64,000 nucleotides of DNA. It comes from Gekko japonicus. Lineage: Eukaryota. Both the position numbers and the translations under genes were made by a program. Below, piece after piece: positions 1 through 64,000 of this stretch; positions within the stretch are counted from its first letter, which is position 1; every line of letters starts with the position of its first letter. Location: contig NW_015176014.1 in assembly GCF_001447785.1 (NCBI RefSeq), positions 1-64,000 on the forward strand, written 5' to 3'. The notes under the pieces were generated by a model. The model did not search any database and was not told the origin of the DNA. It saw only the letters and a list, made by a program, of their open reading frames with translations.

Positions 1-202
1 CTTTACTAACAAAAACCAGAGGGACACTATTAACAGTTTTTTATTTTCTTAAAAGATAAAGATGAAAGACGATTGACAACTCGCAGAAAAAGCCAAAAGA
101 AGATTTGTGTATTACTAATACAAGATTAACATACTAATAATAAGATCACCCAAACTTTTCTTTATCCCACTATATACCTTCCCCTTTCTTATATGAAAAA
201 TA

Positions 203-583
203 ACTAACAGCCTCAGGGTGTAGAAAACACTGTTGCACAGGACTTGAAGCCTCCAAAAATTGTAATAAAATTAGCCATTTAAATTAAAAACGAAACCCCA
301 ATTTAAACTACACGATGCCGAGACCATAAGGATATAACCGCGTGTAACTCCAGAACGGGTCATCGCGATAGTGATTGAGTCTAGGCACCTGGTAATAATA
401 GAAGTTGGTATCATAGTTAGCCTGGCTGGTTGGGAAAGGGGCTGGTTGGAGCAGGGAAGGCCAGATGTAATGAGATACCCACCTTCTCAACTAAAGACCT
501 GGTAAACAGCTCCATTTTACATTACATTTTTGGAGGGTTTGAGTCCCAAGTAACAGCATTTTTTGCACCCTGAGGCTGTTAGT
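203..583. mobile_element. MITE-like inverted-repeat element
   Basis: ACTAACAGCCTCAGGGTG (203-220) is the exact reverse complement of 566-583; degenerate arms extend ~80 bp inward. Confidence 0.5.
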
Positions 584-675
584 CTTCAGCAGCATTTTCT
601 ATTCTTTGGTTACATTTTTTGAGATTGTAGTTCAATGTTAAGATTATTTTCTGTAACCTTAGGCTGATAGCCTTG

Positions 676-998
676 TAGGCTTGCCAAGTCCCCCCGGGGG
701 GCAGGGAAACCCCCACCCCAGAGGCCCGTTCTCCACTGCCCGCGGATCGGGCCCCGGGGGGAACCCCACCCCGACGTACGTGTCACCAGGAAGTGACGTG
801 ACGACGCCAGGCACACTGGGGGCGGGGCCATGACCATCGGAGGGAAAACTCTATGGTTTTCTCTCCAATGGTCGTGGCCCCGCCCCCAGCGTACCCGGCG
901 GCGTCACGTCACTTCTGGGTGATGTGCGTGCGGCACGCGCGCTCCAGTCGCTGCCCGGGAGTCCCCCGCTGCGACTGAGAAACGACTTGGCAACCCTA
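676..998. mobile_element. Non-autonomous hAT-type element with palindromic GC-rich core
   Basis: TIRs TAGGCTTGCCA / TGGCAACCCTA, 8-bp TSD TAGCCTTG (668-675, 999-1006), internal hairpin ~785-920. Confidence 0.8.
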
Positions 999-2629
999 TA
1001 GCCTTGTGTGTTGCAAATTTTGAAGTCTTTTGATTCATTGTAATTCTTTGATGCTACTTTCATTGTTAACATTGTTTATTGTATTCCATTTTCCCATAGG
1101 GGGCATATTCATTTGTTGTTTGCACTATTGTTAATTAGCATACTGCCAAGTTGGTAAATTAACATTGAGCACACAACACAGTACAAGGTTTTTATTTATT
1201 CGCTTTATTATATATTAAGTACTACACGAGGTAATATTACCAGCCTGCACACAAGGTGCTTTCTTGTCCTTTGCTTGCAATCTATACACCATGGTCTGAT
1301 TTTTCTTTTTCTGACCCATCTGGAGGCTGGTAACATATTCTGCAATCTTCATGCAGACTCTCAGTTCAGTTCAAAGGTACTCTTAGTATTTACAGATAGA
1401 AAGTCTACCCAAGTAAAGAAAAGCTCTAATGTATGTGGCAGGAAGCATTATTTATACCTTTTAAAAACAATTCTTATTGCTGCTTGATTTGCCTAACCTG
1501 ACATAATTTATTTATTATTATTATTTATTAATTTCAATTTATATCCCGCCTTGCCAGTGCAGCACTGGCTCAAGGTGGCTTACACAGTTAAAATGCAATA
1601 GAACCAACAAATTTATTCAGTTCTAATTTTTAGGTGATTTTGTTTCATTTCATCTTGATTGTATTTATTTATCTATCAGATTTATACCCCACCCTCCCAG
1701 CCAAAGCTTGTATAGTCTAGAATTTGTACAATGTTTTAATTGCTAATTGGAAACCACCTTGGGAGATCATTTCTTATTTAAGACTGCAGTGTAAATCTGT
1801 TAAATAAAGCTATTCCTATTGTGATGTTCCCTTTTGCTAGCAAAGCAGGAAGTTCCTGCACCTAGGTTCACACAGCAGAGGCAAGTGTGTTCAAAACAAC
1901 ATCCATTTATTAGCAAGAAAACAAGGGAGCGCATGCAGTCTACAACTGTAACAAAGAGAATTAAGGAGCAGAGATTCGACCACATGAGATTAAAGCAGCA
2001 CACACACATATCAGAGTAGGAAACATACTGTTCCATTGTAATATCTCCAATAAACACACCACTCCCACTGGAATGAAGTAGGTTTGTCAGAACATAAAAA
2101 TAATAACACAGCACATGCAGGTGAATTAGCTAAAAGAAAATTTACTAAAGCAATTAGGGGGTTACATGGAAGAATAAAACAATAAAAGAGTCTCTATCTA
2201 GCTACATCACTCTAGTAACTCCACTGGAAACAATGGTGGATGGCAGCAACGACCCCCTGGTGCAATCTTTTTGAAACTGGGCTCTACCTCAAAAAACAAC
2301 CCCCCCAACCCCAGATACCCCCAGATAAGTGGACTCTATAGCATTATACCCCCTCTCCAAATCCTGCCCTCCTCAGGCTCCATCTCCAAAATCTCCAGGT
2401 ATTTCCCAGCCTGGAGCTTGCAACCCTAATGGTGAAACATCTTTGCTGCGCTCCCACCCATCCTCAAACTCAACCCTTCACAAACTCCATCCACAAATCT
2501 CCAGGCAGTTTCCAAATCAGAGTTGGCCTAACCAGACCATTGAGCCTCCTCCATTTTTCAGTTATGTGAACACAGATTTAAATTATCCCCTGTATCTTCA
2601 GTTCTCTCTGTGGTCTATACATCCCTTTA

Positions 2630-3023
2630 TCGCGGTCTGCCCCCCCAAAAATGGCAGCCCCGTCAATGGCAGAGCGCGAGAGAGTCTGCATAGTTGATCG
2701 GACTTGAACCGGAAGACGTTCGTTAACAAAAAAGGGAGGCGAGGCGTACCCTTTAATGTTCGCGCTCCTATCTCGTCGCCAAGCGAACTCGCTGCGCAGA
2801 GCATGTCGGGAGCAGAGAATCGGGCGGTGCCTGTATTATCAAAGCCTTTCCCGCCAAGCCTCGGACGAGGCGGAGATTCTTTTGATTGGCCGTTTCTTGG
2901 CGCGGCCTTTTCTGATTGGACAAGTCTTCATTCTGGATTAAAGACAAGAACGGCGCGCGCGCTGAAAGTCAATGTAAGTGGTTCTGATCGGAGGAGGAAG
3001 CAGTAGTGGTTAGAATCGGAGTT
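2630..3023 (+). promoter_or_regulatory. TK1 CpG-rich cell-cycle promoter
   Basis: CpG-dense. E2F site TTTCCCGC at 2847-2854, two inverted CCAAT boxes (ATTGG at 2885 and 2915, 30 bp apart), ETS-like CCGGAAG at ~2710, YY1-like AAAATGGC at ~2648. Confidence 0.8.
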
Positions 3024-3089
3024 ATGAGTTGCTTGATGATGCCCGGAGTGCAACCAGGGTCTCCCTGCAAGGCCCGCGGTCAGATACAG
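3024..3089 (+). CDS. TK1: TK1 coding exon 1
   Basis: ATG at 3024, [22 protein letters not shown], donor CAG|GTAAG. Confidence 0.95.
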
Positions 3090-6000
3090 GTAAGCATGCT
3101 TGGTGCCGTTTCTAATATAATATGAATCTTTTCCACAGTTTGGCAAGAAGGGCTGCTGTTGTAAAGTTATGCTGCTGGAGCGGGAAGACAGGTCGTTTGG
3201 ATTTTGGGTGATGCTTCCAGGGCTCTTGGCCGCGTGTGCCCTGAAAAAGGGGATGGGAATAGGAGAGCAGGACTTGTGGATTCGGGAACTGAAAACCACT
3301 TTTATGTATTTAGCAAATTTATAGCCTGCCTCTGTTCTGAAAAGAACACCAACGGTGGTTTATATCATTCGCCTCTCCTCCATTATTGCCTCACAACAAC
3401 CCTGGGAAGTGAGTTAGGGTGACTGGCCCAAGGTCACCCAGCAAGCTTCCATGGCAGAGTCTCCCAGATAAGTCATAAATCAAAAGCAGTAATATCAATA
3501 GGTTAGTAATACTAGTTGGTCAGAATGGGTGTTAGTAAAGTTGGCCTGGAGAGGGGGCTGTGTAGAGAAGTTTGTGCTTTACCAAAATAGCTTAAGAACA
3601 TAGAAGAAAGCCTGAAAGTACTTCTTCACCCAAAGAGTGATTTAACACATGGAATTCACTGCCACAGGAAGTGGTGGCGGCTACAAGCATGGACGGCTTC
3701 AAAAGGGAATTAGATAAGCATATGGAGCAGAGGTCCATCAGTGGCTATTAGCCACAAGGTATAGTTAGGGACTTTGGGGCAAGTGATGCTCTGTCTTCTT
3801 GGTGCTTGGGGGGGTCAACAGTGGAAGGGCTGCTAATGTCCTGGCTCCACTGGTGGACCTCCTGATGGCACTGGTATTTCTGGCCACTGTGTGATACAGA
3901 GTGTTGGACTGGATGGGCCTTTGGCCTGATTCAACATTGGCATCTCTTATGTTCTTATGAATTGGACAAGAGTCAGTCTACACCACCATCATGTTTCCAG
4001 TAGAGTCCAACCAATTTGTAGTATGTTTGATAAAGATGCCTGACCTTATTTATCCTTTGTTCCTCCTCCACTTTAGGTTATCTTTGGACCCATGTTCTCT
4101 GGGAAAAGGTATGCAAAACAGCATTGTCCCAATTAGAATTAGTAGCCTTGAGGCTGGTATACCAGTATTCTCTACCTACAGCTTTAGTCGCACAGGGTGT
4201 GTGCACCTACCTGTGGCATATAGCCCTCTGTTTCCTCAGTGTTGTGCCTCTGTTTGTTTTCCAACTCTCCAATCAAAACTATACCAAGGAGGGGAGGAAT
4301 TGCATATGTATTGTAGCATGCCTCAGAAGGACTCTGCATTATACTATGGGTCTGAACTGTAGCAGTTCCTAACTAGTTTTATTACTCCATTGAAGGTATA
4401 GTATAGGCTTTCCTATGAGCCTGTCTCCCTCCTTTCCTGTTGGGGTGGTGAGTGAATCCAATGGGACAGGGGAGGGTACAGTCAATTCACTGTTTCATTA
4501 CTTTTGTCTTCACCCAGCTGATTGCATCCAAGCTTATATTGCCATCTTGTGTTCACAGGGGGGGAAAGGCAGTATTTACAGGCAAGTCTTCTGGGTATCA
4601 TTTCCCACTTTTTCTTTGCAGCACTGAACTCATGCGCCGGGTCCGTCGTTTTCAAATTGCACAGTACAAATGTCTGCTGATCAAGTATGCCAAGGATACA
4701 CGCTACTCTGCCAGTGGGGTCTCCACACATGACAGGTAAATTGCTTCAAATGCTGCCCTTTGGCTAGTGGGGAAAAGGGCAGTTTGTCTACAACAACAAA
4801 ATCCTGATATGGAATCTGGAGAAAGCAGAAATCATAACTTTGGGGCAAGGCTTATATGTGTACTTTGCGTGTGTTTGATTGTACCAGAGTGATCAGGGCT
4901 CCAGTGTTATTGATACGTGTGTCATTTTGATGGCTAACCAAGCACAATAAAGAACATTAGACAAGCACATAAATATTTTATTTATTGCACTAATACAAAA
5001 TACTCAGGCTGCAGTCTTATAAACATTTTCCGAGAACTAAGTCTTATTGAGCTCCCTAGGAGTATGTCTTGTTGAGCTCAGTGGGAGCTACTTCTGCAAG
5101 ATGAGCTCAAACCGAAGAAAAACAATAAGGCAAAAAGGACAACCTGATCTATGATACCCTCATCTTATGTTTTTCATTATGAACTCCATTATCATAATGT
5201 AGGTAGGGTACTGTCTTTGTCCACTCTTCTGCAGTTAATTTCTGTGGCATGCATATTCTAGACTGCCTGACACATGAGCACAGACAAGCAGTGTTGTAGA
5301 TATAATAACCAGTAATTAGTACCTATTGTTTTGAAGCATGGGGAACTACTAGGCTGATGCGGTAAAAACTTAAGCTCTAGTTGACAATCAAGTGCTCGAC
5401 TGTCTGCAGTGACACCACTACAAGGAGGGCGTAGTTCCTCCTGTGGCATAAATTGATCCTATGTGATGTGATAAAAGACTCTTCTCACCACCCAGGACAT
5501 GTCCTTGTGCAGGTGAAATGAAATAAATTTTGGGATCCCCAGAGTTTCCTTTTGCTAATATGCTTTCCTCAACATGGTGAACCCCTCAGCAACCCCCAAC
5601 TTCTGTTGCTATAAAATATCAATACATATGATGGGTATTTATGTGCAGAAAATTGCAGAGGCAGATTATTTCTCAGATCTATGCATTTTTATCCTTCCCT
5701 TCCTCCAAAGGACAAGGCAAGGCACATGGTTCTCTGGTCCTCCATTATCCTCACAACAGTCCCGTGGAGCAGAGCTGAGAGAAAATCCTCACAGTCCCTT
5801 AGCTTCATGATGGAGTGAGAATTTGACTTGGGGAGTCCCCAGTCTTAATCCAACAGCCTAACAATGACACCATACTGGCTTCTCCTTTTTATTTTTATAA
5901 ATATACAAAACAAACATTTTACTGTATTTGAAGCTGTACACAGTAGCCCAGTTCCCAAGTGTTTGTGAGGGCATGTATAATCTACGTACAGTGTGCACTT

Positions 6001-9000
6001 AATTGTTCTTTATATAGGAGTTGAGTAATTCTCCTGGTACATTCATTGCATGTACAGCTTAAACACCACATATACCCAGGTACTGGTCTCTACTTTGATT
6101 TGTAGAATGAACGTTCATTGGCTCTTTCTTACAAACAGATGTACACATGTTCACTATAACATGTGAACAGGTGTTGTATTATTGTTTCAGTACATAAGAT
6201 TTCTTGTGATTCTGCCCTGTCCCAACTCCTAAACCAGCTTTCTCAAAGCTAGATTGCATTTGTGTGACAGTTCTCCAGATATACCGTGTTTCCCCGAAAA
6301 TAAGACACTGTCTTATATTTATATTTTTTCTCAAGAAGACACACTAGGGCTTTTACCACAAATGCATAGAAATCCTGCTAGGGCTTATTTTTTGGGTAGG
6401 TCTTATTTTTGGGGAAACAGGGTAAACTGAAAACCTGGCACAGAGCCATTCTGATGTTACAAACGTTTCTTTTTCTGGACAGGAATACCATGGAGGCCCT
6501 GTCAGCTTGTTACCTCAAAGATGTGCATCAAGAGGCCCTCAACTCTGCAGTGATTGGCATCGATGAGGGCCAGTTTGTAAGTTCTTCGTATTAATTTGTC
6601 TTCGGTTCTCTAGTCAAACTTTGCTAATTTTGTTTTGATGTAGTATGGGGCTCTTCATGAAAGTAATTAATAAAAGAATATGGACCATTATCCTTGAATA
6701 TGAAACACTTGTCCTGTTCCAAGGATATTTCCATTACTGTATGTCTTTCTAACACCCAAGCTGCTGCAAGTAGGTTGATGGTAGTGAGAAGGTTCAACTA
6801 GCAGTTAACTGACTTAGCAGAGCAACATACTGATGTGAGACTAAAATAGCCATTAATTAAACAGCATGTAGAAGATGGTTATACAGAAAGTAGACTACGG
6901 ACACACTATTAGTCGATTTTTGGTAGACGCACATTATGGTTGGTGGTATTTTTGCAAAGAATAGACTAGTGGACTTCTGTCTCATCTAGCAAGATACATA
7001 CGTTTATAAGCATATATATAATGGGTCACTTAACACATCAGGGGACTTAAGTCAAGGGTCCCCAAACTTTTTGAGCCTGCAGGCACCTTTTGAATTTTGA
7101 GAAGTGGTTAAGCACCACCCCAAAATGGTTGCCTCAGGAGGCAGACCCAAGCACAATACTTCCCTTGCTTTGCTAAAGAATAGCAGAAGGGGAATAAAAG
7201 AAGTGAAGGAAAACCCAAGGCGGAACTGAACCAGTTTACCAGACAGCTGTTTCTTTCCCCCAGCAGTGGCTCTTTGAGCCTTACCTAACTTTGTTGCAAT
7301 TCTATACAACAAAAGCAAACATCTGCTTACAAATGCAGCAATATCGAATTAACCTGTCCTATCCTGCTGTATCAAATTGCATCCTCGGGGGAGGCAGGTA
7401 TGCTACTATTTGCAGTGTTTTGAGTAACAGAAAGTTATCCATGGGTAGTACTGGATCTGTTATGCAACTGCTGACCTATGTCAAATTTTCCATTAGTTTT
7501 ATTTATTTATTCAATTTATACCCTGCCCTCCCTGCCAAGGCAGGCTCAGGGCAGCTTACATAAAAAGTCCATCATAAAAACAACCAAAACCCATAAACAA
7601 ATTAGTTATCCTAAAGTGCTAGAACAATATTCAGATAAAGTGCGAGAGCAGAGAATTTCAAATTTAAACAATACTCCATAGGTGGCAATAATGATGGTGT
7701 TCCTGCGCCAGCTCCGTTGATCTACTTATATATATGCAGCATTGGTGGGCTGAAGATGGTGAGGCAAGGGCACAGGGACATTCCTCGGTGTACGATGCAG
7801 CTCCTTAGTCAAATGCCTGGTGGAAGAGCTCCATCTTGCAGGCCCTGCGAAACTCTAAGAGGTCCTGATCTCTTCCGGGAGCTCATTCCACCAGTATGGA
7901 GCCACCACCGAGAAGGCCCTGGTTGTCGCCAACCTGGCATCTTTGGAACCTTAAAGGGCCAACCGGTTTTGGGTCCCTGAACGCAATGTTCTCTGGGAAA
8001 CATATGGGGAAAGGCAGGCCCTTAGGTATGCCAGTCCCTGACCATAAAGGACTTTAAAGGTCAAAACTAGCACCTTGAAGCAAATCTGGTATTTTTATGG
8101 GTTGGGGAGCTCTTCAGGGCCCCAGCATGAAAGATAGAAGAATAGGGAAAATTAAACAGGTTTGATAGGCTTCAGACAAAGAGTATCATATGAACTCTTC
8201 TGGACATTCCCTGTCTTACATAGGGCTTAGATCCTATAACTGCTTTCCACATGTGCTTTGCTCGGGCCACATTGTAGCTCACTTCCTCTGCAACTAGCAC
8301 TTTTGTTTGCACAACTGTCCATTGAAAATCATTGAGTAAATTGATGTTCTGGTGGCAGAGGGAGTGAGCTACCATGGCCAGAGTGAAATGCATACTGAAT
8401 GCAGTTATAGGGTTCAAGCCCATGTTTTTCTCCACATATGCCATCCAGAAAAAGAGGGAGTCATCTTAAATTACCATACAAGCTAGTTATGTACATTAAT
8501 GAACGTTAGGGGAATCCTCTTACATTGAAGGTTGTCTTCCGTTTGGGTAAATACATTCCTCCTAACACAAGTAGAAAGTAATGCAGTGCTATGGGCTACA
8601 TTCTGAGGAACTTGTATGGTCTGCAGAGGTTTATTTTCCCCTCTTATTTTCACAGTTTCCCGATATTGTAGAGTTCTGTGAGGCAATGGCCAATGCAGGG
8701 AAGACAGTCATCATTGCAGCCCTGGATGGGACCTTCCAGAGGAGGGTAAACTGACAAACCTTTACTCTCTCCTTGTGGCTTTTGACTTGTTTGTGTCCTT
8801 TAGATATGATATACCTGGCTCTCACACTGTAGGCCTTTGGGAACATCTTGCAGCTGGTCCCCTTGGCAGAGAGTGTGGTGAAACTGAATGCGGTCTGTAT
8901 GGAGTGTTATCGTGAAGCCTCTTACACAAAGAGGCTGGGAACAGAAAAAGAGGTAAGGCTATGTCCCTTAGAAGGATTCTCATCTGTGACAGAAGTACAG

Positions 9001-9705
9001 GCTATAGACTAACTGAAGAATGTTGCTTTTTTTGTAACTGGAAAGGAATTTGTTTTACTTATTTTATTGGACTTCTAGGCCACCCAAAATTAAAACAATA
9101 CCATAGATTAGTTGTTAAAAACAATTATCAAAGTAATAAATTAGAATAAAATCAGATGGCAGTATATGCAACAAAATAGCATAAAATTATCCAGTGTGAG
9201 CTTGTACAAACTGTGTGTTAGTGAAACTGGTTCAATGACAATGAATGGCGGGAGAGGGGGCTGGGGAGGCCAATTCAAATGGAAAACTTTGCTGCCTCAA
9301 CCGTGGGCCTGGCAAAACATTTCTGTCTTACAGGCCCTGTGGAACAGCATCAAATTCCGCAGGGCCTGGATCTCATCTAGAAGAACATTCCACCACGCTG
9401 GGGCCAGAACCAACAAGGCTCTGGCCTGGGTTGAGGCTAGATGAATGGCCAGGGTCCACCAGAGGTTATTGTCCATACAGCACAATGCTCTTTGAGTCCT
9501 TCTTTTGTCCAACCAGGTGGAAGTGATTGGAGGAGCAGATAAGTATCATTCAGTCTGCCGTGTCTGTTACTTCAAGAAGCGATCACACCAGCCAGTGCCT
9601 GAGAACAAAGAGAACCTACCAGGAGGAAGCAAAGCATCGGAGATCTCTGCAGCCAGGAAGGTCTTAGCTGCCTGTCAGATCAAGCAGTGGAGCCCATCAA
9701 AGTGA
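3024..9705 (+). CDS. TK1: Thymidine kinase 1, spliced CDS (7 exons, 705 nt, 234 aa)
   Basis: Exons 3024-3089, 4077-4108, 4622-4735, 6483-6576, 8656-8745, 8833-8952 and 9517-9705; all introns GT-AG with consistent phases. Motifs: P-loop GPMFSGKS, IDEGQF, Zn ligands CMEC/CRVC, N-terminal S13-P CDK site, C-terminal KEN box. Confidence 0.98.
3621..3960 (+). mobile_element. CR1-type LINE 3' fragment
   Basis: Encodes [25 protein letters not shown], typical of the CR1 ORF2 end; TTCTTATG-type tail. Confidence 0.75.
4077..4108 (+). CDS. TK1: TK1 exon 2
   Basis: [10 protein letters not shown](S), 32 nt, tttag|...AG|gt. Confidence 0.96.
4622..4735 (+). CDS. TK1: TK1 exon 3
   Basis: [38 protein letters not shown]. 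Confidence 0.97.
6284..6422. mobile_element. Tc1/mariner (pogo/Tigger-like) MITE
   Basis: 23-bp imperfect TIRs CCGTGTTTCCCCGAAAATAAGAC; TA TSD on both sides. Confidence 0.8.
6483..6576 (+). CDS. TK1: TK1 exon 4
   Basis: [31 protein letters not shown]. Confidence 0.97.
7495..8090 (-). mobile_element. L2-type LINE 3' fragment
   Basis: (TAAA)n tail and L2-like 3' end; a related fragment lies at ~9240-9440. Confidence 0.6.
8656..8745 (+). CDS. TK1: TK1 exon 5
   Basis: [30 protein letters not shown]. Confidence 0.97.
8833..8952 (+). CDS. TK1: TK1 exon 6
   Basis: [40 protein letters not shown], after an 87-nt intron. Confidence 0.97.
9517..9705 (+). CDS. TK1: TK1 last coding exon
   Basis: [21 protein letters not shown]...NKENL...WSPSK*. 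Confidence 0.97.
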   Translation: MEVIGGADKYHSVCRVCYFKKRSHQPVPENKENLPGGSKASEISAARKVLAACQIKQWSPSK

Positions 9706-11892
9706 ACGGGGGAAAGGAAGACTGTCTGCTCAGTGGATTTGCCTCACAGGATTAATAGTGAGACACTAGAAACAGAGAGCAGTTGCTGCAGGGGAAAATG
9801 CAGGAGCACAATGCAGCATGCTATCACGTTTTTCCTTATTTAAGCAAAAGATCCCTTTAGTACCCTGCTGTCTGAGGAACATTTCCCTATGATGCCGTCT
9901 TTCCTTCTGGTGTAAAACTTGCCTGCTGTTTTTACTCACTTTAGGGTTTAACTGCCCAACAGTCTGGGCTGGCTAAGCTCACTAGCAGAACCTGTTTTAT
10001 AGTAAGAACAGGACATTAATTATACCCTGCCACTCTATAGCCTCTGGCATTCCTCTTCATCAAGACAGTTTTTTTAAAAAAAACCTAACCCTTTTCTCCA
10101 GTATGGAATGATTTATGCTTGACAGTTTGCTTAACTCCTTATGGAGTTATTTGTTGACTTTGTCCATGCATCTCACTGTACTTCAAGCTGGCCAATATGG
10201 GAAGGTGGTTCTTCTGTTCTGTGATAAGAGTGATTCAGAGTGCAGTCCTGTACAAAGCCCTTTGATTTCAATGGGCATTGACTGGAGTAGCTATGCATTT
10301 ACATATGATACAGATTTGGCTTGAAAGTTCTGCCTTTTAATTTATTATCTGATACTGCAGTGTTAGTGTCAGTTGCCCTTTATAATGGCTATTCTTTCAC
10401 TTGCCTACTATATCTTATCTTGGAGACAAACAGCTGGGGGACTTTGCACCTGCTTTAAGTGACACTTTTGCACTTAATCATATGCTTCTACTAGGAAAAT
10501 TCTTCTCTAGTAGTAACTCTATGATCTGATCTTCAAGTTATTAAATAATTTGGTAGATACTGAATGCATTCCTGGTATATGTACTTTGATATTTTGTTCT
10601 TTTCTAGAAATTAGATGTATATTTCTTATAAAGTGTGACTGAACTGCTGAAAGGAGGGCCTTGGAAGCTTCCAAGAGTCAGTTGAAGGGTATTAATATTT
10701 GGGCCCTTTCTGGTCTGGTAGCTGTTTTCCTACTGAAGCTATACTAGATTTAAAGGAAAAAATAAAAGCAGAATACATTGAGAGTCTATTCTGAAAACAA
10801 AGTAGACAAGTGTTATACTTGTCATGGTAACTTCTGGGGCCTCAAAATATGTTCCCAATAAACACAATTTATCCGTAACGATATTGCCACATGTAAGGGG
10901 GCACATGATCTCACTAATCATTGTGAAGACAAATCAAAAGTCAAGTGGTAGAAATGAAAAAATTTATTTCCAGGTGCTCAATACATCTGAACCCTCTTCC
11001 AACTTGTGGGCCTCTTGCTACCACAGAATAATTGTTCTATACCACGTACAATTGGGAAATAAATAGACACAACCTGCTTGCAGAGATAGTGTGAGGAAGA
11101 AGACCACGGCTCTTCCTGTAAGCCTTGTTTATCCAGGCAGAGTTGCACTGAAAGCTTGAAGTTATTTCTCCATCTCAGAGTAGGATCAGAGTCCTACCAT
11201 CTCATAATACATGTGCACTGCAGCTCATGGTCTGAAAACCCTAATCCAGAGAGGAGCTTGATTGCCTGTTGAACAGGCAAACTATACAGCAGTTAACATC
11301 TTTCCCTCATACTGCAGTAGTTAAATCCAAATCTTTATACAGAAATGGTTTTATAAAACCAAAAAAGGCCTGTAGACCTAGGCTTTGGCATCATCCACCC
11401 AATGGTACTGAAAAGCAGAACTAGGAACATCCAGTCCAGTCTAGAACAGCAGCACCATAGAGCCATAGGGATTGGACCCCTACATAGGAGCTGTGCATAC
11501 GGTAAAAAACAGGCTATCTAGGCAGTGGCATAATGGCACTTCTGGGAAAAGAGTATCATTTAACTAGGAACATCAAGGGCACCCATCTCTTAGCTACAAC
11601 AAAGAGGTCTGATGCCAGCTCTTGATTCCACTGCATTGATTCAGCAATTGTTATGACTTATAATTCACACACAGGCTTAAAGAATACTGCCCATAGCTGA
11701 AAGGAACATAAAGCCTGTTCTTTAAAAGAAGCCACCTTCAGAAAGGGCAGAGGAGAGTAGGAATATCCCAGAACCCATCACACACAAAATTGTGGCACCC
11801 TTGCCACTTTAACAGTGGATTCCCCAACCAAGCAGTGAATCAATTGCATTTATATGGCTATCCCTGCTAGCTGCTTTAACATTGGTAGCAAA

Positions 11893-12090
11893 TCAGTACA
11901 CAGGTGGAGGCTGGTAGCCCTCTGAGTCCTCTCTCGTGTGAGTGAAGGGTGGCTGCTGGTAGCTTTCATGGCTGACGTTTGGATAGCTTGAGTAGGGGGT
12001 TGCGGGATCTGGAGCAGGGTCAATGTAACTCTGAGCAAAATCCTGCACACCCATGCGGTAGCGTTGAAGTGCAAAAGTGATCAGGAGCCC
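11893..12090 (-). CDS. SYNGR2: SYNGR2 last coding exon
   Basis: GLLITFALQRYRMGVQDFAQSYIDP...YQPPPVY*. Confidence 0.97.
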   Translation of the reverse strand, partial: GLLITFALQRYRMGVQDFAQSYIDPAPDPATPYSSYPNVSHESYQQPPFTHTREDSEGYQPPPVY

Positions 12091-15000
12091 CTGCATAGAA
12101 AGAAAGTTATCCATTTGGCCAACAAGGGAATTCATGCATTCAAGTCACTTGGGAGAGATGAGTATGTTTTCAAGGACTCAAACTTGAACCTGAACTAATA
12201 ATTTTTCCCTGATTAGAACAGAACTTTAGCCCTCTCTCTTAAATTAATTTGAACAGATCTTCACAAAAAAATCCCCTCCAACCACACTACCAGTTCAGAC
12301 TAAGGGTTTGACATACACTTACTGGTTCCACCAGAACCAGAATTAATGAGCACATAAAACCAGAATCTGAAAGATCATTTTGGGGTGTTCTCCACACCAG
12401 GTTTCTGTCTACAAGAACTGGTTCTAGGAAGCATAAGGCAGGGACTTGTATAGGCCTGCTTCCTCTTAAAGGCAGAAACTGCAGTGAAGATATCCTGTTG
12501 GAAGGAGGAAATGGGAGAAGAGACCACTGCTGGACTCAGCCAGCCTCTGTAGGAGGGAACTGAAGACTAACCTGTTGCAGACTTGGCTATGCTGCCCTGC
12601 TATAAGACTCCAGGCAATGCAGAGTGCAGCAACCCACAAAGTCTGTTTGCCCAGGTAAATTATCTTTACAGTATTCCTTACATTTAAATTCTCGTGAAAA
12701 TCAGAATTGGGTTGGTTCACATATGCCAGTCCTACCATTGAGCCTTTATAGGACAAAGCAAAACCACGTCACTTGCAGTTGTGTCTCAACTACAACTGAA
12801 CCCCAACATTTCATGGTTTTGTTCTCTGGTAGCCTTGACAATGCCACTATCTTGGTCCTGAAAACAAAGTTGTTTTCAGCCTGGGCTCTGTGGAACAAGG
12901 GTTTCACAAGATTTTGCAGCTTCCTTCTCCACACACTTCTCTCTAAGCACTAATTATAATTTTCACATTTGAATTTTATGCCTGTTAAATTATTTCCAGT
13001 TTTTTCTTTAACTGTGTGGAAATAGGCCAGAGAAAGGAGAGAGGAATGAGTTCTGTATTACAAGTTTTTCAACCAAAAAGAGTTAAAAACCCATGACTAT
13101 GATCACAGTATCGTCCCTTATGAATGTGCTGTTTCTTGGTATTCCTCAAAGACCAAGGTGACATTAAAAAGGTAAAGGTTCCCTTGCTCGAAAGCCAGTC
13201 GAATCTGACTCTAGGGTTGCAGTGCTCATCTCCGTTTCAAAGCCAAAGAGCCAGCGCTGTCCAAAGACATTTCCGTGGTCATGTGGCCGGCATGACTAAA
13301 CACCAAGGCTGTTACCTTCCCACCGAAGTGGTACCTATTTATCTACTTGCAATTTCTTGCTTTCAAACTGCTAGGTTGGCAGGAGCTGGAACTAGAGACG
13401 GGAGCTCACTCCGTCATGCGGCACCCGGGTCTCGAACTGCTGAACTACCGACCTTCCACAGCCTGCAGTTCAGCGTCTTAACCACTTGAGCCACATTACC
13501 TCCCCAGAAATCTGATTTCCTTGGAACAATAGCCTAATATCTTCTATTAAGCATTTGTAGCATTTTCCATACATGTCACACACCTCATTAATTTTTATAA
13601 CACACCCTCCCATAAAATAGATCAGTACTATTTCTATGTCACTGTCTTAAGTCCAAGAAAGGCCTAATGCAACCTTGTCAGTTAATGGTCAAGGTAAGAT
13701 TTCAAATGGGTCCTGGCTGTGTTAAATTAACGTAACAGGCATAACTTTTTTTTTTACCCAATCCCCAACAGTCTGTAGACAACTGCCTGAACTGGCTAGC
13801 TGACAGGACTCAACCCTGAATTCTATGGGGCCAGAGAGACTAACCCTCACTCACCCACGAGAAAATGGAGAAGAAACTGAAGGCAATTGAAGCACGAGCA
13901 GAATCAGCCCCAACTGTTACATCATCAGCTTTTGTTGATGCCCACTGGTTTGTCAGCACACAGAACCCAATGAACCACAAAAAGGTCCAGAGAGCTGGAA
14001 AGAAAGAAAAAATGCTTGGCAACAGATGAGAGAACGACAACATATGAATATTATAAATATTATATAGAAACGGTTGTTAACCTTTGTTCTGGGACTCCAC
14101 TAGTTTGAAAGCAGGGAATTCAACAGAAAGATGTACATCATACAGGCGCCATTCACTCTCACATGCTAAGCCCCAGTTGACGGGCATTCTTCACTCTCAC
14201 ATGCTAAGCCCCAGGTGACGGGCATTCTTCACTCTCACATGCTAAGCCCCAGGTGATGGGCATTCTTCACTCTCACATGCTAAGCTCTTTCTAATTTCCC
14301 TCTCACTGGGGGATCATGGCTGTTGCTTCCCTTTACCACTTCAGAGAGTTGCTTCCACTATGATCTGACTTTTCTAAAAAATTTATTCTGACCAAACTAG
14401 GCTTACTCTCCAATCGGTCACATACTAGTATGCAGATACAAGTTTTCTTTGTGTAGTACTTCACTCAGCCCTAGGCTTCACATGGAGTCCATTATCTGGC
14501 CTGTGCTGGAATTGAAGTCCCTGTTTTGCAGGGTGCACTTAACACTGCCTAGAAGCCTCATTCAAACAGCTGCTGACATTTTCTTCAGGGCATGCAGCAT
14601 GCTTGTTCATGCTGAGGAACACCAGGATCCCAGTCATTGTCTGGCAGCACCCTTGCCAAAGAACTGTAGTATCAGTGTTTTTGTAACGCAATCTTTTTCT
14701 CCTGTAAGGATACTTTCATTCATTAAATTAAAAAAAAAAACCAGGCTCCCACCAGGCCCGTAGCTACCACAGGGCCCACCCCCCCCCAGTGGTTTTTATG
14801 GGCCTCCCTCCCTGAGCCTTGACTCCCCCTCCCCCCACCATTGCCTGTCGGCGGGGAGGACAAGGGCGCACAAGCAGCAGAGGTGGTGAGTCTGGGCTGA
14901 GAGATGCTTGCTGCCTGGCCCACTAGTAGCAGGTAAGCCCAGCCAGGCAAGACAAAGAGGTAAGCGTGCCCACATGCTGCAGCTTTGTAGCCCAGCCACT

Positions 15001-17065
15001 GCACGCCCTGCCTCTCCCGGCCCTGGGAGGAAGCTGAGAGTGGAGGAAGGGACGGAGCCAGACACTCTACTGGGAAGGGCTGCCCTTGCTGGGGAGGAGG
15101 GAATCTCCCCCCAATTTAATTAGCTGGCGGGGGCCTGGCCCCCTCAAAAAAAACCCCTAGCCACGGGGCTGGCTCTCACAGGCACCAGGTCAGATCCAAA
15201 CACATACATCATTCTGACAGCAAGACAAGGGCAGCCACTTGGAGAAGGAGAGCTTGGAAAGAGGAGGCGCAGCAGCACAAATGCACAGCCTTTTAATGTG
15301 TTGCTTCAGTTCATTCCTTTGAGCATCAAATACCTGAGAAGCCCAAGTCAGCCATAACGAGGTACTTGCGATCAGTGGCACTGCTAATCTGTGGGAAGTA
15401 GGCATCAACCATGAAGAAGAATACACAGGCCAGGAAGGCAAGCACACCAATTCCAATGCCATAACGACAGGCATCCTCGCTGTGGTTAAAGACGCAATAG
15501 AGCTGTGGCGAACTAGTATTGTTGGTGTAGCCTTCCCCAATGATGCAGGAGAAAACTATGAGTGCAAACACCTGCAAAGAAGAATACAAAGCTAGCACCT
15601 TCCACTGTGAAAGGAGGAAATTCAAGAGGGGCACAACCCAACCAGGATGGAGTATGAAGCCATTATCAATTCCCACCAAACGCCCAAGTTCCAAGCACCT
15701 AGGTAAATATTACTTTTGCAAGATTCTCATGTGTCTGCCCAAACTGGAGTTCTGCAGTAGTATGGAGACATAGGAAGCAAAAGCGACTGAAGGTGTCTCC
15801 CCAACAAAACTCAGAAGGCTACATAATACTTAAAGCACCATCTGAGGATTCCCTTAAACAAATTTCCCTTTGAGGGGGGGGGGGGAATCCCTCAAGATTT
15901 ATGTTAAGGCTTCCCGAACACAAAGCAGGCCCCAAATGAACCACTGTTGTCCTATCTATCAGTCAACAGCTAGGCATACTTCCTGTACTGAAAAAAAGGA
16001 TTGCTGAGGCAGATCAAATATAAGCACGACAAAAAGCAGAAGTGCCAGCACAGCAGATGCAAAAAGCACCTTGGAGAAACAGGAACTCCAGGGTTTGGAG
16101 CTTGACACAACTTAGCTGCTGCCCTATTCCTCATCGTCTACGGAAGCACTGATGGATCCCCCCAAGACTAATAACTGTAAGCGCCTAGCAGCAGGGCAGA
16201 CGCCCTCGTAATATGAAACCTAAACCAGACTCACATGCCAGTCACCAGCTAGTAAATAGGCGCTGAAAGGAGTCGCCCCCGCCTCCTTCACCCCTTGCCC
16301 ATCAGCTGACACCCACATGACCAGGTTGCGCCTCAGCCCTCACCTAAAGCTATGGCCTTTATTAGGTTTTTAATCCACCACCACCCCCCAACGCGACGAC
16401 ACTTTCACATTCAGGGCGCCATACGAACCAAGCCTAGCTCTGGAAAGGCGCGTAAGGGCACCTCCGTCTCCACATCTGAGCCCTCAGCGAGGCTAGCCGG
16501 TGGGGGCGCCAAGGGAGGCTCCGGCCAGCGCTAACTGAAGCGCTCGGCCGCAGGTACTTTTCAAACTACCTAAACTCCTCCTAGCAGCGGCTCGGGAGAG
16601 GCCTCGATCAAGTCCAGCGCCTCCCAGGGCTGAAAGTTTCCTCTAGCCCAGCGTCCAGCGTCCAGCAGATGGCCTCAAACAGCGGCGCATGACACTGAAG
16701 CGCTTCAGCTCGGATACGCCACCCCATGTAAGGGTGGCGGCACAGGTGCCGGATTCTATAACGAGCCCTCCCCTCCAACGTAATGGTCCCTCGTCGTCTG
16801 TTCCTGGCACACCTGAACCAGCCTAGCCAACTTTTTCCCCCTCTCTTCCGCGCCAAGCAAAAGGGAAGGCGCACCAACTCCACTCGGGAAAGGGGGAAGC
16901 AGAGTGAGACGGCCTCTGTCGCCCCAACCGACCGACCCACCTACCTAACCCTCCACTCACCGCGCTCAGAATGCGCACCACCACCTGTGGCTGCTGCAGA
17001 AAGCGCCACAAGTCAAAGGTGCCGCCAGCCTTACTGGCTCCGTAGGCACCCCCACCACTCTCCAT
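11893..17065 (-). CDS. SYNGR2: Synaptogyrin-2, spliced CDS (4 exons, 681 nt, 226 aa)
   Basis: Exons 17065-16961, 15571-15334, 13994-13855 and 12090-11893. MARVEL-domain protein MESGGGAYGASKAGG...EGYQPPPVY, tail-to-tail with TK1 as in mammals. Confidence 0.97.
13168..13495 (-). mobile_element. Sauria SINE
   Basis: tRNA-like head, GAGCTCCCGT/CCTAGCAG body motifs, (ACCTTT)n tail. Confidence 0.85.
13855..13994 (-). CDS. SYNGR2: SYNGR2 exon 3
   Basis: LWTFLWFIGFCVLTNQW...ARASIAFSFFSIFSW, 140 nt. Confidence 0.97.
14152..14285. repeat. 38-bp minisatellite, ~3.5 copies
   Basis: Unit TTCACTCTCACATGCTAAGCCCCAGGTGACGGGCATTC starting at 14152, 14190, 14228 and 14266. Confidence 0.95.
14753..15171. mobile_element. 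Non-autonomous DNA transposon (hAT-like)
   Basis: TIR CAGGCCCGTAGCTA / TAGCCACGGGGCTG, 8-bp TSD GCTC(C/T)CAC. Confidence 0.7.
15334..15571 (-). CDS. SYNGR2: SYNGR2 exon 2
   Basis: VFALIVFSCIIGEGY...DRKYLVMADLGFS, 238 nt. Confidence 0.97.
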
Positions 17066-17340
17066 GATTCTGATGCTTCTTTCCAACACCCGCCCGGCCC
17101 GGAACTCGCTGTAGCCGCCTCGCCCAAATTTGTGCCTGCGCGTCCGCAAGCTCCGCCTCCAGGGAGGAGACCTAACCCGAGAGCAAGCGACGGGTGGCTG
17201 CGACGTTGCGTGCTCTCCCGACCGAGTCGAGGTCCCTGGGCAGTGCAGGTGCTGAGTGGTTTGGTTTGCGCCCCGTCCTCCTTCCCATCAAGAACAGGCA
17301 AAACTGAGGCAGGCGTCCGGTCCGTTAACGGTTAGGCTTC
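16400..17340. promoter_or_regulatory. SYNGR2 CpG island / promoter
   Basis: High CpG density spanning exon 1 and its upstream region. Confidence 0.7.
16961..17065 (-). CDS. SYNGR2: SYNGR2 coding exon 1
   Basis: MESGGGAYGASKAGGTFDLWRFLQQPQVVVRILSA, donor GTGAGT. Confidence 0.95.
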
Positions 17341-17879
17341 TCTTCGAAGACCCCACTGATGAATATTGGTGCTGTCCTAAGCAAAGTTACAACCCTTCTA
17401 TAACCCACTCAGCTCAGATGTGCCCGTTTAGAATTGTACTGTAATGGCTGTGGCTCCCCCCCCCCCCTTGGGGCTTTTCCTTCCTCTTGAGGTAAGAGCA
17501 ACATAGTCTAGGTGCTTTCCGGGGGAAACTGAAGACTTTGGTTTAATCTGCATTTGCATTTTTAAATTAGTTTCATGCTGTTGTGACGCCATCTTTCTCT
17601 ATGCTTGTTTGAATGTTGTTTGGAGAAGATTCTTTTAAAGCAGTGCAGAGGTGCAATGACAGTGGAGCCACCCCAAAAGGACCATAAACATATGTAGACA
17701 TGCAAAAGTATGCTAGCATTCTTGAGGTGTGAAAACGACACCAAATGTAGACAGCTTTTTTGAAGATGGAGTCAAAAGGTTGGGACACCAGTGGGAAGAC
17801 AAATGCAGATTCAGTCTTCCTTATTTTGGAAGGCTTTGAAAATTTATGTTTGGTTGCCTTTCTGGTGTAGACTCTAGAT

Positions 17880-18273
17880 CAGGGGTGTTGAACTCATTTG
17901 TTATGAGGGCCGGATCTGACATAAACGAGACCTTGTTGGGCCGGGCGATGTGTGTCATAAAATGTAATGCCAGGTAGCGCAGATATAAACTTTATAAATC
18001 ACACAAACACAAAGGTTAAAACGTTAGCTCTGGAAGCTGCAAACCTGCTTTTGATTTATTAACATTCACCACAGAAATCTCATGCTCAGAGTACTGAATC
18101 TAGGACCCAGGTTAGAACATGAAATGGCTGAGTGATTAAGAGAGTCTGGCGAAGCAAGCTATGATGCAGCAGCAGCAGAACTGGAAGCAGGAGATGGCCA
18201 GTTCCACTGTGAACCTGATAGAAGCCCTATGGGGGCCTGATCTGGCCCCTGGGCCGCATGTTTGACACCCCTG
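17880..18273. mobile_element. hAT-Charlie-like MITE
   Basis: TIR CAGGGGTGT / ACACCCCTG, perfect 8-bp TSD CTCTAGAT. Confidence 0.85.
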
Positions 18274-18525
18274 CTCTAGATCTCAATCATTCCTGTTTCA
18301 CAAACTTTAAGAGCTATTATTTTAGCTTCCTTTTGTTATTTTTACCATTACTTATTGTCTGGCTTTTTTAGAAGGCAGGACATTTTTTAGAAGTCGGACT
18401 CGACTGTGCGACTGAACAACAAAAAGGACACTTAAAATAGTAAAGAAACCTCTTCTTTACACGGATAATTACAAGGCACTCCAAAAACTTTAGGAATATG
18501 ATGTGTGTGAGAGTTCGTAAAGTTA

Positions 18526-18684
18526 GTAAAGGTAAAGGTTCCCTTGCTCGAAAGCCAGTCGAGTCCGACTCTAGAGTTGCAGTGCTCATCTCCGTTTCAA
18601 AGCCGAAGAGCCAGCGCTGTCCGAAGACGTTTCCGTGGTCATGTGGCCGGCATAACTAAACACCAAGGCACACAGAATGCTGTT
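18526..18684 (-). mobile_element. Sauria SINE, 3' half
   Basis: Near-identical to 13168-13310. Confidence 0.8.
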
Positions 18685-18888
18685 CTGTGAGTGGATCAAA
18701 CAAACCGATAGGCCAATTCTGGGCATGTTTATTCAGATGTAATTCCCAGTGAATTAAGTGCCACTGAATTTAGAGGAACTTATTTTAAGCAACCATATAT
18801 AGAGTCATGAGCCACAAATGTGTTCAGGAACATGATCCAGGAGCATTCATAGTGTCACAGCATAATAAGCTCTGTAAAGCAATGTAAA

Positions 18889-19225
18889 GCTCAAGTGATT
18901 AAGATGCTGAACTGCAGACCAGAAGGTCGGTAGTTCAGCAGTTTGAGACCCGAGTGCTGCATGACGGAGTGAGCTCCCGTCTCTGGCCCCAGTTCCTGCC
19001 AACCTAGCAGTTCGAAAGCAAGAAATTGCAAGTAGATAAATAGGTACCACTTCAGTGGGAAAGTAACAGTGTTACATGCGCCTCAGCGTCTAGTCGTGCC
19101 GGCCACATGACCACGGAAATCTCTTTGGACAGCACTGGCTCTTTAGCTTGGAAATGGAGATGAGTACCGCATCCCTAGAGTCAGATTCGACTGGCTTTCA
19201 AGCAAGGGAAACCTTTACCTTTACC
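18889..19225 (+). mobile_element. Sauria SINE
   Basis: Head plus body plus ACCTTTACCTTTACC tail. Confidence 0.85.
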
Positions 19226-22200
19226 AGGGCCAGCCTGAGGTTTTTTTGCACTCTAGGCGGGGCTACCTTCTGGCGCCCCCCCTGCACATGCCCAAGTATG
19301 CGGTTGCCAACCTCCAGGCAGGGCCTGGAGACAAAAAAGTCCCCCCCCCCTCCACCAAATGGCAAGCCAGGGACTCAAGGGGGAAGCTGTTCTGTTCCCT
19401 TCTCTCCCCCCCCCCAGCAAATTATAAACACCCCCCTCTCTCCGTGCCATGGAGTAACTTGAGGGTGAAGGAGTGGGACTGATATACACTGGTGATGAAG
19501 GAGGTGTACATATAACAGAATCTGTGGGTTTCCAAGGAAGGGGGATTAGGCATCGTGAAAGAGGCTGGGGCTCTTACAGTGCAATCCTATGAAGACTTAC
19601 TCCAGTCTAAACCAATTTATTTTAACAAATTTAGCAAACTGGAGTAACTCTGCACAGGATTGCACTGTCATGGTTTTGTCTCAAATTCCCACTGGGTTTC
19701 TCCCCCTCTCCCCTATCCTGTCACTCTGTGACAGCAGCCAAGAGAGAGGTTTCATAATTTTTGGGAGGTTTCACAATTTTTGTGGAATCCCACCTTCCCC
19801 TGGTGGAATTCCTTCATACTCCCACATGACTCCTTCTGAGCCCCTAGAGCTTTCAGGAAGTCCACCCCCCCCCCCCCCAAGCACCCATCTCCCTTTTCCC
19901 ATTCTTCTAGTGTGTTGGGAAGCACCCAGGGAGTTTGTCTTAACATTACAGGCAAAGATATACAATTCTAAAGAAATAAAGATAAACACAAAGAATATAG
20001 CTAACCTAACTCAGACTAAAATTACCTGGCTCTCCCACTTGGGTGAAAAAGAATGGGTGGAGAGAGAATGCTGTCTCTTCATACTGTAAGTCAGTCTCTC
20101 TCTCTCACACACACACACTTTTCAGACTGACGAGCTGCTTTTCAATTCTTTTATTCCTGGTTACCTCCATGGTCAGGTGACCACTCTTCTTAGAGATCCG
20201 AATTTCTGATGGCTACCCAAACTAGTTAGCTAACCACAGTGGCAGTGATCTGTAAAGAGAAACAGCTTGCTCTGTAAAGAGAAACAGCTTGGCAAGCCGG
20301 CCCTTGGACAAGCCAGGGAAGGCATGGGGAGGCATTTAAATGCCTCCTGCCCAAAAATAGCCCTGGGAATAAGTATCCATGGTCAATTTGACACTGTAAT
20401 GTAGATGGCATGATTTTTGTTCAGACTGAGGAAGCTTGACACTCAAGGTCTCCTCCAAAGAACTCAGGGAACTCCTGTTGCCAACCACTGTGAAAGGAAA
20501 AACCTGTCTAGAACATAGATGTAAAAACAGATGTATAAATAGAACCAATTCCATAATCTAATTCATCTGTTATCTCGCTCAGAGATCCTCAATGCTGTTG
20601 AGCTTGTGGACACTTCTGAAGTTTTAAAAACCGTGAATGGGCACCACAACAAAGTGGCTGCCATGCGGGTCGGGGCCAATCTTAAAATATTGTGAAGTTC
20701 CAAGCCCACCTATGATGAAGACAACTGTCTCCAAATGGGGGCTTCCTACAAACACAAAGATGTTGTCTCCTGGGCTTTTCTGAAACACTTACTGTTTCAG
20801 TGAGGTACAGGGTACAGAAGATCGGGAATGGCCCTTTGCTATAAGGAAGGAAGGAAGAAATGGGTCCCAGGAAACAGGGTGGCAGGTACCATGGCACCAC
20901 AGCTTTGTGTCGGAGATCACTGATCTAGATATTACACTATGCTCTAGCTACTGGCTTCTCATGTAGGAACTTTGTATTGCCCAGGACATAACTCTTTTTA
21001 AAACTGCACTGTTGGACTAGGGAAACAGCAGACAGGAAAGGAGCTGAACACCCCTTTCCCAACTGGCCCACCCCACCAGTAGATTCTAAACGAACTGGAA
21101 TTTTACAGAGAGTAGAATTTTTCCTTGTCACCATGATCCAGCCGTGAGGTCACTGCTTCCTAATAGTGATACTGTAAACATCCTAAGGATAGGGCTGCAT
21201 GCAGAGTGTGTGATTGGCAGCTTTCCAGTTCATTAAGTGGACCTAAGCAACACAATATCTACTGATCCCTGGGCATTATTTCCATGTCTAGTTATAGCTT
21301 TTATAGAGCTCCTTATACAGGGTACAACTCAGAGGCAGAAGTGAAGATTCCAAGGTGATTCAGCAAAGGGTCAGACTCTGCTAACAGAAAACTCTGCTAA
21401 CATCAGCAGAGCCTAGAAGGCCTTGTTGAGCTCCATAGGAACAAAACTTATCAAGGTAGGATTTCGGGTGGGGGTGGGGAAACAAGTGAGGAAGGAAAAC
21501 CACAAAGACAGACATCACTGGTCTGATTTACTATGCAAAATCAAAGACAGCAGCTGAAGTTTCATGATCACAGTGGCACTAAAGAGGCTGGCGAGCTTGG
21601 ACGTCTCCTGCCTACTCACTCTTTACAGACAGCCAGAGACATTAAGAGCCACAATGGGACAGCAGCTGGAACTGCCCTGTTTGCGTATCCATGTCTGTGG
21701 GGAGGGACAGAGATTATTTCCTAGTCAAAGGGCTCCTTCTGGTTCAGAAAATTCACAGACAATCATCCCATACATTGTCATCTGATAGGTTTGTACAGAA
21801 ATGGGATCTGGATGGCTAAACGTCCACCTCTACAGGACTTGCATTCAGTCACACTGCACATACTGAATTTTCTTTCTATTACACCAAGCACAGCACTGAG
21901 ATTAAACTGAATCACAAGGGCTGTCGTGACATAGGGCTGAGTTTTACAAGTTTGCATGGGTCCTGGAAGGAAACAAAACAGTTTGATGGCACTAAGGGAG
22001 GGAGGAGTATCACCCCAGAGAGGTGTGCAAGAACGGTTGTTGTGTCAGATTTCGGTGGGCATAGGGTTCTTATGAAATCCTAATTCTAAGCACACTGGTA
22101 GGATACTGGTGTTGAAAATGGAATGGGAAAAATAAGCTTGCACAGGCTTTTATTGTTTTCTTTTCTTTGTATTCAGTATTACTTCATCCTTCTCCCCAGA

Positions 22201-23323
22201 GCTACTCAAATATGTAACCCAATCAAACTCCTGTGCCTGATTTCCAAACACCTGATTGCTTAAGGACTAAGGTGAACTATTATCTCACAGTGCCTTATCT
22301 TCTTGAAGTTAGTCATTCCTAACAGTCTATTGTCTGTGGACCTGCAACATGCTGTAGGTTACAAGGAAAATTCAAACAAAGTGGGGAGCAGTCCAAGAAA
22401 AGTTACTTGCTGATCAATGGAACCAGGTGACAGCTTTCATGTTGCCTATGTAAAATGTAAATTGGCTTGTTACAGAGAAGGTGCTCAAGGTCAGGACCGC
22501 CCAGTCTATGACTTGGGCCCATTCCCCAAATGCAGGAATATATATACATGCATGCACTCACTCCTCTACACCCACCCACAATAAGCACAGAGCCCCAGGT
22601 CAGCCATATACATATTATATATGAATATATTTAGTACAACCCATTCCCTCTGATATTTGACACACAAAATACATTCAACGTGATTTCTTTTAAATGACCA
22701 AGACATTCATGATACAGATAGTGAACCAACTGCTTCCTTGAGGACTGATGGCACGCTCCACCTCAGTAGGTTTTAAATATAGAAAATACTTTTTTTTCTT
22801 ATGTCAGTATCATAAGCATGAATATCTTTATTAACATGCACATTGCTCCCAAAATAGCACCATTTTTAGTATACAGAAGCAGGCTTGCTACTTGTTCCAG
22901 CGTGACACTGGCCCAAGGGACGTTATTAGGTACATAATTCAGTACACAGGCAACGTGTACACACAGTAAGAAAAATAGACATTATACCTATAAAAAGATA
23001 CAGATCAAGGGTATGATAGATGCAGGAGCCAGTTTGCCCACATCACAATGAAGCCTTTCTCTGTATAAAAATTCAACCATGGAAAGGGGATTCTCTGGCT
23101 TCTTACTGCAAGTAAATTCTGGCCATTCTGTGCTCTTTGCCCTCTTCAGAAGCAAATCCAAAAAGCTGTGAAACCTAGCATCACAAAGATCCAAAAGCAA
23201 ATTCCATTAGGAAAGACATTATCAAAAATTGCCAAAATATATAAACTCTATTTCACAATTATAACGATGGTGGTGTCACAACATCAAAATAAGTGCATAC
23301 TATAACTATAAGCAAAGAATACA

Positions 23324-24380
23324 ATTAGTTGCTGTAGATTTTCCGGGTTGTGTGGCGGTGGTCTTAGTATTGTAGAACTTGACGTTTCACCAGTAGCTGT
23401 GACTGGCATCCTCAGAGGTATAACACAGAAGGATGGGGTACTATCTGCATCAAGGTGAGAAGAAAAATGGTAGGCAGGTAATTTATATCTACTCCAGAAG
23501 GTGGGGTAGGGCTGAGTCATTATCTTGTAGGAGTTCCCCAGGCTATGAACGTGCTAATGGAGGAGCTTTCCTGAGGAGATTCTTTTGTATATGGATTGTT
23601 TCTTCAGGAGGTTTCCTGTTTCCTGAGGAGGTTCTTTTGTATGTGGATTGGCTGTCGAAATTCTAATCTTATCTGTAGTACTATTGTCAGATGTAGAGCC
23701 TTTTGTGTTTTTCAGGACAGGAAACCATGCCCTATTTATTTTTAAGTATACTGCATACCATGCAGTTGTGGACAAGTTTACATTGGGACCACACAGCGTA
23801 GCATTCAGACAAAAATAAAAGAACATGAAAGACACTGCAGACTTGGCCAATCAGAAAAATCAGCAGTGGCTGAACATAGTGTGTCCTGTTTGAGTTAGGC
23901 TATTTTGTTCCAAGACACTGAAAGGCTGGACAAGCTACCATGTCAGATCACACAGGGAAGCCACTGAAATTCATAAACATAAACACAATTTCAACAGGAA
24001 AGAAGAGAGTTTAAAAATAAATAGGGCATGGTTTCCTATCCTGAAAAACACAAAAGGCTCTACGTCTGACAATAGCACTACAGATAAGATTACAATTTCG
24101 ACAGCCAATCCACATACAAAAGAACCTCCTCAGGAAACAGGAAACCTCCTGAAGAAACAATCCATATACAAAAGAATCTCCTCAGGAAAGCTCCTCCATT
24201 AGCACGTTCATAGCCTGGGGAACTCCTACAAGATAATTCCCACACTTTCTGGAGTAGATCTAAATTACCTGCCAGTCATAGTTACTGGCGAAACGTCAGG
24301 TTCTACAATGCCAAGACCACGGCCACACAACCTGGAAAATCTACAGCATCTAATGAACTTGTGAAAGCTTTCGACAACAC
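23324..24380 (+). mobile_element. 5'-truncated Penelope-like element with inverted upstream pseudo-LTR
   Basis: From 23746 reads VYCIPCSCGQVYIGTTQRSIQTKIKEHERHCRLGQSEKSAVAEH (GIY-YIG endonuclease), then HREATEIHKHKHNFNRKEESLKINRAWFPILK. The 3' end is duplicated in inverted orientation at 23324-23745. Confidence 0.9.
23377..23419 (-). ncRNA. Minimal type I hammerhead ribozyme motif (Penelope-associated)
   Basis: Minus strand reads ACCT-CTGAGGA-T-GCCAGT cacagct ACTGGT-GAAAC-GTC-AAGT: intact core boxes, 6-bp stem II, GUC cleavage triplet, stem I with one mismatch. Confidence 0.65.
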
Positions 24381-24381
24381 G

Positions 24382-24702
24382 TAGAATACAATGTCTCCTC
24401 CTTCAAAGATAAATATTACTCCATGTAGTCCATTCAACTTAGTAGGAGGAATCCTTGTTTTCAAAACGATTGACTCTTCACACTATGAACTTTGTTGTCA
24501 GGAGAAACTGTTGAAATCGGGTTCCAACTACGCTGCCAGCAAACTGAAGAAGTTGATGGAAACGTCTTCTTTAAGTATCTGGAACAGGCGTTTTTGTGAA
24601 GGCTATTTTTGAAAATGTTTTGAAAACGTGGATTCCTCCTGTTAAGTTGAACAGACTACATGGACTAATATTTATCTTCGAAGGAGGAAACATTGTATTC
24701 TA
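24382..24702. repeat. Nested ~85-bp-arm inverted repeat (MITE-like)
   Basis: TAGAATACAATG...GGAATCC (24382-24454) pairs imperfectly with GGATTCC...CATTGTATTCTA (24630-24702). Confidence 0.8.
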
Positions 24703-25333
24703 TGCCTTGTTTATAATTATAGTATGCACTTATTTTGATGTTGTGACACCACCATCGTTATAATTGTGAAATAGAGTTTATATATTTTGGCAATTTTTGA
24801 TAATGTCTTTCCTAATGGAATTTGCTTTTGGATCTTTGTGATGCTAGGTTTCACAGCTTTTTGGATTTGCTTCTGAAGAGGGCAAAGAGCACAGAATGGC
24901 CAGAATTTACTTGCAGTAAGAAGCCAGAGAATCCCCTTTCCATGGTTGAATTTTTATACAGAGAAAGGCTTCATTGTGATGTGGGCAAACTGGCTCCTGC
25001 ATCTATCATACCCTTGATCTGTATCTTTTTATAGGTATAATGTCTATTTTTCTTACTGTGTGTACACGTTGCCTGTGTACTGAATTATGTACCTAATAAC
25101 GTCCCTTGGGCCAGTGTCACGCTGGAACAAGTAGCAAGCCTGCTTCTGTATACTAAAAATGGTGCTATTTTGGGAGCAATGTGCATGTTAATAAAGATAT
25201 TCATGCTTATGATACTGACATGGAATTTGCTTTTGGATCTCTTCGAAGCAAGGCAAATTTTCCAGTTGTTGTCATATCACTATAGGCCTTTCACAAGAAG
25301 TTCCTTTCCTCTTGAGGACTTTCCCCACCAAAC

Positions 25334-25396
25334 TCATGGAAGATTCACCAGTTGCAAAGTCAGTTTCTTTATCAGGCACCATTTTTCCTGGACGCA
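25334..25396 (-). CDS. TMC8: TMC8 last coding exon
   Basis: CVQEKWCLIKKLTLQLVNLP*, compare mammalian QVQEKWHL. Confidence 0.88.
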   Translation of the reverse strand, partial: CVQEKWCLIKKLTLQLVNLP

Positions 25397-28392
25397 CTAG
25401 ATGGATGCAAAGGAGAGATGGATTGTGTTACACAGACTGAGCACAGAACATCAACCAGTGTGACAACGAGTCACAGGTTATTTGAGATACAATGATGTAT
25501 ATTATTATAGATCAGCTCTGTAATACCTAAGGACCACTCACCTGTACTCGTTGCTTCTTGAGCCTTTCAATCTCTTTTCTGTTTGCTTGTGCCTGAGAAA
25601 TGTAGACAGTGAGGATGAGGCTGTGGAAGAAGAAGAAGAGATTGGATTTATACCCCACCTTTCACTACCTGAAGTAGTCTCAGAGCGGCTTACAATCTCC
25701 TTTCCCTTCCCCTCCCCACAACAGACACCCTGTGAGGTAGGTGGAGCTGAGACAGCTCTTCTGAGAACTGCTCTTGAGAGAACAGCTCTGAGAGAACTTG
25801 TGACTGACCCAAGGTCACACCAGCAGCTTCATGTGGAGGAGTGGGGAATCAAGCCCGGTTCTCCCAGATTAGTGTCCATGCTCCTAACCACTGCACCAAA
25901 AGGAAGAAACCATCATACTAATGACAACAGTTCTTGGAGTTTTTGGCTCCCACTCAACCATCTCAGCAGAGAAGGAAACAGTGGTTCCACTTTAGATCTT
26001 AAGAATGTGGTTGCAAGAGCTTGCTTCTAGATATATTCACAATTAAATTGTAAAAAAATAAAAGTCTGCTTCACAGCATTTGTAGTTATGGATTCTCTTT
26101 GTCCTGCTGATACTATCAAGGCATCAAATTGGTAATAAGATGAACTGGTGGATGCTTATGGTGGTGGATGTTGTGGAGGTTTGTTATGTATGAACTGGTA
26201 GATTTTGTGGAGGTTTGTTACACCCATAATATACTTTTAAAAAAGAGTCAGGGGTCAGGATTGCTACAGCAACGGTACTCCTAAACCATTCACTACAATG
26301 TCAGCAGAATTACCACCAATAATAATGGGCTCTTGGCAAGGCTCTGACATTTTCTAGAACATCTGTAAACTGGATTTTCAAACATGGCTCTTGATAGGCA
26401 CAGTTATAGTTAGTAGTCTTTCTGTAATTTTAAAAAAAGATGATTTCTTTCCTTTTGGTTGCCTGGATTCCACTGGGGCTATAATCCAACACAGTATGTA
26501 CACTTAAACCGAGGGAAGTCAATTATTTTGCTTTGCCTGTTCTAGAAAGAGTTTGAAGCTAGGACATAGTTCTTGGAGAGGGGAGCATTTCTTGTTCCAA
26601 TGGTCACTATAATTCAAAGTGGATGGTCTGAATTAAGTCCCAAGTGAGCAAGAGGACAAAACATGGCAACCAAGTTTAATCACTTCAGTGTGTCATTTTT
26701 CTTCGGTGACAGGCCAATGAGCGACAAGTAAGCCTACTTTGGTTAATAAGCTTTTAGCAGGCCACATATTGGGTTGGTCAATGTGCAAAACTAGCAAGTT
26801 GCTCAGAGATATAAGTGGTCCAGAAGCATGATCTCATGTAGCCTGAAACACAAGATCCAACACTTATCCCTTATTCCAAATGTCACCTCTGCAGGGAGGA
26901 TCCAGGTGCGACCAACCCCCTCCACCACCACCTCCAGGTATTCTAACTATGCCTCGAATGGGACTCACCTGAGCAGCATCAAGAGTAAGAAACAAAAGAC
27001 ATTGGATGTGGCATAATCCAAAACAAGCATTGCTGAGGTAGATAGGTGGGACATAGCTTTAGGCACTGCCTGCCAAGGAGTTGAATAGTTCGCAAACAGC
27101 CCGCATGGCTGGGATGGGCGGATACTGGAACAGAAAACAGCGACTGTCAATGAAAGGTTTTACAAGCTTTATCCCTAAGAGTGAAACCCCAAGCACTCTA
27201 AATCCATTGACATCAATGGGTTTAGAAGTAATTCTCTTTAGGATTACGCTGTAAATTGTTTACTTCTAAATCTTCCCTCAACTTACCTGCTGATGACATA
27301 ACCCAGAGACATGCAGGCCAAAAACAGGCCTAGCAGTAGCATAATCTGGAAGAGGAATTTAGAATGGGATGCTCGAAACAGCTGAGTTGAAGGCTGGCAG
27401 TTCTGGAACAAAGTGTACTGGGGTGGGAGAAAGAGAGCAGTTTTACACACGGTTTTGGAGCACAGGTAATCTCTCCTCACTAGGAGAGATGAAAGTCGTG
27501 AGGTTTAACAGGATGAGGACCCTGTGTGCCAGCCTAGCAACCAGGAAGCTAGGAAAGAAGAAGAAGGAAAGATAGAGAAAGGCTGTGGTGAGGAGTAGTG
27601 GTTTCTTCACCCTACTTCCCCATCATCCTGGGATCCAGCCAGCAGCCTCAGTTTCCATGAGAGACATTTCTGCTTAACCACAGACAGATTCAGGGCCACA
27701 ACTCCTGTTTATATAATGCCAAAGTTCTCCATCACCAGCAAGTGTTGAGATACTACCCCATAACGCCCTGAGGGTGGTTTATTGGATGTGGAGGTCTACT
27801 AATCCCTCCTACGGATGTGTCCACACTGCTGGAACTGGGGGCGGAGGGGGGGGGGAGTTGCTTTCTCAGACGCATGCAAGCTAGCAACAATGGAGTCATA
27901 CACAGCTGAAAACTAGACGAGGCTGCCGCAAAGTGAGGACCATTTTTGGATGTTGTCTGCTGAGCTGGGAGAGACAACACTCCTTTCCATATTTCTCGTC
28001 TCCATCTATGGAGTGCTACTACTGGGGAAGGTGGCCACACTGATATAAGAGATGATAAGTCCATAGTTCCTTTGCTAGGATCAGGCCACCTCACTCGCAA
28101 GCCAAAAGGGCTGGGGACTCCATTTAGGGTTGTGCTCAAAACCCACTGGTATCCTCTTGTAGTGTGTGCTCTTTAAACATTTTAAACAAACAGAGAGAGT
28201 CTTTACCTTTTTTATATAAAATGTAAGGAAAATGACAACACATCCAAGCAAAGGCAGGAGAGGACAAAAGAAGATCCCAGTCCATATGACTGTTTGAGCT
28301 GCTACAATATCCAACACATTGTGAGGAACCAGGAATTCTTCTTTGCCAAGCCAGTGAGCCAGTGCACAGGATGAATGCTTAGCTAACAGCCT

Positions 28393-28424
<32 letters not shown>

Positions 28425-31400
28425 GGGGGGGTGTCATAGCAGGACAGCATGCAGCTGCCTACCTAAGCTATTATTTTGGAAGAGACCCACAGTAATGTAT
28501 TCTGGCAATACATCTTGCTTTAAAAGTGCTCTGCAGTCAGCAACAAGGAAATGACAGCTGACCCAAGACTATCCTTCCATACCACCCAGCATTACCAGAA
28601 GCTAAGCTAGTGACATAGAAGATCTATCATGTAATACTTCCAAAGGATAGGAGTGCCCTACCCACTGATGACAAGGAAGACTACTTGCCTGGCCTTTGAT
28701 AGGCTGGCAGTCAAGGAAACCCTAGGATAGATGAACACCGGTGGTGATCTTTTGTCTTACCTCCGCGGCAGACTGATAAGGAAGGCGAACGCCAAGGTGG
28801 TCAAGAAGCTGAAGACAGTCATCTTATACATTTCCTGTCCAATGTGAGTTTCCCAGCACTGTAGGCACAGTAGAACAAAGTGACTCACACAAGAAATGCT
28901 ATTTCTAGGCATGTTATGCTATGTCAATATAATATGCATAGACTGGCACATAGAGTTATTGGGTTTTTAAAAACTAAAACTCACAGTGTACTTGTGCAAT
29001 ATCATTTTATAAGTGCTGATGGTACAAGGACAGCATATGTTTGCCTCTTACTCCAATTCTATGGAGAAAATTAATGCTTGGTTTTAATTTTATTCAAGGT
29101 GGGCATTTGTAATGAATTAAGACAAAAAAATCAGACAGTTTTAATGGCTCATGATTAACCAGGATTTCCTTATTGCAAGAGGACAGTCACTCAGAACTGT
29201 AGTCAAACAAGAAGTCCTAGGTAATTTGGAACCAATACAACAAGTGAAAAAAGACACAAATGTCCAAGAAAATGGAATGCCAAAAGATATCAGACGGGTG
29301 AAAGAGCTGCTGTTAAAAATCTCAAGTCATATTTGCTGGCTGGATATGCAAAGGACTAGTGTCATCAAGGAAAACTAACTCACTGTCATATAGATACCTC
29401 ATTTCAAGAACATTTCATATCAGAACACATTATTACTTGGCACAATTTGCTCCGAACAGAAAACATGCATCCTGATTATCCTGTGCAACTCCAGTCACCT
29501 GATAGAGTTTGTTGTAACCACATAGCTGGCACTGGGGAGAGTTTCTGCTCCCTGTGCACAGGACCCTGTGGCCCAGGAAGAACAGGAATATTCCCAGGGT
29601 GGACAGCTTCAAGGTCATACACCTGTAAGACAGAAGACACTACACTTTACACACAGGGTCTACAATTCTGTCCAACCACTTAAACCATATATGCTAGGTT
29701 CTGAGCACCTGACTGTGAGTGGATATCAATGACCATTTTGCCACATATTTACCACCCATGATCTGCAACTAATATCTGCAGCTGAATCTCTTTACCACCT
29801 GGCAAGGTGATACACACAACCAGCTTACCAAGTGGTTACCACGATCACAATGAATTGTTACACAGTATTAGAGTGCTTAATCACATGTTACAAAGTCCCT
29901 GTGTCCCCTGTATATCTGCTATGGTCCTGTTGACAGGAGTTCTGTGCTCAGCATTTAATTCCCATGCAGGTATTGGCCCATGGCACAGAGGATGCTACCC
30001 CCTGTGCCTTTTTCTCCAACTGGAAATGCCACAGGGAGTGGTTATGTCTGCATAGGCCTTCTGAATGTCTCCATCCACTCTGTCTCTAGTCCACATAACA
30101 TATCAGGGTTAGGCAGACTAATCTGAGGGCTGTAATTTGTAGAAGTCATAGATTAGGTGCTAGGTCTCTCTGTCAGGAAATTCCTGAAGACCTTAAATAC
30201 AAGCATCTGATTCCTGGCGTTGTTTTTATTTTGATCTGTATAAATCAGATGTTAATCCATCTCAGGTGAACATAAGGTTGTGAAGACTACATACTCCCTA
30301 AGAGCTGTGAGGCAAAAGCGAACAGCGAACCGATCAGACCGACGAAGAAAGAGGTCTTTCCAACGCGGCGGTAAGAAAGGAACTGGCGGGATGCCCGCGC
30401 CCACCCCTCTGGGCATGCGCAGTGGGGTTCCTGCGCATGCCCGAGGGACTGGGCGCAAAAATCCGTTAAAAGAGCTTGCTACAGCACCGATCGATCCAGC
30501 GCGTGCGCACTGAATCCCATGGGTGTGAAGCACAGAGACCACGTCGAAGATCATAAGGTTGTGAAGACTACAATCTTGAAATTAATTGAAACTTTGGTAT
30601 ACTATAAGATGATGGGGATGCATAAAGGAACAGATGGATAAAGGAGACATCTCCTATTTCTCAAAGAAGTTTTTAAAGGAAATTAGCTCTGTCATTTTTT
30701 TAAAAATGGGAACTTTATGCTAGGCTAGAAATAAAGTATAAATTACAACTTCCATTAGAAGAGGAAGATTCAGCCTTCCAAATCAGGGTTCTTTTCTGGG
30801 GGAATGCGCCAGAATGGAGTTCCAGAACCTCTTTGACAAAATTCTTTTTAAAATGTTTAAAAAGTTCATTAGTTTTCAGTATACAGATTGGAAACCTCAT
30901 TTCCTTCTTGAGAGTTCTGGCACCTCTTTTTTTAAAAAACACACAAAAAAACATCCTGTTCCAAATTAACTAATATACCACAATCCTTATGAAGAAGCAT
31001 GATTTGGATGGGTTTTCTAAAGTCCCAGATTGAGTAAACTTGAAATCAACACACTACAGAGATGGACAGCCATGAGTTCTCAGCATTTGAATCATCAAGG
31101 TATGCACCATTAATCCCATAATAATCACATGCAAGAAAGTTTGGCAAACAACTGCCCTCTTCCATTTTTATTTGTATACTCATGCTAATCTCCAATTGTG
31201 CAAAAATCCAAAGATTTTAATTGGTCACAGGCCCATCTTGTGAAATACATTAGTAGATAGTGGTAATCAGATGCTATTTCAGCTGGATGATTCATTTTAT
31301 TGCTTTACTGAGCTACAAAACACTTTTCAAATTGCCTAATTCTGACTCTGTGTGCAACTTTTTTCTCTGCAGCCACACATGTAACTGTCAGGTGAGGACC

Positions 31401-34400
31401 CATCGCATATGTCTGATAATGAAAATTCTTGCTGTGATAAAAAGGTGTTATTTTTAAAGGTGCCACAAAACTCCTGTTTATTTTTGATTCAACAAACCAA
31501 CATTTAGCACTTAAAAATCTCTAAAAGCCCTGAATCATTTAAATGTTCTAAGGTATATGCCTAGACCAGCCGTGCCAGGCAAAATTAGACACAGCTGAGG
31601 GGAAGGCGTCATTTAAACCTCTCTCTTCAGCTCCTGCAAGTNNNNNNNNNNNNNNNNNNNNNNNNNNNNNNNNNNNNNNNNNNNNNNNNNNNNNNNNNNN
31701 NNNNNNNNNNNGGTTGGTATTAATATTTTTTTCAAAAGTTTTGGCATTAAAGTTTCCTTTAATCACAAAAACATATACAGTCCTTTCTATAAACACTGAA
31801 ATTAGGTAAAAAATAAGCATAGCATTAAAGTGTCACTACGTTCTTATCACAAACAGATAAACATGTATATATGTAGAAAAAGGAACCAGAAGGGATGTGA
31901 AAGATTGTTTAGTCTTTTCTCATAAGGAAGGGGCTCCTACCTCTTGCTCATTTCACTGCTGTAATATCCTTTTTGAGATATATCAATGAGAACTGTACAT
32001 AATACTCCAAATGTGGATGCACCATGTTTCTATACAAGAACATTACAACAGCAGTAATTTTGTTTCTATCCCCTAGAGATCCAGCATGTTGTAGTGGTTA
32101 AAACTGGCAGATTCTAATCTGGAGAATGGGGTCTGATTTCCCCCCCCTCCACATGAAGCCTGCTGGGTGACCTTGGGCCAGTCACAGTTCTCTCCGAACT
32201 CTCTCAACCCCGGCTACCTCAGAAGGTGCCTGCTGCTGGTAGAGGTAGGGAAGGAGATTGTAAACCACTTTTAAGACTCCTTAGAGAAAAGCGGGGTATA
32301 AAATCCTACTCTTCTTCTTTCCTAATAATGCCTTAACCTAATTTGTCATTTTGTTATTCGTTCACATGCTTTGGAAAGATCTTGCTGGAGCTCTTCACAG
32401 TCTATTTACATCATACTGAAAACCACGGTGTCATCTGCCATTGTGGCCAGTTTGCTGCTCATACTTCATTTCAGATAATTCATGTACAAATTTATGTAAA
32501 TAGCACCAGTCCCAATACCAATCTCTGTGGGGCCCCACTACTTATTTCTATTGCCAGAACTCTCCATAGCAGTCCCACTTTTTGCTTCCCTCCTTTTAAC
32601 CAATTTCTATTTTGTGCAGTTATTCGGGACAGTTTTTTTAAAGAGGTTTGTCGAATGTTCAAGTATATAATGTTTTGTTCATTGTGGATAAAGCGGTTGG
32701 GAGGGAATTATGTATTTATTTACTTCCAGAACACTCAAAGTGGTTTCTAAATAAATACTGTAATACCCTAATCAAAAATCTCATAACAGTTAAAAACCAG
32801 CAGAAAAAACACTGCCCTAAACTGTTGTTTGAATTGTAAGTGAGAAGATGGATTTCTGTCTGCCCAAAGCTTTGCTTGACTTCAAGAGTATCAACCTCTC
32901 CTTGATTGTTCACAGTTTTCTCTTAATCTGTCATGGGCTAACTTGTACATCCTATTTTAGGGAAGTGAAACCTTTAAACTAACACCACAAAGTCTGTAAG
33001 CTCTTCCTCCCTGTAAACTCTTCTTGCCACAAGAAATATCTGTTGCCACTGAGGTCGGAAGCACCTACCTGACTAGGGTGAGGTTAACTTCAGTGTTGGG
33101 AGAGCAGCCCTCCAACTGGGCCAGAGCATGGAAAAGAAAAGGCAGGAGAACATTCGCTATGGAGATAACCAAGGGTGGCAGGTACTGGTTCACTACACTG
33201 GAGCTGGAAGCATCTTGCTGAGAACAGAGAAATCAGAGATAATGGTATACTTATGGATATGGGATGTTTCTATCACAGTTACATCTCCCAGAACCCAGGG
33301 ACTTTGTCCCAGTGAGACTCCTGTTCGAGAATTAACTTGGCCATTCATTGCATGGTGACCCTACGTGCAACAGTATAATCACTTGTGGAAGGTAATCTAT
33401 CCTGCCTGCACACCATGAGGATCCAAGTGGCTGGTTTAGCATATGACCACAATTCACTACTTTCTGTCCCACAGCCTGTAAGTGAACTAGCATGAAGGGC
33501 AGTTCAAGTAAACTGCCTGTTAAGGAGTTGGCTCTCAGGGATCTGGAGGCTGGAGGTTATTGGGGGTATAACTGAGTGAGCTATCCAGAACTACATGAGT
33601 GCTCAAGTCTCAAAGCTCTTCTCAGGTACAGCAAGGGAAAAAAAGGGTGTGCAGCACTGACCACTGCAATCGGCAGCCAATGAAAAGCCCCTACCTACAT
33701 CGGTCAGCCCTGGTATACACTCAAAGAGCTCAAAGTCCCTGATCCAGCTCTGGCAGCTAACCTTCTGCCTTCTCCTGCAGCATCTTCTGGCTGTTACATA
33801 GGAGGCTGTCAGGTCTCGGACACAGTTACTCTCACCACAATCTTGTGTCAGCAAGATTTGTTTATTGAGAAGTGAAACAGGTTCCAAGCGTGGACAGATT
33901 ATGTGTCAGAACCAGCTGTCTGGCATTCACATGATCTACCAAAACCCACTCATTGTGACTGGGGTCAAAATCACGCCATTTGATTAAGGAATACAGACAG
34001 CCCAACATGATTTTAGAGTCCAAAATTTCCTCCACCACCCCCCCCAAAAAAATCCTCCACCACCTGGTGGAGCTCCCCATTCAAATATACAACAACAAAT
34101 GTACAGCACACAGTAACAAGTAGCAAAGAATAACAAAACCACAACAAACAACTGTGAGCTGAATTTCCCACAGAATATTCACAAAGGAGACTTCATTTAA
34201 AGTGAAATGCATCTATTGTCTGAAGTAAATCACCATACAATCCATCACAGGAATATGCAGAAGCCAAAGAACTGATATACAAGATAAATATACAAAAACT
34301 CCATAAATATACAAAAAGTCCATAAATATACAAGAAGTCCAACACTTTTCCTAGGTAATTTTTCCAGTGTTTCAGACCTCTGGTCCTTCCCCAGGACCTG

Positions 34401-37400
34401 ATACATTGAAGCAGCCTTTAGGGGTGCTGGTTGGAAATAAGGAGACCTTGCCCAATATAGAAATAATAGAAAAGCATTATCTCATGAGATAGAATGAGGA
34501 GGGTGGGGCTTTGGCGCAACGAGAACGGTTGCATCGGGGAGAGCTTCCATGTGACGGCCGGATCAGCGGCTCTTTTAGAGGGGTTCAGGGGATCCCAAAC
34601 TCCAGTGAGCTTCCCGAAGAGAAGCTCATTGCAAAGGGCTTGACTTGGATTCCTCGTGCACAGCAGCAAGCGGGTGGAAGTCTGAGAGTGCCCCAACGCA
34701 GGAGCCGACCAAGCGTGCCCATGTCAGATATGGGCACTGAGTTGTGACTACCACAGAGAGGAAGAAACTGGAACCTCATCCATAACATCGATGAAGAACA
34801 ACACCATGAGTATGCTTAAAAGCAACAACAGAAAATCTACTTAACGATAAAGCCCCTTTAAAGTTTAAAAAGAGAAAGGAACTGAGGGGTGAAGAACTCT
34901 TTCTGGTCCCCCCCCCCCTTCCTCTGGCAGCAGCCACAAAAAGAACTTCAAGTGATTTTTAAATGGCTTCCTGGGCAAAAAAGTAAAGAGAAGGCTTTTG
35001 TCTGAGACTGTAATAATTTTCCCTGTGGAATAAAAAATTGGAGAAGAATTGGCTTCAGCTGTTTTTGGACTTTAGTGATCTAGAAATATATAGTCCCTTT
35101 TTCTCTTCCTTTTGTATGGAGCTATTAGCAAAGAATCTGGAATAATAGCAAGACTTTATAAAGTTTTACCTCCATTTTAGTAAGGAATATAAGCAATTAT
35201 ACTTTAATAATTGGAGTATTTTTAAAGGAAGAAAGAAGAACTGAACTCTTTATGTATTATATTCTCACAACATCTTATGTTTATGTTTGTTCAACTGTAA
35301 AGTACATTTTGTTTCTATTGTCTTCTTCTGTAATGTAGCCAATTGATAAGGTTCTTTAACTCTGTCTTTAAAACAGCTATGTTTTCTAAATTCATCAGGG
35401 AGGCTTACACCTTCAGGGTGTTCCCGCCGCCGAGGATCACAGGCACTGAGTGTGTTGGCCTGGTATGGGAAGCCGAGGAGAGTGTGGCAATTTGACTGAC
35501 TGCCCAACGCACCAGCCAATAGCCTACCGTCCCTGGTTGAGGCCGTATCAGGCTGGGCTTTGGAACATCCTAGACTGATAGTCCTGGGTGATTTCAGTGT
35601 CCATGCTGATGACACGGCCTCTACTCAGGCAGCGGGTTCCTGCCCAGTCTGGGGCATCCCACCTTCCCCACTCTGTCCACCAGCCCTTTGGTTTCACTGC
35701 AGGACCTCGCGGTTCTCCTTCAGGCAGCATGGTGCCACCGGATGACCCCAGAAGGGTCTCTGTGTCTGGCTCCTCGCTTCCAGTGCTCATCACGTCAGTG
35801 GTGCACCAGGTCGAGGGAAGAGAGGAGTTCTGACACTATGTCAGCTCTTGGACGCAGTTACTCTCACCACACGCTTGTGTCAGCAAGATTTGTTTATTGA
35901 AACATGAAACAGGTTCCATGTGTGGACAGATTCTGTGTCAGAACTGACACCCAGGTGCCAGGACTGAACCTATACAATCTGCAGGAGATCCCCCTTAAGC
36001 ACACTACCCAATCAATATTTGCCTGCAGCCCACCAAAGATCTAAACTGCCCCAATATACTGCCCCCCACACCTGTTACCAGCCGTTGCACTATCTATGAG
36101 TTCCCTGCACCCAAGGTCGAAGTGGGCGCTGAGATAATGTGTTTCCAAGGCACTGTGCAAGCCGACACTCACACACTCCCATAACCCCCCCTTTTAGTCA
36201 GAAGGATAAACAGCTGAGAGAAAGAGGAAAGAGAAGCAATTAACCCTTGAGCCAGCTTGGTGTAGTGGTTAAGTGCGCAGACTCTAATCTGGGAGAACTG
36301 GGTTTGATTCCCCACTCCTCCACTTGCACCTGGCTGGATGACCTTGGGCAAGCCGTAGTTCTGATAAGAGCTGTTCTTGAAAAAGAGCAGTTTCTGTCAG
36401 AGCTCTCTCAGCCCCGCCTACCTCACAGGGTGTCTGTTGTGGGGAGGGGAAGGGAAAGGAGTTTGTAAGCCGCTCTGAGACACCTTTGGGTAGTGAAGGG
36501 CGGGGTATAAATCCAATCTCTTCTCTTCTTCTTCTTCTACAGAGTCCATGACAAGCGAGGCACGAGCTTGACAGAGGCTCCAGCCATCATGCAACTCAAG
36601 CCTCCAGTTGAGCCCTAGCAACTGATCTGGGTTGGAGAACATGAAGTCCAGATCCAGATTCAGCTGCTAATAGTCTTGCTATGGAGCTGACACGGATTAG
36701 GAAGGAAGAGCCAGCCTACCTGGGAAACCTCTGTGGCCAAGTGAATGCAATAAAAAGCAGCAGCCATCAGAAGCAAGATGACACCATTAATTAGCAAGCG
36801 CAACAGATAGAGCTGACTCAGCTGCTTCCTTGTCCGCTGTCGCTTCTGCATACGTCGGGTCTGCTCTGCCAGGTCAATCTGTCCCACGCAGAAGAGAAAT
36901 AAAATCAATTCTATCAGTGCACGGAATAACTTAATTCTAAGGCCTAAAACATTCAAAGGGAAGAGCATGCAAGGCCTCTCCAGCAGACACATTCTTGGCC
37001 CAGCAAAGCAGGCAGAGGATGTACAATAATCTAAGGCTGGAAACAATGATTGCCAACAGTTACCAACACCTCTAGCCTTGGGAGATGACCCTAGAGGCAG
37101 GAATTCAGGGGTTTAAATCCTGTTTATTTGGGCTGCTCCTACAAATCTCACTCTATTTTCTATTTTCACTCTATTTTCTTTCACACAGGTCAGGAACTAT
37201 TAATGGCAACTGCCTGCTTGATAAATATGCTAACAAGGAGGTGACACAAGAGCTCAGTGAAGACCGGAACCCTGGCAACTAGAACAGGAGACCCAGAGCT
37301 TAACGCCTCAGCCATTCTTCTAGCTCTATTTCAAACGACTGTGGTTTCCTTTTGTAGGCACTGAGTCAAAAGGAGTTCAAGGGCATCCTATGGGCAAGAC

Positions 37401-40400
37401 AACAAACTTGGCTATTGAGGGGAAAAGGATTTTATATGTATGCTTACATGTGTGTATCTTTTGCCCTGACTTGGATAGCCTAGGCTAGCCTGAGCTCACC
37501 AGATTTTAGAAGCTAAGCATTGTTGGCCCTTGCTAGTATTTGGATGGAATTCCTCCAAGGAATACCAGGATCATGATACGGAGGCTGGCAATGGCAAACC
37601 TCCTCTGAATGCCTCTTGCCTTGAAAACCCTGTGGGATTGCCATAAAAGGTGGGTTTTTTCAGCCAGCGGTTCNNNNNNNNNNNNNNNNNNNNNNNNNNN
37701 NNNNNNNNNATAGGATGACTTGGGGAAAGGGATAGGACCAGATTATTGTATTCTATAGGTAAACTATACTGCACCTTAAAGCCATTGTAAATACTCCGCT
37801 GATTGAGGGTTGCCACCTCAGGGCTTTGGATGCAGAAATCCCATTCTGTGAAGATCCTGGTACTGTTGTATGGCTTGAATTCCCATCGTAGCATCAGCCA
37901 CTGCACCAAACTGGCCGTCATCCTGAATATTGAGACATTAGATGGGTCTGTCACAGATGTGCAAAACCTTTCTTCTAGCAAACTGATACATTCGCTGTAA
38001 GCAAGAAGATGGAGTTTGTCACAAAGATCAATCCAGGGGATGTGACTCAACACTGGTAATGCCCAATTTCCTCTCAGATAGAAAGAGGTTGCAGGAATGA
38101 ACATACATTCTTGGTAGGCCATGAAAGTGGGCCAACCACTGTGAGAGGCAATAGTGATGGTAGAAGCAGGAAGGAAGGAATAAAAATGTAATTGATTATC
38201 ATAGCATATGGAGGAGATGGGGAAAGGGCAAGGAGATTTTGTTTATCCTAGTAGCCAAGGATGAGCCAATGTGTGGATCAAAACAGTAAAAAAATGGAGC
38301 CAGCCTCTGGCTACAATTTCAGATTGTGAAAACTCTGGGGAAGCTGGGGAACTCCTAGTTTTGCAGAAAAATTTGAAATGTTAAAAAGTAGGCTAATGCC
38401 TGTCCCCCCCCCCCAAAAAAAGGTAACAGCGTGCACAGATATTGCAAAAAAGAAAAAATACTGGTTTGGATGGCATATTAGGTTAAAATGCACTCATATT
38501 AGGTTGCCATGTGTTGGTAGTGGTCATCACAAAAAGGATGAGAAAAGCACAGCTGTACTGGCTTCAGTGGGAAGGAAACAGTTTCAAGCAAGAAAAGCAC
38601 AGCTGAAGTTGGGGGAGAAGAGCAGTAGAAGGGAAGGGAATTGTGGGGGTGGGGGGGCACAGTCTGAGCTGGTAGAGGAGGAGCCAGTGGGATGGAAGTA
38701 AGTGGAAGAAAGTCGGGGCTGGAAGGAGAGGGATGTGACTCCTCCATTGCAAGTCCCTCTCTTGTTAATATCATATTGGATAAATGTTTCCAATTGTGAA
38801 AAATATTGGGCAGAGGGACATGCTGTTAACAGAATATGTTGGAGTAGGTTCTTCACTGAGAACTTATGTCAAATGATGGGCTATACTGCCTCTTTGTGGT
38901 TCAGCTATGGAAACAAGATGACCTCCTGAGGTAAGGGAGAAATTAATATTTCCAGAAGTTTTAACATACTACATATGCAAATTTGTCCCTCCCCATCTCA
39001 AACCTTCTGCCCCACAACTACTTACTTTTCCTCCATACCTCCCCCCCCCCTTTCCACACTTTCATACCTAGTCAGTTCTGAGTCCTGGGCTCCATCTGGG
39101 CCACTTACCGTAGCAGGATCCAGAGGAAGCTAGCAAAGAGGTATCCCAGGATGCTGAGCAGGTAGGCTAAGTGTACATTATAGTTGTTCTTGTTGTCCTC
39201 TTTTACACGATAAGCACCATAAAACAGGTAGGAATGCTCCAAATAGCCCTGAGAGGAAATGAGAGAAAGCTTGTAGATTGGCCTAACCCACAATCATTTT
39301 CTAAGGTTCAGATTCACAGTCTTAAGGGGCCAAAGAATGAGTGGGAATCCTTCCACCAGTTCACCTTGAACCCAAGAGACACTACTGCCTGTCTTTGCCC
39401 AAAGCTTTCCCTCTTTTCCACCACTCAGTTTTCTAAACTTCAGGTACATTCCATCCCAAGTCTCTAGCCCCACATAGTTGCCACCCCGTCAAACGTTCCT
39501 CCCCGGGAAGTGACCTGCAAACTGTATTTCCTGCAAACTCACGTCCCCAGTGAAGATGTCCTGAAGGTGTTGCCAGGATGATCTATGACTGATGTCACTG
39601 CTGTAGTTCATGCATTCCAGCTCTAGGAGAAAGGATATCCAACACTTAGATATCAGTGTAATTTTTAACCCAGCCAGAGTGCTGAGGGAAACTCTAGTAT
39701 GTATGCACTTGAAGATTCAGCAAGGACTCACCTGCACTTGGACCCTTCAGAAAACTGGTTGTGTCATGGGAGATGGTAACAGGCAGCAGTATAAAGCATA
39801 TGATGAGCAGCCCAGCCAGGAAGTTGATAAAAAGCAAGAGTTTCAGGAAACTGAAATAGGACTGTATGCCTGGGCCAAAAACCGCTGAGAGGAAAAGAGG
39901 AGGTAGAGATGATACACAAGATAAATCGTGTCCCAAATTGTGTCCCAAATTCACAATCACATATGTGATTGCCTCCTTGTTGGTTTCAGTCTGCCCTGAT
40001 TAGAGATGCTGTCAGTCACTGGGCATGTAGAAATATCCATACCGCTCAATGTAATGAATATACAAAAACATAAATCAGAGGCAGAGGTGGGTTTCCCTTT
40101 AGAAGAAGAAGCACCCTTGCTCACATACTAGCTGCCTCCTCTTCCTGATCTCCAACAAATCACCCAACCCCATGACCACCCATGGTATTTACGAAGCAGG
40201 ATTTCATTTTCCTTCTGTGTTCTCAACAACTTTTGCAGCCAGCCAGCCTCTAGAAGTCCCCCCTTGCCTTGTACCAGCCAGCTCAGTGGTTGTAAAAATA
40301 ATTAGCCCAGCTGGTGGGGAGGTCTATGAGTACCAGTATTTATGAAACTAGGGCCTATTGTGCATGAGTGTTTTGCCTTGCTTTCACCGTGCATGTCTGT

Positions 40401-43400
40401 CGGGTTTTCTTTTTCATTCTGCATTCATTTTCCTCCCTCCAGCACTCAGTTCACTTTACATTCACTGTTTCCCTGGGTTGTCTGAGACTGCTTTTGTGCT
40501 GATTTTCCCCTTGTTTTATTTCCAAGCTGAAGGTAATTCAAAAGTGTATAGATTCCCTTGGATTTCCCCCACCCTTTTCCTGTCACTCCAAGGCCAGTCC
40601 ACTGCCCACATTGAGGTAATTCCTTCCACTCTGCACGCCAGAGCGACGTGTAGCGTCGTGTCCTGGCGACGGCGGGTGCAACGCATCTCGCCATCCCCAT
40701 GGCACAGATTCTGCAAAGACACACGATCCCTCGCAGTGACTTGGCAACCCTAACATCTTTGCAGGATCATTCCTGTGGGGACAACAGACGCGCCGCACCA
40801 TGCTGTCGCCAGGAAGTGACGCTGGGTGACGCTCTGGCAATGAGGCTCGAAACTCGATGGTACCATCAAGTTTTCAGCCCCATTGCCAGAACGTCGCCCA
40901 GCGTCACTTCCTGGTGACAGCATGTTGTGTTACAAGGAGGAATGGTCCAGCCAGGGAGCATGTTTCCCCCGCCGGATCGTGGTAAATACTTGGGAACTCT
41001 AGCTACAACCAAAACCCACAGCTTTCCTTAATTGGGGTGGGAATATCACTTGTGACAAGTGGGAGGGTGGCATCCAAAGGTTTTTTTAATTTATGCAGCT
41101 GCCCTATTGCAGCTGTGCAGTAGTGTCAAGTGCCACCTTCCGTTTAAATCCCCATGGTTCAGTTCCTTGAATGAAAGAGAATACAAAGGAAACTGACAGA
41201 GTTTTAAAAAAAATCCTCCTGAAAGTGACCAACTATTTTTGAAACTGACTAGAACAGCTGCAAAGCTCCCTTGTCTTATTGCCAAGCTCTAGTGGATTCT
41301 CTGTTGATGTGATGAATGGAAAAGAGTCATCAGCCTCCTCCATTCCCCACATGACCCAATGCTGGTCTTTCCTCCCCTCCCGCTACAGAGCTTACGAAGA
41401 GGCTTCTCAGAGAGCTGTCAGAGAACCACATTCTTTCCCTGTAATTTTCCCCCAGTGATTCGAGACTAGTGAAAGTCTCATTTCATGTTGTGGGTCAGCC
41501 AGAGCTCAGCAATAGTGAGGACTTCTCAGGAGAAGAGGACTCCTCAGGAGAAGAGAAGCCCTGTGTAGTCAGCCTTGAGTTAACAGAAGCTGACCGACAG
41601 GAAAATGAGCTGCAGGCCTGTCAGGATGCATAGCCAAAAGCTGGTGCAGAGCCACCAACACCCTCCAGCCCTGATTCAACAGATGAACCTCAATTGACCA
41701 TTTCTAACCCACCAGTATCACCCACACCCTAAGAGCACCACAGATGGAGGCTGAGAACAGAGCTACAGACAAGATGGCAAAGTGTTTCCAGGCTGCAATC
41801 CTGTGCACACTTACTTGGGCGTAAGTCCCCCTGATGCCAGTGGGACTTCTTTTTTAAACCCCCGAAGGGATATTTTTTATTTTGCAATAGACTACAGAAC
41901 TACAAATAAAATATTGGGAAGGGAACTACAACTAGGGATAAAGGAAAGATAACCACACTATGCTAAAACCCCAAGAGGAGGAGATCTTATCTCTGTTAAT
42001 ATAAGTGTTAGTACTAAAAGTGTTAATATCACAATACACTTGTAGAGTTCTTGTTTATCACAGCTTCAAATGTGTTAATATGTTGTTATGAGAGAGCTTT
42101 CTGATCATCTTCTTGTTCTTAGCTTCAAACAGTGGGACTTACTTCTGAGTAAACATGCTTCGAGCTGTTTCTATGTTGCCATAACAGGAATGGGAAAAGA
42201 ACTTTTTATTTCCTTCTACCAGTCATTCTTATTTTCCAATACGGAATTAAATTGACATGAGAGACAGATACTGAGGTGGGAAACCTAAGTCCCCCCCCCC
42301 AATTTATTGGCACAATACTAAAAAAGCTATCCAGAGCTTCTGCTAGAGGACCCCATACAAATTGCAGCCCTGTGCAAAAGCATGGAAGAGTTGCAGCCAA
42401 CTTTGTACCGGTACACACACACACGTTGCCAACCAATGATCACAGCTTGCAATGCCAGTGTCAGTGGGTTCTACTGTGCATTCTGTACACTCAACATGTT
42501 CCCCCATATTATGAGATTATGGGACTCTCCCATTTTTCACAGTGGCTGATAGCACAGCAAAGAATCCCCCAGTCCATTGTGGAAATAAATACAACGGCCT
42601 CTAGAAAGAGGCTCTGGGCGGGTGCCCCGGCCTTGGACACTCAGTGTCAATTTGCTGTGCTGACATCAGCAGGGTATAATGACACTGAGTCCACCATTTT
42701 CTCCAGAGGAACTGATCTCTGCTACCTAAAGAACAGTTGTAATTTTGAGTGATCTCCAGCCCTCACCTGGAGATTGGCAACAATGGTTCCCCAGGAGGGA
42801 ATGGTTGGATTGGAGGGCGGAGTCTGTGGCTTTGTACCTGTCCGAGGTCCCACGCCTCCTGAAACCTCACCCTCTCCAGGCTCCATCCCTCACATCTCCA
42901 GGAATTTCCCACCAGGAGTTGGCAACCCTATCTCCTTCCCAGCCAATCATCAACCTACCTTTATTTCCCCCTCACTCTTCAGCTTTCTACCCCCACACAC
43001 CTGCAGCCTCTCCCGTGCTCTGAAGTCCTGACTGCTACGTCACATTGGCTGTAATACCGGGGCCACCTCAGCAGCATATAAGGATACAGAGCCCACCATT
43101 TTCTCCAGGGGAACTGATCTCTGCCACCTGGAAAGCAGTTGTAATTCTGAGTGATCTCCAGCCCTCACCTGGAGATTGGACACATTTTACCTCAGAACAG
43201 CAAACTGTTTAGAAGAAGAAGAAGAGATTGGATTTATACCCCGCCTTTCACTACTCAAAGGTGTCTCAGAGCGGCTTACAAACTCCTTTCCCTTCCCCTC
43301 CCCACAACAGACACCCTGTGAGGTAGGTGGGGCTGAGAGAGCTCTTGACAGAAACTGCTCTTTTTCAAGGACAGCTCTTATCAGAACTACGACTTGCCCA

Positions 43401-46400
43401 AGTCCATCCAGCCAGGTGCAAGTGGAGGAGTGGGGAATCAAACCCGGTTCTCCCAGATTAGAGTCCACGCACTTAACCACTACACCAAACTAGAATGTTA
43501 GAGGCAAAAGCCAATCAAGTCGCATATGCAAACGACCTCTGTGTTCCGAGGCAAAGGCCAATGAGGCAGCATATGCAAATAACCTCTATGTTCTGACTGG
43601 CTAGGGGGGGGGACGACAGCTGTTTGGAATGTTAGAGGAGAGACTCAAGCAATGCAGCCAGTGGATAGGGACAGATTCTGAATGACACACTAGGGCGCCA
43701 ACCAATTCCGGAGCGTGTGGAATGTTCTAGAGAAGTGCCACCACCATTCGGCTTTTATATATAAGGGAGATGGGGCTTCCAGCTGCTTGTCAGTTTCCGA
43801 AAGTCTGGTCAATTTCAACAGTGGGTTCCTTTCTTTTCTCCTTCAGTGGGGGAAGTCATCCAAACTGGTTAGGTCATGCCTCCTCTCTCTCCAGGCAGGG
43901 CTATGCAAATTTGTGTAGACTGTATTGGCTCAGAGTGAAGCTGATCCTCCAGTTTCAATAGCCCTGCCGCTCCAGCAGGACGCCTGAGCCTAGCTCTGCT
44001 TTCCTGGAGGCTCTTGCCTTATATGGAAGATGGAGAAAAGCGTTGAGGAAAGGCCCCATCATTGGTCTTAAAAGAAGAAGAGACCTTTAAGACAGCCTCT
44101 CCCGCCTGAGTTTCCAGGCACCGGAGACTGGCCAAAGGCAGAAACATCTACAATGCCACAAACGGCCCTCCGTGAGAGACAGTTATGGCAGGCCTCTCCC
44201 ACCTGAGGATTCAGGCATCAGAGACTGGCATGGGCCTCTGTCGGTGCTGCCAGACCCGAGGCTCCGGGTTGTTAATGCAGCCAGCCCCCAACTGCACTGG
44301 AAAAAATCCAGCAGAGCTCAGTACTGGGTCTGAACCCAGAGCTGGTCTCTTGGAGTCTCTTACCCTGTAAGTATGGAAGACGGAAGGGCCTTGAGGCAGG
44401 GCCCCATGGCTGGTCTTAGACAGGGGGAGACTGTTGTGACAGGCCTCTCCCGCCTGAGGATTCAGGCATCGGAGACTGGCATGGGCCCATCAGTGCTGGC
44501 AGACCTGAGGCTTCGAGTCATTCGCCAGCCGGCCCTCGACTGTGCTGAAAACACCCAACAGAGATCTACTGGGTCTGAACCCTGAGCTCTTGGAGCCTCT
44601 TACCTGTAAGTATGGAAGACAGAAGGGCCTTGAGGAAGGGCCCCATTGCTGGTCTTAGAAAGAAGGGGGAGACCATTGTGGCAGGCCTCTCCCACCTGAG
44701 GACTCAGGCACTGGAGACTGGCATGGTGCTGCCAGACCCGAGGCTTCAGGTCGTTTCTGCAGCCAACCCCCAGCTGCGCTGGAAAACCCCAGCAGAGCTC
44801 TACTGGGTCCAGCAACCATGAGGAGATCGCAGCGTCTGGCCTGCCCCATACAGACTCGGAGGCTTCCGAGCCTACAGGGAGTGAGAGGGTTGGAGCTGAA
44901 GGTCAGATCCCCCCCAAGAGACACAGGGGCAGTGGGATGAGGACCCCCAAGGTGAACAAAGGTTGGATCCAAGCAAATGCAGCAGAGCAAGCCCCCCCCC
45001 CCCTTCTCTGAGGCCTTTCCCAGCACGGTTTAGGCAGTTCAGGGAAATTCCAATAGGGCGGCTGCTCGGGTTTCCCCCGCACTTTTTCTGCCCTCCCTAT
45101 TTAGGCCTTTAGTTTGGCCTGGGCCTCCCCCATCCCTGTGCATATGCAACCAGGAATCCTGTTGGCCTTTCTGTGGCTAGGATTACTTGGCCAAGCAGTG
45201 GCTATGACTGATCTTGCTGATAAGAACACTAGCACCAGCAGCATCAGGAGCTTTTGAGAGCTAGTCAAAGAACCCCACCCATGTCAGGCTTGGGTTCAGG
45301 GGTGGAGGGGCTCTTTTCAACCATAGGATATATGACAACAACCTCTGATAAAGAGGAAGGGGAATGGTCAGAAAATTCTCCTAGACCTTTCCGGCTGGAA
45401 CATCTCGAGAGATTTAAAAAAGAAAAGAAAAAAGTACCTTTGCCTTTTCTTAACTACTAGTTGGATACAAAAAACCCCCACAACCAAACCAACCCTAGAT
45501 CATCAGCGCCATCTAATTTAGATACTAGAGGGTTTGAGAAACCATCCAAAGGGTCCTCAAAATTGTCCATCTCCAAATTCAGTGAATAAAAATATTAATA
45601 ATGAGACGCCCCTAGGGGATCCCCTGAAGCAACCTCTCTGACAAGCTGAGCCACCACCTGCCATGCTCTCAGATTTTTCTAGGGCCATCACGGTTTGGGC
45701 TGCTAACTTCCTTCAAGAGCCCAACACTGACCCCTTGACGCTTGAGAGATCCATCCTAAAGATTAAAGGGCTGCAAAATTTGCAGCAGATGCATCCTAAG
45801 AGGCCATGCAATTTGGTGCCAGAGCACAGGCCACCAGTATAGTGGTAAGAATGAACCTATGGCTAAATCATTGGAAGGTGGACCCTGTCTTTTAGATTCA
45901 TTGGCACTAAAAATAAAAAAAAAGGACTTTAGGTGCTCCTGCACCTTTGGCTATAGGTCCAGATTCCAACAGAGACAGCTCCCTCCTAACAAACAGGACG
46001 GGAACCAACAAAACGAAGACCAACCACCTGACAATATGGTTGGGGGTCAACTCCAGCAGTTTCCTCACTTTTGTGTTTCTCCACTTCCCAAGACAGAACA
46101 GAGACACCTTTCCTTTGTCCTGACCTATTCAAATTTAATGCACGTAGGGACAGTGGAACCAGTGCCCTTAGAACAGCATTTCCATGGGATTTATTCCATT
46201 CCATTTGTAGTCCCAAAAAGAGCCAGGGACTGGAGAGCAATTCTAAATTTAAAAAGAGTTGAAGCTATAGGTAGAACCGAGCAGTGTCTCACAAAAGCTC
46301 ATACCCTGCCACATATTTTGTTAGTCCTTAAGGTGCTACTGGGCTTTTGCTCTTTTCTATGGCTACAGACTAACACGGCTGCCCATCTTGATCTATGGGT

Positions 46401-49400
46401 AAAGAAGTACAAGTTCTAGTTTAAAATCTCTTCACTGGATTCTGCAGAGGATTCAGAGTACTCAGCAGGATGACCACGTGATGTCCTTAGGCCTTCAAGA
46501 TGTTTAACCTGCATATTCCACCTTCCAGACAGTTCTTCCCCTTTTGATTTTCAGGGCTAGCATTTCCAATACAAGGCCTTACCCTTTGGGCTGACATAAT
46601 CTCCAAGGGTGTTGGCCAAGGTCCTGGTAGTTCTATTAGCCTACCTACGACAACAGGGAATCCACTTTTATCCTTACATGGATTATATGCTCCACAGTAC
46701 CTAGGCAGCAGAGGTGAGCTAGGACACCAAGTCCATTAGGCAATCTCTTCAGGCACAAGGATGCCTGATTAATGTGTTAAAAATAATATTAATAATCTCA
46801 CAACCTCTAGTGACATAGTCCACTTAGGGGCCAGGATTCAGATGAGGATAGCCAAAGTGTTTCCACCTGCAAAGAAGCAGGAAAAATTGTTGGAAGGGGT
46901 GAAAGAAATCTGGCAGATGTCAGTGGACCTCATGCACTAGTTGACAGTACTGGGACTGAGGATGTAGTCCATAAATCTGATTCCTTGGGCCTGCTTCCAT
47001 GCCACACCTTTACAATGGACTCTTCTCCCTTGTCAGAAGGACACACACACACAAAAGGGTGCACAGATGTCAAGATACTGCTCCACCCCACGCACAAAGA
47101 AGTCACTAAACTAGTGGTCTTCATGAGCAAATCTGACAAGGGGAGTCGGTTTCCTCCAGCCTCCTTACCTGATGGCAGTTATGGCTCACAGCAGTAGAGG
47201 CCGGGGACCACACTGCAAGGATCAGATAATCCAAGGCAGATGGAGCCTGTTGGAAGATATGAACAGTATGGACCGGCTGGAACTTGTGGCAGTCAGACTA
47301 GCACTGTGTGCTTTCCAAATCCTATCGAGGGCACACAGTCAATACTATGGCCAAGGCACACACCAATTGGCAAGGAGGCACCAGATCGATGGTGCTCCTC
47401 CATGCATCCAAAATCCTGTTCATTTGGGCCGGTTGGGGAAATGGTAGTTCTAAAAGGGGAACACCTTTATGGTCTTGCAAACCGCCAAACCAACTGGCTG
47501 AGAAGGAAGGAGTTAGATCCAGGAGAATGGAGTCTACACAAAAAGATCTTCTAGCAAAATCACACTTTATTTCAGGAGCCCTATCTTGGATCCTTTTTGC
47601 AACATCAAGTTGCCAGGTTTCTAATCATTTTGTATGATTCCAGGGCAGAGGGCAAGGGCACACGCACTTGTTGTTGATGCAGTGGTCTGCTGTATGCTTT
47701 TCCTCTGACCACACCGATCAGCTGAGGACTGAACAAGGTGTCAAAGGACACAACAGAAGTGATTTTCATATCTCCTTTCTGGCACAGAAGTCTTTGGGTC
47801 TCAAAGCTAGTGAAGATGTCAGTGTCTCCCCTGTAAAGATTGCCAAGTGATAGGTTCTCCTTGTACAAGAATCCACTTGCCACCCAGACTCTATTTGACT
47901 CCAGCTGACAGCTTAGAGATTGAACTGGCGGATTTGGTAGGACTGGGCCTTCCAAGTTAAGTAGTTGACACCATGGTGCAGTCCAGAATACCTGCTTCCA
48001 GTCGTCTCTATAATCGTACATGGCAGACATTCAGAAGTGGGCCAGTACCAAAAAGCTGAATCCACTGAAACTTACTTACAAATACATCATTCCCTTTCTA
48101 CACCAAGGTGTAGAATCAGGTTCTAAGATCGGATACCTGAGGAGACAGGTTGCAGCACTGGCCTCTATGTGGGACTGCATAAGGCTGCCTAATTTTTTCT
48201 TCTCATAGGCACTTTAAGCTTCCCTGAAAGGAACCATACAGTTGGCTCCTCCCATTAGGCATTAGTTGCTTACTCGGAACCTGTCTAAAGTGTTACAGGC
48301 CTTGAGCAATCCTCCACTTGATCCTTTCAAATCATCAGAATCTAAAGTCTCCTTTTTGAAAGACTTCATTTTTCATGGAGAGATGACTTCTGCAAGAGGA
48401 TTTCTGAATTAGGGGCTTTATTGGCTGGGATGGAATTGTGTATATTTCACAAGATCTCGGTGGTACTCAGGAGGGATCCTTCCTTTGGGCCAAAGTTTTT
48501 TTCCCTTATAAGAACATAAGAACATAAGAGACGCCAATGTTGGATCAGGCCAAGGGCCCATCCAGTCCAACACTCTGTGTCACACAGTGGCCAGAAATAC
48601 CAGTGCCATCAGGAGGTCCACCAGTGGGGCCAGGACATTAGAAGCCCTCCCATGTTAACCAAGAGCTGATACTACCACCTTTTTGTCCTGTACCATGTTA
48701 CCCCAATGAGAGAGTCTGGCACAAACTAGACGTGCTCAGAGCTCTGTGTGCCTCCTTCACCGGATGGCGCAGATTAGGCGAAAGGATTTTCTGTCTGTGT
48801 CTCACAGCTCAGCCTTTAGGTAAAAAAGGTCTCAAGCCATGTATCTGAGAGACATATGAAGTGCAAGGCCTAGGACCTCCAAAGGATGTTACAGCCCACT
48901 ACACCAGATCTGCAGTAACATAGTGAACTTTCCCACCAGTGTTCTAGTGGAAGAAATCGTTAGAGTCACATTCTGGTCCACCTTTTATACCTGTGTGAGA
49001 CACTATAGGTGGGACCAGTTAAAATCTGCAGAGGCTTCATCTGGTAGAAAGGTGTGCAGCATAGTGGTAGAACAGACAAATAAGAATGAGGATCCTACCC
49101 AGGTTGTAGCTTGGGCATATAACCAGTTTGGATGACTTCCCCCACTGAAGGAGAACGAAACATTGGAACATACCTGAAGGTTTCTTCTCTTCAGTGGGGC
49201 GACATCATCCACATCCCACCCAAAATAAAATAAAACAGAATAAAATCTAGTCGGATGTAAAATCTGTTATGGAGCTGGGCTACACTATGACTGGAGGGTC
49301 AGCCTCACTCTGAGCCAATACAGTCTACACAAATTTTCATAGCCCTGCCTGGAGCGAGAGGAGGCGTGACCTAACCAGTTTGGATGACTTCGCCCCACTG

Positions 49401-52400
49401 AAGAGAAGAAACCTTCAGGTAAGTTCCAATGTTTCGTTCCCTTTCATTCAAGGAACAAATGCTAAAAAATGCATGCGCCAAACCTGAAGCACAACGATTT
49501 AAATGGAAGGTGCTTGTTATTGGAGAAGGGTTCATGAAATGTTACAAAAAATATGTTTGATATTGTTACCATTTAAACCTGAAATGTTTTTGCTTAATAT
49601 TATGCCTGAAATAAAAGATAAGAAACTTAATTATACATATAGTTATGGCAGCAAGAATTCTTTACGCTAAGTACTGAAAGAAATCAGAGATACCAATGGA
49701 AAATGAACTTTTGACAAAAAAAAAAAAGAAACAACAGAAATGGATATATTGTCGGACTTGTTAAAAGACCAAAGCAAACAAAATGTGAGAGACAATTGGA
49801 TACCATTCTATGACTGGGTGAAAAGAAACTTCAAAGAGCAGGAGTAATGGATACAACTATTATAGTTTTAGAGAAACTCTAACTTGAACTGTAAAGAATC
49901 TGACTTTTTTCAGGAATCACAATAGAAGATTTTAGCGAATTGATTAAGTGTTACTTTGTTGTTGTTCAGTCGCACAGTCGAGTCCGACTCTTCGCGACCC
50001 CATGGACGAGCTCTCTCCAGGCCTTCCGGTCTTCTGCCGTCCTCTGAAGTTGGCTCAACTTCATGTTCGTTGCATCGATGACACTGTCTAACCATCTCAT
50101 CCTTTGCCGTCCCCGTCTTCTTTGACCTTCAATCTTTCCAAGCATCAGGGTCTTCTCCAGTGAGTGCTCCCTTCTCATTTGGTGGCCAAAGTATTTGAGC
50201 TTCAGTTTCATTATCTGGCCTTCCAGGGAACAGTCAGGGTTGATTTCTTTGAGGATTGACTGATTTGTTCTTCTTGCAGTCCAAGGGACTCTCAAGAGTC
50301 TCCTCCAGCACCATAGTTCAAAAGAATCTATTCTTCGGCGCTCGGCCTTCCTTATAGTCCAGCTCTCGCAGCCATACATGACTACTGGGAATACCATTGC
50401 TTTGACCATGCGGACTTTTGTTGGCAGGGTGATGTCTCTACTTTTTATCATGCTGTTTAGGTTCGCCATCGCTTTCCTCCCAAGGAGCAGGCGTCTTTTA
50501 ATTTCATGGCTGCAGTCACAGTCTGCGGTGATTTGATGACTAGGGAGCCATGTACCTGATGTTATCTGCAGGTCGTCTTGAAGAAACAGGCTCTGAAGAA
50601 CTGCTCTTCCAAAAGCAGCATCAGTTTTAGCACAGTGCATCACCACCAGGAACTTCTCAAAGGCTGAAGTCAGTGAACCAATAGCAGACCTGCAGAGATA
50701 TGTCACCAAGTATCTGGAGAAAGTGGCAGAATCAGGAGCCATAATGACCCTTTCACAGTACTAGCTTGCTTGATACGTTCGCATCAAACTTTAAAGCCAG
50801 GAAGTAGATATTTTTCTGGTACTCTCTTGCTTTCTCCATAATCCAGCGAATGTTGGCAATATGATCTCTCGTTCCTCTACCTCTTCGAAACCCAGCTTGT
50901 ACTTCTGGTAGTTCTCTATCCACGTACTGTTGAAGCCTAGCTTGTAGGATCTTGAGCATGACCTTGCTAGCGTGTGATATGAGTGCAATTGTGCGATAGT
51001 TTGAACATTCCTTGGCATTGCCCTTCTTTGGGATTGGAATGTATACTGATCTTTTCCAATCCTGTGGCCACTGTTGCGTTTTCCAAATTTGCTGGCAAAT
51101 GGAGTGCAGAACTTTAACAGCATCCTCTTCTAAGACTTTGAATAGCTCAGCTGGGATACCATCACCTCCACTAGCTTTGTTGTTAGTAATGCTTTCTAAG
51201 GCCCATTTAACTTCACATTCCAGGATGTCTGGCTCGAGGTCAGTGATTATACCGTCGTGGTTGTCAAGGACATCGAGGTCTTTCTTGTATAGTTCTTCTG
51301 TGTATTCTTGCCATCTTTTCCTAATCTCTTCTGCTTCTGTTAGGTCCCTACCGTTTTTGTCCTTTATCATGGCCAGCTTTGCATGGAACGCTCCCTTGAT
51401 TTCTCCAACTTTCTTGAAGAGATCTCTAGTCCTTCCCATTCTATTGTTTTCTTCTATTACTTTGCACTGTTCATTCAGGAAGGCCTCCTTATCTCTCCTT
51501 GCTGTGTTACTAGTGCTTACTAGTGTTAGTAATTATATAAACGAAAGAGATCTGGACACAAAGAATTAAAATGAAAAATGTGCAACAGCGTTTATATAAA
51601 CTTGATGGAATTTCCCATGATGTCTTATCCCATCCCCTGTATCCTTCCTGTGTTAAAACCAAATAAAAAGTTATAATAAAAAAATAAAAACATAAATGGA
51701 AGGTGCTTGCTGGATGCTACTGCGCAGCTGCAATAGGGCAATTGTGTAATTTTTTTCAAAAACTTTGGATGCCACCCCCCACACGTCACAAGTGAAGTTC
51801 CACCCCAATTTAGAAAAGTGCATTTTTAAAATTGTAGCTGTAAAATAAATACACCAGAGAAAAAAGAATGGGGCATACGGCAGGCACAGAATCCAAAGTC
51901 AAGCTTAAAGGCTTCTCTGCTGTAAGCTGTGCATGCATGATAGGCCTCTGTCCCTTCCCAATGACAAGAGAGAATTTTCTTTTTTCCTTCTCGTGCTCCA
52001 ACTGATCTGCCACCGGAGACGCATTCTCATCAGCCCTATCCCATGTTAAAGTTGACACAGATATCAGTAAATAGGCCAGTGACTTTCTGTCAGCAGATAG
52101 ACTTACAAAGCTGAGTGTTCCTCTTACCCTCAATCTCATCCAGAGAAGCCTTCCAGAGCTGGCAGATCCTGGCAAAGTTCCAGATGCCTTCTTGAAGTTG
52201 CCTATAGGCCCTGCATCGTTTTTGGTGCCAGGTGACCCAACTGGCCACCTCTCTCCTTGTGGATGTGTTCAGCTGCCTGCTTGAAGGAGATGTGTTTGAG
52301 TTTCCTTTCTGTCTTGTGAATCTGTGAGGCTTTGGGAGATGTGGTTAGAAGGGAGCCACATACCCATGTTCCTGATTAGGCTGTCCCCACCCCACCCCCA

Positions 52401-53271
52401 AGTAGGGATCCAGTCTCTCTCTGCTCCACCAACCACCATCATCCCAACCAGTTAATGGACTGTTCCTGTATGGGATAGCTTCCTGGCTCCCAGTTACAAG
52501 ATGAGGGAAACATAATTAAAAATAGATTCAGAATCTCAAACAATAAATATGGACTTTAACCACCACCACCCTTTCTCGGTGGATCATAACCATCTTCCTG
52601 CAGCAATACCCCCACCCAATGGGGCTGTTCTACCCACTACCGTACTTTTCCTAAGAAAGAGAGGCACTTTTCCAGCTTGTGACTGGGTCACTGAACTGTG
52701 GTTTTAACCAGGCCTATTTTTGGGCAGGAACGCACTGGAATGGAGTTCCACCCACTACAGCCAAAACCTCTGTGTATGTGGCTACAGAGGGAAGGCCTGG
52801 AAAGTGCCCCCCCCCCCCCGGGGGCCCCGGGGGGGGGGGGGCCGGGGGATTCCCCAGCCTGTCCAAGAGCCGGCTTGGCTGGGCTCCCCGCAACTGCGGG
52901 GTGCCCAGGTAAGCCAAGGGAAGGCACAGGGTGTGTGGCCTAATATGCTAATGAGCTGCATTGTCAGGGGTGTAGCCTATTATGCTAATGAGTTCCTGCT
53001 GGGCTTTTTCTACAAAACAAGCTCTGGTTTTAACCCTATACCATGGCCTAGGTCAGCTGTCCATTGCAGTTAGACAGCACAGGGCTAATGATGATTTGCC
53101 ACATAATGTCACTCCCGACCTGAGGAAACGCTTCTGTTGCATAGAACAAGGCATGGCTCTGAGCTGGTGGTCACCCAAGTCCTCCAGGGAAGTTTCTGTC
53201 TTCAAGTCTGGGCTGGCAGTTAGAGCATCATGCTGCGGAAGTCTATGTTGTATGTTCTGGGAGTCCTCCAT
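25334..53271 (-). CDS. TMC8: Transmembrane channel-like 8 (EVER2), spliced CDS (15 coding exons, 2010 nt, 669 aa)
   Basis: The 15 exons listed below join in frame with GT-AG introns. TMC signature CWET..GQEMYK and [13 protein letters not shown]; upstream neighbour of SYNGR2 on the same strand, as in mammals. Confidence 0.93.
25542..25620 (-). CDS. TMC8: TMC8 coding exon 14
   Basis: LILTVYISQAQANRKEIERLKKQRVQ; 79 nt. Confidence 0.92.
25627..25900 (-). mobile_element. Squam3-like tRNA-derived SINE with (CTT)n tail
   Basis: Head TGGTGCAGTGGTTAGG, B-box-like GGCTTGATTCCC, L2-like 3' end; candidate TSD GGAAGAA (25625-25631, 25902-25908). Confidence 0.85.
26969..27124 (-). CDS. TMC8: TMC8 coding exon 13
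   Basis: IRPSQPCGLFANYSTPWQAVP... Confidence 0.93.
27287..27417 (-). CDS. TMC8: TMC8 coding exon 12
   Basis: YTLFQNCQPSTQLFRASHSKFLFQIMLLLGL. Confidence 0.94.
28207..28390 (-). CDS. TMC8: TMC8 coding exon 11
   Basis: LLAKHSS...[30 protein letters not shown]...FYIKK. Confidence 0.95.
28393..28431. repeat. G31-A-G7 homopolymer
   Basis: Read directly; abuts the acceptor of TMC8 coding exon 11. Confidence 0.9.
28761..28858 (-). CDS. TMC8: TMC8 coding exon 10 (start of TMC domain)
   Basis: CWETHIGQEMYKMTVFSFLTTLAFAFLISLPRR. Confidence 0.95.
29499..29622 (-). CDS. TMC8: TMC8 coding exon 9
   Basis: CMTLKLSTLGIFLFFLGHRVLC...CGYNKLYQ. Confidence 0.93.
30292..30551 (-). mobile_element. CpG-rich 260-bp insert resembling a DIRS left terminus, between 21-bp direct repeats
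   Basis: CATAAGGTTGTGAAGACTACA at 30271-30291 and 30552-30572; minus strand begins ATCTTCGACGTGGTCTCTGTGC; internal GGGCATGCGCAG...CTGCGCATGCCC hairpin. Confidence 0.6.
31642..31711. other. Assembly gap (70 N)
   Basis: N run. Confidence 1.
32082..32320 (+). mobile_element. Squam3-like SINE (older copy)
   Basis: TAGTGGTTAA head, GGGGTATAAAATCC...CTTCTTCTT tail. Confidence 0.75.
33069..33217 (-). CDS. TMC8: TMC8 coding exon 8
   Basis: QYLPPLVISIANVLLPFLFHALAQLEGCSPNTEVNLTLVR. Confidence 0.93.
33905..34045 (-). mobile_element. Ty3/Gypsy chromodomain remnant next to an LTR fragment
   Basis: EEILDSK...LIKWRDFDPSHNEW...VNARQLV; adjacent 33820-33911 is repeated at 35851-35944. Confidence 0.65.
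35440..35630 (+). mobile_element. L2 LINE endonuclease fragment
   Basis: LPSLVEAVSGWALEHPRLIVLGDFSVHADD (APE-type GDFN motif). Confidence 0.7.
35632..36173 (-). mobile_element. LTR (35839-36173, TG...CA) plus start of internal region of a Gypsy-like element
   Basis: TG/CA ends, AATAAA on the minus strand, segment shared with 33820-33911. Confidence 0.45.
36250..36540 (+). mobile_element. Squam3-like SINE (young subfamily)
   Basis: GCCAGCTTGGTGTAGTGGTTAAG head, (CTT)n tail; near-identical to the copies at 43211 and 55434. Confidence 0.88.
36720..36878 (-). CDS. TMC8: TMC8 coding exon 7
   Basis: IDLAEQTRR...LRLLINGVILLLMAAAFYCIHLATEVSQ. Confidence 0.93.
37484..37645 (+). mobile_element. 5S rRNA-derived SINE with RTE-like 3' end
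   Basis: GAAGCTAAGC...TAGTATTTGGATGG...GGAATACC (degenerate 5S boxes A/IE/C), followed by GGCAATGGCAAACC...CTTGCCTTGAAAACCC. Confidence 0.7.
37674..37709. other. Assembly gap (36 N)
   Basis: N run. Confidence 1.
37775..37922 (-). CDS. TMC8: TMC8 coding exon 6
   Basis: MTASLVQW...IFTEWDFCIQ...NGFK. Confidence 0.93.
39109..39248 (-). CDS. TMC8: TMC8 coding exon 5
   Basis: GYLEHSYLFYGAY...LAYLLSILGYLFASFLWILLR. Confidence 0.94.
39543..39622 (-). CDS. TMC8: TMC8 coding exon 4
   Basis: LECMNYSSDISHRSSWQHLQDIFTGD; 80 nt, restores phase 0. Confidence 0.88.
39732..39884 (-). CDS. TMC8: TMC8 coding exon 3
   Basis: VFGPGIQSYFSFLKLLLFINFL... Confidence 0.93.
40799..40924. repeat. Palindromic MITE core
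   Basis: CATGCTGTCGCCAGGAAGTGACG...CGTCACTTCCTGGTGACAGCATG centred on GGTACC; same family as 676-998. Confidence 0.75.
41849..42129 (-). mobile_element. L1-like 3' fragment
   Basis: A-rich tail on the minus strand; 11-bp TSD CAGTGGGACTT (41838-41848, 42130-42140). Confidence 0.55.
43211..43493 (-). mobile_element. Squam3-like SINE (young subfamily)
   Basis: Reverse complement of the 36250 copy. Confidence 0.88.
44005..44815 (+). repeat. ~240-bp imperfect tandem repeats inside the DIRS 5' region
   Basis: Units containing TATGGAAGA...GGCCCC...GGCCTCTCCC.CCTGAGG...GAGACTGGC at ~44007, ~44352 and ~44592, plus a partial copy at ~44180. Confidence 0.8.
48508..48652 (-). mobile_element. CR1-type 3' end inserted in the DIRS YR region
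   Basis: Reverse complement of 3825-3960, with (ATAAGAAC)n tail. Confidence 0.8.
49517..51692 (+). mobile_element. 5'-truncated L1-like LINE, interrupted by BovB
   Basis: AARILYAKY motif at ~49648, A-rich tail 51661-51690, 17-bp TSD TAAATGGAAGGTGCTTG (49500-49516, 51693-51709). Confidence 0.75.
49956..51503 (-). mobile_element. RTE-BovB LINE, 5'-truncated, RT core replaced
   Basis: ORF 50753-51439 (PIPKKGNAKECSNYRTIALISHASK, QAGFRRGRGTRD) and ORF 49966-50742 (YGCESWTIRKAERRRIDSFELWCWRR); (CAA)n tail; candidate TSD GTGTTACT (49948-49955, 51504-51511). Confidence 0.93.
52128..52321 (-). CDS. TMC8: TMC8 coding exon 2
   Basis: FTRQKG...WVTWHQKRCRAYRQLQEGIWNFARICQLWKASLDEIE; cag| acceptor, G|GTAAG donor. 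Confidence 0.88.
52709..53026. mobile_element. hAT-like MITE
   Basis: 8-bp TSD GTTTTAAC (52701-52708, 53027-53034); related to 57005-57468. Confidence 0.75.
53120..53271 (-). CDS. TMC8: TMC8 first recognisable coding exon (acceptor at 53283)
   Basis: MEDSQNIQ...LRAMPCSMQQKRFLR resembles the TMC 'R.LP..M..KR' motif; donor AG|GTCGGG. Confidence 0.8.
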
Positions 53272-55001
53272 CACTTCAAGTCCCTAAAAAAAAATATCAG
53301 GCAATGGGGGCATGGAGAAGAGACCCTAGAATTAGACGCTTCCAACATCCTTTACCACACTGCTTGTGTTCCACGGCTGACTTTCAAAGACTACAGCCAC
53401 ACACTATAGCCTAATCCTAAATTGTCCTTCATACATTGTTTGGAATTAGGAAAACAGCAAAGTAAAGTAAGGTTGAGGACAGATCTTACAGGGAGAAAAA
53501 CACACATTGGCTATTGCACTTTGAAGTTGAACACTGAGGCAAAGCAATTAAAAATAGGCAAACTGGACAGGCTTCTGTAAAACGTATCAAAGCCAAGTGA
53601 AAAGCAAAAGTGGAACAAACTATAGTCTGACAGAATGTACAACAAACGGAACCACTTTATATCCCACTGGGCACACTCCTGTTTGCATAGGGAACTTCAG
53701 TGCATGGTTTCAGCTCTCCATAAAGCCACTTTGGGGTTAACCATGTCACTGCTACTTCACATTCCTTCCCATTATTCCCTAGGTGGTTGTTCCCAGGCCC
53801 AGGATTCCCATGTGTAGGTCATTCTGGGATACAAGCTATAAACGAATGGTTTCATCCCAATCTGTCTGGAAAATACTACTCACAGGATGTTGTTGCTGTT
53901 TTCTTGAGTTCTTCTGAAAAAGGAAATGTCACCTTTGTTCACTGTACCACCAAACCCTGTCCAGTCAACCCTAAATTCTGGTCTGGCAAAGAGGCTCCCT
54001 CAAGAGATAGGCTGGAAGTACAAGCAGTTTACTCCAGTTATGACTCTTTTTTTCCTTGTCAGAGGGGATGATATAGAAACATGGCCATGTGACAGGAACA
54101 GGCAACTTCCTGTAATGCAATAGGACAGGGTATCTGGGGTGGTGTCATGCAATTAAAGCATTTTTACATATTACTATTATATATTAGGGCAGGGTGGGGG
54201 GGACAACAACATCTAAGTGCAACTGTACATGGTGGGATGAACCACACTCCAATGTCTTTATTGTATGTGAAATGCAGAAATGCTGCACATAGAATGTTTA
54301 TTATTCAACAGAGGCAGCATCTTTGTGTAGACTTCTGAAAACTCCTGGGTTTTGATGCTTTTGAACACCCTGCTGCATTCTGGAAAAGTGCGCTGGTTGG
54401 TTTTTGCTGGATGTTCTTATAATCTACCCAGTAAGTGTTACATTGAAAGTGTTTACTTTTCATTATTGAAATTAAACTGTATGTTCCTTTCATTTTCAAA
54501 GTTTCCATGGGAATTACCATTTCATTTGGATTTTGAAAGCATTGTGGAAGTCAGCATTTCATACAATTGGGGAATAGTGACTGAATGCTGTCACTACTGA
54601 CCGTATCTACCCTACAGTCTTAAGCTTGTTTTATAGACTTTTCCCAGATAATTTTGGGAAGTGTCATTCTGTGAGGGAGAACAGGGAACTCTGAAAGACA
54701 ATATTCTGGACCCTGATGTTACCCTCAAATGGTCTGCGTTGCTCAGGAGTCATTTCCTGCAGGAGCGTACAGGAGCGGAGCTCTGGCAGTAAAGAGCCCA
54801 GAGGGGGTCTGCCTGGTTACACTGATAAAACCACGAATTCCAGGATCGTTTAAAGAAAGCCATGATAGCTAAACTGGCATAAAACCTGTGTAGGTTTGAA
54901 GGGCAGAGAAGAAGTTTTTAGGCTAAGTAGGGATAATTGAAGAGAATTTCCAATAAAAGCAACAAACAAATTAAAAAGGTGCAAAAAACTTCTATCTGTA
55001 T

Positions 55002-56010
55002 TAGAATCATAGAGTTGGAAGGGATCTCCAGTGTGATCTAGTCAAACCCCCTGCACAATGCAGGAAATTCACAAATACCTCCCCACACACCCTCAGTGAC
55101 TGCTAATCCACGCCCAGAAGATGACAAAAAACCTCCACGATCTCCAGCCAAACTGGGCTGGAGAAAAATTGCTTCCTGACCCCAACATGGCGATCAGCAT
55201 TTCCCTGGGTGTGTAAGAAAGGGCTACAAGAACTAAGCACTGAGGCAACCCATCCTATCCTCCCTCTCATGTTCTGCCTAAGTTCACAGAATCAACAGTG
55301 CTGTCAGATGGCCATCTAGCCTCTGTTTGAAAACTTCCAAAGAAGGAGAGCCCACCACCTCCTGAGGAAGCCTGTTCCACTGAGGAACCTGTTCTGTCAG
55401 GAAGTTCTTCCTAACTTCCAGTTTGGTGTAGTGCCAGTTTGGTGTAGTGGTTAAGTGCATGGACTCTAATCTGGGAGAACCGGGTTTGATTCCCCACTCC
55501 TCCACTTGTACCTGCTGGATGACCTTGGGCAAGCCATAGTTCTGGCACAGCTGTTCTTGAAAAAAAGGGCAGTTTCTGTCAGAGCTCTCTCAGCCCCACC
55601 TACCTCACAGGGTGTCTATTGTGGGGAGGGGGAGGGAAAGGAGTTTGTAAGCCACTCTGAGACTCCTTTGGGTAGTGAAGGGCGGGGTATAAATCCAATC
55701 TCCTCCTCCTCCTGCTTAGCTGAAAACGAAAACTCTTCTGATTTAATTTCAACCCATTGGTTCTGGTCCAGCCTCCTGGGGCAACAGAAAATAACTCCGT
55801 ACCATCCTCTATATGACAGCCCTTCAAATACTTGAAGATTGTTATATCACCTCTCAGTCATCTCCTCTCCAGGCTAAATATACCCAGCTCCTTCAACCTT
55901 TCCTCATAGGACTTGGTTTCCAGACCCCTCACCATCCTTGTTGCCTTCCTCTGGACACGTTCCAGCTTGTCTATATCCTTCTTAAATTGTGGTGCCCAAA
56001 ACTGAACACA
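55002..56010 (-). mobile_element. CR1 LINE 3' portion, interrupted by a SINE
   Basis: QWNRLPQEVVGSPSLEVFKQRLD and KGCHIEDGTELFS motifs; (TGATTCTA)-type tail. Confidence 0.85.
55434..55712 (+). mobile_element. Squam3-like SINE (young subfamily) inside CR1
   Basis: Same diagnostic sequence as the 36250 and 43211 copies; 16-nt head duplicated. Confidence 0.88.
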
Positions 56011-56863
56011 ACACAATAATATTGGCTGACCTGAGACTTGAGATCCACACAGGGCCTTCCTTCAGAACCCAGTTCTAACTAAAGCTTGGCTGCTTCCTGT
56101 GTGGGAGTGTTATGCCCACAGCATGCCTGTACCCACTAAAAAGAACTTCAGTTTATAAGTGCCCTTTGCATACATCTTAGCACAAGAGATGAAGAAACAA
56201 GTCAAAGACTGGAGTAGGAGACCAGCCAGTTTTAAGGGAAGCTTGGAGGCCTCCAGCAGGTAACTATCTCTACTGTAGCAAGAGCAACCGGAAAGTACTT
56301 CAACAACCATTTTCTGTATCTTGTCCTCAGTTTTTGACACTGTTACTCTTAACTGCATTGGCAGTCTCTGTGAATGGCTTATTCCATACTCACCAGCTTT
56401 GAGGGAAAAGTTTCTACCTGGTTCCTTCCCTTGTAGCACTGCCTTGGCTCCAGGGTTATCAGCTGTTGTACTTCTCCCTGGTTCTGTGCCTTTAACAGCA
56501 GCTTGATCTACAGAAATTAGCAAGTGATTATGCTTTTCATCATGTCAACCAAATCTTTGCTTGATCTGTTTTGCAGATCAAGTAGTTATTAAAGGCACAA
56601 GAACAGACTGGAGTATTTTTTAAATCAGGTGGCAAACTAGCCAACTTGGCTCACTCCTTGGAGTCATCTTAAACTTTCTGTTCTACTCCTCAACTATATT
56701 TCGCCATGCTTTGTGCTTGCATTATACACTGTGATCTGCATTGTGTGGATTAACTGAGGAAGGGCAGGAAATTGGTTCTAATGGCCTTCCAGCCTCATCA
56801 ACTTCTATCCACTGTTATTTTGTTAAGAAACAATAGCTACTGGGGAGTACTGAGGGTTAGCAC

Positions 56864-57537
56864 CAGTGTTCCCTCTAAGCTGAGTTAGTGTGAGCTAACA
56901 GTTTTTTAGCCTCCGGCTCACACATTTTTGTCTTAGCGCAGGAAGGATGGCTCCAGAGCAAACTAATTTATGCAGTAGCCAAATCGCTCGCTCACAACTT
57001 TAATCAGGGGTCGTTTCGTAGAAAAAGAGCTAGGGGAACTCATTAGCATAACTCATTAGCATATGCCACACCCCCTGACATCATCGGAAGTGTGTCATAA
57101 GGCCACACCCCCTGACATTACCGGAAGTGTGTCATAAGGCCACACACCCCGCCCCCAACGGTCCCGGCCGCCACCGGCCTTGCAGCTCCACTGCCGAGCC
57201 CCATGAGGGGCCCGGCGGTGGACCTGCAAGGCTAGCGGGAGTGCAAGGAAGCCCCACAAAGGCCCTCCCTGGCCTCAGGCAGGCAGGGGTGGGGAGAGAC
57301 AGGGAGGAAGCAACTTACCCTCCCTCTTCTCCTGCCTCCTCCTGGCTGAATGAGGGCCGGAAGCGGGGTGGCCGGAAGCAGGGGGCGGGGCTTCGTCATG
57401 TGCCCCGCCCCCCATACCTCACCCGGGGGAACTGCGATCCCCCGCGTTCCCCCCCGAAATGACCTCTGACTTTAATGCCAGTAGCTCACAAAGTAGAATT
57501 TTTGCACAGAAAACTCCACAGTTTAGTGGAAACATTG
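56864..57537. mobile_element. hAT-type MITE
   Basis: TIR CAGTGTTCCC / GGAAACATTG; TSD GTTAGCA(C/T). Confidence 0.8.
57005..57468. mobile_element. Nested hAT-type MITE
   Basis: TIR CAGGGGTCGTTTCG / CGAAATGACCTCTG; perfect TSD ACTTTAAT (56997-57004, 57469-57476). Confidence 0.85.
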
Positions 57538-60500
57538 GTTAGCATTAGCACTATCTCTAAAAATGCTGGCTCAAGGATGTTGCCTCCCACAGTTATGCTT
57601 TTCTCCCGAAGAGCTGGGTGTCTTAGACCAGATTGAATGTTCACCTGCTCTTCTTACAAGAGCTAGGCTCAGGATCAAACATTTTGAATTACTGTCCAAT
57701 TAATCATAATTTCCAGTGGGATAGCAATGTTAGTATATTGCAAATATAAAGCAAATAGTTGAAAGACTAATGGTTTTAGAGACTGAGCCTAAGTGAGCCT
57801 ATTCCAAATCCATCTCAGGTGTACTAACAGGGGTTTATGCCCAGGAAAATATTGTAGGATTACACTGTTACTGTGGTATAAACTTTCTTGATCCAGAACC
57901 TACTTCAAGAAATGCAGACTATCAGAATAGTCCTCCTTGAGATGACTTAGATGCAGATCTACTGGGAAACACATTTGAACAAACAACATTGTTGTTCCCT
58001 ATGGAAGCAGTATCATTTGTCCCTTTAACAACATCTCAAATAATCCTAGCAGTTTACTGCAGAAGGATACTTCAGAAAAAGGACTACAGCTCCCAGCATC
58101 CTTTGTAGTACAGGTGAGGCATAGGGTGTGGTCTGACTGCAAGCACGGAAGGAATTTTGGAGAAGTTTCTGAGGCAGCATTAAGAGTGTTTAATTTTGTG
58201 TTAAAACACAAGAAGTTACAAGGTCAGTGATGCTTGAGAGCGTGGGATATTTTTGGTGGGTGGGATTGTGAAACAGCTGTTTCTTTTATGTTGTAAACTT
58301 TGAAATGTTCTGTTACATTTTGCCATTTCCTGTGTCAGATCAGTGACCTGCAGCTATGTCCTGAATGAAGGTTGGGGGACTGATTCTCAGTCACATGGCC
58401 CAGATAGGTTAACAAAGTATAACTTTGGAGTAGGCAGGAAAAGAGTCAGATTGAACTCAGAGGACCCCATCTTAATAAGCAGTGCAGTGACTTGCTGGTG
58501 TAGACAAGTGATGTAATACACATGCCTTTCCTTCCCTTTTTCCTGCTACAAGTAGAGAGAGGCTTCTTGGGGTTCTAAAACGGCAAGTTTCTGCAGAATT
58601 GTGAACCGAAAGAAAGTGGGAATGGAAGGCAGAGTGTTTATCTTGGAGAATTAGGGGGGGAAGTCATTGTCAAATGACAACATGAAGGCTTCAGTCTACA
58701 GTTCTTATCCTTAGAAACTCTAGGCAGTTCTGCATTTTAAGGGTTAATTTATTCCAACCCGTACTTAGCATTTTATGCTATCTGAGATGTAATGGCTCCT
58801 GCATACTAAAGAGAGTACAGAGACCTACCCATTATGATGAAAAACAACAGAGCTACATCAGTTATACCAATATTTCAGATACAAGAAAGTACAACATGAT
58901 TTTAAAGCCAGTCCTGCAATGGGGGAGGGGACAGTTTTTGATTGAGAGGAGGTGATGCCCCACCTTATCAAAGTCATCAGTTCGAACTGTTCTGCAAGCA
59001 GTGCTCTGATCCCAAAGATATTCACTTGAAAAGAAGTACCAGCAATTTAAATACATTTCCTTGGCAGTCAATATGGATCCCAGCTTTAGTGTAAGAAAGC
59101 AGACTTGGGGCATGGGAGGTGGTAGAGCAAATGTGATGCCCAAAATACATCAGACAAGCTAGTTGAAAGGAGGCATTTGCAAAAAGTGCATAGAGAAGGG
59201 GGCAGGGTGGAAGATGAGAAGGCAGTCAGTAAAGACTGGCACAGCAGGGGTGGAGATCCCTGGAACACTTCCTTGGCCCTGCAGGCTAGCCTTGGGCAGG
59301 CAGCATTTCCATTGTTTCAGAAGCTGCTGCACAGAAAGGGCAAGGAAGAATGTAACATTGCCAGGAAAGTAGGATGTAGGTGCCTGTATCTAACACCGGA
59401 AGCATGAAGATTTCTATGGAGTAAAAGATCTTCTGGGTAGCCTTACGTAGGTAAGTAAGCTGCCTGTATTTGGAGGGCGGGAGCTACCAGTTACACTAAA
59501 GGCATGCAGCGTCTCTCTCGCTTTGGTACTGTAGGGTTCAACTGGCAGCGTGTGGAAAATCCTATGGGGAAATCCTCCAGTTTATCATCTGTATCACAAT
59601 CCATATTGATTGACAGTGAATTAGCTCAAATGTAAGCCTCCAGCACATTTGGTTGTAGTGGGGCTTCCAAACTGTAGCTGTGCCTTTTGGACTGGGTTTT
59701 CCTCCTTTTTGAAGGTTTCTGCACGATTGTCTAGTCCCTGACCAATATCTTGTGTTTCTATGGCTAATTTCTAAGGAGCATCATTACAAGGTGACAAAGA
59801 ACGTTAGCACTTTGGACCTCGGCTATTTCAGATATTATGAGTGCCCCATGGACAGCCCTTGAATGTGGGAAGCATGAAATTGTGCACAGATAATGATGTG
59901 ACAATCGCATGTTTCTGATTCTTTTTCTCTGTGTTGGGAATACGTGTGAGGATTGCTGAGCACAAATTCACAGACTTCCCATTCCATGTACATAGAAGGG
60001 TGTGAGCACATACAAATATTATGCATAGTGATGTATAGATTGCATAGGTTTTTTTAATACAAAAGAGTTTATCTGTGAAGAAAGTGAGAGAATAGATCCA
60101 GCCTAACTCCTTCTCTGCCTAAACGTGCTGCATAGTAGGCAAGCAAAACACTGTGAAATTCCTGAGGGCTGGGAAGAGAAGCTGAATCTGCTCTGTTTAA
60201 CTCCTTCATGTCCCGCTATAGCCAGGCCAGTAGAATTATCCATCCTTTTTATGGGACTGCCAGTCTGCATTATGAAATTGCTGCTGGGTACAGCTATTCC
60301 CATCTTTAGTCCTTACCTCTTACAAAGCAAAAAAAGAAACTGATTCTCTGTTGTTTGGCTTGGGATGGCACTACTTCCAAAACACAAAAAGAACGCAACT
60401 GACCACTTGCATGTGTAAACTATCTTGTTACATGTGCATACATTTGAAAGTGCCCTTTGCCTCATTTAGTGACTGTTACATGATAAGTGACCAGGAGCAA

Positions 60501-61490
60501 ATCCTACTCGTGGGTCCAAGACAGTTATCCCATAAGTTTGTGTGTGTGTGTGGGGGGGGGAACAGTTTCTGGAGGTAACAAATTCTCCAAAGGTGGAAAC
60601 ATTCCCAAGAATTAGACTGAAGGAGATGGGTGTGGCTATTTGCTTGGCTGCAGTAAAGACATAGCAGTCTGTTGGGCTGCTGCCAAAACAGGACAAAGCT
60701 ATTTCATTCACATGGGGGTGGGGTGGCAGCCCTGACTAGGCCAACAAATGCCTTTTGTTTGGATCAATTGGCTGGGCCTCTGAATTTTGGCAAGGAGCAA
60801 AGGGGAGCAGGGCTTGGCACTTAGGGTCTGCTTCATTACTGCTCATGCAATTCACATGCAAGTTGAAAGCTGGGGATGTTCTAATATAAAAAGTTGCTGA
60901 AGTGGAAAAGGAAATACTAAATGGTTTAGAAAGCAATGATGTCAACAAGGAAAACCTGACATTTGTTTACTACTGTTTAGTGTGTTATCCTCCCCTTCTT
61001 TTAGGGAGGTAATGGTTTTTCCCTTCTCCATTTTAGCCTCACAACAATCCTGTGAGGTAGGTTAGGCGGAAAGAGAATGACTGGCACAGATCACAAGTTT
61101 CATGGCAAGGAGAAATTCAAATGTAGGTATCTCATTCCTAGTCCAGCATTCTATCTACGATACCAGACGGGTCTAATTATACTTAATCTGGGAGGGGGAA
61201 TAAAATGGCTCCAGTATATAAAAGACTAGAAGAAAGAGAAGGCAGGTCAAATTTGATTGCAGAGCTAAAAAGCTTGAAAGTAGCAAAGGCAGCAGTTTGG
61301 GTTCCTAGCTGAGACATGAGCCCACCAATGGGAAAAGCACCTCCGACAATAAAGCACACCCAGCAGAGATATCTGCCACAAATGATTAGATCATGTTATA
61401 ATTTTGCAGGGTTTGGGGCTAGTCCACATTATATAGGGAAATGGAGGCATCCTGTGGTATTTAGAAGGACATCCAGGGCCAGCTCCAAAG

Positions 61491-61688
61491 AGGGTTGCCA
61501 GCGTCCAGGTAGGGGCTAGATTCCCCCCAGAATGACAACTGATCTCCAGATGGCAGAGATAAATTTCCCTGGAGACAAGTGGCATCTTTGGAGGGTAGAC
61601 TTTTTAGCATCACATCCCTGCTGAGCTCCCTCCCCAGGTCCCACCCCCAAATTTCCACGAATTTACCAACTCGGACTTCACAACCCTA
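61491..61688. mobile_element. hAT-like MITE (AGGGTTGCCA family)
   Basis: AGGGTTGCCA start, CAACCCTA end; related fragments at 2310-2430, 42690-42930 and 43090-43180. Confidence 0.6.
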
Positions 61689-62929
61689 GCTCCAGAGGAT
61701 GGCAAGATCAGGCATTTGCTGGACCCAAAGTTTGGCTAAGGGTCTGCTTTCCCAATGGCACCCCTATTCTGACTTCGCACAGAGCACCTGAGATAGTTAC
61801 AGGCAGTATGAGAGAATTCTGAAGTCAGCATGTTTTGCTACTTCTGTGTTAAGACAGACTACTTTTATCTTTCAAAGATTTGTTCTCTTCTAATAGTGAA
61901 GCAGTAGTCAGGGGGGATACATTAAAGTTAAAAAACAGAAAATACAAAATGCCACATTACAATCTGAATTGTGAAAGCAGCAATTAAGAATAGCATATAA
62001 CACAAAAATCTGTAATAAACAATCCATACCAATAAAAGCAGTTAAAAATCAAAAGCGTTAGCATCAAGGCCAGTAGAATAAAATTTGAGAGAAAAGTTGA
62101 GAGTGACAACAGTATGGCAGAGTTCAGATTCAGCCACCACCAAAAGATCACTGGGATTTTTTTCCCCAGAAGGCCAAGAGTGAGGGGGCAAGGAATTCTA
62201 AAAGTTGGGGTCCACTGCTGAGAAGCTCCTGCCTTCCGGTATCTTTCTAAAGGATTCTCAAAGGACTGGGGCTAGTACTGTCCTGAGTTGTAGCTAGAAC
62301 CACCAGATTATCTTTTAAAAAAAGAAAGGACACAATAGAATTACTTTGTTTGTTCTGCATTGTTGATGTAGGGTTGTGAAATAACATGTCCTTCGAAGTG
62401 GAAAAAAACATGTTGCAACTTTTGGTGAACAAAATCTTAAAGTGAAAAGTTTGCACTTGCTTGACTGTCCAGACAGGCGTCCTTAGTCTTTATCTTATGT
62501 AAACCCTGTTACAAGCACTTTCCAGTCACCCCCTGCTTCATGTTCTGCGCACCCTATCAAGCAGTTTCAGATCTCTCCTGCAACCTGCAAGGGGACAGAT
62601 TGTGGCGAGGAGACGTTTCCTGTCAGCCAGGAAGCACCAGTTGCCTTGCTTGCTTGCAGTTCAGGGCTCAAAGCAAATGAAGCGTTGGTGAGGGAGATCT
62701 TTATCAGAGCTGTTAGTGAGCCCTGCTCCCCCTCCTCCCAGAATGCAGGGGGCTAGACTCTCCTTGTACTTTGAAGCCACACCGTCTGTGCGCCTCAGGC
62801 TGTAAAAATCCGTATCACCCTGGCAACAGGTGGTGAGGGTTGTTTAGTGAACACGGAGAATCAAAAGAAACTTTAGCCTTGGTTGCTTATCTAACTCTGC
62901 TGTTGTCCAGTCTGGATTAAATAAGTAAA

Positions 62930-63150
62930 TTTGGAGACCTCCCGTCCCGTGCCCCTCCAATTTCATTCCCAGAAAGGCAGAATGGTCCTCTCTGCTTTCC
63001 CACCCCAAGGGGCGGGAAGTACACAGGCCTGGAACTAGCTGCTGTGTTTGCATTATCTGAGCATTGAAACGCCGAGCAAGGTTACTGCACCACCACACTG
63101 AACTGGAGCCTTTGTCTGGACTTTGCTTCCTTCCTCTTCCTGGTGCTTTG
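62930..63150. promoter_or_regulatory. Candidate TMC6/TMC8 promoter elements
   Basis: GC-box/ETS-like GGGGCGGGAAGT at ~63009 and clustered TTCC ETS-like motifs at 63126-63142; local CpG enrichment. Confidence 0.35.
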
Positions 63151-63503
63151 TTCACAACTGACTGGACAGCTGTTGCGTGATACAAACTTGGTATTTTGTA
63201 ATAAGTCCTGCAAGGGAAGATGGTGGGGAGGTGTTTATAGCTCTGCTTTCTTTCTTTTTACGTTCCTTGTAGTATACAGGCTTACATGTTGTGCAGGCTC
63301 CCTGCTCTTGCTTTGCTGGTCCCAGGAGTCAGCAGAAGGTCAGGTCAGTTGTCTTGACCTCAAAGTCTTGTACATTTGCTATGATGAGCCCAAGCAGTTC
63401 TCAAACAAGTAACATCAAGTGGTACTTCAATGTCTGCCTCTGAAAAATGAAGACAGAAACAAGCTGATAGATACGCAAGAGGTTGTGGATCTGAGAACTC
63501 AAG

Positions 63504-63547
63504 ATGGCCCACACACTGACCTTCACCTTTGGCCCTGAGAACGTCAG
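63504..63547 (+). CDS. TMC6: Probable first coding exon of TMC6 (EVER1); gene continues beyond the window
   Basis: aagATGG Kozak context; MAHTLTFTFGPENV resembles human TMC6 MAQPLAFILDVPET; strong phase-2 donor AG|GTAAGT; head-to-head with TMC8 as in mammals. Confidence 0.55.
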
Positions 63548-64000
63548 GTAAGTGTTACAGTTTTATGTATATTTGATGGTCAAGCTGCATTCCCACCATT
63601 TAAAACATTATTTTAAATTTTGCTTCCTCATCAGCATAAACAAACTCTGAAATTGATATATACCCAGGGCATGCTAGTTTTCTTGAAAAATCTGAACTTG
63701 AAACACATATGCTTCTGTCCTTCAAAATAAGGGAGTCAGAGTGTATTTCCAGAGATCTGAAATGTGGTGCACACATGGCTGATGACTAGAAAATTTTCCA
63801 AGGAGGATATTTCGTTTCTCAGTCTCTCTCTTTCCCACACAAAACAGTTTGTACTCCCGAGATCTGGTATGCACATAGCCTGTCTCATTACTACAGAAGT
63901 CAGCAAGGGAAACTTTCAGGTGCCTCATACTAGAAAGGGAGAGAAATCATTACAAGAATTGGTTAATACACTTCTGTGTCTCCTGGAAAGCTGAAATTGG

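What the first reader, a model, noticed from the sequence alone, without database searches (positions are those of the whole stretch)
22801..25333. Penelope-built ~2.4 kb palindrome directly behind the TMC8 stop codon: a candidate long-dsRNA 3' UTR
Seen: the right arm ends at 25221, about 110 nt past the TMC8 stop (25334, minus strand). Roughly 850 bp of arm sequence can pair. The central 265-nt loop (23746-24010) is the GIY-YIG remnant of a Penelope-like element. Scanning by eye, the first minus-strand AATAAA after the stop is at 23735-23740 and the next is at 22827-22832, near the far end of the left arm. Established: Penelope-like elements form inverted pLTR structures; long 3' UTR hairpins are substrates for ADAR, Dicer and Staufen and ligands for MDA5/PKR; human TMC8 (EVER2) restricts beta-papillomaviruses. 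Inference: use of the distal poly(A) site would make the mRNA fold back into a very long duplex, so alternative polyadenylation could switch dsRNA-based regulation on or off.
Basis: partly seen in the sequence, partly recalled or inferred. Interest (0 to 1): 0.8.

Follow-up and report, generated by a model that had tools for sequence, protein, structure and literature searches.

The report
Nested transposon palindrome behind a TMC gene
The 2.4-kb palindrome is in the assembly 113 bases past the stop codon of a TMC-family gene, but only its inner 1 kb was made by a Penelope-like element, its perfect outer 505 bases were not seen in independent DNA data, and no RNA data show it is part of the mRNA, so it is an ordinary pile-up of repeats until shown otherwise.

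Summary
In detail: coordinates, arm lengths, the GIY-YIG loop, the stop codon and both minus-strand AATAAA sites are as described.

"Penelope-built" is only partly right. The palindrome has three layers:
- An older hairpin-type repeat E, about 90 copies per genome, with arms about 85% alike.
- A Penelope-like head-to-head pair (23326-24354). It carries a one-sided 28-nt tail and a 10-nt target-site duplication, and it sits in E's left arm. Cutting it out restores a seamless 605-nt arm alignment.
- A 505-nt stretch that is 100% identical (22801-23305 / 24717-25221). It copies E's left arm plus 373 nt of low-copy flank onto the right side. It rejoins by 2-nt microhomology next to a leftover E terminus (25220-25253).

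This youngest layer supplies the 506-bp perfect helix. Contigs of another DNA run of the same species, and of a related species, do not show its right junction. It may be polymorphic or an assembly error.

The 3'-UTR reading is untested. Two RNA runs gave almost no reads on the gene's last exons. No AATAAA or ATTAAA lies between the stop and 23740, so read-through is plausible. Poly(A)-site choice gating inverted-repeat dsRNA is already published for human Alu pairs.

The scan noted a similar Penelope-seeded palindrome elsewhere in this genome (s1-818665). Interest is low to moderate.

The parts
25334..25396 (-). Last coding exon of the TMC-family gene (CVQEKWCLIKKLTLQLVNLP*), stop TGA at 25336-25334
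   Evidence: Frame translation. AG acceptor at 25398-25397 and upstream donor CAG|GTGAGT at 25542/25541 read. TMC domain PF07810 on the same strand at 28081-28437.
25222..25333 (-). 112 nt between the stop codon and the palindrome, single-copy. Holds none of 14 poly(A) hexamer variants.
   Evidence: hexamer scan. (X1 contig of single-copy depth 71.5 over 25220-25652).
25220..25253 (.). t*: leftover old terminus of hairpin repeat E. 85% like the arm-internal terminus 24815-24848, with the first 21 nt identical. It overlaps the arm end by the 2-nt 'AT' microhomology.
   Evidence: Direct repeat D1 and inverted pair I8; BLAST.
24717..25221 (.). Right outer arm: 505 nt, 100% identical to the reverse complement of 22801-23305. 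Read as the recipient copy of a recent inverted duplication or conversion. 24849-25221 is low-copy sequence (U); 24717-24848 is E's right arm.
   Evidence: 0 differences in 505 columns, then 16 differing columns in the next 100; contigs of X1 and X12 stop matching at 25220.
22801..23305 (.). Left outer arm (donor). 22801-23173 is low-copy flank U'. It ends, on the minus strand, 21 nt after AATAAA and just before an A-rich run. From about 23166/23174 on it is E's left arm.
   Evidence: an X1 contig of 2276 nt runs 21600-23195 with 1 mismatch and no break at 22801..
24393..24848 (.). Hairpin-type repeat E, right-hand portion: inner left arm 24393-24467, loop 24468-24616, right arm 24617-24848. 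Its outer left arm is about 23174-23325. About 80-100 copy equivalents in the genome.
   Evidence: Inverted pair I3, 94 nt at 87%. Seamless arm alignment after removing the PLE block. X1 depth 5855-6875 against a baseline near 71. Sub-threshold Rfam MIR2646 hit, 33.9 bits against a cut-off of 245, taken as hairpin resemblance only.
23326..23745 (-). PLE copy L (sense on the minus strand), 5'-truncated. Holds the ORF C-terminus (LKINRAW...KLLH*) and a 3' region with a hammerhead core.
   Evidence: X1 depth up to 1.79 million, about 25,000x baseline.
23746..24354 (+). PLE copy R (sense on the + strand), 5'-truncated inside the GIY-YIG endonuclease. 23746-23895 is the GIY-YIG N-terminal half. A stop and frameshift follow, then REATEIHKHKHNFNR...KLLH* to 24199. 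Its 3' region lost the CUGANGA box through a 68-nt deletion flanked by TGCC.
24355..24382 (+). 28-nt one-sided extension ('tail') beyond the point where copy L ends
   Evidence: alignment of the two 3' ends. The feature is described in PMC8557442, PMC3846280 and PMC11167929.
23316..23325 (.). Target-site duplication AGAATACAAT, left copy. The right copy is at 24383-24392.
   Evidence: junction views. Exact 10-nt match at both edges of the inserted block.
24383..24392 (.). Target-site duplication AGAATACAAT, right copy
23381..23415 (-). Minimal hammerhead core CUGAGGA / 6-bp helix II / GAAAC / GUC, in sense with the TMC gene
   Evidence: the only such core in the 64 kb. No Rfam hammerhead hit at E<=1. 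PLE min-HHRs act as dimers, and single motifs are inactive in vitro (PMC4209133).
23735..23740 (-). First canonical AATAAA after the stop (1.6 kb downstream). It lies in the coding sequence of PLE copy L (K-I-N codons).
22827..22832 (-). Second AATAAA, 21 nt before the outer end of the left arm, with a U-rich stretch downstream

Best explanation
The palindrome is a three-layer accident of repeat biology just downstream of a TMC-family gene (probably TMC8). Nothing shows it to be a regulatory device.

Layer 1 (oldest): a hairpin-type, moderately repeated element E lay about 80 nt after the stop codon. Its arms were about 230 nt and are about 85% alike in the 100 unconverted columns.

Layer 2: a Penelope-like element inserted into E's left arm. 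It inserted as the head-to-head pair of 5'-truncated copies that these elements typically leave, because their endonuclease/RT cuts and extends both target strands. It left a 10-nt target-site duplication and a 28-nt tail at one end.

Layer 3 (youngest): a break in E's right arm was repaired using E's left arm as an inverted template. The new end was rejoined by 2-nt microhomology next to the old E terminus. This gave 505 perfectly identical bases on both sides.

Shown: the anatomy, the copy numbers, the identity steps, and the restored empty site.

Inferred:
- The repair mechanism and the order of events.
- That transcripts of the gene probably run into the structure, because no canonical signal precedes 23740.
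- That only those ending at the distal signal would hold both arms.

Whether any such RNA exists is unknown.
For: -: removing 23326-24392 gives one continuous 605-column arm alignment. The first 505 columns have 0 differences and the next 100 have 16. The same 10-mer AGAATACAAT sits at both edges of the removed block.
- the loop is a GIY-YIG remnant, and its relatives carry an RT domain upstream.
- the two PLE 3' ends align to a common end, and one goes on for 28 nt.
-, depth against a single-copy baseline near 71: the PLE part is up to about 25,000x, the E part about 80-100x, and the outer 22801-23175 about 1-2x.
- the 34-nt remnant at 25220-25253 repeats the arm-internal E terminus (21 nt exact) directly after the arm end.
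- Literature: inverted 5'-truncated PLE copies and a 30-40 bp one-sided tail (PMC8557442, PMC3846280). Both-strand cleavage and extension by a lizard PLE protein (PMC11167929). Inverted repeats as seeds of inverted duplications with microhomology junctions (PMC4352052, PMC7467729).
Against: - The template-switch step is inferred from the end product only.
- The copied tract ends exactly where a minus-strand poly(A) site would cut (21 nt after AATAAA, before an A-rich run). A DNA-templated model does not predict this.
- The boundaries of E rest on 197-nt depth bins, one contig end and the t/t* repeat. No target-site duplication of E was found.
- Divergence between the two PLE copies is uneven: 2% in the ORF tail and about 10% near the ribozyme. 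This needs two different RNA templates or CpG decay.
- 'No function' is a default, not a result, because RNA evidence is missing.
Confidence: 0.62

Rival explanations
1. One reading: the palindrome is part of the TMC8 3' UTR, and choice between the proximal (23735-40) and distal (22827-32) poly(A) signals switches a very long dsRNA on or off. This would feed ADAR, Dicer, Staufen, MDA5 or PKR pathways.
For: - No AATAAA or ATTAAA lies between the stop and 23740, and no hexamer variant lies in the first 184 nt.
- The distal isoform folds into a 506-bp perfect helix plus 144, 53 and 28-bp helices, at -1792 kcal/mol. The proximal isoform keeps only an 87-pair imperfect hairpin.
- The same logic is documented for inverted Alu repeats (bioRxiv 10.1101/2023.11.30.569399; review PMC11263572).
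Against: - There is no RNA support. X21 had depth 0 and X22 at most 0.76 over 25146-25539. The few reads in unique parts match the intronic background.
- The reads on the PLE core carry other copies' letters at the two best-supported variant places (23379: 306 of 321 reads in X21; 23603: 263 of 272).
- The perfect outer helix is the youngest layer and was not seen in a second DNA data set of the species or in a relative. It cannot be a conserved regulatory feature.
- Weaker signals (AGTAAA 24911, TATAAA 25033 and 24958) could end transcripts inside the right arm.
Confidence: 0.07
2. The outer, perfectly identical right-hand copy (24717-25221) is an assembly error, or a private or heterozygous structural variant of the sequenced animal. 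The species' usual allele would then have only the older E hairpin with the PLE pair.
For: -: an X1 contig (same species label) runs from the left flank through 22801 to 23195 without the fork that a second, inverted copy joined to a different flank must create in a k-mer graph.
- the X1 contig from the right flank stops matching at 25220 and has 34 letters unplaced.
- the contig of the related organism B also stops matching at 25220 and goes on for 86 unlike letters.
- Identity of 100% over 505 nt fits a very young event or an artefact.
- PLE tandem and inverted structures are known to trouble assemblies (PMC8557442).
Against: - The join at 25221|25222 is a non-homologous 2-nt microhomology junction in the interior of a scaffold with conserved gene order. 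Assemblers do not invent this without reads.
- The retained t* remnant and the homology-bounded inner edge look like a real repair product.
- Logan contigs are filtered and drop variants, so a missing junction is weak evidence.
- For the X1 contig, which end the 34 unplaced letters lie at is my reading of the table.
- It is unknown whether X1 is the assembled animal.
Confidence: 0.3
3. The right outer arm is a reverse-transcribed copy of the 3' end of a minus-strand transcript that ended at the distal poly(A) site. It would have been primed at the broken end next to t* and resolved by homology in E. It would then be a fossil record that the distal site is used in the germ line.
For: - The copy starts exactly 21 nt after AATAAA, where cleavage is expected, and has the polarity of that RNA.
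- The inner junction lies in homology.
- The genome is rich in active-looking PLE sequence.
- The lizard PLE enzyme starts reverse transcription without homology to the cut DNA (PMC11167929).
- PLEs can mobilise host sequence (PMC3846280).
Against: - There is no A-tail between 25221 and t*.
- The donor's A-rich run is genomic.
- The coincidence of one end point is thin evidence.
- A DNA template in cis is simpler.
Confidence: 0.08
4. The whole 2.4-kb palindrome arose in a single PLE insertion whose RNA carried transduced host sequence, as 'Penelope-built' would mean literally.
For: - Head-to-head copies are the usual PLE outcome.
- Host DNA capture next to pLTRs is described (PMC3846280).
Against: - The PLE block has its own target-site duplication, and its removal restores E's hairpin seamlessly.
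- Three sharply different identity levels (100%, about 98% and 89%, about 84-87%) do not fit one event.
- The outer arm is low-copy.
Confidence: 0.03

Closest known systems
Penelope-like element (EN+ PLE) insertions with an inverted 5'-truncated copy and a one-sided tail (PMC8557442, PMC3846280, PMC11167929)
   Same: - C-terminal GIY-YIG remnant, with an RT domain upstream in relatives.
- Head-to-head 5'-truncated copies.
- Hammerhead core in the 3' region.
- 28-nt extension at one end only.
- Short target-site duplication.
- Very high copy number.
   Different: - Both copies are short 3' fragments (420 and 609 nt) with no RT.
- One copy has lost the ribozyme's CUGANGA box.
- The pair accounts for only the inner 1.06 kb of the 2.4-kb palindrome.
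Inverted Alu repeats (IRAlus) and other inverted SINE pairs in 3' UTRs, including their control by alternative polyadenylation (PMC11263572; bioRxiv 10.1101/2023.11.30.569399)
   Same: - Transposon-derived inverted repeat downstream of a stop codon.
- It would give an intramolecular dsRNA only in the long UTR isoform.
   Different: - Transcription through the arms is not shown here.
- The potential duplex is much longer and perfect (506 bp against about 300 bp of imperfect Alu pairing).
- It is lineage-specific, possibly not fixed.
- It is partly made of unique host DNA rather than of two independent repeat insertions.
Inverted-repeat-mediated inverted duplications (template switching, fold-back or break-induced repair with microhomology junctions; PMC4352052, PMC7467729, PMC3907307)
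   Same: - One junction lies inside a pre-existing inverted repeat.
- The other junction is a 2-nt microhomology join.
- The new copy is inverted and identical to the donor.
   Different: - The scale is 0.5 kb, not tens of kb to Mb.
- It is interstitial with no triplication.
- The mechanism is inferred from a single end product.
Foldback or MITE-like hairpin repeats
   Same: E has long terminal inverted arms around a 149-nt loop and about 90 genomic copies.
   Different: - No target-site duplication or family consensus could be established here.
- It is unnamed.

Membership tests
Penelope-like element insertion (EN+) | GIY-YIG endonuclease coding remnant | tested here: met
   - The 50-aa fragment itself has no Pfam hit.
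- It has 1537 relatives at E<=1e-3, best 7.8e-16.
- 14 of 34 aligned relatives hit PF01541, best E 2.1e-6.
- The profile's best PDB match is the GIY-YIG enzyme T4 endonuclease II, a weak match at E=0.042.
Penelope-like element insertion (EN+) | Reverse transcriptase N-terminal to the endonuclease | tested here: inconclusive
   Absent from this 5'-truncated copy. It is present in relatives P0011 (RVT_1 at 85-217, match at 378-425) and P0024 (RVT_1 at 19-106, match at 279-324).
Penelope-like element insertion (EN+) | Inverted 5'-truncated copy adjacent head-to-head | tested here: met
   Copies 23745->23326 (minus) and 23746->24354 (plus) share 227 nt at 98% and their 3' ends.
Penelope-like element insertion (EN+) | 30-40 bp tail at one end only | tested here: met
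   A 28-nt extension at 24355-24382 is present only on the right copy. It is slightly shorter than the published range.
Penelope-like element insertion (EN+) | Target-site duplication | tested here: met
   AGAATACAAT at 23316-23325 and 24383-24392. The empty site is restored on removal.
Penelope-like element insertion (EN+) | Hammerhead ribozyme motif in the terminal repeat | tested here: inconclusive
   The core CUGAGGA, 6-bp helix II, GAAAC and GUC are present on the minus strand at 23415-23381. No Rfam hammerhead match at E<=1. Activity was not tested.
3'-UTR inverted-repeat dsRNA (IRAlu-like) | Both arms lie in one mature transcript | tested here: inconclusive
   RNA runs X21 and X22 gave depth 0 to 0.76 on the last exons and the unique flank. 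No 3' ends could be read.
3'-UTR inverted-repeat dsRNA (IRAlu-like) | Long intramolecular duplex possible | tested here: met
   506-bp uninterrupted helix, 835 inter-arm pairs, -1792 kcal/mol against about -620 for shuffles.
3'-UTR inverted-repeat dsRNA (IRAlu-like) | Clustered A-to-I editing or small RNAs over the arms | tested here: inconclusive
   No locus-specific reads over the arms. No small-RNA data were laid.
TMC8 (EVER2) orthologue | TMC domain | tested here: met
   PF07810, E=5.5e-22, at 28081-28437 on the minus strand. PDB hits are to TMC1 and TMC2 only.
TMC8 (EVER2) orthologue | Orthology to TMC8 rather than another TMC paralogue | tested here: inconclusive
   - The word search returned only unnamed fragments.
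- Support is indirect. A synaptogyrin-like MARVEL gene lies downstream on the same strand (15326-15694; E=1.4e-7, 32.1 bits against a cut-off of 32.8), as next to human TMC8. The human gene order is from my own knowledge.
- The C-terminal VQEKW motif is recalled from memory.
- No tree was built.
Foldback or MITE-like repeat (element E) | Terminal inverted arms and multiple genomic copies | tested here: met
   - Inner arms about 84-87% alike: I3, 94 nt at 87%; 84 of the 100 unconverted columns.
- Terminal 34 nt: t* is 85% like t.
- Depth about 80-100x baseline.
Foldback or MITE-like repeat (element E) | Target-site duplication at its ends | tested here: not met
   No matching short repeat at about 23166/23174 and 25254 (by eye). 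The ends are only roughly placed.

The most novel reading that the evidence does not exclude
A very young, possibly still polymorphic inverted duplication has given one allele of an antiviral-pathway gene (TMC8/EVER2-like) a 3' UTR that forms a perfect 506-bp dsRNA when the distal poly(A) site is used. Carriers and non-carriers would then differ in ADAR/MDA5/PKR-relevant self-dsRNA from this gene. The right arm may be a retro-copy of the distal UTR end, which would prove germ-line use of that site.
Probability: 0.06. Interest if true: 0.55.

Novelty: new member of a known kind. Interest (0 to 1): 0.25.

Why it matters
If the long isoform exists, this would be a non-primate example of a transposon-seeded inverted repeat in a 3' UTR, with an unusually long and perfect duplex, in a gene tied to papillomavirus control in humans. 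As the evidence stands, its value is mainly methodological.

- A palindrome centred on a Penelope-like pair need not be made by that element.
- Identity steps and a restored empty site can separate the layers.
- The most striking part, the perfect outer arms, needs read-level confirmation before any RNA biology is built on it.
- Together with a second note from the same genome (s1-818665), it hints that hairpin-forming repeat pairs may seed local palindrome growth in this lizard genome.

Tried and rejected
- Rfam, permissive scan of 21500-26500: only a sub-threshold plant miRNA-precursor hit on E's hairpin, and no hammerhead family. The hit is rejected as chance or hairpin resemblance.
- Pfam on the 50-aa and 102-aa PLE pieces: no GIY-YIG hit. 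This was solved through relatives.
- BLAST of 22500-25600 against the whole window: no further copies of any layer in the 64 kb.
- Word search with the TMC-domain exon: 16 unnamed fragments. PDB searches: TMC1 and TMC2 only. Neither settles which TMC paralogue this is.
The small 'RNA?' runs holding about 0.3 of the words are probably explained by the high-copy SINE and PLE parts (about 1570 of 5001 nt).
- A single-event PLE origin and PLE 3' transduction of the outer arm were considered and rejected.
- The sense hammerhead as a cutter of the long isoform was considered unlikely. PLE minimal hammerheads need a second copy, and single motifs are inactive in vitro (PMC4209133). The partner copy here has lost its CUGANGA box.
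Full report
**Observation.** The inverted repeat is in the sequence as described.
- The repeat finder and BLAST give outer arms 22801-23325 / 24697-25221 (525 nt, 99%) and inner arms 23519-23745 / 24011-24237 (227 nt, 98%).
- Two shorter pairs (85 nt at 89%, 34 nt at 91%) and a 265-nt loop at 23746-24010 complete it.
- The middle is asymmetric: 193 nt on the left (23326-23518) against 459 nt on the right (24238-24696). The right side has its own hairpin, 24374-24467 / 24617-24710 at 87%.
There is no AATAAA or ATTAAA between the stop and 23740.

**The gene.**
- On the minus strand an ORF at 28081-28437 carries a TMC domain (PF07810, E=5.5e-22).
- The last two coding exons can be read directly. 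One exon ends ...KKQRVQ with donor CAG|GTGAGT at 25542/25541. A pyrimidine tract and an AG at 25398-25397 follow. The final exon, 25396->25334, is 21 codons (CVQEKWCLIKKLTLQLVNLP, then stop TGA at 25336-25334).
- A synaptogyrin-like MARVEL ORF lies downstream on the same strand (15326-15694). From my own knowledge this fits the human TMC8-SYNGR2 neighbourhood.
- Which TMC paralogue this is was not settled. The word search returned only unnamed fragments, and the PDB holds only TMC1 and TMC2.

**The centre is a Penelope-like element (PLE).**
- The loop reads VYCIPCSCGQVYIGTTQRSIQTKIKEHERHCRLGQSEKSAVAEH on the + strand. After a stop and a frameshift it continues REATEIHKHKHNFNRKEESLKINRAW...KLLH* to 24199.
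- Pfam misses the fragment itself. An exhaustive HMMER search finds 1537 relatives.
- Two longer relatives have an RVT_1 domain 160-170 residues upstream of the match.
- 14 of 34 aligned relatives hit Pfam GIY-YIG. The profile's best PDB match is the GIY-YIG enzyme T4 endonuclease II, which is weak at E=0.042.
- The last 60-odd codons of the ORF are repeated in inverted orientation in the left inner arm.
- So there are two 5'-truncated copies head to head: 23745->23326 on the minus strand and 23746->24354 on the plus strand.
- This is the layout described for PLEs (PMC8557442, PMC3846280). It fits the finding that a lizard PLE protein cuts and extends both target strands (PMC11167929).
- The left copy keeps a minimal hammerhead core (CUGAGGA, 6-bp helix II, GAAAC, GUC; 23415-23381, minus strand). 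The right copy lost the CUGANGA box through a 68-nt deletion flanked by TGCC.

**The palindrome is nested, not Penelope-built.** The two PLE 3' ends stop at 23326 and 24354.
- The right one is followed by 28 further nucleotides (24355-24382).
- The same 10-mer AGAATACAAT sits at 23316-23325 and 24383-24392.
- When 23326-24392 is taken out, the left side (22801-23325 + 24393-24467) aligns without interruption to the reverse complement of 24617-25221 over 605 columns.
- The PLE pair is therefore a simple insertion, with target-site duplication and a one-sided tail, into the left arm of an older hairpin.
- That hairpin (E) has a 149-nt loop (24468-24616). Its arms reach out to about 23166/23174 and 24848.

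**Copy numbers agree.** Against a single-copy contig depth near 71 in DNA run X1:

| Region | Depth relative to baseline |
|---|---|
| PLE part | up to about 25,000x |
| 24358-24751 (E) | about 80-100x |
| 22782-23175 (outer arm) | about 1-2x |

A 2276-nt X1 contig runs from unique left flank to 23195 with one mismatch. The outermost 373 nt of each arm (U' 22801-23173, U 24849-25221) is thus ordinary low-copy DNA, not transposon sequence.

**A third, very young layer.**
- In the 605-column alignment the first 505 columns are identical. The next 100 hold 16 differing columns.
- By my arithmetic, a uniform rate would give zero differences in 505 columns with a probability of about 1e-6.
- Directly after the right arm end lies a 34-nt segment (25220-25253). 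It repeats the arm-internal terminus of E (24815-24848): the first 21 nt are identical and the whole is 85% alike. That is the same level of identity as E's old arms.
- My reading is as follows. The old right arm of E ended in this segment (t*). A break in that arm was repaired on the inverted left arm. Synthesis continued past E's end through U' to 22801. The product was joined back at t* by the dinucleotide AT.
- This explains the identity step, the t/t* direct repeat 405 nt apart, the absence of a target-site duplication around the whole palindrome, and the low copy number of U.
- Inverted repeats seeding inverted duplications with microhomology joins are well documented at larger scale (PMC4352052, PMC7467729, PMC3907307).
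- One oddity remains. The copied tract ends 21 nt after the minus-strand AATAAA and just before an A-rich run, that is, at a plausible cleavage site. An RNA-templated version (a retro-copy of a transcript ending there) cannot be excluded, but there is no A-tail at the junction.

**Is the youngest layer real?** raises a doubt.
- In a k-mer graph, a second inverted copy of U joined to a different flank must create a fork at U's outer end. The X1 contig nevertheless crosses 22801 unbroken.
- The X1 contig from the right flank stops matching at 25220 with 34 letters unplaced.
- The contig of related organism B stops matching at the same base and goes on for 86 unlike letters.
- This is what an allele without the right-hand copy would give.
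- On the other hand, the junction has the marks of a genuine repair product and lies inside a syntenic scaffold. Logan contigs are also filtered.
- I put about 0.3 on 'artefact or not fixed'.

**Is it in the mRNA?** This could not be tested.
- About 16 million reads were read from each of two RNA runs of the species. X21 had depth 0 and X22 at most 0.76 over 25146-25539. The handful of reads in unique parts equals the intronic background.
- The heavy coverage of 23176-24357 is on both orientations. At the two best-supported variant places the reads carry other copies' letters: 306 of 321 reads at 23379 and 263 of 272 at 23603 in X21. So it reflects the repeat family, not this locus.
- The runs with about 0.3 of the words probably hold just the SINE and PLE parts. 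I did not lay them.

On sequence grounds read-through is plausible:
- The 112 nt after the stop contain none of 14 hexamer variants.
- The first canonical signal is 1.6 kb away, inside PLE coding sequence.
- Weaker variants (AGTAAA 24911, TATAAA 25033 and 24958) lie in the right arm.

Folding gives the following:
- An RNA ending at the distal site forms a 506-bp uninterrupted helix plus helices of 144, 53 and 28 bp. MFE is -1792 kcal/mol, against about -620 for shuffles.
- An RNA ending at the proximal site keeps only E's 87-pair imperfect hairpin. MFE is -508 kcal/mol, against about -407 for shuffles.

The sense hammerhead between the two sites is unlikely to cut. PLE minimal hammerheads work as dimers and single motifs are inactive in vitro (PMC4209133). 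The partner copy here is disabled.

**Comparison and verdict.**
- The inner kilobase is a regular member of the PLE insertion type.
- The idea that poly(A)-site choice includes or excludes an inverted repeat, and thereby gates dsRNA effects, is established for human inverted Alu repeats (PMC11263572; bioRxiv 10.1101/2023.11.30.569399).
- The outer layer resembles known inverted-repeat-mediated duplications.
- Nothing here is a new kind of system.
- The case would gain interest only if the long isoform and the perfect arms are both confirmed.
- The scan holds a first-reader note of another palindrome seeded on a PLE inverted pair in the same genome (s1-818665, unchecked). That suggests such local palindrome growth, or such assembly trouble, recurs.
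- Interest 0.25; new member of a known kind.

Noticed in passing
window 23381-23415 (minus) and 24236-24300 (plus): An intact minimal hammerhead core lies in sense with the TMC gene in the left PLE copy. The right copy lost the CUGANGA box through a 68-nt deletion flanked by the direct repeat TGCC. In RNA run X21 about 200 molecules on each orientation begin or end at 23473, which is where likeness between the two copies resumes.
   Followed up: partly
window 25540-25933: A SINE next to the penultimate TMC exon is extremely abundant. X1 depth is about 3.3e7 against a baseline near 71, and RNA depth exceeds 2000 on both orientations. Many reads and contigs show 'goes back 113-114' joints at 25739->25626/7, that is, tandem or dimer variants of the unit elsewhere in the genome.
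   Followed up: no
window 22801-22832 (minus strand): The outer end of the left arm coincides with a plausible poly(A) cleavage site. AATAAA is followed 21 nt later by the arm end, then AAGAAAAAAAAG and a U-rich stretch. This may be coincidence, or it may hint at an RNA template for the inverted copy.
   Followed up: partly
window 21600-22781 against 25220-27500: Contigs of related organism B align at roughly 93-95% to the right of the palindrome, but hardly at all (at the 90% threshold) to its left and over the outer left arm. The region downstream of the gene seems to have been restructured in one lineage.
   Followed up: no
window 11893-17300 (minus): A synaptogyrin-like gene. It has a MARVEL-domain exon at 15326-15694, a Tyr/Pro-rich C-terminal exon at 11893-12135, and GC-rich ORFs around 16600-17300 that may mark its 5' end.
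   Followed up: partly
window 49966-51439 (minus): Two long adjacent ORFs (258 and 228 aa) look like the reverse-transcriptase and C-terminal part of a LINE, lying in or near the TMC gene.
   Followed up: no
window 43176-43493, 55284-55835, 25551-26030: The same SINE-derived pseudo-ORF (…EEEEIGFIP.LSL…QQTPCEVGGAE…VEEWGIKPGSPRL…) recurs at least three times in the window on both strands.
   Followed up: no
window 31642-31711 and 37674-37709: Two runs of N (70 and 36 bases) lie inside the TMC gene region.
   Followed up: no

Follow-up and report, generated by a model that had tools for sequence, protein, structure and literature searches.

In the Poseidon element of Anolis carolinensis (PAc), the open reading frame (ORF) starts at stem II of a hammerhead motif, and the cut site lies 26 nt downstream. 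Cleavage of this hammerhead required the protein of the element, and Anolis RNA-seq yielded no RNA ends at the cut site (PMC11167929). Elements of this kind are described with 5′ truncation, an inverted pLTR and a one-sided tail of 30–40 bp (PMC8557442). The minimal hammerheads (min-HHRs) of metazoan Penelope elements are described in PMC4209133 as type I motifs in which helix I has 4 bp, helix II is preceded by an extra base, a palindrome lies at 15.2–16.2 and a helix III loop is absent. They occur as dispersed single copies and, from truncated elements, as opposite-strand pairs; cleavage was not detectable for single motifs, and intact dimers cleaved poorly in vitro. The 3′ UTR hammerheads of mammalian Clec2 genes are bipartite motifs that cut in the stretch from the stop codon to the polyadenylation signal; their cleavage and their lowering of expression have been demonstrated (PMC6765202). 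The literature retrieved in our search contained no report on a TMC8 hammerhead or on gecko Penelope hammerheads; PMC4209133 mentions reptile motifs.

We analysed 64,000 nt of Gekko japonicus DNA (contig NW_015176014.1, positions 1 to 64,000; the window), which carries a hammerhead motif 1.96 kb past the stop codon of TMC8 and in sense with that gene (Table 1). Read in order on the minus strand from 23419 to 23377, the motif consists of ACCT, CTGAGGA (23415–23409), an extra T (23408), stem II, GAAAC-GTC and AAGT. All parts named in the original prediction (CTGAGGA, a 6-bp stem II, GAAAC-GTC and a cut after C23381 on the minus strand) can be read in the sequence; the extra T was absent from that description. 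The motif has the CUGANGA and GAAA boxes, an NUH site, the extra base before helix II and the 15.2–16.2 palindrome. It further resembles the metazoan min-HHRs of PMC4209133 in being of type I, in the 4-bp helix I of its family, in the missing helix III loop, and in its occurrence both as scattered single copies and, where the element is truncated, as pairs on opposite strands. Helix II has 6 bp in the gecko, compared with 7–8 bp in the Schistosoma families of the same text. Unlike the metazoan motifs described there, the TMC8-side copy has lost the G10.1–C11.1 pair, now G-U, and one pair of the 4–5-bp helix I, now a C-A mismatch.

A search of 18000–30000 against Rfam gave 9 matches at E ≤ 10, with a hammerhead among none of them. 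This is no evidence against a hammerhead, because the motif is without helix III. A 35-place core pattern gave 590 + 582 = 1,172 exact matches genome-wide compared with 0 for the reversed control, so the motif is not a product of chance. The profile search suggested with the original prediction thus returned no hammerhead from Rfam, while the pattern search recovered the core abundantly. Judged by its letters, the family is a member of the min-HHRs and the TMC8-side copy is a decayed one. The family belongs to a known kind of transposon ribozyme, and the supplementary alignments of PMC4209133 and PMC11167929 may already include it.

Table 1. Features of the hammerhead locus and its surroundings (positions in the window)
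Feature	Position	Strand	Basis or remark
TMC8 terminal coding exon; stop codon begins at 25336	25334..25396	-	protein mapping
AATAAA downstream of hammerhead	22827..22832	-	sequence
Inverted pLTR of Poseidon-like element	23324..23745	-	sense to TMC8, without tail; 16/422 letters off majority of 29 copies
ATG of element ORF start (MPVTATGETS...)	23407..23409	-	overlaps A9 and stem II start; cut site 26 nt away
Broken C-terminal ORF remnant, GIY-YIG-type endonuclease end, VYCIPCSCGQVYIG	23746..24076	+	alignment to Anolis protein P0001
Direct 3′ pLTR with private 68-bp deletion (CUGANGA box gone), then tail	24011..24379	+	tail about 24355–24379
Target-site duplication, left, 10 bp, AGAATACAAT	23316..23325	+	sequence
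Target-site duplication, right, 10 bp	24383..24392	+	sequence
Minimal type I hammerhead motif of pLTR	23377..23419	-	C3–A9 at 23415–23409, bulged U 23408
Stem II, 6 bp	23407–23402 with 23394–23389	-	read from sequence
GAAACGUC of hammerhead (GAAAC-GTC)	23388–23381	-	predicted cut 3′ of C23381
Family departures of TMC8-side hammerhead	23389 (G10.1-U11.1); 23379 (C-A, stem I)	-	compared with sister copies
Family B, left part, older repeat receiving the element insertion	23154..23325		holds the 12 T>C of X15 at 23207–23307
Family B, right part, itself a fold-back (24374–24467 with 24617–24710)	24374..24870		upstream arm pairing with 23154–23325
Inverted copy of 22801–23325	24697..25221	+	505 letters unbrokenly identical

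The locus is a 5′-truncated insertion made up of a GIY-YIG remnant, a direct and an inverted pLTR, a one-sided tail and a 10-bp target duplication. Its arms span 23745–23324 and 24011–24357, and the tail, about 25 bp with an internal loss, is found at the right end only. The combination of 5′ truncation, inverted pLTR and one-sided tail is that of an EN+ Penelope-like element. The ORF remnant is 68% identical to residues 701–762 and 55% identical to residues 758–813 of the 836-aa Anolis reverse transcriptase (RT) protein P0001, whose RT domain (PF00078) is taken from precomputed annotation. Together with sister loci the remnant aligns in order to residues 424–813, and the YRIPC..VYIG motif is present. 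In sister copy L028, the end of the ORF shares 69% identity with P0001 (E 1.4e-80), and RT motifs are found in sister locus L029, not in the truncated TMC8-side copy. With the RT part supplied by L029, the element has one ORF, in which RT precedes a GIY-YIG endonuclease at the C-terminus. The pLTR overlaps the ORF start, with the ATG at 23409, and bears the hammerhead; the frame from this ATG matches residues 1–39 of P0001 at 46–49% in L009 and L014. The GIY-YIG label derives from the motif and from PMC11167929, not from Pfam, which on four element remnants gave nothing below E 0.04 and no significant GIY-YIG match.

The gecko element shares with PAc the geometry of ORF start and stem II, the 26-nt cut spacing, the GIY-YIG-type end and the one-sided tail. 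The 69% protein identity of the sister copy is a further likeness, if P0001 is the PAc protein, as species, length and domains suggest. The TMC8-side copy differs from PAc in being 5′-truncated and broken, in its inverted pLTR and in its damaged stem I; the two were compared by protein and geometry. The placement as Poseidon-like is one by best matches and hammerhead/ORF geometry. The earlier claim of a minimal hammerhead from a Penelope-like element is borne out by protein homology and insertion anatomy, which together mark the motif as the ribozyme carried by a Poseidon-like Penelope retroelement that landed downstream of the TMC8 stop codon.

Searching the genome at the DNA level yielded 2,208 candidates, of which 40 were scored; the top other copies were 93–94% identical over 191 nt. 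The comparison set consisted of 29 other loci, the best of these 40, picked for likeness to the TMC8-side copy and therefore a biased sample. Compared with the majority of the 29, the TMC8-side copy differs at 16 of 422 pLTR letters, at 2 of 43 motif letters and at none of the 15 core letters. At the pLTR rate 1.6 motif changes are expected, and the probability that neutral decay leaves a 15-letter core untouched is 0.56, so that the survival of every core letter gives no hint of selection. Both motif changes affect pairing. Position 23379 is G in 28 of the 29 copies, and its change breaks a stem I pair; position 23389 is C in 18, and its change turns G10.1–C11.1 into G-U. The G10.1–C11.1 pair is retained in 16 of the 29 copies, AGGT in 27 and every feature in 12. 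Pooled over the 29 copies, divergence is similar in core (9/435) and flank (220/9,300); outside CpG it is 4/348 and 198/9,184 respectively, a small gap made up of few events. Across 30 copies 98.1% of helix I/II cells pair, but 359 of 500 shuffles equal that value, the copies being too alike, and pair counts gave no covariation beyond shuffles. These comparisons within the genome indicate that the TMC8-side hammerhead changes at the neutral rate of its pLTR.

The plus-strand copy (24270–24301) retains stem II, GAAACGTC (24290–24297) and AGGT (24298–24301). It is missing 68 bp between GGCA microhomologies (23405–23408 and 23473–23476 in the left arm); the proposed loss of its CTGANGA box by this deletion is seen in the sequence. 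The joint (24270–24273) is private to this locus among element copies, and a genome pattern search for it gave two matches, this locus and one in unrelated sequence. The idea that the opposite copy was selectively disabled found no support, as the motif of the inverted pLTR itself decays at the neutral rate.

Intact cores occur at about 0.47 per Mb of genome, so some copies must land in sense within 3′ UTRs. The minus strand of 20000–54000 contains the single core match of the TMC8-side motif and no second one, leaving it without a same-strand dimer partner. In some sister insertions two hammerheads stand about 100 nt apart on one strand (L003:1633–1760 and G000:C1140:431366–431499). To judge by their arrangement, these pairs could dimerise in cis and would be better candidates for active copies than the TMC8-side motif. 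Sister copy L005 carries a second short hammerhead piece on the opposite strand.

The gecko TMC8 protein maps to 15 stretches of the minus strand, from 53271 to 25337, and its orthologues end at the same residue. The exon at 28392–28207 is 94–97% identical to gecko TMC8 proteins and 81–90% identical to those of other lizards, and a transcript contig set shows three splice joints among the last exons. Further AATAAA signals lie at 23740, inside the pLTR and upstream of the motif, and at 22154. The cut site thus falls between the stop codon and two AATAAA, with RNA on both sides and no record spanning the site. The proposed location in the TMC8 3′ UTR or in read-through RNA is supported by the stop codon at 25336 and by the RNA data.

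Several other features of the region were recorded. Downstream of TMC8, the minus strand has MARVEL-domain exons at 15190–17287, which from synteny we take to be SYNGR2; a weak test, with one rodent fusion protein as query, found no C17orf99-like exon between the two genes. A short repeat of about 280 bp, presumably a Sauria SINE, has four copies (25626–25900, 36254–36532, 43211–43491 and 55433–55717), one of them in a TMC8 intron adjoining exon 25620–25542, and is abundant in RNA reads. Another TMC8 intron feature is a minus-strand LINE reverse transcriptase fragment (Pfam RVT_1) at 49966–51532, presumably of RTE/Bov-B type.

The RNA evidence comprises five runs, and one run of another organism (X19), of 24 listed. 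In the raw runs X20–X22 unique TMC8 sequence is covered to a depth of about 1, too low to map ends. The depth of family pLTR sequence is tens to hundreds at 23301–23624, compared with about 1–2 in the unique 3′ UTR. One contig of X15, a run of unrecorded kind with an RNA-like coverage pattern, covers 22443–23338 at depth 12 and reaches 15 letters into the pLTR. Runs X21 and X22 have reads within 22653–23138, and in X19 the unique flank 22167–23138 is uncovered at 90% likeness. Among the runs examined, no read or contig extends from the TMC8 stop codon across the insertion to the hammerhead, and no read-end pile-up is listed at the cut site, where depth is low and not locus-specific. Most TMC8 mRNA might end before the motif, for instance at the AATAAA at 23740, which would make the motif rarely transcribed and irrelevant; that no record joins the last exon to 23338 would fit such early termination. 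It is opposed by the X15 contig, with its depth and its A-to-G signature on the minus strand, and by the X21 and X22 reads, and we consider it very improbable. If true, it would lead to the same outcome, no function.

The X15 contig differs from the genome at 25 positions, 24 of which are displayed; 12 of them are T>C within 23207–23307 and correspond to A>G in the TMC8 orientation. Minus-strand A is read as G at 12 of 35 positions in 23188–23325 and at 1 of 204 in 22443–23187 (Fisher p 1.8e-10), and a 5′ G is missing at 11 of the 12 sites. Six of the twelve changes are shared by X22, in part of the reads, and two (23219 and 23220) are also found in X19 contigs and may be family variants. Heavy ADAR editing of lizard Penelope RNA (PMC5625713) and ADAR hyper-editing of inverted repeats in Xenopus (PMC10636886) have been published, and the gecko changes resemble these cases in being A-to-G clustered in one arm with a rare 5′ G. 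They differ from published hyper-editing in that the cluster seen occupies the family B arm next to the element, in a single contig, reads of the hammerhead arm being inseparable from other copies. The cluster, seen mainly in this one contig and read against the assembly rather than DNA of the same animal, fits ADAR editing of the hairpin without proving it; a single unbranched contig may also reflect few molecules or a genomic variant. An edited hairpin needs both arms, and would therefore imply transcription across the hammerhead. A T>C at 23379 in RNA reads (26/26 in X21, 133/143 in X22) was also considered as evidence of editing and was set aside, being the family state and present in X19 too.

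Family B (loci L032–L038) is a second high-copy fold-back repeat with a Penelope-like layout, a target duplication of 12–13 bp (23143–23155 and 25240–25251) and a 31-nt one-sided extension. It has CTGAAGA and GAAACGTC boxes (24544–24566, plus strand), with stem II absent between them, in four of seven sister loci; tblastn of 51 Penelope-type proteins against the seven family B loci gave no match. The outer arms of the locus, 22801–23325 and 24697–25221, include about 350 bp unique in the genome, and the inner arms differ by 2–13%. About 405 bp (24815–25219) appear to be inserted into the old end of family B. The X15 contig has no T>C at 102 sites in 22801–23187 and the match of an X2 contig ends at 25220 with 3 letters left over, so the sampled animals may lack this segment. 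To judge from the arms, the inverted copy would have arisen either by duplication in the very recent past or through a fault in the assembly; the segment end, 27 nt past the AATAAA at 22832, would also be compatible with copying from TMC8 mRNA.

Folding was computed at equilibrium, a treatment that takes no account of kinetics, of proteins or of editing that unwinds the RNA. In folds that lacked the antisense arm, stem II formed with a probability of 0.63–0.99 and stem I was incomplete in all five segments folded. When the antisense arm was included (24357–23324 and 24870–23150), hammerhead stems I and II each had a probability of 0.000 in both folds. In the predicted TMC8-sense hairpin, 24271–24297 is the partner of stem II, GAAA, GUC and the cut site, the last three lying opposite 24290–24298. 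Of the motif, a 68-nt bulge takes in the 5′ stem I strand and CUGAGGA and nothing more, and five of the seven letters of this box (G5–A9) pair locally with 23459–23463 inside it. The original picture of a core in an unpaired bulge therefore holds for the position of the 5′ stem I strand and CUGAGGA, and fails for stem II, GAAA, GUC and the cut site, which are predicted to be paired, as are most letters of the box. Its own caveats (a C-A mismatch in stem I, sequestration by the antisense arm, possible inactivity) are the better reading. The hammerhead-compatible fold was computed at -2.3 kcal/mol for the TMC8-side copy and -10.5 kcal/mol for L005; the half-dimer, at -10.1 compared with -20.9 kcal/mol, is 10.8 kcal/mol less stable.

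One rival reading is that the hammerhead was co-opted to repress TMC8 in the manner of Clec2, the 68-bp deletion being kept for freeing the core; a deletion joint found in no other element copy would fit this. So would the cut site, which comes after the stop codon and ahead of two AATAAA, the geometry given for Clec2 in PMC6765202. In the predicted fold, however, the deletion frees the 5′ third of the motif only, and no active fold forms in the mRNA context that includes the antisense arm. No monomer fold is available, because helix III is absent, and the X15 contig shows RNA downstream of the cut site. The motif decays at the neutral rate and has lost two structural pairs. In contrast to the Clec2 ribozymes, the gecko motif is a high-copy transposon motif without helix III and without a sign of selection. 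We consider co-option extremely improbable. The self-cleaving regulator of TMC8 first envisaged is unsupported, in view of this decay, the lost stem I and G10.1–C11.1 pairs, the missing cis dimer partner and the predicted sequestration.

ADAR favours A-C mismatches. In the predicted hairpin A23379 (minus strand), the mismatch base of stem I, is unpaired opposite a C of the antisense arm, and editing there would restore the family letter. A conditional or weak cleavage of TMC8 mRNA in trans could make use of this restored stem I: the opened hairpin would pair through its ACGU palindrome with other Poseidon pLTR transcripts, maybe helped by protein, and the poly(A) tail would be cut off. The core is intact, family pLTR sequence is plentiful in the RNA runs, and the Anolis relative is protein-assisted (PMC11167929). 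Against such cleavage stand the weaker half-dimer, the dominance of the sequestering fold in the predictions and the poor performance of even intact dimers in vitro (PMC4209133). No RNA ends were found at the cut site in the Anolis RNA-seq of PMC11167929, and no read-end pile-up is listed, at the low depth noted above, in the gecko runs. We regard trans cleavage as improbable. A ribozyme gated by editing is a fainter prospect: ADAR would edit the A-C at 23379, restoring stem I and loosening the hairpin, and a trans dimer with Poseidon transcripts, or folding by Poseidon protein, would then cut the TMC8 3′ UTR. If true, this would tie TMC8 levels to transposon activity and editing.

It is highly probable that the TMC8-side hammerhead is a passenger, which was inserted with a Poseidon-like element, decays neutrally, has no dimer partner, is predicted to be buried in double-stranded RNA and is likely catalytically silent. 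The silence is expected because a dimer partner is absent and the motif is predicted to pair with the antisense arm. The 15 unchanged core letters, and the readiness of stem II to form when the antisense arm is left out, are a counterpoint to this reading. The insertion anatomy shows a 5′-truncated element with inverted pLTR, tail and target duplication inside the older fold-back repeat, and the inverted pLTR places one hammerhead in sense with TMC8. The hammerhead has since changed at the pLTR rate, stem I and G10.1–C11.1 included, and the direct copy has lost its 68 bp; both changes are visible against the sister copies. TMC8 transcripts probably traverse the whole insertion at least in part, as the RNA data suggest, and the upstream antisense arm is predicted to zip onto stem II, GAAA and the cut site. 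The resulting nested hairpin may serve as an ADAR substrate.

If there is an effect on TMC8, a double-stranded, edited 3′ UTR is a likelier source of it than self-cleavage. Were TMC8 mRNA cleaved, the locus would be the equivalent in a reptile of the Clec2 ribozymes, one whose transposon origin is known, and would connect Penelope activity with a host gene. The motif is likely an ordinary transposon relic and not a gene switch. As such it could be of modest use for studying how motifs of this kind are tolerated in host mRNAs, through the dimer requirement, the antisense arm and editing.
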